A DNA stretch of 52,772 nucleotides. It comes from Macrostomum lignano (lineage: Eukaryota). The position numbers and the translations under genes were made by a program. The notes below the pieces were generated by a model, which searched no databases, had not been told where the DNA came from, and saw only the letters and a list, made by a program, of their open reading frames with translations. The stretch spans positions 1 to 52,772 of the forward strand of contig NIVC01004259.1 in the NCBI GenBank assembly GCA_002269645.1, read 5' to 3'. This document shows positions 1-52,772 of this stretch, piece after piece. Numbering within the stretch: the stretch's first letter is position 1; every line of letters starts with the position of its first letter.

Positions 1-48
1 CTGTCTGTCTGTCTGTCTGTCTTACGTGTCTGCTCTGTCTGTCTGTCC

Positions 49-93
<45 letters not shown>

Positions 94-128
94 TCTGTCT
101 GTCTGTCTGTCGTCTGTCTGTCTGTCAA

Positions 129-207
<79 letters not shown>

Positions 208-341
208 TCTGTCTGTCTGTCTGTCTGTCTCTGTCTGTCTGTCTGTCTTAGTGTCTGTCTGTCTTTCTGTCTGCCTGTCTTTCTGTCTGCCTGTCTGTCT
301 GTCTGTCTGTCTGTCTTAGTGTCTGTCTGTCTGTCTGTCTG

Positions 342-428
<87 letters not shown>

Positions 429-470
429 AATCTGTCTGTCTGTCTGTCTGTCTGTCTCTTGTCTGTCTGC

Positions 471-521
<51 letters not shown>

Positions 522-535
522 TCTTGTCTGTCTAT
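1..535. repeat. (TCTG/GACA)n microsatellite
   Basis: Direct 4-bp periodicity with interruptions. Confidence 0.97.
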
Positions 536-1624
536 CCCTGTGAGGTCTCTTTTGGATTATTGCCTATCCGTAATTAAATTTTCAGTTTGACTAAAAATTA
601 AAAGAAAAAGCAACAAAAGAGTTAAATGCAAAAAGCCAAAAAATGTCACGAAAGGAAATTCAAAACCGGTTTATTAAAGCCTGGGAACTCGAGAATAATG
701 GAGACTGGAGGTGAGTGTGAGGTTAGTCGCTCAGGACAGTTAGCAACAAATGACAGTCCCACCGACCCAACATGTCATGGCTTGGACTGGCGGGAAACTA
801 TCATTCGATACCAACATGGTGTCCGAGTTGCATTGGCCACGCGGAGTTTCAGCCATAGACAACAACTACTGATCGCTGCGCGTTCCGGTCCCTCTGTCTC
901 TGTCTTTGTCGCGCGAGTGTTTCTTGCCAGCAAACTGTTGCCGCAGCCCGGAGGAGCCAGGCGCGGGGCTCGCGGTTTTAAGCTGATCCGCGGCTCGGGG
1001 TGGGGGCGGGAGCACAGCACAGTAACAGCTGCTGCCAGCCCCTCCACGCGAAAGTGGAGTCAGCAGTCATTTGTGGCAGGGGTAGTGGTGGGGCTTACTT
1101 GAGCTGCTCACCTCCAACTCACCGTGGCTTCCCCCCTGTTTTAACTCAAGAGATATCCGCCTCTCTCGTATGGGCGCTATCGAGCTTCATAGCCAACCCC
1201 CCCCCCCAAAAAGGGGGACAATGCCACAGCCCCACAGCACTGCTGCTGCACCGCCTGCTTCACTAAACAACCCCCCCCCCGCACAAAGCACCACGACGAC
1301 GTCTGCTTTGCCTGGCAAGCGGGAGAGAGAGGCCGGCTGTTAAAAAGTTACGGGCGAGAACCAGATGGCGGAGTCCGAGGTGATCGCGGGACCCCGGCCC
1401 GATTAAGCTTCCCTATTCCTCCGAAGCCCGAAATTCCAATGCGAGACGCTCAGACAGCTTTAGCGTTCCATTCTTCTCCCACCCAGTGAATTAGGGAGCT
1501 CTAAACTTACAGATTCTGGAAAGGAAACTCATTGCCATTCCCTTCCTTGGTTAACTATAAGGCTTCGAAAAGTTTCTAGGTGTCTTTTGAAGCAAGCTAA
1601 AAACTTCTCGCTTTCAATTGCGGT

Positions 1625-2052
1625 TTCGAGCTTCGAGATTTGAAAGTTTTGAGTTGGTAAAGTTTCGAGCTTGAGAAGTGGGAAGTTTCGAGCTTGGGAA
1701 GTGGCAAGTTTTGAGCTTGGGAAGTGGGAAGTTTCGAGCTTGGAAGTGGCAAGTTTCGAGCTTGGGAAGTGGCAAGTTTTGAGCTTGGGAAGTGGAAGTT
1801 TCGAGCTTGGGAAGTGGGAAGTTTCGAGCTTGGGAAGTGGCAAGTTTTGAGCTTGGGAAGTGGGAAGTTTCGAGCTTGGGAAGTGGGAAGTTTCGAGCTT
1901 GGGAAGTGGCAAGTTTTGAGCTTGGGAAGTGGGAAGTTTCGAGCTTGGGAAGTGGCAAGTTTTGAGCTTGGGAAGTGGGAAGTTTCGAGCTTGGGAAGTG
2001 GCAAGTTTCGAGCTTGGGAAGTGGAAGTTTCGATCTTTGAAGTTTCGAGCTT
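1625..2052. repeat. 23-bp minisatellite (AAGTTTCGAGCTTGGGAAGTGGG/C)
   Basis: Tandem 23-mers with alternating variants; the overlapping ORFs are repeat translations. Confidence 0.93.
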
Positions 2053-2789
2053 GTAAATTTTTTAGTTTAAGCCTATACATTTTTAGTTTCTCTAAGATCA
2101 GATATGAATTTTCAGCTGATGAAGCTTCAAGTTTCAGTCTTCAGCTTCTTGAAAAAAGAATTGCAGTCGAACACGAGTGAAGCTTAACCAAATCAACATT
2201 CCACCCCAGATGCCTGAGCAGTTCCAGAACTCCATGCCCCCCCCCAATTCTATATATGAGTATAATAGTTTTGAGCCGAGGCGCATTATTTGTCAAGGAG
2301 GGAAGCGGGAGTGCTGCTTGCTGCTGTATTTGCTCCCCTCCCGGTTTGGAGGGCCGGTGTTAGGGAGCGGGTGACGGGGTATAAGGGGAGACAGCTAAGC
2401 TAAGCCTCTATCTTATTCCTTTCTTAATTCTTACACAACTTTTTTTCACAGAACTGCCTGCCCCCCCTGCTGCCGGCTGGCCGGCGCCGCTACAAGGGTG
2501 AATAAGTGACAGGGGGACCCCCCAGTCACGCTGCCGGCTCTCCAACTCCAATGAGCAGCCAGCCGTTCTCAGTGTCGCTATCTACTCGAGCAATTGTTCA
2601 GATCCCGTGTGCTACTCGCCACTTCAACTGTTTGAGTTTCAGCGGGGAATTTGTGTCCCTCGATCCCTTCCTTTCGCGCTCACCGCGCGAGCTCGCCGGC
2701 TTATGACTCATTGGCTTGCGGTTGCTATGTCGAATGTGAGATGACCTGTGACTGGGAAGCTGCGTTAAACACTTAGTTGCTGGGGAAAA

Positions 2790-3470
2790 TGACTCGGTTC
2801 GTGAAATCAGGGGACTCGGTTTGTGGGTCAGGGGACTCGGTTTGTGGGGTCAGAGGACTCTGGATCTGTGGGGGTCAGGGGACTCATTTAAATTGTAGGG
2901 ATCAGAGACAGCGGGTGTCATAACAGGAGTCAGGGGTGTCATAAGGGAATCAGGGGTGTCATAAGGGAGTCAGGGGTGTCATAAAAGGGAGTCAGGGGTG
3001 TCATAAAGGGGAGTCAGGGGTGTCATAAGGGGGTCAGCGGGTGTCATAAAGGGGAGTCAGGGGTGTCATAAAGGGGAGTCAGGGTGTCATAATGGGGAGT
3101 CAGGGGTGTCATAAAGGGGAGTCAGGGGTGTCATAATTGGGTCAGGGGTGTCATAAAGGGGAGTCAGGGGTGTCATAATGGGGAGTCAGGGCGTGCCATA
3201 AAAGGGAGTCAAAGGGTGTCATAATGGGGTCAAGGGTGCCATAAAGGGGAGTCAGGGGTGTCATAAAAGGGAGTCAGGGGTGTCATAGTGGGGAGTCAGG
3301 GTGTCATAGTGGGGAGTCAGGGGTGTCATAAATATGAGTCAGGGGTGTCATAAATATGAGTCAGGGGTGTCATCATGGGGAGTCAGGGGTGTCATAAAGG
3401 GGAGTCAGGGGTGTCATAGTGGGGAGTCAGGGTGTCATAAATATGAGTCAGGGGTGCCATCAAGGGGAGT
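2790..3470. repeat. ~20-22-bp minisatellite (GGGGAGTCAGGGGTGTCATAAA)
   Basis: Tandem G-rich units, degenerate toward the 5' end. Confidence 0.92.
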
Positions 3471-3972
3471 CACGATTAACCCCATGATGAACTTCAAGGA
3501 AGTAACCAAATAAAAAATGAGTGAAAAACATTTACATGATTGACTGATTGACTAATTTATAATGTAACTGCATGCACGCTCAGTTGCTATGCAGGTAGTT
3601 ACAGCACATACAGCTAAAGCATTTTTGATTGAGACCACAAGTATACTACTGTTCAGTTTAACAAACGTACATACGCAAATTTAGCGAAAATGAATTGCAT
3701 CAAGAGAATAACAAATTTTTTTTCTTTAAAATTAATCAATACAATACTACAGCAACAGCAATATCGATGACAATGACGCTAAAGTGCATTTTGTTTCCAA
3801 GAAACTACGAGTACAAATATTCCGACTAAAAATACGGGCGCATTTCAGTTCTAAACTTCAGAAACTAAACTACACGTGTAAACTATGTACATCAGTACTA
3901 AATTATTAAATAATAATAGCACAGGTGATTGCATTGAGAAATATTTTATTTTTTCTGAAAAAAACCGACAGT

Positions 3973-4459
3973 GCGGGTTAATCACGTGACTGAGTACCTA
4001 CGGGCTAATTTAGGCTAAAAGGCCGCGGGTTGATCACGTGACTGAGTACCTACGGGCTAATTTAATTTAGGCTAAAAGGCCGCGGGTTGATCACGTGACT
4101 GAGTACCTACGGGCTAATTTAATTTAGGCTAAAAGGCCGCGGGTTGATCACGTGACTGAGTCACCTACGGGCTAATTTAGGCTAAAAGGCCGCGGGTTGA
4201 TCACGTGACTGAGTCACCTGCAGGCTAATTTAGGCTAAAAGGCCGCGGGTTGATCACGTGACTGAGTACCTACGGGCTAATTTAATTTAGGCTAAAAGGC
4301 CGCGGGTTGATCACGTGACTGAGTCACCTACGGGCTAATTTAGGCTAAAAGGCCGCGGTTGATCACGTGACTGAGTCACCTACGGGCTAATTTAGGCTAA
4401 AAGGCCGCGGGTTGATCACGTGACTGAGTCACCTACGGGCTAATTTAGGCTAAAAGGCC
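3973..4459. repeat. 51-57-bp tandem repeat x9 with a CACGTG core
   Basis: Unit GCGGGTTGATCACGTGACTGAGT(C)ACCTACGGGCTAATTT(AATTT)AGGCTAAAAGGCC, nine copies. Confidence 0.95.
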
Positions 4460-4510
4460 CTTGTTGAGCTGCGAAAACTAAGTTAATTTGATAAACAAAT
4501 GTAGTCTACT

Positions 4511-4516
4511 TTTATT
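4511..4516 (-). terminator. Polyadenylation signal AATAAA (proximal)
   Basis: Minus-strand AATAAA ~46 nt after the stop codon, in an AT-rich 3' UTR. Confidence 0.55.
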
Positions 4517-4562
4517 AAACAGTTATAATATTTTTGTTATAACTGTTTGTTACAACATAGGA

Positions 4563-4603
4563 TTACACCTGGCACATCTCTTGCAGGCTGGGCTCCTCTG
4601 CCA

Positions 4604-4665
<62 letters not shown>

Positions 4666-4921
4666 CCAGTTTGTCTTGGCTGCGCGCTCTGCCGCCTGCC
4701 TGCGCCATGCTGCTGCTGATGCTGCTGCTGATGCTGCCTTTCGGCCAGCTCCTTGAATAGGATCAGCGCGTCCTTTCGACCGGCCTTCTGTAAGCAGCGA
4801 CCAAACAGGCCGATGGTGGCGCCGGGACGCTGCGACCAGGTGCGCAGCATCAGCCGGATGGGGCTCTGGCGAAGGGCGTCGGCTTGGGCCTCGAACTCCT
4901 GCACCTCATCGGCTGAGAAGC
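4563..4921 (-). CDS. NGFR: p75NTR-like terminal exon: death domain C-terminal part and polyQ tail
   Basis: Acceptor ttttttttcgcag|GC (phase 1). GFSADEVQEFEAQADALRQSPIRLMLRTWSQRPGATIGLFGRCLQKAGRKDAL aligns to the p75 death domain (GYQPEHIDSF...PVRALLASWATQDSATLDALLAALRRIQRAD). Then ~20 CAG codons and TAA at 4563. Confidence 0.9.
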
Positions 4922-5143
4922 CTGCGAAAAAAAATTTTTTGGTTTTCAGAAATATTTTACTACTTATAGCCGACTCTACTGATAGTAGCAAGCTGGTAGT
5001 TTTCTTTCGGTATAACGGTTTTTATTTTGGTAAGCCATTGTGTCCATTCACAAATCTTTTTCAGTAATCTGCTTCTATCCTTCCAGATCCTTTCAGTAAT
5101 CCGGTTCTACAGTACCCTCCCAGATGAAGGATCCCAGTCTCAC

Positions 5144-5541
5144 CCAGTTCCGTTGCCAGCTCCTTCCAAGCGGCCGGGTCAGGGTTGTTGCTCAGGATAT
5201 TCTCCAAGCGCTGGAACCGGGAGTCCGAGATCTCCTTCAACGGCCGGGTGCTGCTGCTGACCGAAGCGGCCAGAGCTTCGCTGCCGCGAATCCGCTATCG
5301 ACGCTGCGTCGTTTTAGCAGCGCCGCAGGCTGGCAGCTGCGCGGCGGCGGGTACATCGGGCTCTGCGGCGGGATGAGCGCGTTGCTGGCAGGCAGATGCT
5401 GCTGGGTCTTGCGGCTGTACGTTCTGCTCCGGAAGTATTTGAACACGATCCAGACGATCAGGCTGACGATAATGGCGCCCAGCACGGCGCAGTACACTGG
5501 GATCATGTCGTTGCGGCTGCCGGAGTGCCGGCTGACTGGCT
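5144..5541 (-). CDS. NGFR: p75NTR-like TM/juxtamembrane exon plus first death-domain helices (1-nt frameshift at ~5292 as assembled)
   Basis: Acceptor ttttcttcttttgccacttttccag|AG, donor CTG G|gtgaga. EPVSRHSGSRNDMIPVYCAVLGAIIVSLIVWIVFK resembles human p75 DNLIPVYCSILAAVVVGLVAYIAFK. After a frame change: EISDSRFQRLENILSNNPDPAAWKELATELG. Length is 398 nt; 399 is needed for phase 1 to phase 1. Confidence 0.88.
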
Positions 5542-5654
5542 CTGGAAAAGTGGCAAAAGAAGAAAACTTGCATATTTCAGTATATTTCAGTCAGTATAAC
5601 TGCTTTTAGTGCCGGGAATGAAAGGCAATGGGAAATTTGCCTATAGATGGCATA

Positions 5655-6045
5655 CATATGGCACTTGTAGTGTCACTATCAGTGGCACAAAATGGCACCG
5701 GAATGACAATATCGGTGGCACAAAATGGCACCGGGAATAGCAATAAGTGGCACAAAATGGCACCGGGAATGGCAATATCAGCGGCACAAAATGGCACCGG
5801 GAATGGCAATATCGGTGGCACAAAATGGCACCGGGAATGGCAATATCGGTGGCACAAAATGGCAATGGCAATTTTAATGGCAATTTTAATGGCAATATCA
5901 GTGGCGCAAAATGGCACCGGGAATGGCAATATCGGTGGCGCAAAATGGCAACAGGACTGACACATCGGTGGCGCGAAATGGCACCAGGATTGACACTATC
6001 GGGTGTCACAATATGGCATAGGGAATGGCAACATCGGCGGCATGC
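5655..6045. repeat. ~34-bp minisatellite (AAATGGCACCGGGAATGGCAATATCGGTGGCACA)
   Basis: Tandem, moderately diverged units in the intron just upstream of the TM exon. Confidence 0.88.
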
Positions 6046-6529
6046 ATAAAAATGACATTTTAATTGGCCCTAAACGAATGAAATTTAACCTGGCTCTGGC
6101 GTTAGGAATAACACAAAAAATGACACTAGTAAATCTTCATTTTACTACTCAGTTTAGTCTGTTTAGTAGAGTAGTATGTGTCTGACAGTTCCTTTTGTAT
6201 TCCAAAAGAACAAGAGATCAAGTGGGGCTTTCAAATGTATGTTTACATGTTACAAAAAGTGTTATCAGTTAAAGATTTTATTGCGCAGGCTGAAGTGGTG
6301 TGTGAGAAAAACAGAAAGCGAAGTCGTTAGTCAAGTGTTAGTCAAGGGCGCCTTTGAGCACTTTGATATTCTAATTTTGTCTATTGATGTCTGCTCGATT
6401 TTTATGAATTAATTGTACAATTTTAACTGAAAAACTTACTGCAATGTACCTGCAAATGCTGTTGAAGTTAAATTTTGGCATGATTAAATTAAGAAAACGC
6501 CGACTTGCAGAATCCAATTTTTTCAATTC

Positions 6530-7135
6530 CAATTTTGGTGTCCCAATTTTAAAATCCCAATTTTAGAATATCAACTTTCGGATCCCAATTTTAGAATCCC
6601 AATTTTAGAATCCCAATTGTAGAATCCCAATTGTAGAATCCCAATTTTAGAATCCCAATTGTAGAATCCTAAGTTTAGAATCCCAATTGTAGAATCCCAA
6701 TTGTAGAATCCTAAGTTTAGAATCCCAATTTTAGAATCCCAATTGTAGAATCCTAAGTTTAGAATCCCAATTGTAGAATCCCAATTTTAGAATCCCAATT
6801 GTAGAATCCTAAGTTTAGAATCCCAATTGTAGAATCCCAATTTTAGGATCGTAAGTTTAGAATCCTAACTTTAGAATCCCAATTTTAGAATATCAACTTT
6901 CGGATCCCAATTTTAGAATCCCAATTTTAGAATCCAAAGTTTAGAATCCCAATTTTAGAATCCCAATTGTAGAATCCTAAGTTTAGAATCCCAATTGTAG
7001 AATCCCAATTTTAGAATCCCAATTGTAGAATCCCAATTTTAGAATCCCAATTGTAGAATCCTAAGTTTAGAATCCCAATTGTAGAATCCCAATTGTAGAA
7101 TCCTAATTGTAGAATCCCAATTTTGAATCCCAAAT
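6530..7135. repeat. 14-bp minisatellite (CCCAATTTTAGAAT)
   Basis: Direct 14-bp periodicity. Confidence 0.95.
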
Positions 7136-7602
7136 CTCAAATTGCGATTTCAAATGCAGCTTCAATAGCAGGAACTGCAATCAGCATCTCGGAGCGGAGG
7201 CCGGATACTCGCACTCAGTCAGTTTGCAAATCGCGCACAACTTTATCAGCTGCGCGGCTCTGATAGGCAGATGCGCGCACTACAAGAGAGCCATAAATTC
7301 TATCAGGTCGTCCGGCTCCCGTGTGGGGGGGGAGCTGCAGACGCGGAGGCACGAGAGACAATCGCAAGCCTCCCCTTTTATAAGCGCTCTGACTTTCTTT
7401 TTACGACTCTCCGGTCGGACGCAGTCTGCGCGCCTTCGCTATGAAGGCCAAAGCGAAAAGAGGGCCCCGCGTCTCTGCGCTGTATCTGCCCTCTCTGTGC
7501 GCAGTTTTATTGTCGGCCTTCCAGCTGCGGCCTTGTGAATTGTGGAGAGAATGCAGTGAGATAGGGACTGAGGGCTGGGCCTTTCATGGCACCGCTGCTG
7601 CG

Positions 7603-7638
<36 letters not shown>

Positions 7639-7639
7639 C

Positions 7640-7698
<59 letters not shown>

Positions 7699-7699
7699 C

Positions 7700-7730
<31 letters not shown>

Positions 7731-7731
7731 C

Positions 7732-7782
<51 letters not shown>

Positions 7783-7783
7783 C

Positions 7784-7814
<31 letters not shown>

Positions 7815-7815
7815 C

Positions 7816-7878
<63 letters not shown>

Positions 7879-7879
7879 C

Positions 7880-7922
<43 letters not shown>

Positions 7923-7923
7923 C

Positions 7924-7962
<39 letters not shown>

Positions 7963-7963
7963 C

Positions 7964-8002
<39 letters not shown>

Positions 8003-8043
8003 CACAGACAGACAGATAAACAGACAGACAGACAGACAGACAC

Positions 8044-8074
<31 letters not shown>

Positions 8075-8075
8075 C

Positions 8076-8142
<67 letters not shown>

Positions 8143-8161
8143 CACAGACAGACACACAGAT

Positions 8162-8194
<33 letters not shown>

Positions 8195-8245
8195 CACAGA
8201 CAGACACACAGACAGACACAGACAGACAGACAGACAGACAAATAG
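7603..8245. repeat. (GACA)n microsatellite with CACA variants
   Basis: 4-bp periodicity. Confidence 0.97.
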
Positions 8246-8869
8246 ACACATTACTGATGGCACCGAAACAAACTGTCTTCAGGGAAAGTGAGAAGTTGAG
8301 GACATGGAGCGGAGATTCAGGGTGAGAGACTTAGAGGGAGCTGAGCACAAGCCCCATCTCTGAGGTCTGAAACGAGCAGCGAATTCCAATCTCGCCTCTG
8401 CCAAGTGCCAGTGTGCCAGCAACGCAATTCCAAATTGGCTGAGCCTGGGCGAATCCCCGAGCATCGCCGTCCAGTTTGAATGATGACGGGGGGAGTCTGC
8501 GTGGGAAGCGAGTTCCGCACGCATTCAGCGATGCCGCGCGTACGAAGAAGGTCGTTTATCTTCGAAGCCAGCCGCGGAAGCGATCGGGAGTCTGGAAATG
8601 CCGCCGCCGGTGCCTCGCTGGGGTGGAGGGCGACGGCGAAATCGGATTAGTCTCAAATCCGGCCACCTCCGAGCTGAGGAACGCAAATCGAATATTTTGG
8701 CCGGCAGCCAAAAATCTTGCTGCTGCTGCTGCTGCTGGCGCGGATCGGAGTCCAGGATTGTTGCGGAATCGGGGAAGCTGATGACATCGTCGGCTGGCCT
8801 ATGCGGCTCGGTCACATATTTGAGCTCGAGAGTTCAGGACTGTCGCAACCATCTCAATTGCCATATTTC

Positions 8870-9685
8870 CCCCACTTCCCCTCTCTCCCCTCTCACTTGC
8901 CCTCTCTCCCCTCTCACTTGCCCTCTCTCCCTCTCACTTCCCCTCTCTCCCCTCTCTCCCCCCACTTCCCCTCTCTCCCCTCTCACTTCCCCTCTCTCCC
9001 CTCTCACTCCCCCTTTCTCCCCTCTCACTTCCCCTCTCTCCACTCTCACTTGCCCTCTCTCCCCTCTCTCCCCCACTTCCCCTCTCTCCCCTCTCACTTC
9101 CCCTCTCTCCCCTCTCTCCCCCACTTCCCCTCTCTCCCCTCTCTCCCCACTTCCCCTCTCTCCCTCTCACTTCCCCTTTCTCCCCTCTCACTTCCCCTCT
9201 CTCCACTCTCACTTGCCCTCTCTCCCCTCTCTCCTCCCCACTTCCCCTCTCTCCCCTCTCACTTGCCCTCTCTCCCCTCTCACTTCCCCTCTCTCCCCTC
9301 TCTCCCCCACTTCCCCTCTCTCCCCTCTCACTTCCCCTCTCTCCCCTCTCACTTCCCTTTTCTCCCCTCTCACTTGCCCTCTCTCCCCTCTCACTTGTCC
9401 TCTCTCTCATCTCACTTGCCCTCTCTCCCCTCTCACTTGCCCTCTCTCCCCTCTCGCTTTCCCTCTCTCCCCTCTCGCTTTCCCTCTCTCCCCTCTCGCT
9501 TTCCCTCTCTCCCCTCTCGCTACCCCTCTCTCCCCTCTCGCTTCCCCTATCTCCCCTCTCGCTTTCCCTCTCTCCCCTCTCGCTTTCCCTCTCTCCCCTC
9601 TCGCTACCCCTCTCTCCCCTCTCGCTTCCCCTATCTCCCCTCTCGCTTTCCCTCTCTCCCCTCTCGCTACCCCTCTCTCCCTCGC
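8870..9685. repeat. Polypyrimidine ~21-bp minisatellite (CACTTCCCCTCTCTCCCCTCT)
   Basis: Strand-asymmetric C/T array with variant blocks. Confidence 0.93.
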
Positions 9686-10369
9686 CCCCACTCCAAAGAG
9701 CACCCAGCACAGCACCACCCAGCAGCATGATCGCTAGTTGTCCAAGGATTTGCATCTCCCAGCAGCAGCAGCTGCCTCAACCGCAGAAAAATTCCCATAT
9801 CCTTAACCGGGCTTTCCGCGTAAGATACGGGCCGCTTGGGATATAAAGCTGTAAAGCAAGAAAGTTTTATGGGTTTTTTTGGTGCTATATACGCGCGCGG
9901 CGGCGTATTATATGGTGTTGTCAAAGCCGCAACTGCCCCAAGAACAAGACTGCATGCCCGGTTTTATTGCACCAGCTTATACGAGAGCTCGCAGTCAGTT
10001 TTTTCAGACCGCCCGCCCCGCCGTTCCGAAGTTGTAAAAAATCTCTTCTCGCTAACGATCAAAGGAAAACTAGCGACACTATTGACTGGGTGAGGGCGGG
10101 GGGCGCTATAATTTTTTGGGGGGAGTTTCTCGCTATAAAACTTTGGGTCTGGCATTGTGCTTATGCCTTTTTAAAACCATTTTTACTGGCCCAAAGCCAC
10201 TCAAAACCTGAGGTAGATCATTTTATTACTAAAGTGTGCGTATCTCCGTGTTTATACTTTGTGTTTCAGAGTTTTTACTTGGAATGAATTGATAAAAATA
10301 TCTCATTCGCATTGATAAGTCTATCCGCTCCATGAACTGGTGGTCTCAATATCCTTAATGATTGGACTG

Positions 10370-10755
10370 GCGGCCTCAAAATCCGTGATGAATTTGACTG
10401 CATGGTGGCCTCAGAAACCGCCATCCTGGCGGCCTCAAAGACAGTCATGGATGGACTGGCGGCCTCAAAGACAGTTATCGATGGACTAGCGGCCTCAGAA
10501 ACCACCATGAACGGACTAGCGGCCTCAGAAACCACCAGGAATGGACTGGCGGCCTCAGAAACCACCATGAATGGACTGGCGGCCTCAGAAACCACCATGA
10601 ATGGGCTGGCGGCCTCAGAAACCACCATGAATGGGCTGGCGGCCTCAGAAACCACCATGAATGGACTGGCGGCCTCAGAAACCACCATGAATGGGCTGGC
10701 GGCCTCAGAAACCACCATGAATGGACTGGCGGCCTCAGAAACCACCATGAATGAA
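10370..10755. repeat. 30-bp minisatellite (GGACTGGCGGCCTCAGAAACCACCATGAAT)
   Basis: About 12 units, more diverged at the 5' end. Confidence 0.92.
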
Positions 10756-11087
10756 CGGCCCGAAACCGCCCGGGATGAATCACTGGAAAGTTTGCTAAAG
10801 CAGAAAATGCGCAAAAAGAATCGAGCTAAAAATGGGATAATCTAAAAAAACCAGCCGGAAAACTTTTCTCCCAAGCACGGAGGGGATTTTCCTCCTTCTG
10901 TTGCGACAAGATTCGGCGCTATAGAAGACCCAGATAGTGGACTGACAGCGGCGCAGTTCCCCCTTATCCCTTTCCCCGTGTTTGCGTCCTTTGCATACGG
11001 CGGAACTCCACACTACAGCAGAATCGACCGAGTGTTATTTAGAATGAAGCGCATAATTTTCTGTCGGTTCCGGTTTCCAGACAAGTA

Positions 11088-11088
<1 letters not shown>

Positions 11089-11155
<67 letters not shown>
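11089..11155. repeat. (CT)n microsatellite
   Basis: Dinucleotide run. Confidence 0.97.
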
Positions 11156-11159
<4 letters not shown>

Positions 11160-11515
11160 TTAATTAGAACGCAACTGGAGGGGGCGCGCAGCCGCTTTAA
11201 AATAAAGTGGGAAATGCGGAGTTTCCACGAAAACGCAGTTCGGCTTTGCACCCCCCCCCCCTAGGTTTCGCGATATAATAAACTAACAATGCCGGGGGTA
11301 TATCGTCTTCTTCTTGCGGTTCGGCTTGGACTGTGCGAATAAAATATAAAATTCTATTTTTTAAGGTGTGACTTATAATGATTTTCTAGCAGCACAGAGT
11401 TTATGCATAGTATTCGATTACTAACTAAGGACTGATGGCGATTTTTGGGGAAACTGAAGAAGGTAATCCTGAAGCCGCAATATCCGCTTAATATCCACTG
11501 ACCAAAGTGCGAATC

Positions 11516-12581
11516 TGAGGACAGTGCCCCCTGAGAACAGTATCCCATGAGGACAGTGACCCCTGAGAACAGTATCCCATGAGGACAGTGCCCCCTGAGA
11601 ACAGTATCCCATGAGGACAGTGCCCCATGAGGACAGTATCCCATGAGGACAGTATCCCATGAGGACAGTGCCCCATGAGGACAGTATCCCATGAGGACAG
11701 TATCCCATGAGGACAGTATCCCATGAGGACAGTGCCCCATGAGGACAGTATCCCATGAGGACAGTATCCCATGAGGACAGTATCCCATGAGGACAGTGCC
11801 CCCTGAGAACAGTATCCCATGAGGACAGTGACCCCTGAGAACAGTATCCCATGAGGACAGTGCCCCCTGAGAACAGTATCCCATGAGGACAGTGCCCCAT
11901 GAGGACAGTATCCCATGACGACAGTATCCCATGAGGACAGTATCCCATGAGGACAGTATCCCATGAGGACAGTATCCCATGAGGACAGTATCCCATGAGG
12001 ACAGTATCCCATGAGGACAGTATCCCATGAGGACAGTGCCCCATGAGAACAGTATCCCATGAGGACAGTATCCCATGAGGACAGTGCCCCCTGAGGACAG
12101 TGCCCCATGAGGACAGTGCCCCATGAGGACAGTATCCCATGAGGACAGTATCCCATGAGGACAGTATCCCATGAGGACAGTATCCCATGAGGACAGTATC
12201 CCATGAGGACAGTATCCCATGAGGACAGTATCCCATGAGGACAGTATCCCATGAGGACAGTATCCCATGAGGACAGTATCCCATGAGGACAGTATCCCAT
12301 GAGGACAGTATCCCATGAGGACAGTATCCCATGAGGACAGTATCCCATGAGGACAGTATCCCATGAGGACAGTATCCCATGAGGACAGTATCCCATGAGG
12401 ACAGTATCCCATGAGGACAGTATCCCATGAGGACAGTATCCCATGAGGACAGTAGCCCATGAGGACAGTATCCCATGAGGACAGTATCCCATGAGGACAG
12501 TAACCCATGAGGACAGTATCCCATGAGGACAGTAACCCATGAGGACAGTAGCCCATGAGGACAGTATCCCATGAGGACAGT
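11516..12581. repeat. 16-bp minisatellite (GAGGACAGTATCCCAT)
   Basis: About 66 units, beginning ~75 nt into the intron after the stalk exon donor. Confidence 0.96.
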
Positions 12582-12656
12582 AAGAACACAAAATCATTGA
12601 GAAATTGGCAAAGTCACAGAAGAGGCAAGAGCCACAAACACCAGTCGCTCCCTCAC

Positions 12657-12881
12657 CTTCAGTCCGGGCCACCTGGGTGAGGTTGAAGCGAGCCAAGTTA
12701 ATGGGTGGCCTAGGGTTGCCATTGTCGATGAGCTCTTTCCAGTCGGACAGCGGCCTGCTCTGCGGCTGCTTTTGCTGCTTGCGAAGAAATGAACCTTCTT
12801 CAGCCGGCTGCTGCTGCTGCTGTTGCAGGTCCCGAAATACAGAGTCAGCAGTGACGGCACCCGGCGACAGCTCTGTGGCAT
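12657..12881 (-). CDS. NGFR: p75NTR-like stalk exon (Q/P-rich linker)
   Basis: Acceptor cacttctccag|AT (phase 1) and donor GAA G|gtgagg (phase 1), 225 nt, in frame with the CRD and TM exons. Encodes ATELSPGAVTADSVFRDLQQQQQQPAEEG...QVARTE. Confidence 0.65.
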
Positions 12882-13430
12882 CTGGAGAAGTGGTCGGCGC
12901 CATGCTTAGCAGCCTGGATCCAAACGGCAACAGGCTTTTTCCCACCCTGGCTACACTCCCAATGTTCGAATGAATTCGCTGCAGCTAGTCTGCGTTCAAA
13001 GCCGAGCTGCGCCGGTTTTTTTAACGCCGAAAAGAAGGTAATTTTGAATTCGAACTTATAAAAGGCGGCCCCCAGCGCAGTGCAGTTGCTTTTGGATGAA
13101 ACCGAGCCAGCCAATGAGCTGGGGCCGGTGCAAAAACGGCTGAACGGGCTGGAAATCTCTTCTCTTCATAGATAGCTTCCTGCTATCTACGATTTATCTG
13201 GTTTAACGATGTCCTTAGCATGCTACTGACTTCAGTAGTGTGGGAAGAATATAATTTCGCTTATTTATCGATCTGGATGCATTTCTGCTTTAAACGTCTC
13301 AATCTCTACGAAACTAAGTAGTAGTCTAAGTAGTGACCATGCCAGGTGTTTTGCATTTATATTTATTTTTCAAAAAAAATATTCAATCGTTTTTTTCCTC
13401 TTCCGTTGAGGGCTACGATTACTTGCTCCG

Positions 13431-13695
13431 ATAGTTTACTAAAGGAGACTCTCTTTCTATCCCCATCATCAGCCAATCAAGAAGCTCAGATAGCTTACTA
13501 GCGAGGAGGCTCTCTTTCTACCCCCATCAGCCAATCAAAAAGCTCAGATAGCTTACTATGTAGCGAGGAGGCTCTCTTTCTACCCCCAACAGCCCCATCA
13601 GCCAATCAAGAAGCTCAGATAGCTTACTAGCGAGGAGGCTCTATTTCTACCCCCATCAGCCAATCAAAAAGCTCCGATAGCTTACTAGCGAGGAG
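13431..13695. repeat. ~58-72-bp tandem repeat x4 overlapping the CRD-exon donor site
   Basis: Unit GATAGCTTACTAGCGAGGAGGCTCTCTTTCTACCCCCATCAGCCAATCAA(G/A)AAGCTCA. Four GCTTAC copies (minus-strand GTAAGC) at 13493, 13551, 13622 and 13680. Confidence 0.85.
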
Positions 13696-14232
13696 ACCGC
13701 TGGCTTCAGAGCGGCAGACAGGTCCGGATGGTCGCTGGCAGGTTTCGGGCAGTAGCTGGTAACCGGGTGGACAGGCGGTAGCGCAGAGCCGGCAGATTCT
13801 GTTGGGCAGGCCGGCTAGGGGCGCCGAGAAGCTCCCAGCTGGGCAGGGCGCGCAGTCGGCCTGCCGAGTGCCGTTGCAGCTGGCTGGGTCCACGAGGCCC
13901 TGGCCAATCGGGCAGCTGGCGCAGGGCGCGCAGTCACCGCCGCGCAACCGGTAATAGCCGTCGGCGCATGGGCAGATGGTGTCCCGCTCGGCGGTGCACT
14001 CGGACACCAGCCTCTCGGACGGCCGGTTGCACGGTCGGCATTTTTCGCAGTTGTACAGCGCGCTAACTGCGGCGCTGAATGTGCGCATCTGACCAGAGCT
14101 GCACGGAACGCATTCGGTGTCGTGGAATTTGCCCGTAGCCTCATCCCTGTAGCACTTGGTGATCATGCCGTAGCCTTTGGCACACGGCCTGCAGCATAGC
14201 GAGCCAACGCTCTCCGTTCCTGGCCGACATTT
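13686..14232 (-). CDS. NGFR: p75NTR-like exon encoding four TNFR cysteine-rich domains
   Basis: Acceptor tttaacctacag|AAA TGT (phase 0), donor GCT A|gtaagc (phase 1), 547 nt. Translation KCRPGTESVGSLCCRPCAKGYG...CVPC..TFSAAVSALYNCEKCRPC...CTAERDTICPCADGYY...CAPCASCPIGQGLV...C...CAPCPAGSFS...CRLC..C...C..PVC follows the p75NTR CRD1-4 pattern (CCxxC, TFSxxVSA, CxCxxGYY, GxGLV, CPxGxF/YS). Confidence 0.92.
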
Positions 14233-14869
14233 CTGTAGGTTAAACCAGTTTTGATACGTGAAAGTCTCTCCCTCGCTGGTTTCATGTAGCTCACGCATTT
14301 GATTGGCTGCTGAGGGTAGAAAGTAGCATCTAGCCTCTGATAAGGGGGAAGAGGGGAAGGGTGGTGTCTGGCCTCTGATTGGCTGCTGGGTGAGGGGTAG
14401 GGTAGTGTCTGGCCTCTGCTTGGCTGCGGGAATAAAATACCACTTAATAATCTCTACGTTAATGATAGTACTTTTTAGCTGCCTGTTTAAACTTTTCTCG
14501 TGCAAAAATCGTAGCAACAGATTCTACTTACAGTAGAAAGACAAGGATATGAGTTATCAAACAAAGATACGCGCATTAGACAAAGAACGAGCTGATTCGA
14601 TTTTAATGACTGAACTCATTAAAAATGTAGGAATTTTTATTTAAAAGTTTTGAGTGAATCTGATGCTAGGTACTAACCTACATGCTCAGATATAATCAGA
14701 TATCTGTGTTGAGGGACCCTATTGTCTATATACCTCACTTCGTAGGCCCCCACGTTTGATGTGGGCACAGATTAATGAAACTTGGAGAGGGAGCAGCCCT
14801 ATTTCACTACCGCATACATGTAGGTGCAAGTGTGCGGTTCGGGTATATTGCTTGAATAAAACCGGTTAC

Positions 14870-14971
14870 TGCCCTGCTACAGACAGACCGACGTGCGCTG
14901 GCACATTTTACAGCAGCGGCAGCAGCAAACAACAACTGGCACACAGAGGGGGCAGAGGCAATACTGACTTG
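14870..14971 (-). CDS. Candidate signal-peptide exon of the p75NTR-like gene
   Basis: Open frame SIASAPSVCQLLFAAAAAVKCASARRSVCSRA. Possible acceptors at 14971 (phase 0) or 14963 (phase 2); phase-0 donors at 14912 (gtaaaa) or 14870 (gtaacc) match the CRD exon. Splice signals are weak. Confidence 0.35.
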
Positions 14972-15190
14972 CTGTATCAACTTTAGACACACCCAGGCTC
15001 AGGGGAATCCGGCCCCCCCGCCGCCGCTGCCATCGTAAACTTTTTTATGACGACCTCGGCCACCCCCCCCCCCCTAACAATATGGCAGCGCCTGGCTGCA
15101 TGGCTCGGCTCAAAAAGTTGCCCTAAAACACTTCTTACTGACTATAATATGCTCAGCCGCATTAATTAGTGGTAGTGCCTTAGTGTGTTG

Positions 15191-18100
15191 GCAGAATGGC
15201 ACTGAGACATGCAGAATGGCACTGAGACATGCAGAATGGCACTGAGACATGCAGAATGGCACTGAGACATTCAGAATGGCACTGAGACATACAGAAGGGC
15301 ACTGAGACATGCAGAATGGCACTGCAGATTTCAGAAGGGCACTGAGACATGCAGAATGGCACTGAGACATGCAGAATGGCACTGAGACATGCAGAATGGC
15401 ACTGAGACATGCAGAAGGGCACTGAGACATGCAGAATGGCACTGAGACATGCAGAATGGCACTGAGACATGCAGAAGGGCACTGAGACATGCAGAATGGC
15501 ACTGAGACATGCAGAATGGCACTGAGACATGCAGAATGGCACTGAAGAACTCAGAAGGGCACTGAGACATGCAGAATGGCACTGAGACATGCAGAATGGC
15601 ACTGAGACATGCAGAATGGCACTGAAGAACTCAGAAGGGCACTGAGACATGCAGAATGGCACTGAGACATGCAGAATGGCACTGAAGAACTCAGAAGGGC
15701 ACTGAGACATGCAGAATGGCACTGAGACATGCAGAAGGGCACTGAGACATGCAGAATGGCACTGAGACATGCAGAATGGCACTGAGACATGCAGAATGGC
15801 ACTGAGACATGCAGAATGGCACTGAGACATGCAGAATGGCACTGAGACATGCAGAAGGGCACTGAGACATGCAGAATGGCACTGAGACATGCAGAATGGC
15901 ACTGAGACATGCAGAATGGCACTGAGACATTCAAAATGGCACTGAGACATTCAGAATGGCACTGAGACATGCAGAATGGCACTGAGACATGCAGAATGGC
16001 ACTGAGACATGCAGAATGGCACTGAGACATGCAGAATGGCACTGAGACATTCAAAATGGCACTGAGACATGCAGAATGGCACTGAGACATGCAGAATGGC
16101 ACTGAGACATGCAGAATGGCACTGAGACATGCATAATGGCACTGAAGAACTCAGAAGGGCACTGAGACATTCAAAATGGCACTGAGACATGCAGAATGGC
16201 ACTGAGACATGCAGAATGGCACTGAGACATGCAGAATGGCACTGAGACATGCAGAATGGCACTGAGACATGCAGAAGGGCACTGAGACATGCAGAATGGC
16301 ACTGAGACATGCAGAAGGGCACTGAGACATGCAGAATGGCACTGAGACATGCAGAATGGCACTGAGACATTCAAAATGGCACTGAGACATTCAGAATGGC
16401 ACTGAGACATGCAGAATGGCACTGAGACATGCAGAATGGCACTGAGACATGCAGAATGGCACTGAGACATTTAAAATGGCACTGAGACATGCAGAAGGGC
16501 ACTGAGACATGCAGAATGGCACTGAGACATTCAAAATGGCACTGAGACATTCAGAATGGCACTGAGACATGCAGAATGGCACTGAGACATGCAGAATGGC
16601 ACTGAGACATGCAGAATGGCACTGAGACATTTAAAATGGCACTGAGACATGCAGAAGGGCACTGAGACATGCAGAATGGCACTGAGACATTCAAAATGGC
16701 ACTGAGACATTCAGAATGGCACTGAGACATGCAGAATGGCACTGAGATATGCAGAATGGCACTGCAGACTTCAGAAGGGCACTGAGACATGCAGAATGGC
16801 ACTGAGACATGCAGAATGGCACTGAGACATGCAGAAGGGCACTGAGACATGCAGAATGGCACTGAGACATGCAGAATGGCACTGAGACATGCAGAAGGGC
16901 ACTGAGACATGCAGAATGGCACTGAGACATGCAGAATGGCACTGAGACATGCAGAATGGCACTGAAGAACTCAGAAGGGCACTGAGACATGCAGAATGGC
17001 ACTGAGACATGCAGAATGGCACTGAGACATGCAGAATGGCACTGAGACATGCAGAATGGCACTGAGACATGCAGAATGGCACTGAAGAACTCAGAAGGGC
17101 ACTGAGACATGCAGAATGGCACTGAGACATGCAGAATGGCACTGAAGAACTCAGAAGGGCACTGAGACATGCAGAATGGCACTGAGACATGCAGAATGGC
17201 ACTGAGACATGCAGAATGGCACTGAGACATGCAGAATGGCACTGAGACATGCAGAATGGCACTGAGACATGCAGAATGGCACTGAGACATGCAGAATGGC
17301 ACTGAGACATGCAGAATGGCACTGAGACATGCAGAATGGCACTGAGACATGCAGAATGGCACTGAGACATGCAGAATGGCACTGAGACATGCAGAATGGC
17401 ACTGAGACATTCAAAATGGCACTGAGACATGCAGAATGGCACTGAGACATGCAGAATGGCACTGAGACATGCAGAATGGCACTGAGACATGCAGAATGGC
17501 ACTGAGACATGCAGAATGGCACTGAGACATGCAGAATGGCACTGAAGAACTCAGAAGGGCACTGAGACATGCAGAATGGCACTGAGACATGCAGAATGGC
17601 ACTGAGACATGCAGAATGGCACTGAGACATGCAGAATGGCACTGAGACATGCAGAAGGGCACTGAGACATGCAGAATGGCACTGAGACATTTAAAATGGC
17701 ACTGAGACATGCAGAAGGGCACTGAGACATGCAGAATGGCACTGAGACATTCAAAATGGCACTGAGACATTCAGAATGGCACTGAGACATGCAGAATGGC
17801 ACTGAGACATGCAGAATGGCACTGAGACATGCAGAATGGCACTGAGACATTTAAAATGGCACTGAGACATGCAGAAGGGCACTGAGACATGCAGAATGGC
17901 ACTGAGACATTCAAAATGGCACTGAGACATTCAGAATGGCACTGAGACATGCAGAATGGCACTGAGATATGCAGAATGGCACTGCAGACTTCAGAAGGGC
18001 ACTGAGACATGCAGAATGGCACTGAGACATGCAGAATGGCACTGAGACATGCAGAATGGCACTGAGACATGCAGAAGGGCACTGAGACATGCAGAATGGC

Positions 18101-18900
18101 ACTGAGACATTCAAAATGGCACTGAGACATGCAGAATGGCACTGAGACATGCAGAATGGCACTGAGATATGCAGAATGGCACTGAGACATGCAGAATGGC
18201 ACTGAGACATGCAGAATGGCACTGAGATATGCAGAATGGCACTGAGACATGCAGAATGGCACTGAGACATGCAGAATGGCACTGCAGAACTCAGAAGGGC
18301 ACTGAGACATTCAAAATGGCACTGAGACATGCAGAATGGCACTGAGACATGCAGAATGGCACTGAGACATGCAGAATGGCACTGCAGAACTCAGAAGGGC
18401 ACTGAGACATTCAAAATGGCACTGAGACATGCAGAATGGCACTGAGACATGCAGAATGGCACTGAGACATGCAGAATGGCACTGAGACATGCAGAATGGC
18501 ACTGAGATATGCAGAATGGCACTGAGACATGCAGAAGGGCACTGAGACATGCAGAATGGCACTGAGACATGCAGAATGGCACTGAGACATGCAGAATGGC
18601 ACTGAGACATGCAGAATGGCACTGAGACATGCAGAATGGCACTGAGACATGCAGAATGGCACTGAGACATGCAGAAGGGCACTGAGACATGCAGAATGGC
18701 ACTGAGACATGCAGAATGGCACTGAGACATGCAGAATGGCACTGAGACATGCAGAATGGCACTGAGACATGCAGAATGGCACTGAGACATGCATAATGGC
18801 ACTGCTGATTTCAGAAGGGCACTTAGACATGCAGAAGGGCACTGAGACATGCAGAATGGCACTGAGATATGCAGCATGGCACTGCAGAATTCAGAAGGGC
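15191..18900. repeat. 20-bp minisatellite (ACTGAGACATGCAGAATGGC), ~185 copies
   Basis: Strict 20-bp period over 3.7 kb with recurrent variants. It fills most of the putative first intron. Confidence 0.98.
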
Positions 18901-18951
18901 AACAAGTCGCCCGGGCTGACACAGATGTCTTAAGACCTTCCCAGATCTTAC

Positions 18952-19002
18952 CTGCGGCTGTCCATCGGCAGGCTTCACCAGTGCAGCTCTAACTCTTGGC
19001 AT
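18952..19002 (-). CDS. Candidate first coding exon of the p75NTR-like gene
   Basis: Strong donor CCGCAG|gtaaga at 18952/18951. ATG at 19002 (MPRVRAALVKPADGQPQ, phase 0) or 18965 (MDSR, phase 2); both can join the 14.9-kb candidate exon in the same frame. TATA box ~110 nt upstream. Confidence 0.4.
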
Positions 19003-19111
19003 TATTAATTCTCTAAATCCGACTAACTCTTAGCTTGTTTGTGGCTATCAAATCTAAGGTGAGAAGCTGATGAGAATTCCCGCTGATTCGCCCTGCTAGA
19101 GAGTCTGAGGG

Positions 19112-19178
19112 TTTATATACCACCAAGTCCTGTAATTGCTCCAAACAAAAGCCGCCGGGTCGCCGCGGTCGGGCCAAT
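19112..19178 (-). promoter_or_regulatory. Candidate core promoter (TATATAAA + CCAAT)
   Basis: Minus-strand TATATAAA at 19119-19112 with a CCAAT element at ~19174-19178, upstream of the candidate first exon. Confidence 0.4.
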
Positions 19179-19740
19179 GGTGAGCGGCCATTAATTCGCC
19201 TTTACAATTTTTAATTGCAGGTAGGGGGAGGGGTGGAAAGTGTGCGGGGCGGCCCAAGAATGGCATCAAACGCGGCCGCGTGGATTTCTGACCCGTCGTT
19301 TTGCTCCCGCAGACTGGCAGTGAAAGCAGGCGCAGCTCCCACTGCCAATACGGCCAGACCGCTCTGGGCCATAAACCAAAAAAGTGGGGCAGAGAAGAGT
19401 CGACCGCAAGGCGCGCAGCCAAGGACACCCAGTACGAGAACCTGGAGTGACAACTGTAGGGGTCTCTTGGTAGTTTTAACACAATTTTCCACGGCATATT
19501 TCTTATTATATTAAGATATCATAAATTCCGCTTGTTTTTGTAAATTTGGTCTCAATTCACACCCGAATATATACATCATAATCAATACATAAATCATACA
19601 TAAATTAAACATAAATAAATAAAAATACATAAATACATAAATCCGCATTTGAAAACACCAGAATTTAAGAGCACCCCTTCCGGAAGGCCTCTACTACACC
19701 TGCACTACATTTGTACTGCAGCATCTGGACGTTAAACCGT

Positions 19741-20482
19741 GGGTCTAACCATTAGACAGGCAGGTTTAATCATTAGACAGGCAGGTTTAACCATTAGACA
19801 GGCAGGTTTAATCATTAGACAGGCAGGTTTAACCATTAGACAGGCAGGTTTAACCATTAGACAGGCAGGATTGATCATTAGACAGGCAGGTTTAACCATT
19901 AGACAGGCAGGTTTAACCATTAGACAGGCAGGTTTAACCATTAGACAGGCAGGTTTAACCATTAGACAGGCAGGATTGATCATTAGACAGGCAGGTTTAA
20001 CCATTAGAAAAGCAAGTTTAACCATTAGACAGGCAGGTTTAACCATTAGACAGGCAGGATTGATCATTAGACAGGCAGGTTTAACCATTAGAAAAGCAAG
20101 TTTAACCATTAGACAGGCAGGTTTAACAATTAGACAGGCAGGTTTAACCATTAGACAGGCAGGTCTAACCATTAGACAGGCAGGTTTAACCATTAGACAG
20201 GCAGGTTTATTCATTAGACAGGCAGGTTTAACCATTAGACAGACAGGATTGATCATTAGACAGGCAGGTTTAACCATTAGAAAAGCAAGTTTAACCATTA
20301 GACAGGCAGGTTTAACCATTAGAAAAGCAAGTTTAACCATTAGACAGGCAGGTTTAACCATTAGACAGGCAGGTTTAACCATTAGACAGGCAGGTTTAGC
20401 CATTAGACAGGCAGGTTTAACCATTAGACAGGCAGGTTTAGCCATTAGACAGACAGGTTTAACCATTAGACAGGCAGGTTTA
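19741..20482. repeat. 21-bp minisatellite (TTAGACAGGCAGGTTTAACCA)
   Basis: About 35 units. Confidence 0.95.
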
Positions 20483-21129
20483 GCACTAGTTAATAAACAC
20501 TAATAGACACTATACACTAGTAAATGCCTGTAATGCAGTCGCTTGTAAACCAGCTTCTGGCTCCAGGCCTCCTTGGCACAACAGAAATATTATTATGGGA
20601 AGGCCACAAGGAACATAAACGTTGGTGCCTTGCATAAAAGAGGCAGGCCGCGGTCTGCTAGAGAGGGGGGAATAAAAATCTGCTTCGAAATCCCCCCGAC
20701 AGACTGCATAATAAAACCCGGGCGAGCTGGTGATGCAGGCCATTGCGGCTCCGCTGCCCAGTCTGTCAGCCTCTCGCGGTTAGAAGCTCAGAGGTTTGAT
20801 GAGGGACCTTGATGGGAGAAATTCATGGTAAGCTGAGGCGGATATAGACAGCCATATAAGTCGCATTTTATGTCCGCACGGAGCGGCGGCTTTCTTTTCG
20901 GGCGTTTCGGCAAAAGCAGAAGACACACAGACAGAAGAAAGCAATGCTGAAGGATTCGTGCGCGTTGCTTTCAAACTGCAGGGGGTATTAAAAACTCTCA
21001 AACTGAAAGGCAACCAAATTTGATTGCATAAATTGCTGCATATTCATAAATAAGTAATGAGCTCAACCGCTGCCAATTCGGTGTGTTGGTGAATAAAGGA
21101 ACCGCAGTGAATGCAAAAAAGGACCAGTG

Positions 21130-21385
21130 AATGCTTGATCTTGATCAGTGAATCTTGAGAAGAGATCAGTGAATCCTAAGTGAACCCTGAACAAAGATCA
21201 GTGAATCCTGAGTGAGTCCTGAACAAAGATCAGTGAGTCCTGAGAAAACATCAGTGAGTCCTGAGAAAAGATCAGTGAGTCCTGAGCAAAGATCAGTGAA
21301 TCCTGAGCAAAGATCAGTGAGTCCTGAGCAAAGATCAGTGAATCATGAGCAAAGATCAGTGAGTCCTGAACGAAGATCCGTGAAT
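21130..21385. repeat. 21-bp minisatellite (GAGCAAAGATCAGTGAGTCCT)
   Basis: About 10-12 units, degenerate ends. Confidence 0.85.
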
Positions 21386-21869
21386 CTTAAACATGCACGC
21401 CTCAATAAAGTATTAAATTCCTGCATTTGTGAATTTGAAGCAAGGTAAGGTAAGTGCGCAGTGAGTTAGAAGGAGGCGAACCCCTGGCCACCCACCGCCG
21501 CCAGGCCAGACGCCTATTGGGCACAAAGGCGCACCCGGCTCTCGGAAAATGAGAAAGATGTTACAGCGAAAGAGAGAGGGGGGAAAGGAAAAAGTAATAA
21601 AAAGTTGCTACACGAAAAAACAAACTGCTACACCAACATTGAGTCAGCATTTTAAAATTGGGGGATCGCAATTATCCTGCTCCACTAAAGCGCCAAAATT
21701 GAAACAAATGCGACAAGCGAGAGATACAAAGGAGACGAAGAACAGCAGAGGAATTCAATCCCAGTAAATCATATTTGGGGGATTCCCATGGGTGCCCAAG
21801 GGGCCTCCGGCTTTCACTAAGTCCAGAAACTGGAGTACGGAGCCGGAGGAAAAACAGAGGGACAATCTT

Positions 21870-22503
21870 GGATCTGGGATCGGGATCTGGGATCGGGATC
21901 TGGGATCGGGATCTGGGATCGGGATCTGGGATCGGGATCTGGGATCGGGATCTGGGATCGGGATCTGGGATCGGGATCTGGGATCGGGATCTGGGATCGG
22001 GATCTGGGATCGGGATCTGGGATCGGGATCTGGGATCGGGATCTGGGATCGGGATCTGGGATCGGGATCTGGGATCGGGATCTGGGATCGGGATCTGGGA
22101 TCGGGATCTGGGATCGGGATCTGGGATCGGGATCTGGGATCGGGATCTGGGATCGGGATCTGGGATCGGGATCTGGGATCGGGATCTGGGATCGGGATCT
22201 GGGATCGGGATCTGGGATCGGGATCTGGGATCGGGATCTGGGATCGGGATCTGGGATCGGGATCTGGGATCGGGATCTGGGATCGGGATCTGGGATCGGG
22301 ATCTGGGATCGGGATCTGGGATCGGGATCTGGGATCGGGATCTGGGATCGGGATCTGGGATCGGGATCTGGGATCGGGATCTGGGATCGGGATCTGGGAT
22401 CGGGATCTGGGATCGGGATCTGGGATCGGGATCTGGGATCGGGATCTGGGATCGGGATCTGGGATCGGGATCTGGGATCGGGATCTGGGATCGGGATCTG
22501 GGA
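21870..22503. repeat. 13-bp perfect tandem repeat (GGGATCTGGGATC)
   Basis: About 49 essentially identical units. Confidence 0.98.
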
Positions 22504-23362
22504 TTTTATTCGAGCATTTCATCAAAACTTCAGCACACTATCCAGCCTCACTGCTGACAGTAGTAGTGGACATCACTTTGGCACTCCCAGGACCCAGTAA
22601 CAATAATCAGCCCGTTGCCGCCCAATCGGTCGCTCCTCTAAGCTTGGCTGCTCCAGTCGTTAACGCAGTTTCAAGTCCGGGAATTAAGCTGTAAAGCTGA
22701 TTATTAGCATGCTGGCAGGCTGTAAAATCCCCAAATCCCCAGCTTTTTTATCCCCTCGAAATTGGCCTTATACGACCTGTCTAAGTCGGCTGGCTGAGGT
22801 GGGCTGGAGCATGGGGTGGGTTACAGACAATAAAATGTCTAGGTGAAGAGCCGCAGAGGCCATCTAACTAATTCGCAATCCAAACAATTGAGATGGAGGG
22901 TATTTGGGGGGGGGGTCAGGTGTCCCTTCCGTTTTATTGCCCAGTCTCAACCATAGCCCAGATCTCAGCCTCTCAGCTGCAGGCTAATAATACTCGAGTA
23001 TAAAACAGATGAATAGTTATCGCTGTAAACTCTCTGACTGCCCGATGAAGTGAGAGAGGGAAGAGGCTGCAGTTCACACCCTGCAACCATGAAGATTTTA
23101 TGGCGCAATCAAACTGCAGCCTGACGCAGCACCCTAAACCGGCCAGCCTCTGCTGCCCGCCATCAACCCTGTTTGTGTCTGAGGATTAGCTTGATTTAAC
23201 ACCTGCTCAGTGGGACTATACACTAATGCTCAAGTCCGTGCTTATAAGTTTTACATCGAAATGCGATTGACAGATTGCATTGCTCCAGTCCTTACTTTCT
23301 TATTGAGTAGCTGAATGTTGGAATTTATGGATTACGGCTCTGTTGGTAATTAAGCTAACAAG

Positions 23363-24500
23363 ACCCTCCTCTCTACCCTCCTCTCTACCCTCCTCTCTAC
23401 CCTCCTCTCTACCCTCCTCTCTACCCTCCTCTCTACCCTCCTCTCTACCCTCCTCTCTACCCTCCTCTCTACCCTCCTCTCTACCCTCCTCTCTACCCTC
23501 CTCTCTACCCTCCTCTCTACCCTCCTCTCTACCCTCCTCTCTACCCTCCTCTCTACCCTCCTCTCTACCCTCCTCTCTACCCTCCTCTCTACCCTCCTCT
23601 CTACCCTCCTCTCTACCCTCCTCTCTACCCTCCTCTCTACCCTCCTCTCTACCCTCCTCTCTACCCTCCTCTCTACCCTCCTCTCTACCCTCCTCTCTAC
23701 CCTCCTCTCTACCCTCCTCTCTACCCTCCTCTCTACCCTCCTCTCTACCCTCCTCTCTACCCTCCTCTCTACCCTCCTCTCTACCCTCCTCTCTACCCTC
23801 CTCTCTACCCTCCTCTCTACCCTCCTCTCTACCCTCCTCTCTACCCTCCTCTCTACCCTCCTCTCTACCCTCCTCTCTACCCTCCTCTCTACCCTCCTCT
23901 CTACCCTCCTCTCTACCCTCCTCTCTACCCTCCTCTCTACCCTCCTCTCTACCCTCCTCTCTACCCTCCTCTCTACCCTCCTCTCTACCCTCCTCTCTAC
24001 CCTCCTCTCACCCCACTCCACCCCTTCTCACCCCACTCTACCCCCTCTCACCCCACTCTACCCCCTCTCACCCCACTCTACCCCTCTCACCCCACTCTAC
24101 CCCCTCTAACCCCACTCTACCCCCTCTAACCCCACTCTACCCCCTCTCAATCCACTCTACCCCCTCTCAATCCACTCTACCCCCTCTCATCCCACTCTCA
24201 CCCCACTTTACCCCCTCTCACCCCACTCTACCTCTCACCCCACTGTACCCATTCTCAATCCACTCTCCCCCTCTCACCCATTCTACTCTCCTCTCACCCC
24301 ACTCTACCCCTTCTCACCCCACTCTACCCCTTCTCACCCCACTCTACCCCTTCTCACCCCACTCTACCCCCTCTCACACCACTCTACCCTCCTGTCATCA
24401 CCCACTCTACTCCCTCTTACCCACTCCTCTCATCCACTCTAGCTCATATCCCCCTCTTATCCACTCTACACTCTTCTCACTCAATCTACCCTCCTCTCAT
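23363..24500. repeat. 12-bp perfect repeat (ACCCTCCTCTCT) grading into a degenerate CCCCACTCTA/CCCCCTCTCA repeat
   Basis: Perfect to ~24008, then a diverged C-rich array. Confidence 0.96.
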
Positions 24501-25000
24501 CCTCCTCTCAGTCTCTCTCTGTCTACAGTCTACTGTCTCTCTGTCTCCCTCTCCACCGCATCTCTAACTAACCCACGGCTATCAGCCCTCTCCCTCTCTC
24601 ACACTCTCCTTTCCTCGTCATCTCTCGCCCCCTCCCTGCACCCCTGAGACTGTGAGTACTGCAAAGGCCGGCAGTGAGTCACAGGAATTTTGATGCCCCA
24701 GTTTTACTGCACCGATAAATAGGCGATGGACCGGTTTTGGTGGCTTTTATGCGCCAGTATCAGCGGTCTGTGACAAGTGGGAAAGTGTGAGTCAGTCAGC
24801 ACTGAATCTGACATGTAATATAGGTTTTATCGAACCTGAGTCATATTCCCAAAAATTAATTTTCGAGTCCCGCAGCATTCAAAAAACTTATATTGAATGA
24901 CTTTCTGCAAAGTTTAACAGGCACCAAGAATGACTAATATGTTAAGAAACTAATCTGCCATATTATAGCTAAAACTAAAGCCTACTTACATGTAGCTATT

Positions 25001-26305
25001 GAGCTACTAGACACTCAGCTACTGAGCTACTAAACACTCAGCTACTGAGCTACTAAGCACTCAGCTACTGAGCTACTAAACACTCAGCTACTGAGCTACT
25101 AGACACTCAGCTACTGAGCTACTAAACACTCAGCTACTGAGCTACTAAACACTCAGCTACTGAGCTACTAGACACTCAGCTACTGAGCTACTAGACACTC
25201 AGCTACTGAGCTACTAGACACTCAGCTACTGAGCTACTAGACACTCAGCTACTGAGCTACTAAACACTCAGCTACTGAGCTACTAAACACTCAGCTACTG
25301 AGCTACTAGACACTCAGCTACTGAGCTACTAGACACTCAGCTACTGAGCTACTAAACACTCAGCTACTGAGCTACTAAACACTCAGCTACTGAGCTACTA
25401 GACACTCAGCTACTGAGCTACTAAACACTCAGCTACTGAGCTACTAGACACTCAGCTACTGAGCTACTAAACACTCAGCTACTGAGCTACTAGACACTCA
25501 GCTACTGAGCTACTAAACACTCAGCTACTGAGCTACTAAACACTCAGCTACTGAGCTACTAGACACTCAGCTACTGAGCTACTAAACACTCAGCTACTGA
25601 GCTACTAGACACTCAGCTACTGAGCTACTAGACACTCAGCTACTGAGCTAATAAACACTCAGCTACTGAGCTACTAAACACTCAGCTACTGAGCTACTAG
25701 ACACTCAGCTACTGAGCTACTAAACACTCAGCTACTGAGCTACTAGACACTCAGCTACTGAGCTACTAAACACTCAGCTACTGAGCTAATAAACACTCAG
25801 CTACTGAGCTACTAAACACTCAGCTACTGAGCTACTAAACACTCAGCTACTGAGCTACTAGACACTCAGCTACTGAGCTACTAGACACTCAGCTACTGAG
25901 CTACTAAACACTCAGCTACTGAGCTACTAAACACTCAGCTACTGAGCTACTAGACACTCAGCTACTGAGCTACTAGACACTCAGCTACTGAGCTACTAAA
26001 CACTCAGCTACTGAGCTACTAAACACTCAGCTACTGAGCTACTAGACACTCAGCTACTGAGCTACTAGACACTCAGCTACTGAGCTACTAAACACTCAGC
26101 TACTGAGCTACTAGACACTCAGCTACTGAGCTACTAAACACTCAGCTACTGAGCTACTAGACACTCAGCTACTGAGCTACTAAACACTCAGCTACTGAGC
26201 TACTAGACACTCAGCTACTGAGCTACTAAACACTCAGCTACTGAGCTACTAAACACTCAGCTACTGAGCTACTAGACACTCAGCTACTGAGCTACTAAGC
26301 ACTCA
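25001..26305. repeat. 23-bp minisatellite (GAGCTACTA(A/G)ACACTCAGCTACT)
   Basis: About 57 units, mostly two variants. Confidence 0.97.
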
Positions 26306-26620
26306 GTCTTTTGAGCTGAAATTAAATCCGAAAATTCGTCTCACCTACATATTGAATAGATTTCCTAAAGATTAAGAAATCTGAGCACAGAAAAGCATAC
26401 AGTAGCAAGGTTAAGAAAGAGCCCAAAAAAGCGAGAAAGCGCGGGAAAGCTGGCAGCAGATTCTCCGTACGCAGAAGTAAAGGGCTAATTAGTACCCAGC
26501 CACGCCGGACCCTCTGAGGCTTCTGCAGTCAACACCGAGGGCTTGGTGCTGCAAGTGTCATAAAGGTTTTATGTTGGTCCATATAAAATTTACAGCCTTA
26601 CAGCCCACTCACCCACCACC

Positions 26621-26623
<3 letters not shown>

Positions 26624-26667
<44 letters not shown>
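26624..26667. repeat. (CT)n microsatellite
   Basis: Dinucleotide run. Confidence 0.95.
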
Positions 26668-26670
<3 letters not shown>

Positions 26671-26974
26671 CACTTTAGTTTGTGTCTCAAAGATTTTCCA
26701 AGCCAAGATGGAAAAGTTGCCAGTAAAACGCCTTAAATGACTGAGAGAAAGCTGATTTCAGACTATAGTTGCTTAGCTCTCGTAAAAATAGAGAGTTGTA
26801 TTCATATGGAAATTCATTTATATTGTTTCTGCTGGGCATTGTGGGCCTAGGGAAAGTGGCGCAGTCTCGTGTATGCTTTATAATAACTTTATCTGATGGA
26901 AAAGCAATATGTGATCTCAAACTATAGTCATGGGTTGAGTCCTGGGCAGTAGCAGACAAATAAGAGCAGGCAGA

Positions 26975-27690
26975 TAGGCAGATAAGCCATGCAGGCGGAT
27001 AAGCCAGATACGAGCGTAGATAAGCAGACAAGCTAGGCAGTTGAGTCGGACAGATAAGTAAACAAAGTAAGCAGATGAGTGGAATAAGATAAGCTTGGCA
27101 GATTGCTGGGCAGATAAGCCAGACAGATGAGGCAGGCCGATAAGCTAGGCGGATAAGCTAGGCAGATAAGCCAGGCAGATGAGCCAGGCAGATAAGCCAG
27201 GAAGATAAGCCAGGCAAATGAGCCAGGCAGATAAGCCAGGAAGATAAGCCAGGCAAATGAGCCAGGCAGATAAGCCAGGCAGATAAGCCAGGCAGATGAG
27301 CCAGGCAGATAAGCCAGGAAGATAAGCCAGGCAGATAAGCCAGGCAGATAAGCTTGGCAGATAAGCTAGGAGGATAATCCAGGCGGATAAGTTAGGCAGA
27401 TAAGCCAGGAGGATAATCCAGGCGGATAAGTTAGGCAGATAAGCTAGGAGGATAATCCAGGCGGATAAGTTAGGCAGATAAGCCAGGAGGATAATCCAGG
27501 CGGATAAGTTAGGCAGATAAGCCAGGAGGATAATCCAGGCGGATAAGTTAGGCAGATAAGCCAGGCAGATAAGCTTGGCAGATAAGCCAGGAGGATAAGC
27601 CAGGCGGATAAGTTAGGCAGATAAGCCAGGCAGATAAGTTAGGCAGATAAGCTCGGCAGATAAGCTAGGAGGATAAGCCATGAAGATAAG
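26975..27690. repeat. ~13-bp minisatellite (GGCAGATAAGCCA)
   Basis: Tandem units with 26/39-bp higher-order variants. Confidence 0.9.
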
Positions 27691-28194
27691 CGATACATAT
27701 CGGTATAGTTACCCTGGTCAGTCCGCCAGCGCAGAGTCCCGGCAGCAGGATGAGCAGAAGTACACCAGTCGGCCACATCAGCTGGTTGATTAGGGAAAGG
27801 TGAATATTGAAAGAAAAGTTTCTTCAAAGCCCAAAAGCAAACGCAGCAAAAGGCAAGACAGACAGGCAGTGCCGGAGCCAGTTTACTGCGCGTCTTCTTA
27901 TACTACCAAAGTTTTCAACTTTTAGTCCGCGTATCAAACAGATTCGCCGCCCGCGAGACGTTGGTCGCGCTTCTATGCGACCAACGGGGGTGGCGCCCGA
28001 TTCTTCACAGGCCCAAAACTGCCCGACGCCTGATAGGAGGGCCCGGGAATTGCCGATTGGGCCGCTATAATAAATCTTAGCCAAAGATTTGGCCAAGACC
28101 AATGAATGTCTGCTACACTTATTGGCTGTGCGGCTACAGCATAGTTTGCTCCGGTGTCTGTCAGTCAAAGTAGTGCTCTTTTAGAATAGTCTGT

Positions 28195-31100
28195 CATTTA
28201 GTCTGCCATAGTGTCAGTCATAGTGTCAGTCATAGTGTCAGTCATAGTGTCAGTCATTTAGTCTGCCATAGTGTCAGTCATTTAGTCTGCCATAGTGTCA
28301 GTCATAGTGTCAGTCTGTCATAGTGTCAGTCATAGTGTCAGTCATAGTGTCAGTCATTTAGTCTGCCCATAGTATCAGTCATAGTGTCAGTCATAGTGTC
28401 AGTCATAGTGTCAGTCATAGTGTCTGCCATAGTGTCAGTCATAGTGTCAGTCATAGTGTCAGTCATAGAGTCAGTCATAGTGTCAGTCATAGTGTCAGTC
28501 ATAGTGTCAGTCATAGTGTCAGTCATAGTGTCAGTCATTTAGTCTGCCATAGTGTCAGTCATTTAGTCTGCCATAGTGTCAGTCATTTAGTCTGCCATAG
28601 TGTCAGTCATAGTGTCAGTCATAGTGTCAGCCATAGTGTCAGTCATTTAGTCTGCCATAGTGTCAGTCATTTAGTATGCCATAGTGTCAGTCATTTAGTC
28701 TGCCATAGTGTCAGTCATTTAGTCTGCCATAGTGTCAGTCATTTAGTCTGCCATAGTGTCAGTCATTTAGTCTGCCATAGTGTCAGTCATTTAGTCTGCC
28801 ATAGTGTCAGTCATTTAGTCTGCCATAGTGTCAGTCATAGTGTCAGTCATTTAGTCTGCCATACTGTCAGTCATAGTGTCAGTCATTTAGTCTGCCCATA
28901 CTATCAGTCATAGTGTCAGTCATAGTGTCAGTCATAGTGTCAGTCATAGTGTCAGTCATAGTGTCAGTCATAGTGTCAGTCATAGTGTCAGTCATAGTGT
29001 CAGTCATAGTGTCAGTCATAGTGTCAGTCATAGTGTCAGTCATAGTGTCAGTCATAGTGTCAGTCATAGTGTCAGTCATTTAGTCTGTCACAGTGTCAGT
29101 CATTTAGTCTGCCATAGTGTCAGTCATAGTGTCAGTCATTTAGTCTGCCATAGTGTCAGTCATAGTGTCAGTCATAGTGTCAGTCATAGTGTCAGTCATA
29201 GTGTGTGTCAGTCATAGTGTCAGTCATTTAGTCTGCCATAGTGTCAGTCATTTAGTCTGCCATAGTGTCAGTCATTTAGTCTGCCATACTGTCAGTCATA
29301 GTGTCAGTCATTTAGTCTGCCATAGTGTCAGTCATTTAGTCTGCCATACTGTCAGTCATAGTGTCAGTCATTTAGTCTGCCATAGTGTCAGTCATTTAGT
29401 CTGCCATACTGTCAGTCATAGTGTCAGTCATTTAGTCCGCCCATACTATCAGTCATAGTGTCAGTCATAGTGTCAGTCATAGTGTCAGTCATAGTGTCAG
29501 TCATAGTGTCAGTCATAGTGTCAGTCATAGTGTCAGTCATAGTGTCAGTCATTTAGTCTGCCATAGTGTCAGTCATTTAGTATGCCATAGTGTCAGTCAT
29601 AGTGTCAGTCATTTAGTCTGTCATAGTGTCAGTCATTTAATCTGCCATAGTGTCAGTCATAGTGTCAGTCATTTAGTCTGCCATAGTGTCAGTCATTTAG
29701 TATGCCATAGTGTCAGTCATAGTGTCAGTCATTTAGTCTGTCATAGTGTCAGTCATTTAATCTGCCATAGTGTCAGTCATAGTGTCAGTCATAGTGTCAG
29801 TCATAGTGTGTCAGTCATAGTGTCAGTCATAGTGTCAGTCAGAGTGTAAGTCTTAGAGTCTGTCATAGTGTCTGTCATAGAGTCAGTCATTGTCAGTGTT
29901 ATATAAAGTCAGTGTCGGTTATAGTGTCGGTTATGTTGTCAGCCATAGTGTCAGTCATTTAGTATGCCATAGTGTCAGTCATTTAGTCTGCCATAGTGTC
30001 AGTCATTTAGTCTGCCATAGTGTCAGTCATTTAGTCCGCCATAGTGTCAGTCATTTAGTCTGCCATAGTGTCAGTCATAGTGTCAGTCATAGTGTCAGTC
30101 ATTTAGTCTGCCATAGTGTCAGTCATTTAGTCTGCCATACTGTCAGTCATAGTGTCAGTCATTTAGTCTGCCCATACTATCAGTCATAGTGTCAGTCATA
30201 GTGTCAGTCATAGTGTCAGTCATAGTGTCAGTCATAGTGTCAGTCATAGTGTCAGTCATAGTGTCAGTCATAGTGTCAGTCATAGTGTGTCAGTCATAGT
30301 GTCAGTCATAGTGTCAGTCATTTAGTCTGCCATAGTGTCAGTCATTTAGTATGCCATAGTGTCAGTCATAGTGTCAGTCATTTAGTCTGTCATAGTGTCA
30401 GTCATTTAGTCTGCCATAGTGTCAGTCATAGTGTCAGTCATAGTGTCAGTCATAGTGTCAGTCATAGTGTGTGTCAGTCATAGTGTCAGTCATTTAGTCT
30501 GCCATAGTGTCAGTCATTTAGTCTGCCATAGTGTCAGTCATAGTGTCAGTCATTTTGTCTGCCCATACTATCAGTCATAGTGTCAGTCATAGTGTCAGTC
30601 ATAGTGTCAGTCATAGTGTCAGTCATAGTGTCAGTCATAGTGTCAGTCATAGTGTTGTCATAGTGTCAGTCATTTAGTCTGCCATAGTGTCAGTCATTTA
30701 GTATGCCATAGTGTCAGTCATAGTGTCAGTCATTTAGTCTGTCATAGTGTCAGTCATTTAATCTGCCATAGTGTCAGTCATAGTGTCAGTCATAGTGTCA
30801 GTCATAGTGTGTCAGTCATAGTGTCAGTCATAGTGTCAGTCAGAGTGTAAGTCTTAGAGTCTGTCATAGTGTCTGTCATAGAGTCAGTCATTGTCAGTGT
30901 TATATAAAGTCAGTGTCGGTTATAGTGTCGGTTATGTTGTCAGCCATAGTGTCAGTCATTTAGTATGCCATAGTGTCAGTCATTTAGTCTGCCATAGTGT
31001 CAGTCATTTAGTCTGCCATAGTGTCAGTCATTTAGTCCGCCATAGTGTCTGCCATAGTGTCTGTCACAGTGTCAGTCATTGAATCTGCCATAGTGTCAGT

Positions 31101-31485
31101 CATAGTGTCAGTCATAGTGTCAGTCATTTAGTTTGCCATACTGTCAGTCATTTAGTCTGCCATAGTGTCTGTCACAGTGTCAGTCATTGAGTCTGCCATA
31201 GTGTCAGTCATAGTGTCAGTCATAGTGTCAGTCATTTAGTTTGCCATACTGTCAGTCATTTAGTCTGCCATAGTGTCTGTCACAGTGTCAGTCATTGAGT
31301 CTGCCATAGTGTCAGTCATAGTGTCAGTCATTTAGTTTGCCATACTGTCAGTCATTGAGTCTGCCATAGTGTCTGTCACAGTGTCAGTCATTGAGTCTGC
31401 CATAGTGTCTGTCACAGTGTCAGTCATTGAGTCTGTCACAGTGTCAGTCACAGTGTCAGTCATTGAGTCTGCCATAGTGTCAGTC
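28195..31485. repeat. 12/24-bp minisatellite (GTCAGTCATAGT / GTCAGTCATTTAGTCTGCCATAGT)
   Basis: 3.3-kb array containing an internal ~1-kb duplication. Confidence 0.96.
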
Positions 31486-33874
31486 GGTCGTTGAAGTGCC
31501 CGATGTACAGTAATCTTCCATAGCTTCTGTACTGCCCTTGGGGTCGATGGGAATTTCGTCCTGTTTTATGCAAATAAAAGTGAAGTAAAATTTTCAAAAT
31601 TTATTACAGCGCAACGAGAAGACCTGCGAGGCTGCTCTGAAATTCCGTCTCTAGAAATGTATCGAGTTGCATTCGCTACAGCTCGGGCCATTGCCCCACA
31701 TAATTCCTCCTGATCCTCGTTGGATTTTTTGGTAAAATTGGTAAAAATTGAGAGTCAGGGGCTGCGTGTGGACGGCTGCATGCAGACTTGCTTTAAGTGG
31801 TCCAAAGGAACAGCGTGAAAAACTATACGAAGCTATACAGTGCTGAAACCTCCGTGTTTAAAGCTCCCGTGTTTTGGAAGTGACTAGCTTCGTGTTTAAA
31901 GACTGACTGCATCAGTGTTTAAAGCTCCCGTGTTTTGGAAGTGACTAGCTTCGTGTTTAAAGAGTGACTGCATCAGTGTTTAAAGAGTGACTACATCAGT
32001 GTTTAAAGAGTGACTGCATCAGTGTTTAAAGAGTGACTGCATCAGTGTTTAAAGAGTGACTGCATCAGTGTTTAAAGAGTGACTGCATCAGTGTTTAAAG
32101 AGTGACTGCATCAGTGTTTAAAGACTGACTGCATCAGTGTTTAAAGAGTGACTGCATCAGTGTTTAAAGAGTGACTACATCAGTGTTTAAAGAGTGACTG
32201 CATCAGTGTTTAAAGAGTGACTGCATCAGTGTTTAAAGAGTGACTGCATCAGTGTTTAAAGAGTGACTGCATCAGTGTTTAAAGAGTGACTGCATCAGTG
32301 TTTAAAGACTGACTGCATCAGTGTTTAAAGAGTGACTGCATCAGTGTTTAAAGAGTGACTGCATCAGTGTTTAAAGACTGACTGCATCAGTGTTTAAAGA
32401 GTGACTGCATCAGTGTTTAAAGAGTGACTGCATCAGTGTTTAAAGAGTGACTGCATCAGTGTTTAAAGAGTGACTGCATCAGTGTTTAAAGAGTGACTGC
32501 ATCAGTGTTTAAAGAGTGACTGCATCAGTGTTTAAAGAGTAATTGCGTCAGTGTTTGAAGAGTGACTGCATCAGTGTTTAAAGAGTGACTACATCAGTGT
32601 TTAAAGAGTGACTGCATCAGTGTTTAAAGAGTGACTGCATCAGTGTTTAAAGAGTGACTGCATCAGTGTTTAAAGAGTGACTGCATCAGTGTTTAAAGAG
32701 TGACTGCATCAGTGTTTAAAGACTGACTGCATCAGTGTTTAAAGAGTGACTGCATCAGTGTTTAAAGAGTGACTGCATCAGTGTTTAAAGACTGACTGCA
32801 TCAGTGTTTAAAGAGTGACTGCATCAGTGTTTAAAGAGTGACTGCATCAGTGTTTAAAGAGTGACTGCATCAGTGTTTAAAGAGTGACTGCATCAGTGTT
32901 TAAAGACTGACTGCATCAGTGTTTAAAGAGTGACTGCATCAGTGTTTAAAGAGTGACTGCATCAGTGTTTAAAGAGTGACTAGTCCTTTGATCAGCTGGT
33001 TCCGTGTCAGCTCAAGGGAAAACGGTTTTCATGCTTCAAGAATGACCTACAAGGCAGATTTCTGGCAATCCAAATTACCCAGCCCTCAGAAACAAGAGGC
33101 CAATAAAAAGTTACAAAAGAGAGCAAAAGTAGGTCAGGGAAATCGCATTTTTACAAAAGCAATTTAAGCGGCAATTCTGCAAGCTTAATAAAAAGACATT
33201 ACTGTTTTACGTCATTAGTTCTTTCTGTGTTTTCTTCTTCTTTTATGCCCTACCATTAGGAGGCGTCTTCATTCTTTATTTCTGTTTCCCACTTAAAAAA
33301 AACTCGCGTCGCTCTGCTTGCGGATTCTTCCTGGTAACTTTTGTTACTTTTTGCAATTTCTGCGCGCATCTCTGCCGAAGGTGCGCCGGCTCGGGAGACG
33401 CGGAATTGAGACATTAAAAAGTAGCTAGTAGTTGCCGCGGCCCCAGTTAGCGACCAGAAAATGCGCGCCTGCCGCCTCCGCGGTCCCTGTCGGCCTGGAA
33501 GCCGGGGACTTCTAAATCAATTCAGCATCTGGAATGGAAACTTGCAGTTTGGTTCAACAGAGTTTTTAAATAATTATTTAGTTATTCTAAGCCTAGAGCG
33601 TGTATGAGTGTGTGCCTGTGTACAGTATGGGCGCGCTTGTGTGCTCAGGGGTCAAGAGGAATGGCCAGAATTGCCTCACCGCTGTGTGTTGCGCCAGGGT
33701 GCCAAGGGATGCGGTGGCCATAAAAAACTGCTTTTAGAAGTTTCCCATTCCAGATATCTGAATTGTAGATCTCCATGCACGGGCCTATTATTGTTCATTG
33801 CGAAATTCGATGCAAGTGTAGCCATCTTCGTGCCGTCCTACCTTCGAGGCCCCGCCGCCACCGCTGCCGCCCAT
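31480..33874 (-). CDS. Candidate two-exon fragment of an unknown gene (MGGSGGGGASK|DEIPIDPKGSTEAMEDY...)
   Basis: Exon 33917-33842 (acceptor ttattatcttcttccag, ATG at 33874, donor AAG|gtagga) joins in phase 0 to the acceptor cttttatttgcataaaacag|GAC at 31560. No recognisable domain. Confidence 0.3.
31852..32980. repeat. 23-bp minisatellite (AGTGACTGCATCAGTGTTTAAAG)
   Basis: About 47 units preceded by two longer variant units. Confidence 0.96.
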
Positions 33875-34096
33875 AATTCAGGCCATTGTCCCAGACGGGT
33901 GAAGAGGCCAAGACATGCTGGAAGAAGATAATAAAAACTGCGGCATTCTTACAGCCAGAGGCTGAGATTTTTTATTGCTCTGAGGGGAATGCCTTGCGTT
34001 GAACGCAAATCGCTTTCTTTGACAATGGAGAAAGCGATTGCGGCTGGGTTTTTTTAGCCCACCAGCTCTGGAGCAGCTCGGAGAAGAAAGAACTGG

Positions 34097-34383
34097 ATTC
34101 TGGGGCGGTTTTGGGGTGATTCTGGGGCGGTTTTGGGGTGATTCTGGGGCGGTTTCGGGGTGATTCTGGGGCGGTTTCGGGGTGATTCTGGGGCGGTTTC
34201 GGGGTGATTCTGGGGCGGTTTCGGGGTGATTCTGGGGCGGTTTCGGGGTGATTCTGGGGCGGTTTCGGGGTGATTCTGGGGCGGTTTCGGGGTGATTCTG
34301 GGGCGGTTTCGGGGTGATTCTGGGCGGTTTGGGGTGATTCTGGGGCGGTTTTGGGGTGATTCTGGGGCGGTTTTGAGTGATTT
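34097..34383. repeat. 22-bp G-rich minisatellite (TTCTGGGGCGGTTTCGGGGTGA)
   Basis: About 13 units. Confidence 0.95.
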
Positions 34384-36425
34384 TCAAACTCTCATTCAAT
34401 TTCAACTGACAGTTTACAGAACAGGAATTATTTCGGTGCTGCCTAAATTAATAAAATTATAAGAAATCGATTGCTCTTAGTTAGAAATTGAATGCAAAAG
34501 ATCTAATGCTGAGGGTTGCCCCCGCGGAGGGATTTGGCCATAGACTATAGCAAAAAGCCTGCACAGAGAAAGGTTGAATCTTGAGCTTAAAAGTTAAACC
34601 CCGCGCGCTGAGAAGGGTGTTAGCAAATCCACCATATAGTCTATACTAAAGATCGCAGCAACAGAAGAACTAGTGCAACAGTTGAGCTTAGAACTTGGCA
34701 AGCGAGAACAACTGCATCGTCTTCTTCAGTAGGGGTAAGCACAGCTACCAACTAATTGGAATTGTCGTGTCTTTTTACATCTGCTTCTCGTTGGGAATTA
34801 CAAGTTTTGGGGATTATTTTCTCATAGAAAGGCTTTAAATCTAAGAAGTATTTTATCAGAAACAGCCTCTCAGCTACCTGAAAGTTTAACTAAAATCATA
34901 AGCCGATTCAAATTTCAACTCGATCCCATCATGAAGCCCTAGTAACCATCTGCCTGCGAACTTCATAATCGCAATGCGGGTGTTTTTAAAGACCAAGTTT
35001 TGATACATGAGATTCAGGACTCACTGTTTCGATAAGCTCATCCAAATGGTTTTTACTTCAATGCCACAGACTTCAAGTCACCCTAATATGCAGTGCTAAG
35101 TTTAAATGACTCTGCTTTTTGTGGTGGTTGCTCTTTGGATGAGATAGATTGCTCGTAGGCTGACTTTGATTTTAAAAAGAGAACCATATATTCGAATAGG
35201 GGACCTTTTTTTGCTGATTCTCTAGGCTAAAAGGAAAAGAAAGAAGCCGATATTTTTTCTGTGGCAAAGCTAGAAATTGCTAGGAAGAAATGTTTGTTTG
35301 AAAGTTTTTTATTTTGTTTTTCATTTACTTAGTTTATGCAAGTTAGTCGGAAAAAATAACTTGGTGAGAACTTAAAGGAGGGACTACTATTAAATTCCGG
35401 CAGCCAATAAAATTCGTGGGGGGAATATCCCAATTTTTAGGGTCTTGGCCATAGACTCGCTTTCAGATGAGCGACCCTTTCTATTCCTTATCCATGGTTA
35501 GAATAAGAAAACCAATGCTAGCAAACTGGAGCTACGGCTCTTGGGGAGATGTGTTGGCTCAGGTTTGGCCATAGACTATTTTAGCGTGACAGAGAGAATC
35601 CTTCACCTTCTAGTCTACAAAGAAAGAAGCACCGGCCCAGCCTGTACAGTCTACAATTTGAAATCAGCTCTGGAACTTTTGCCATAGACTATTTTACTTG
35701 GTAAAACGCGAAAGCGAACCAAATTGAGACCCAATCAGAATTAACTCCTCCATTTGTCTATGGCTTAAACCGTCATTCTCGATAAGCAAACCCGCATAGA
35801 AAATGGAAGCCATATTCCTAAGATTTGCAGCCAAACTATTTTATTTGTTTAACTGCAAAATTTCTCTGACAATCCAATATACTAAAAATGGTCTGTCGGT
35901 ATGTGTGTGTGTGTATGTGTGTGTGTGTGATCGATTTTAGCAAAAACGGCTCAACCGATTTTCTTCGAACTTGCACTGTTCGATCAGAAATTTTCCCGTG
36001 ACAGTACATGCATCGTGGCTAAGAAATTGCTTGATGCTAAAGGGATTAAATATTCGAAAAACATGCTTTTTTGCAAAGGTCAAGCAGCTCTTTCGACTTG
36101 AAATGCATCGTAAGAATGCTAGCAGAAAAACTGACTGGTTGAATTCTGATTCTGAAATAGATTGCATCACAATACACTTTATTTATCGTCTGTGTACTGG
36201 CTGAATTTGACACTCAATTGAATTGCGTCACAGCTTTGAGTGTGAAAGCATAGCGCAGTACTGAATTTATATTACGTAACCATATTGTAAACTTTCATAG
36301 ACACTGGTACTGACTTGCCTAAGAAATTGATTATGTCATAACTGCTTCGCGTGACTTTTTACTCTACCTGACTTGGTGTGAGTGTTGAATTATATAAGTG
36401 GTACAACATCACTGATAACTTCGAT

Positions 36426-36493
36426 GAGAGCTAGCCTAGAGCTGAACAGACCAGACTGCTAATGCAGCGACCTAGGTTCGAATCTAAGTAGTT
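36426..36493 (+). ncRNA. tRNA-like (SINE-head-like) Pol III cassette in unit 1; copies at 39748-39815, 43929-43996, 48169-48236, diverged copy at 51301-51368
   Basis: A-box-like TAGCCTAGAG, loop CTGCTAA (as in tRNA-Ser(GCT)), B-box GGTTCGAATC, T-run downstream, TATATAA ~30-35 nt upstream. Acceptor stem does not pair, so not a functional tRNA. Confidence 0.5.
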
Positions 36494-36557
36494 AAAAAGT
36501 AGTAGTGTAAAATTTTTTATTAAAAGCTTTTATTAAAGGACTAAATAAAAACACTTA

Positions 36558-38412
36558 GATTACTGCACTCGATAAGCCAAGGATTATTGCTATTAATAAA
36601 CCAAGGATTACTGCACTTGGAAAACCAAGGATTACTGCACTCGATAAACCAAGGACTATTGCTCTTGGCAAACCAAGGATTACTGCACTCAAGAAGCCAA
36701 GGATTATTGCACTTGGAAAACCAAGGATTACTGCACTCGATAAACCAAGGACTATTGCACTTGATAGGCCAAAGATTACTGCGCTTGATAAACCAAGGAT
36801 TATTGCACTTGATAAACCAAGGATTATTGCACTTGATAAGCCAAGGATTACTGCGCTTGATAAACCAAGGATTATTGCACTTGATAAACAAAGGATTATT
36901 GCACTTGATAAACAAAGGATTATTGCACTTGATAAACAAAGGATTATTGCACTTGATAAACCAAGGATTATTGCACTTGATAAGCCAAGGATTATTGCAC
37001 TTGATAAGCCATGGATTATTGCACTTGATAGTAAAGAATGTTGCACTTGATAAGCCAAGGATTAATGCACTGGATTATTCAAGGATTATTGATATTAATA
37101 AACCAAGGACTACTGCACTCGATAAACCAAGGATTATTGCTCTTAATAAACCAAGGATTACTGCACTTGGAAAACTAAGGATTACTGCACTCGATAAACC
37201 AAAGACTATTGCACTTGATAAACCAAGGATTATTGCACTTGATAGGCCAAGGATTACTGCACTTGATAAACCAAGGATTATTGCACTTGATAGGCCAAAG
37301 ATTACTGCGCTTGATAAAAAAAGGATTATTGCACTTGATAAGCCAAGGATTATTGCACTTGATAAACCAAGGATTATTGCAGTTGATAAGCCAAGGATTA
37401 TTGCATCTGATAAACCAAAGATTATTGCACTTGATAAACCAAGGATTATTGCACTTGATAAACCAAGGATTATTGCACTTGATAGGCCAAAGATTACTGC
37501 GCTTGATAAACCAAGGATTATTGCACTTGATAAACCAAGGATTATTGCAGTTGATAAGCCAAGGATTATTGCATCTGATAAACCAAGGATTATTGCAGTT
37601 GATAAGCCAAGGATTATTGCATCTCATAAACCAAGGATTATTGCACTTGATAAACCAAGGATTATTGCACTTGATAAACAAAGGATTATTGCACTTGATA
37701 AACCAAGGATTATTGCTCTTGGCAAACCAAGGATTACTGCACTCGATAAGCCAAGGATTATTGCTCTTAATAAACCAAGGATTACTGCACTTGGAAAACT
37801 AAGGATTACTGCACTCGATAAACTAAGGATTATTGCTCTTGGCAAACCAAGGATTATTGCACTTGATAAACCAAGGATTATTGCACTTGATAAACCAAGG
37901 ATTATTGCACTTGATAGGCCAAGGATTACTGCACTTGATAAACCAAGGATTATTGCACTTGATAGGCCAAAGATTACTGCGCTTGATAAACCAAGGATTA
38001 TTGCAGTTGATAAGCCAAGGATTATTGCACTTGATAAACCAAGGATTATTTCACTTGATAAACCAAGGATTATTGCACTTGATAAACAAATATTGCACTT
38101 GATAAACCAAGGATTATTGCACCTGATAAGCCAAGGATTACTGCGCTAGATAAACCAAGGATTATTGCACTTGATAAACCAAGGATTATTGCACTTAATA
38201 AACCAAGGATTATTGCACTTGATAAACCAAGGATTATTGCACTTGATAAACAAAGGATTATTGCACTTGATAAACCAAGGATTATTGCACTTGATAAGCC
38301 AAAGATTACTGCACTTGATAAACCAAGGATTATTGCACTTGATAAACCAAGGATTATTGCACTTGATTAATCAAGGATTATTGCTATTAATAAACCAAGG
38401 ATTATTGCACTA
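36558..38412. repeat. 24-bp minisatellite (AAACCAAGGATTATTGCACTTGAT) inside unit 1; also 39880-42594, 44061-46840, 48298-51030
   Basis: 24-bp period with ordered variant blocks shared between units. Confidence 0.96.
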
Positions 38413-38544
38413 GCTGAGAAGCTGATTACTGCGCTGTCTAAAAAAGAGATTATTGCGCTCGCTGAGACGTGGATTGTTGCACAACCTGAGAAAGCGATTA
38501 TTGCATTAGCGGAAGTAACATTTGCACTAGCTACTTGCTGTCTC

Positions 38545-38965
38545 GTGGATGCTTGCTCTCGAGGGGGGATACTTGCTATTTGGGAGAGGGGGTACTGGCT
38601 ACATGCATGGGATTCTTTCTATCCAGGGATGCTTGCTATTCAGGGATTCTTGCTATCTGCAGGATGCTTGCTATTTAGGGATTCTTGCTATCTGCAGGAT
38701 GCTTGCTATCTGGGTGGATGCTTCTATAATATCTGGGGGGTGCTTGCTATCTGCAGGATGCTTCTATAATATCTGGGGGTGCTTGATATCTGCAGAATGT
38801 CTGCTATCTGAGTGGATGCTTGCTATCTGGGTGGATGCTTCTATAATATCTGGGGGGTGCTTGCTAATCTGCAGATGCTTGCTATCTGTGGTGATTCTTG
38901 CTATGAGCATTAGAGGATGCTTGCTATCTGCGATTGTTCACTTTTGGAGGGGGTTGCTTGCTGTC
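38545..38965. repeat. Second internal satellite (GATGCTTGCTATCTG core); also 42727-43147, 46975-47395, 51060-51262
   Basis: Irregular ~17-22-bp units sharing the GATGCTTGCTATCT core. Confidence 0.85.
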
Positions 38966-39206
38966 TTGGGAATATTTTCTATTTAGTGAAACGATATTTT
39001 GTTGACTGTTTGTTAATTTTAGAGAAAAAGTGATTTTTTAATTTTGCAAACATCTTAGTCCGTGACAATTTTACACGAATAAGGTGATTTTTAAAATGTG
39101 AAGAAGGAATTAGTGTTTAAGAAAATGTGTTTTTTTTGTTTTCCATGAACTATTTTTGCTCCTTTCTTATTGGGCGCCCCGAAGGGGGGCCGCACTAGAT
39201 TGCTAG

Positions 39207-42200
39207 TCTAATATACTAAAAATGAAATGCTTGGTTGCTTGCTTGTAATTGATTTTCTCCCGAACGGCTCAACCGATTTTCTTCAAACTTGCACCATTCG
39301 ATCAGAAATTTTCCCGGGACGGTACATGCATATTGGCTAAGAAATTGCTCAATGTTAAAGGGATTAAATATTCGAAAAACATGATTTTTTGCAAAGGTCA
39401 AGCAGCTCTTTCGACCTGAAATGCATTGTAAGAATGCTAGAGAAAAATCTGACTGGTTGAATTCTGATTCTGAAATAGATTGCATCACAATACACTTTAT
39501 TTATCGTCTGTGTACTGGCTGAATTTGACACTCAATTGAATTGCGTCACAGCTTTGAGGGTGAAAGTATAGTGCAGTACTGAATTTATATTACGTAACCA
39601 TATTGTTAACTTTCATAGACACTGGTACTGACTTGCCTAAGAAATTGATTATGTCATAACTGCTTCGCGTGACTTTTTACTCTACCTGACTTGGTGTGAG
39701 TGTTGAATTAATTATATAAGTGGTACAAATTCACTGATAACTTCGATGAGAGCTAGCCTAGAGCTGAGCAGACCAGACTGCTAATGCAGCGACCTGGGTT
39801 CGAATCTAAGTAGTTTAAAAGTAGTAGTGTAAAATTTTTTATTAAAAGCTTTTATTAAAGGACTAAATAAAAACACTTAGATTACTGCACTCGATAAGCT
39901 AAGGATTATTGCTCTTGGCAAACCAAGGAATACTGCACTCGATAAGCCAAGGATTATTGCTCTTGGCAAACCAAGGATTACTGCACTCGATAAGCCATGG
40001 ATTATTGCTATTAATAAACCAAGGATTACTGCACTCGATAAGCCAAGGATTATTGCTATTAATAAACCATGAATTACTGCACTCGATAAGCCAAGGATTA
40101 TTGCTATTAATAAACCAAGGATTACTGCACTCATAAGCCATGGATTATTGCTATTAATAAACCAAGGATTACTGCACTCGATAAGCCAAGGATTATTGCT
40201 ATTAATAAACCAAGGATTACTGCACTCGATAAACCAAGGATTATTGCTATTAATAAACCAAGGATTACTGCACTCGATAAGCCAAGGACTATTGCTATTA
40301 ATAAACCAAGGATTACTGCACTCGATAAGCCATGGATTATTGCTATTAATAAACCAAGGATTACTGCACTCGATAAGCCAAGGATTATTGCTATTAATAA
40401 ACTAAGGATTACTGCACTCGATAAACCAAGGATTATTGCTATTAATAAACCAAGGATTATGCACTTGGCAAACCAAGGATTACTGCAATCGATAAGCCAA
40501 GGATTATTGCTATTAATAAACCAAGGATTACTGCACTCGATAAGCCAAGGATTATTGCTATTAATAAACCAAGGATTAATGCACTCGATAAGCCAAGGAT
40601 TATTGCTATTAATAAACCAAGGATTACTGCACTCGATAAGCCAAGGATTATTGCTATTAATAAACCAAGGATTATGCACTTGGCAAACCAAGGATTAGTG
40701 CACTCGATAAGCCAAGGATTATTGCTATTAATAAACCATGAATTACTGCACTCGATAAGCCAAGGATTATTGCTATTAATAAACCAAGGATTACTGCACT
40801 CATAAGCCATGGATTATTGCTATTAATAAACCAAGGATTACTGCACTCGATAAGCCAAGGATTATTGCTATTAATAAACCAAGGATTACTGCACTTGGAA
40901 AACCAAGGATTACTGCACTCGATAAACCAAGGACTATTGCTCTTGGCAAACCAAGGATTACTGCACTCAAGAAGCCAAGGATTATTGCACTTGGAAAACC
41001 AAGGATTACTGCACTCGATAAACCAAGGACTATTGCACTTGATAGGCCAAAGATTACTGCGCTTGATAAACCAAGGATTATTGCACTTGATAAACCAAGG
41101 ATTATTGCACTTGATAAGCCAAGGATTACTGCGCTTGATAAACCAAGGATTATTGCACTTGATAAACAAAGGATTATTGCACTTGATAAACAAAGGATTA
41201 TTGCACTTGATAAACAAAGGATTATTGCACTTGATAAACCAAGGATTATTGCACTTGATAAGCCAAGGATTATTGCACTTGATAAGCCATGGATTATTGC
41301 ACTTGATAGTAAAGAATGTTGCACTTGATAAGCCAAGGATTAATGCACTGGATTATTCAAGGATTATTGATATTAATAAACCAAGGACTACTGCACTCGA
41401 TAAACCAAGGATTATTGCTCTTAATAAACCAAGGATTACTGCACTTGGAAAACTAAGGATTACTGCACTCGATAAACCAAAGACTATTGCACTTGATAAA
41501 CCAAGGATTATTGCACTTGATAGGCCAAGGATTACTGCACTTGATAAACCAAGGATTATTGCACTTGATAGGCCAAAGATTACTGCGCTTGATAAAAAAA
41601 GGATTATTGCACTTGATAAACCAAGGATTATTGCAGTTGATAAGCCAAGGATTATTGCATCTGATAAACCAAAGATTATTGCACTTGATAAACCAAGGAT
41701 TATTGCACTTGATAAACCAAGGATTATTGCAGTTGATAAGCCAAGGATTATTGCATCTGATAAACCAAGGATTATTGCAGTTGATAAGCCAAGGATTATT
41801 GCATCTGATAAACCAAGGATTATTGCACTTGATAAACCAAGGATTATTGCACTTGATAAACAAAGGATTATTGCACTTGATAAACCAAGGATTATTGCTC
41901 TTGGCAAACCAAGGATTACTGCACTCGATAAGCCAAGGATTATTGCTCTTAATAAACCAAGGATTACTGCACTTGGAAAACTAAGGATTACTGCACTCGA
42001 TAAACTAAGGATTATTGCTCTTGGCAAACCAAGGATTATTGCACTTGATAAACCAAGGATTATTGCACTTGATAAACCAAGGATTATTGCACTTGATAGG
42101 CCAAGGATTACTGCACTTGATAAACCAAGGATTATTGCACTTGATAGGCCAAAGATTACTGCGCTTGATAAACCAAGGATTATTGCAGTTGATAAGCCAA

Positions 42201-43387
42201 GGATTATTGCACTTGATAAACCAAGGATTATTTCACTTGATAAACCAAGGATTATTGCACTTGATAAACAAATATTGCACTTGATAAACCAAGGATTATT
42301 GCACCTGATAAGCCAAGGATTACTGCGCTAGATAAACCAAGGATTATTGCACTTGATAAACCAAGGATTATTGCACTTAATAAACCAAGGATTATTGCAC
42401 TTGATAAACCAAGGATTATTGCACTTGATAAACAAAGGATTATTGCACTTGATAAACCAAGGATTATTGCACTTGATAAGCCAAAGATTACTGCACTTGA
42501 TAAACCAAGGATTATTGCACTTGATAAACCAAGGATTATTGCACTTGATTAATCAAGGATTATTGCTATTAATAAACCAAGGATTATTGCACTAGCTGAG
42601 AAGCTGATTACTGCGCTGTCTAAAAAAGAGATTATTGCGCTCGCTGAGACGTGGATTGTTGCACAACCTGAGAAAGCGATTATTGCATTAGCGGAAGTAA
42701 CATTTGCACTAGCTACTTGCTGTCTCGTGGATGCTTGCTCTCGAGGGGGATACTTGCTATTTGGGAGAGGGGGTACTGGCTACATGCATGGGATTCTTTC
42801 TATCCAGGGATGCTTGCTATTCAGGGATTCTTGCTATCTGCAGGATGCTTGCTATTTAGGGATTCTTGCTATCTGCAGGATGCTTGCTATCTGGGTGGAT
42901 GCTTCTATAATATCTGGGGGGTGCTTGCTATCTGCAGGATGCTTCTATAATATCTGGGGGTGCTTGATATCTGCAGAATGTCTGCTATCTGAGTGGATGC
43001 TTGCTATCTGGGTGGATGCTTCTATAATATCTGGGGGGTGCTTGCTAATCTGCAGATGCTTGCTATCTGTGGTGATTCTTGCTATGAGCATTAGAGGATG
43101 CTTGCTATCTGCGATTGTTCACTTTTGGAGGGGGTTGCTTGCTGTCTTGGGAATATTTTCTATTTAGTGAAACGATATTTTGTTGACTGTTTGTTAATTT
43201 TAGAGAAAAAGTGATTTTTTAATTTTGCAAACATCTTAGTCCGTGACAATTTTACACGAATAAGGTGATTTTTAAAATGTGAAGAAGGAATTAGTGTTTA
43301 AGAAAATGTGTTTTTTTTGTTTTCCATGAACTATTTTTGCTCCTTTCTTATTGGGCGCCCCGAAGGGGGGCCGCACTAGATTGCTAG
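39207..43387 (+). mobile_element. Non-autonomous Helitron-like unit 2 (4181 bp)
   Basis: 5' TCTAATATACTAAAAATG directly after the CTAG of unit 1; same 3' hairpin + CTAG. Confidence 0.75.
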
Positions 43388-46300
43388 TCTAATATACTAA
43401 AAATGAAATGCTTGGTTGCTTGCTTGTAATTGATTTTCTCCCGAACGGCTCAACCGATTTTCTTCAAACTTGCACCATTCGATCAGAAATTTTCCCGGGA
43501 CGGTACATGCATATTGGCTAAGAAATTGCTCAATGTTAAAGGGATTAAATATTCGAAAAACATGATTTTTTGCAAAGGTCAAGCAGCTCTTTCGACCTGA
43601 AATGCATTGTAAGAATGCTAGAGAAAAATCTGACTGGTTGAATTCTGATTCTGAAATAGATTGCATCACAATACACTTTATTTATCGTCTGTGTACTGGC
43701 TGAATTTGACACTCAATTGAATTGCGTCACAGCTTTGAGGGTGAAAGTATAGTGCAGTACTGAATTTATATTACGTAACCATATTGTTAACTTTCATAGA
43801 CACTGGTACTGACTTGCCTAAGAAATTGATTATGTCATAACTGCTTCGCGTGACTTTTTACTCTACCTGACTTGGTGTGAGTGTTGAATTAATTATATAA
43901 GTGGTACAAATTCACTGATAACTTCGATGAGAGCTAGCCTAGAGCTGAGCAGACCAGACTGCTAATGCAGCGACCTGGGTTCGAATCTAAGTAGTTTAAA
44001 AGTAGTAGTGTAAAATTTTTTATTAAAAGCTTTTATTAAAGGACTAAATAAAAACACTTAGATTACTGCACTCGATAAGCTAAGGATTATTGCTCTTGGC
44101 AAACCAAGGAATACTGCACTCGATAAGCCAAGGATTATTGCTCTTGGCAAACCAAGGATTACTGCACTCGATAAGCCATGGATTATTGCTATTAATAAAC
44201 AAGGATTACTGCACTCGATAAGCCAAGGATTATTGCTATTAATAAACCATGAATTACTGCACTCGATAAGCCAAGGATTATTGCTATTAATAAACCAAGG
44301 ATTACTGCACTCATAAGCCATGGATTATTGCTATTAATAAACCAAGGATTACTGCACTCGATAAGCCAAGGATTATTGCTATTAATAAACCAAGGATTAC
44401 TGCACTCGATAAACCAAGGATTATTGCTATTAATAAACCAAGGATTACTGCACTCGATAAGCCAAGGACTATTGCTATTAATAAACCAAGGATTACTGCA
44501 CTCGATAAGCCATGGATTATTGCTATTAATAAACCAAGGATTACTGCACTCGATAAGCCAAGGATTATTGCTATTAATAAACTAAGGATTACTGCACTCG
44601 ATAAACCAAGGATTATTGCTATTAATAAACCAAGGATTATGCACTTGGCAAACCAAGGATTACTGCAATCGATAAGCCAAGGATTATTGCTATTAATAAA
44701 CCAAGGATTACTGCACTCGATAAGCCAAGGATTATTGCTATTAATAAACAAGGATTAATGCACTCGATAAGCCAAGGATTATTGCTATTAATAAACCAAG
44801 GATTACTGCACTCGATAAGCCAAGGATTATTGCTATAATAAACCAAGGATTATGCACTTGGCAAACCAAGGATTAGTGCACTCGATAAGCCAAGGATTAT
44901 TGCTATTAATAAACCATGAATTACTGCACTCGATAAGCCAAGGATTATTGCTATTAATAAACCAAGGATTACTGCACTCATAAGCCATGGATTATTGCTA
45001 TTAATAAACCAAGGATTACTGCACTCGATAAGCCAAGGATTATTGCTATTAATAAACCAAGGATTACTGCACTTGGAAAACCAAGGATTACTGCACTCGA
45101 TAAACCAAGGACTATTGCTCTTGGCAAACCAAGGATTACTGCACTCAAGAAGCCAAGGATTATTGCACTTGGAAAACCAAGGATTACTGCACTCGATAAA
45201 CCAAGGACTATTGCACTTGATAGGCCAAAGATTACTGCGCTTGATAAACCAAGGATTATTGCACTTGATAAACCAAGGATTATTGCACTTGATAAGCCAA
45301 GGATTACTTGCGCTTGATAAACCAAGGATTATTGCACTTGATAAACAAAGGATTATTGCACTTGATAAACAAAGGATTATTGCACTTGATAAACAAAGGA
45401 TTATTGCACTTGATAAACCAAGGATTATTGCACTTGATAAGCCAAGGATTATTGCACTTGATAGTAAAGAATGTTGCACTTGATAAGCCAAGGATTAATG
45501 CACTGGATTATTCAAGGATTATTGATATTAATAAACCAAGGACTACTGCACTCGATAAACCAAGGATTATTGCTCTTAATAAACCAAGGATTACTGCACT
45601 TGGAAAACTAAGGATTACTGCACTCGATAAACCAAAGACTATTGCACTTGATAAACCAAGGATTATTGCACTTGATAGGCCAAGGATTACTGCACTTGAT
45701 AAACCAAGGATTATTGCACTTGATAGGCCAAAGATTACTGCGCTTGATAAAAAAGGATTATTGCACTTGATAAGCCAAGGATTATTGCACTTGATAAACC
45801 AAGGATTATTGCAGTTGATAAGCCAAGGATTATTGCATCTGATAAACAAAGATTATTGCACTTGATAAACCAAGGATTATTGCACTTGATAAACCAAGGA
45901 TTATTGCACTTGATAGGCCAAAGATTACTGCGCTTGATAAACCAAGGATTATTGCACTTGATAAACCAAGGATTATTGCAGTTGATAAGCCAAGGATTAT
46001 TGCATCTGATAAACCAAGGATTATTGCAGTTGATAAGCCAAGGATTATTGCATCTGATAAACCAAGGATTATTGCACTTGATAAACCAAGGATTATTGCA
46101 CTTGATAAACAAAGGATTATTGCACTTGATAAACCAAGGATTATTGCTCTTGGAAACCAAGGATTACTGCACTCGATAAGCCAAGGATTATTGCTCTTAA
46201 TAAACCAAGGATTACTGCACTTGGAAAACTAAGGATTACTGCACTCGATAAACTAAGGATTATTGCTCTTGGCAAACCAAGGATTATTGCACTTGATAAA

Positions 46301-47630
46301 CCAAGGATTATTGCACTTGATAAACCAAGGATTATTGCACTTGATAGGCCAAGGATTACTGCACTTGATAAACCAAGGATTATTGCACTTGATAGGCCAA
46401 AGATTACTGCGCTTGATAAACCAAGGATTATTGCAGTTGATAAGCCAAGGATTATTGCACTTGATAAACCAAGGATTATTTCACTTGATAAACAAGGATT
46501 ATTGCACTTGATAAACAAATATTGCACTTGATAAACCAAGGATTATTGCACCTGATAAGCCAAGGATTACTGCGCTAGATAAACCAAGGATTATTGCACT
46601 TGATAAACCAAGGATTATTGCACTTAATAAACCAAGGATTATTGCACTTGATAAACCAAGGATTATTGCACTTGATAAACAAAGGATTATTGCACTTGAT
46701 AAACCAAGGATTATTGCACTTGATAAGCCAAAGATTACTGCACTTGATAAACCAAGGATTATTGCACTTGATAAACAAGGATTATTGCACTTGATTAATC
46801 AAGGATTATTGCTATTAATAAACCAAGGATTATTGCACTAGCTGAGAAGCTGATTACTGCGCTGTCTAAAAAAGAGATTATTGCGCTCGCTGAGACGTGG
46901 ATTGTTGCACAACCTGAGAAAGCGATTATTGCATTAGCGGAAGTAACATTTGCACTAGCTACTTGCTGTCTCGTGGATGCTTGCTCTCGAGGGGGGATAC
47001 TTGCTATTTGGGAGAGGGGGTACTGGCTACATGCATGGGATTCTTTCTATCCAGGGATGCTTGCTATTCAGGGATTCTTGCTATCTGCAGGATGCTTGCT
47101 ATTTAGGGATTCTTGCTATCTGCAGGATGCTTGCTATCTGGGTGGATGCTTCTATAATATCTGGGGGTGCTTGCTATCTGCAGGATGCTTCTATAATATC
47201 TGGGGGTGCTTGATATCTGCAGAATGTCTGCTATCTGAGTGGATGCTTGCTATCTGGGTGGATGCTTCTATAATATCTGGGGGGTGCTTGCTAATCTGCA
47301 GATGCTTGCTATCTGTGGTGATTCTTGCTATGAGCATTAGAGGATGCTTGCTATCTGCGATTGTTCACTTTTGGAGGGGGTTGCTTGCTGTCTTGGGAAT
47401 ATTTTCTATTTAGTGAAACGATATTTTGTTGACTGTTTGTTAATTTTAGAGAAAAAGTGATTTTTTAATTTTGCAAACATCTTAGTCCGTGACAATTTTA
47501 CACGAATAAGGTGATTTTTAAAATGTGAAGAAGGAATTAGTGTTTAAGAAAATGTGTTTTTTTTGTTTTCCATGAACTATTTTGCTCCTTTCTTATTGGG
47601 CGCCCCGAAGGGGCCGCACTAGATTGCTAG
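43388..47630 (+). mobile_element. Non-autonomous Helitron-like unit 3 (4243 bp)
   Basis: Same termini; near-identical to unit 2 apart from repeat number and 1-nt indels. Confidence 0.72.
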
Positions 47631-50600
47631 TCTAATATACTAAAAATGAAATGCTTGGTTGCTTGCTTGTAATTGATTTTCTCCCGAACGGCTCAACCGA
47701 TTTTCTTCAAACTTGCACCATTCGATCAGAAATTTTCCCGGACGGTACATGCATATTGGCTAAGAAATTGCTCAATGTTAAAGGGATTAAATATTCGAAA
47801 AACATGATTTTTTGCAAAGGTCAAGCAGCTCTTTCGACCTGAAATGCATTGTAAGAATGCTAGAGAAAAATCTGACTGGTTGAATTCTGATTCTGAAATA
47901 GATTGCATCACAATACACTTTATTTATCGTCTGTGTACTGGCTGAATTTGACACTCAATTGAATTGCGTCACAGCTTTGAGGGTGAAAGTATAGTGCAGT
48001 ACTGAATTTATATTACGTAACCATATTGTTAACTTTCATAGACACTGGTACTGACTTGCCTAAGAAATTGATTATGTCATAACTGCTTCGCGTGACTTTT
48101 TACTCTACCTGACTTGTGTGAGTGTGATTGAATTATATAAGTGGTACAAATTCACTGATAACTTCGATGAGAGCTAGCCTAGAGCTGAGCAGACCAGACT
48201 GCTAATGCAGCGACCTGGGTTCGAATCTAAGTAGTTTAAAAGTAGTAGTGTAAATTTTTTATTAAAAGCTTTTATTAAAGGACTAAATAAACACTTAGAT
48301 TACTGCACTCGATAAGCTAAGGATTATTGCTCTTGGCAAACCAAGGAATACTGCACTCGATAAGCCAAGGATTATTGCTCTTGGCAAACCAAGGATTACT
48401 GCACTCGATAAGCCATGGATTATTGCTATTAATAAACCAAGGATTACTGCACTCGATAAGCCAAGGATTATTGCTATTAATAAACCATGAATTACTGCAC
48501 TCGATAAGCCAAGGATTATTGCTATTAATAAACCAAGGATTACTGCACTCATAAGCCATGGATTATTGCTATTAATAAACCAAGGATTACTGCACTCGAT
48601 AAGCAAGGATTATTGCTATTAATAAACCAAGGATTACTGCACTCGATAAACCAAGGATTATTGCTATTAATAAACCAAGGATTACTGCACTCGATAAGCC
48701 AAGGACTATTGCTATTAATAAACCAAGGATTACTGCACTCGATAAGCCATGGATTATTGCTATTAATAAACCAAGGATTACTGCACTCGATAAGCCAAGG
48801 ATTATGCTATTAATAAACTAAGGATTACTGCACTCGATAAACCAAGGATTATTGCTATTAATAAACCAAGGATTATGCACTTGGCAAACCAAGGATTACT
48901 GCAATCGATAAGCCAAGGATTATTGCTATTAATAAACAAGCATTACTGCACTCAATAAACCAAGGACTATTGCTATTAATAAACCAAGGATTACTGCACT
49001 CAAAAAACAAGGACTATTGCTCTTGCAAACAAGGATTACTGCACTCGATAAGCCAAGGATTATTGCTATTAATAAACCAAGGATTACTGCACTCGATAAG
49101 CAAGGATTATTGCTATTAATAACAAGGATTAATGCACTCGAAACCAAGGATTATTGCTATTAATAAACCAAGGATTACTGCACTCGATAAGCCAAGGATT
49201 ATTGCTATTAATAAACCAAGGATTATGCACTTGGCAAACCAAGGATTAGTGCACTCGATAAGCCAAGGATTATTGCTATTAATAAACCATGAATTACTGC
49301 ACTCGATAAGCAAGGATTATTGCTATTAATAAACCAAGGATTACTGCACTCATAAGCCATGGATTATTGCTATTAATAAACCAAGGATTACTGCACTCGA
49401 TAAGCCAAGGATTATTGCTATTAATAAACCAATGGAATTACTGCACTCGATAAGCCAAGGATTATTGCTATTAATAAACCAAGGATTACTGCACTCATAA
49501 GCCATGGATTATTGCTATTAATAAACCAAGGATTACTGCACGATAAGCCAAGGATTATTGCTATTAATAAACCAAGGATTACTGCACTCGATAAACCAAG
49601 GATTATTGCTATTAATAAACCAAGGATTACTGCACTCGATAAGCTAAGGACTATTGCTATTAATAAACCAAGGATTACTGCACTCGATAAGCCATGGATT
49701 ATTTATTAATAAACCAAGGATTACTGCACTCGATAAGCAAGGATTATTGCTATTAATAAACCATGAGATTACTGCACTCGATAAGCCAAGATTATTGCTA
49801 TTAATAAACAAGGATTACTGCACTCATAAGCCAAGGATTATTGCTATTAATAAACCAAGGATTACTGCACTCGATAACAAGGATTATTGCTATTAATAAA
49901 CCAAGGATTACTGCACTCGAATAAACCAAGGATTATTGCTATTAATAAACCAAGGATTACTGCACTCGATAAGCCAAGGACTATTGCTATTAATAAAACC
50001 AAGGATTACTGCACTCGATAAAGCCAAGGATTATTGCTATTAATAAACCAAGGATTACTGCACTCGATAAGCCAAGGATTATTGCTATTAATAAACAAGG
50101 ATTACTGCACTCGAAACAAGGATTATTGCTATTAATAAACCAAGGATTATGCACTTGGCAAACCAAGGATTACTGCATCGATAAGCAAGATTATTGCTAT
50201 TAATAAACCAATCATTACTGCACTCAATAACCAAGGACTATTGCTATTATAAACCAAGGATTACTGCACTCAAAAACCAAGGACTATTGCTCTTGGCAAA
50301 CCAAGGATTACTGCACTCGATAAGCCAAGGATTATTGCTATTAATAAACCAAGGATTACTGCACTCGATAAGCCAGGATTATTGCTATTAATAAACCAGG
50401 ATAACTGCACTCGAAAACAAGGATTATTGCTATTAAAAACCAAGGATTACTGCACTCGATAAGCCAAGATTATTCGCTATTAATAAACCAAGGATTATGC
50501 ACTTGGCAAACCAAGGATTACTGCACTCGATAAGCCAAGGATTATTGCTATTAATAAACCAAGGATTACTGCACTCAATAACCAAGGACTATTGCTTAAT

Positions 50601-51279
50601 AAACCAAGGATTACTGCACTCAATAAACCAAGGACTATTGCTCTTGGCAAACCAAGGATTACTGCACTCGATAAGCCAAGGACTATTGCTCTTGCAAACC
50701 AAGGATTACTGCACTCGATAACCATGGATTATTGCTATTAATAAAACCAAGGATTACTGCACTCGATAAGCCAAGGATTATTGCTATTAATAAACCAAGG
50801 ATTACTGCACTCGATAACCAAGGATTATTGCTATTAATAAACCAAGGATTACTGCACTCGATAAGCCAAGGATTATTGCTATTAATAAACCATGAATTAC
50901 TGCACTCGATAAGCCAAGGATTATTGCTATTAATAAACCAAGGATTACTGCACTCGATAGCCATGGATTATTGCTATTAATAAACCAAGGTTACTGCACT
51001 CGATAGCCAAGGATTACTGCGCTTGATAAGCTTGGCTACATGTATAGGATTATTTCTATCCAGGGATGCTTGCTATTTAGGGATTCTTGCTATGTGCAGG
51101 ATGCTTGCTATCTGGAGGATGCTTCTACATATTTGGGTATGCTTGCTATCTGCAAGATGCTGCTATCTGCAAAGCTTGCTATCTGCAGATGCTTGCTATC
51201 GGGTGGATGCTTGCTAGGAGTATTAGGGGATGCTTGCTACTGGGGGGATGCTTGCTGTCTTGGGAATATTTTCTATTTA
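47631..51279 (+). mobile_element. Helitron-like unit 4 (3' terminus absent)
   Basis: Same 5' end, cassette and 24-bp array. Similarity stops after TTCTATTTAG (~51279), before the 3' hairpin/CTAG. Confidence 0.6.
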
Positions 51280-51409
51280 GGGGTAATGACTAAAATTCAT
51301 GAGAGCTAGCCTAGAGGTAAACAGACTAAACTGCTAAATGCAGGGACGATGGTTCGAATTTTTAGAGAGTAGAGTTTTTTTAATTAAAGCCTTTTAACGC
51401 CAAGACAAA

Positions 51410-52290
51410 AATTATGAAGCGTCATGTAAACAATCATACAAGCGTCATGTAAACAGAAGCATAGAAGCGTCATGTAAACAATCATAGAAGCTCATGTAAA
51501 ATACATAGAATCGTCATGTAAAAATCATAGAAGCGTATCATGTAAACAATCATAGAAGCGTCATGTTAAAATCATAAAAGCGTCATGTAAACAATCATAA
51601 AGCGTCATGTAAAACAATCATAGAAGCGTCATGTAAAAAAATCATAGAAGCGTCATGTAAAAATCATAAAAAGCGTCATAAAAATCATAGAAGCGTCATG
51701 TAAAATCATAGAAGCGTCATGTAAAACAAATCATAGAAAGCGTCATGTAAACAATCATAGAAGCGTCATGTAAAAATCATAGAAGCGTCATGTAAAAATC
51801 ATAGAAGCGTCATGTAAAAATCAAAAGCGTCATGTAACAATCATAGAAGCGTCATGTAATACAACATAGAAGCGTCATGTAAACAATCATAAGAAGCGTC
51901 ATGTAAAATCATAGAAGCGTCATGTAAAAATCATAGAAGCGTCATGTAAAAATCATAGAAGCGTCATGTAAAATCATAGAAGCGTCATGTAAAAATCATA
52001 GAAGCGTCATGTAAAAAATCATAGAAGCGTCATGTAAAATCATAAAAGCGTCATGTAAAAAATCATAGAAGCGTCATGTAAACAATCATACAAGCGTCAT
52101 GTAAACAATCATAGAAGCGTCATGTAAACATCATACAAGCGTCATGTAAACAAGCATAGAAGCGTCATGAAAAAATTATAGAAGCCTCATATAAAAAACT
52201 AATGAAAGTGTGTCATTTAAAAAATTAAGAAGCATCATGGAAGAATAAAAGAAGCGTAACGTAAAAATCAAAGAAGCGTCATGTCAGACA
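51410..52290. repeat. ~21-bp minisatellite (AATCATAGAAGCGTCATGTAAA)
   Basis: Tandem units following the fifth tRNA-like cassette. Confidence 0.93.
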
Positions 52291-52772
52291 TGAAAGAAAT
52301 GTCATATAAAAATTAAATAAGCTATAGTACGTGCTGTGCTGGGGAGAATTACTGAGACGTCAAGGCTCACAGAGAATAACTGAGATTACAGGGGGTTCTG
52401 AGATGTTAAAGCAAAAGTCAGAAGCTACTTCAAAGTACATGTACTTTACTTAAGTTTTTTATTGCATTCTTTGTTGGCTTGCCACGGTGGGGCGGCGGCT
52501 GATAGAAGAAGAGTCATGTAAAAATAAAAGGAGCACTATGTATACATAAATAAAAGTCATGTCAAAGTTAAAAGATTCATTTGGGAATTGCTACGATGTC
52601 AAAGCTTGGGGGAATCGTTATAGTGCTGTGATTCTTAAGAAGAGAATCACTTAAATGCCAAGCTTAGGAAGAAGAATTGCTGTGATTTCAAGGCTTTAGG
52701 TTGGGTGAAAGTTAGGTTTTACGTCAGGTTTGGGTTGAGGGTTAGATTTTAGCGCGTTTCAAGGTTAACAGG

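Follow-up and report, generated by a model that had tools for sequence, protein, structure and literature searches.

Known p75NTR-like receptors

The closest described systems are vertebrate p75NTR/NGFR (TNFRSF16), its CRD-less mammalian relatives NRADD/NRH2, and the invertebrate p75NTR-like receptors, i.e., those of Patella, Crassostrea, Mytilus and Lingula, the p75 of Capitella/Platynereis, and 'PITA'. It has been argued that p75-like receptors are present in cnidarians and constitute the ancestral TNFR (PITA preprint). For flatworms, Bertevello et al. (2020, Parasit Vectors 13:491; PMC7519573) reported on a TNFR family with SmTNFR homologs and the Macrostomum lignano gene BOX15_Mlig018038g1, which they considered NGFR-like, noting the conservation of its death domain, and which is tabulated with 4 TNFR domains, a TM, a conserved death domain, human NGFR as best match and 'signal peptide: No'. 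Several copies of this gene are tabulated across scaffolds; Table S1 of that study maps it to scaf4260:4740-19002, with blocks (including 13684-14235, 5276-5542, 4740-4922, 12658-12807 and 5142-5285) that match the exons described below. The parts of the publication drawn on here mention neither introns nor CRD-less paralogs.

The window analysed in this study is a stretch of 52,772 nt representing scaf4260 of the M. lignano assembly Mlig_3_7. The initial annotation had left the host open and considered a flatworm; the encoded protein shows 97% identity over 100% coverage to M. lignano A0A1I8HNW7 (P0001), which settles this point. The scaf4260 locus holds one of several near-identical genomic copies of BOX15_Mlig018038, the only TNF-receptor-superfamily gene of M. 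lignano that carries CRDs. With a probability of roughly 85%, BOX15_Mlig018038 represents, in flatworms, the ancient p75NTR-like ('PITA'/TNFRSF16-like) death receptor that occurs throughout Bilateria, a reading that includes the locus, the mechanism and the frame break as discussed below. Both receptor and locus were already published in 2020 (PMC7519573), and the finding is real but ordinary. The initial annotation had missed this publication, as well as a one-base frame break and the absence of a signal peptide.

Gene structure of the scaf4260 copy

The five-exon TNFR-type death receptor gene (19002..4563, minus strand) comprises the following features:

19112..19119, minus strand: TATATAAA box ca. 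115 nt upstream of the annotated ATG, as read from the sequence; a putative promoter element
18952..19002, minus strand: first coding exon as annotated (exon 1), MPRVRAALVKPADGQPQ (51 nt), with a phase-0 GTAAGA donor
14233..18951, minus strand: intron 1, 4.7 kb, mostly filled by a tandem repeat array (15191..18901, 20-nt unit, ca. 186 copies)
13686..14232, minus strand: CRD exon of 547 nt between a phase-0 and a phase-1 intron, encoding four CRDs with 24 Cys
12657..12881, minus strand: Gln-rich stalk exon of 225 nt, flanked by phase-1 introns on both sides, ending in ..QVARTE
5144..5541, minus strand: exon of 398 nt (399 nt expected in intact copies) with TM (MIPVYC), juxtamembrane region (VDSGF) and N-terminal half of the death domain, ending in ..ATELG at a phase-1 GTGAGA donor
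5432..5503, minus strand: TM helix IPVYCAVLGAIIVSLIVWIVFKYF, Cys codon 5489..5491
5291..5299, minus strand: juxtamembrane DSG motif, ..KRRSVDSGF..
5284..5290, minus strand: frame-break site, TTCGCGG where intact copies require TTCGGCGG (F-G-G)
5237..5239, minus strand: TGA ending the TM reading frame
4563..4921, minus strand: last exon, with the remaining, C-terminal half of the death domain and a tail rich in Gln and His that includes (CAG)20 at 4605..4664, C-terminus ..EMCQV, TAA at 4563..4565

The four CRDs, the stalk, the TM with the MIPVYC cysteine, the DSG motif and the death domain were thus correctly placed on the minus strand by the initial annotation, as were the exon sizes and intron phases, with a CRD exon of exactly 547 nt and a phase-1 intron at ELG. 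Its 'full architecture' is, however, short of a recognisable signal peptide in exon 1, and the frame is broken after the DSG motif. The stalk exon agrees with P0001 and the published protein and results in a stalk of ca. 90 aa. Compared to the published 513-aa protein, the conceptual product of the window has 8 substitutions, one Q indel and a different polyQ length, i.e., (CAG)20 instead of 6 Q, and, apart from the one-base frame break by which scaf4260 differs from the published gene, no other stop.

In Patella, Crassostrea and Lingula, a single exon of 499-511 nt, likewise preceded by a phase-0 and followed by a phase-1 intron, encodes all CRDs, and these three share with M. lignano a phase-1 intron located exactly at ..ELG. 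Of these features, Schistosoma turkestanicum shares only the phase-1 intron at the ELG position, an intron that is absent in the Saccoglossus and lamprey genes. The exon structure was previously considered to differ from that of vertebrate NGFR. This is true with respect to the lamprey p75-like gene, the only vertebrate gene mapped, in which CRD2-4 are encoded by a separate exon and no intron interrupts the death domain; however, the M. lignano structure is the ordinary one of spiralian TNFRSF16-like genes and no oddity. A CRD-less M. lignano paralog (P0013, locus L006) possesses the same TM/death-domain exon structure.

With the invertebrate p75NTR-like receptors, the M. lignano receptor further shares the four CRDs with 24 Cys, the xIPxYC TM motif, the DSG motif, the W..LA.ELG(F/Y) death domain and the C-terminal Val. 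It differs from them in its Gln-rich stalk (theirs are 20-30 aa long), a divergent ectodomain with insertions in CRD1 and CRD3, an exon 1 without signal peptide, an extra intron before the TM and the lack of one between the DSG motif and the death domain. In addition, the alignment shows that the juxtamembrane block ..EPHEDVEYSKAS.. (..VEYSKAS..), which is conserved before the DSG motif in other protostome members, is missing here. Vertebrate p75NTR has the same domain order, a TM Cys (Cys257-equivalent) in LIPVYC, an HSDSG-like DSG motif and a similar death-domain fold, and the ectodomains are 29-30% identical in structural alignment. In contrast, no similarity to the chopper domain was seen, and the vertebrate C-terminus is ..SPV instead of ..CQV.

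Probable affiliation with the p75NTR family

The comparisons support the gene product as a predicted p75NTR/NGFR-type death receptor of the TNFR superfamily. Pfam matches to TNFR_c6 (E 2e-10), Death (E 1e-13) and TNFR_16_TM (PF18422; 30.4 bits against a gathering score of 25.6) are far beyond chance. In a search of 1.84 billion proteins (representatives), all best non-flatworm matches looked up by name are annotated as TNFRSF16(-like) or p75NTR-like; they include Patella, Mytilus, Crassostrea, Pinctada, Ruditapes, Saccoglossus, Limulus, Tubulanus, Lingula, Priapulus, Acanthaster, Anneissia and Capitella and, therewith, molluscs, brachiopods, nemerteans, annelids, hemichordates and echinoderms. 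A lamprey match has the same domain architecture but no annotated name, and a few other top matches stem from unnamed read assemblies.

The Cys of the TM helix corresponds in alignment to the one conserved in the TM of p75NTR and NRADD. Among 24 aligned sequences, P272 and C275 do not vary, and the DSG motif is aligned as well (by pattern, a DSG-type motif occurs in most p75-like matches). In the PDB search the TM segment matches only p75NTR and NRADD chains. The best single solved structure is that of NRADD, matched via TM and death domain, although NRADD has no CRDs and the M. lignano gene has four. CD40, TNFR1, DcR3/OPG and DR6 have the elongated four-CRD fold and reach similar scores in sequence and structure when the ectodomain is compared by itself, but none of their chains matches the TM segment in this search. 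When the protein is aligned end to end with 23 p75-like receptors, the TM Pro and Cys and the W, L, R and D of the death domain are invariant. All 24 Cys of the ectodomain are invariant with respect to 17 p75-like ectodomains, and the AF2 model of the CRD exon product has a pLDDT of 90.9.

The initial annotation held that this combination defines p75NTR rather than generic TNFRs. The TM match, the family profile and the fold are in line with this, but the sequences of the ectodomain and the death domain are not diagnostic. With the family profile, the p75NTR ectodomain scores 151 bits and any other TNFR at most 107 bits. Using the ectodomain alone (phmmer vs. PDB), however, TNFR1 and CD40 score above p75NTR, and CD40 gives the top Foldseek E-value for the ectodomain model. 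Against an HMM of p75-like ectodomains the M. lignano ectodomain reaches 82 bits, compared to >105 bits for complete bona fide members and 130 bits for a schistosome TNFR. The ectodomain alone is, therefore, no closer to p75 than to CD40, TNFR1 and DcR3, and other four-CRD TNFRs are indistinguishable. DR6 was matched with its ectodomain (E 1.3e-3) in the PDB search, while no EDAR, XEDAR or TROY chain was among the matches of the same search. Similarly, MyD88 and DD-SH2 proteins outscore vertebrate p75 death domains in sequence, so that the death domain is not p75-diagnostic at this level; only the family profile (80 bits for the p75 death domain vs. 51 bits for MyD88) and the predicted fold favour p75. 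For the AF2 model of the death domain (pLDDT 90.4, six helices), Foldseek ranks 4F42, the death domain of p75NTR, first (TM 0.86, rmsd 1.5 Å).

The weak affinity of the ectodomain to p75, the generic death-domain sequence and the low support with which flatworm TNFRs join NGFR in the published Bayesian tree (PMC7519573) could be taken to indicate a lineage-specific TNFR, not orthologous to p75, that acquired a p75-like TM and death domain by convergence or exon shuffling. This is very improbable and already disfavoured, as the full-length alignment is colinear with p75-like receptors, the p75-specific TM is matched in Pfam, every named best match in the protein search is TNFRSF16-like, and the intron positions and phases are identical to those of mollusc and brachiopod TNFRSF16-like genes.

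The frame break after the DSG motif

The exon 5541..5144 does not form a single open frame. Translation in the TM frame yields ..KRRSVDSGFAAAKLWPLRSAAAPGR and ends at TGA 5239..5237; the death domain lies in a different frame, with a TAG just upstream of it. Intact copies read ..DSGFGGSEALAAS..; hence, scaf4260 is short of one G at 5287..5284, two codons past the DSG motif, which parts the TM portion from the death domain. No credible GT/GC..AG intron restores the frame. In the published mapping, scaf131 and scaf4765 give unsplit blocks of 402 nt, whereas scaf4260 gives 401 nt in two overlapping blocks, the aligner having cut the exon at 5276-5285 (PMC7519573).

We slightly favour a residual single-base consensus error in the long-read assembly over genuine damage to one of the several redundant copies that the polyploid M. 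lignano genome carries. If the break is real, the product would have 375 aa and no death domain. The scaf4260 copy would then be a genuine pseudogene or truncated homeolog encoding a receptor of at most 375 aa with CRDs, TM and DSG motif, decoy-like or dominant-negative, and scaf131 and scaf4765 would carry the function. We give this possibility a somewhat lower but still substantial chance. The frame break, the stop at 5239..5237 and the absence of a rescuing intron fit with it, and the several copies across scaffolds would, through redundancy, permit decay of this one. Furthermore, scaf4260 and, to a greater degree, scaf1980 are the only scaffolds where the published aligner had to divide the exon (PMC7519573). 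The older ML2-derived model P0003, from another assembly, also reads ..DSGSAAAKLWPLR.. in the shifted frame after the DSG motif, so the break may be real; this support is weak, however, because P0003 is riddled with other frame errors. The 166 codons downstream without a stop and with only 2 substitutions relative to the reference copy argue against decay. A single G missing from a GG run is, moreover, a typical residual error of long-read consensus sequences.

Ligand and mode of action

By homology with vertebrate p75NTR, the intact receptor would form a membrane dimer via its TM cysteine and small-xxx-small TM motif, its elongated CRD stack would bind a dimeric or trimeric extracellular ligand, and its death domain and juxtamembrane region would recruit adaptors for signalling, with no enzymatic activity expected of the receptor. 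The initial annotation suggested that the gene bears on the retention of neurotrophin-receptor signalling in flatworms. This is not well supported: since the ectodomain alone is indistinguishable from that of other four-CRD TNFRs and M. lignano also possesses TNF ligands (PMC7519573), the gene says little about neurotrophin signalling, and TNF-family ligands are no less likely than a neurotrophin-like cystine-knot protein.

There is close to an even chance that the protein functions as an ordinary TNF receptor and not as a neurotrophin receptor, trimer-engaged and putatively binding TNF/EDA/BAFF-like ligands of M. lignano; its p75-like architecture would, as we propose, simply reflect the ancestral TNFR form, in accordance with the PITA preprint. 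The TNF ligand homologs of M. lignano, for which Bertevello et al. argued canonical ligand binding (PMC7519573), and an ectodomain as near to CD40, TNFR1 and DcR3 as to p75NTR are consistent with this, and our literature search yielded no report of a flatworm neurotrophin or Trk. However, the TM with its conserved cysteine and motif suggests, judging from vertebrate data, a preformed disulfide dimer as in p75NTR and not ligand-induced trimerisation. Annelids and molluscs with orthologous receptors also possess both neurotrophin and Trk (PMC4812194, PMC2772990).

The 5' end of the gene

Exon 1 lacks a hydrophobic core, the Kyte-Doolittle average over 9-mers peaking at 0.84, and, consequently, a recognisable signal peptide; its N-terminus is the same as in the published BOX15_Mlig018038g1 model. 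For a receptor whose ectodomain spans 285 residues, this absence is unusual. A hypothetical alternative lies further upstream:

27713..27778, minus strand: hypothetical alternative first exon, MWPTGVLLLILLPGLCAGGLTR, with a weak donor GTAACT and a classical signal peptide

Spliced from its phase-0 donor, the reading frame would continue into KCRPG.. at 14232. It may serve as a candidate first exon, possibly arisen by chance; TATAAG and two CCAAT motifs occur upstream of it.

The Receptor Gene and Its Published Description

The receptor gene runs on the minus strand from 19002 to 4563 in five exons, the parts of which were read from the sequence and then put together by script:

~115 nt upstream of the exon 1 ATG, minus strand: TATATAAA box, read from the sequence
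19002..18952, minus strand: exon 1, ATG..MPRVRAALVKPADGQPQ, donor GTAAGA, phase 0
14232..13686, minus strand: cysteine-rich domain (CRD) exon, exactly 547 nt, CAG followed by AAA TGT.., phase 0 in, phase 1 out
12881..12657, minus strand: stalk exon, 225 nt, phase 1 in and out
5541..5144, minus strand: transmembrane (TM) segment, juxtamembrane region and first half of the death domain, 398 nt, end ..WKELATELG, donor GTGAGA, phase 1
inside 5541..5144, minus strand: TM helix MIPVYCAVLGAIIVSLIVWIVFKYF, followed by a Pro/Gln-rich juxtamembrane region and then VDSGF
5291..5299, minus strand: VDSGF juxtamembrane motif, aligned with DSG(V/I) of p75-like family members
4921..4563, minus strand: last exon, second half of the death domain and a His/Gln-rich tail with (CAG)20, ..EMCQV-stop

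All motifs named in the initial annotation are present, and sequence reading and script assembly reproduced both the CRD exon length of 547 nt and the phase-1 intron at ELG that it had reported, the latter at the GTGAGA donor after ..ATELG. In the window protein, Pfam finds TNFR_c6 (E 2e-10), TNFR_16_TM (PF18422; 30.4 bits, with the gathering threshold at 25.6) and Death (E 1e-13, 51.6 bits). The 24 Cys of the ectodomain, i.e., four TNFR CRDs of six Cys each, all fall in the 547-nt exon, and 24 out of 24 are invariant against 17 family ectodomains in an ectodomain-only alignment. AF2 models the four-CRD ectodomain confidently (pLDDT 90.9) and the death domain as six helices (pLDDT 90.4). The conserved block that flanks DSG in family members is missing around the VDSGF of the window. 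The spliced window protein is 97% identical over 100% of its length to the intact-frame Macrostomum lignano protein A0A1I8HNW7 (P0001), which establishes the flatworm host that had previously been assumed only conditionally.

A publication of 2020 already covers the receptor together with its NGFR-like architecture, death domain and scaffold coordinates, and the protein has entries in UniProt and NCBI. Bertevello et al. (2020; PMC7519573) surveyed TNF receptors in 30 flatworm species, one in each, and called them “structurally remarkably similar to NGFR.” The receptor of M. lignano is described there as having four TNFR domains and a TM segment, with its death domain conserved but no signal peptide, and NGFR is its best human BLASTp match over the full length (E 4.8e-20). 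TNF ligand homologs of this species are reported as well. Table S1 places the gene, BOX15_Mlig018038g1, on several scaffolds, and the listed site [quoted passage not shown] has the coordinates of the window gene (PMC7519573). As a discovery the window locus therefore counts for little, and what is added here to the published work is modest, i.e., a frame break, the N-terminus, the introns and a paralog. The break aside, the window copy differs from the published protein by eight substitutions, one Q indel and the polyglutamine of the receptor's C-terminal tail, encoded by (CAG)20 at 4605..4664 versus 6 Q in the published copy, so that the length of this tract varies between copies.

A Frame Break Upstream of the Death Domain

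In the window copy, 5541..5144 is not a single open frame but contains a one-base break at 5284..5290, two codons after DSG. The frame of the TM segment and DSG runs on as ..DSGFAAAKLWPLRSAAAPGR and ends at a TGA (5239..5237), while the death domain lies in a different frame with a TAG just upstream of it. The intact protein copies, i.e., A0A1I8HNW7 and the published sequence, read ..VDSGFGGSEALAASVSSSTRPLKEISD.. at the break site; TTCGCGGCAGC of the window must therefore correspond to TTCGGCGGCAGC in the intact copies, which means, as deduced from the intact protein sequences, that one G is missing at 5284..5287. A short intron restoring the frame was also considered, but none of the GT/GC..AG pairs listed within 5541..5144 had credible splice signals, and the intact copies read straight through. 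In Table S1 the TM/death-domain exon forms one 402-nt block on scaf131 and scaf4765, two other scaffolds bearing copies of the gene, whereas on scaf4260 it is 401 nt in two overlapping blocks (PMC7519573), and the point at which these published blocks split coincides exactly with the frame break in the window. The receptor was initially described as having its full architecture; the CRDs, stalk, TM segment, DSG and death domain are indeed all there, but the frame is broken before the death domain and exon 1 lacks a signal peptide.

Loss of a G from a GG run is a typical long-read consensus error, and the 166 codons downstream of the break are clean. Both points favor a residual base error of the long-read assembly. 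A true lesion in one gene copy is favored by the presence of several copies, of which that on scaf1980 appears fragmented in Table S1 (PMC7519573), and by the older, error-rich M. lignano gene model P0003, which derives from another assembly and likewise reads the shifted frame. We lean toward the consensus error, at odds of roughly 55:45. The frame-broken state of the window copy is a modest addition to published knowledge.

Placement in the p75 Family

The intact protein was searched against a library of 1.84 billion representative proteins. Ranked behind the M. lignano entries are matches of 370–450 aa that span both the ectodomain and the region from the TM segment to the death domain. Those top non-flatworm matches that were looked up by name are annotated as TNFRSF16, TNFRSF16-like or p75 neurotrophin receptor-like and come from Patella, Mytilus, Crassostrea, Pinctada, Ruditapes, Saccoglossus, Limulus, Tubulanus, Lingula, Priapulus, Acanthaster, Anneissia and Capitella; a lamprey match of the same architecture is an unnamed protein, and a few top matches come from read assemblies. 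Where the domains of the named matches were looked up, TNFR_c6, TNFR_16_TM and Death were found. In an alignment, 24 sequences are colinear all the way between CRD1 and the C-terminus, with the CRD cysteines, the Pro and Cys of the TM segment and W, L, R and D of the death domain invariant. Among solved structures, the TM segment with its xIPxYC Cys matches only the TM chains of NRADD and p75NTR (PDB search).

A family profile ranks the p75NTR ectodomain first among solved structures (151 bits, versus OPG 107, CD40 100, DR6 95 and TNFR1 65) and gives the p75 death domain 80 bits against 51 for MyD88. The AF2 model of the death domain likewise has the p75NTR death domain 4F42 as its best Foldseek match (TM 0.86, rmsd 1.5 A), narrowly above MyD88. 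With the single sequence as query against the PDB, however, the death domain scores MyD88 above p75NTR, and the closest death domains within the match set belong to DD-SH2 proteins of amphioxus and hemichordates and to short fragments consisting only of a DD. The p75-type label given to this domain is thus favored by fold and profile but not by single-sequence scores, where MyD88 and DD-SH2 proteins outscore p75.

For the ectodomain, single-sequence phmmer against the PDB scores TNFR1 (E 6.5e-8) and CD40 above p75NTR (2.6e-6). DR6 follows at 1.3e-3, and EDAR, XEDAR and TROY chains are not among the PDB-search matches of the window protein, so that the DR6- or EDAR-like affinity raised as the alternative to a p75 assignment is not what was found. 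In Foldseek the AF2 model of the ectodomain matches CD40, p75NTR, DcR3, DR6, TNFR2 and RANK about equally, with CD40 first, p75 third and the highest identity to p75. Against a p75-like ectodomain HMM built without flatworms, the window ectodomain reaches 82 bits, under all complete members. Placement by the ectodomain alone was consequently abandoned, as neither BLOSUM distances nor HMM score nor Foldseek sets p75 apart from the other TNFRs with four CRDs. The p75 assignment rests instead on the TM segment, the colinear architecture, the best library matches and the intron positions; on these the proposal of a p75NTR-type rather than a generic TNFR stands, but the ligand-binding domain does not contribute to it. 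The schistosome TNFR (P0025) reaches 130 bits with the same HMM, which places the ectodomain of a parasitic schistosome nearer to the p75-like consensus than that of the free-living M. lignano, even though the schistosome receptor has lost a readily recognizable death domain.

Exon Structure in Relatives

The exons of homologs were mapped on their own genomic loci, and the vertebrate comparison consisted of one lamprey gene, by tblastn. In Patella, Crassostrea and Lingula the four CRDs lie within one exon of 499–511 nt (phase 0 in, phase 1 out), followed by an exon for stalk, TM segment and DSG, a short exon ending in ..ELG at phase 1 and the last exon. In common with these three, the window gene has the CRD exon in the same phases as well as the ELG phase-1 intron; its exon structure is the spiralian one. 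The receptor of Schistosoma turkestanicum also keeps a phase-1 intron at the ELG position (..LASIMN), whereas the death domain is unsplit in Saccoglossus, without an intron at this position, and in the lamprey, where CRD2-4 moreover occupy a separate exon. The initial statement that the structure differs from vertebrate NGFR thus proved correct for the one vertebrate gene compared. With the ELG phase-1 intron in Macrostomum, S. turkestanicum, Patella, Crassostrea and Lingula but not in Saccoglossus or the lamprey, it is possibly a spiralian (or protostome) gene-structure marker of p75-like receptors. Bayesian support for grouping flatworm TNFRs with NGFR is low in the published tree (PMC7519573), and intron positions are a firmer link between the flatworm receptors and the TNFRSF16-like genes of lophotrochozoans than that tree.

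The N-Terminus

The peptide encoded by exon 1, MPRVRAALVKPADGQPQ, lacks the hydrophobic core of a signal peptide, and the published table likewise enters “No” for the signal peptide of the M. lignano receptor (PMC7519573). Patella, Crassostrea and Lingula, in contrast, have a short phase-0 signal-peptide exon. Within 16 kb upstream, no alternative signal-peptide first exon with a strong donor was found, only candidates with weak donors, among them:

27778..27713, minus strand: candidate exon for a classical-looking signal peptide, MWPTGVLLLILLPGLCAGGLTR, weak phase-0 donor GTAACT, by sequence pattern

This candidate would join the CRD exon in frame (phase 0) and is preceded by a TATAAG and two CCAAT boxes, with promoter-like motifs to ~28130 on the minus strand. 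A signal-peptide exon at this site, 13.5 kb upstream of the CRD exon, is plausible and could serve as first exon of the receptor, whether as the true one or as an alternative.

A CRD-less Paralog

M. lignano also has a p75-like paralog of 282 aa that lacks CRDs (P0013, BOX15_Mlig015487g2):

10001..14887 of L006 (NIVC01002132.1:105478-130364): CRD-less paralog gene, Pfam TNFR_16_TM above threshold and Death

Its three exons share with the window gene the end of the stalk exon (..STE/E, phase 1) and the ELG-position phase-1 intron (..AAEMG). No CRD-like sequence was found within 10 kb upstream of it, where a POU-homeobox gene lies at 2 kb. The architecture, a TM segment and a death domain without CRDs, resembles that of NRADD/NRH2, and the paralog apparently arose inside the flatworm lineage. 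A search for TNFR domains would overlook it. For a second CRD-less M. lignano protein (P0016), the model may be incomplete.

Potential Signaling and Ligand

Vertebrate p75NTR is modeled as a dimer linked through Cys257, and its death domain recruits adaptors. By homology, the intact flatworm receptor would be a single-pass protein whose dimer is held by the TM cysteine, which would adjoin a small-xxx-small motif (A....S in the window versus A...G); the ligand would bind along the CRD stack, and signaling would proceed through adaptor binding at the death domain and juxtamembrane region. In the 24-sequence alignment, other protostome members likewise end in hydrophobic residues, similar to the C-terminal ..QV of the window protein. 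A literature search returned nothing specific on neurotrophin or Trk in flatworms, and as the ectodomain is too divergent for ligand prediction, the window locus alone cannot make flatworm neurotrophin signaling testable. It would be a long shot, but the CRD-bearing receptor of the window and the CRD-less BOX15_Mlig015487 might form a two-component p75 system, independent in origin from the mammalian p75NTR/NRADD pair, that jointly answers a putative neurotrophin-like ligand; if so, neurotrophin-type signaling survives in flatworms.

Remainder of the Window

Outside the receptor (1..4500 and 19500..36600), ORFs of at least 90–110 aa proved to be minisatellite translations or short unremarkable frames; minisatellite arrays make up much of the window, with no further gene in the regions checked. 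According to a tandem-repeat scan, 36558..51029 is a single 14.5-kb array of the 24-nt satellite GATTATTGCACTTGATAAACCAAG. It is interrupted by an unlike repeat block of 59–98 nt at ~38.65, 42.83 and 47.1 kb, i.e., at a spacing of ~4.2 kb, and this recurring block suggests a higher-order periodicity of the satellite array.
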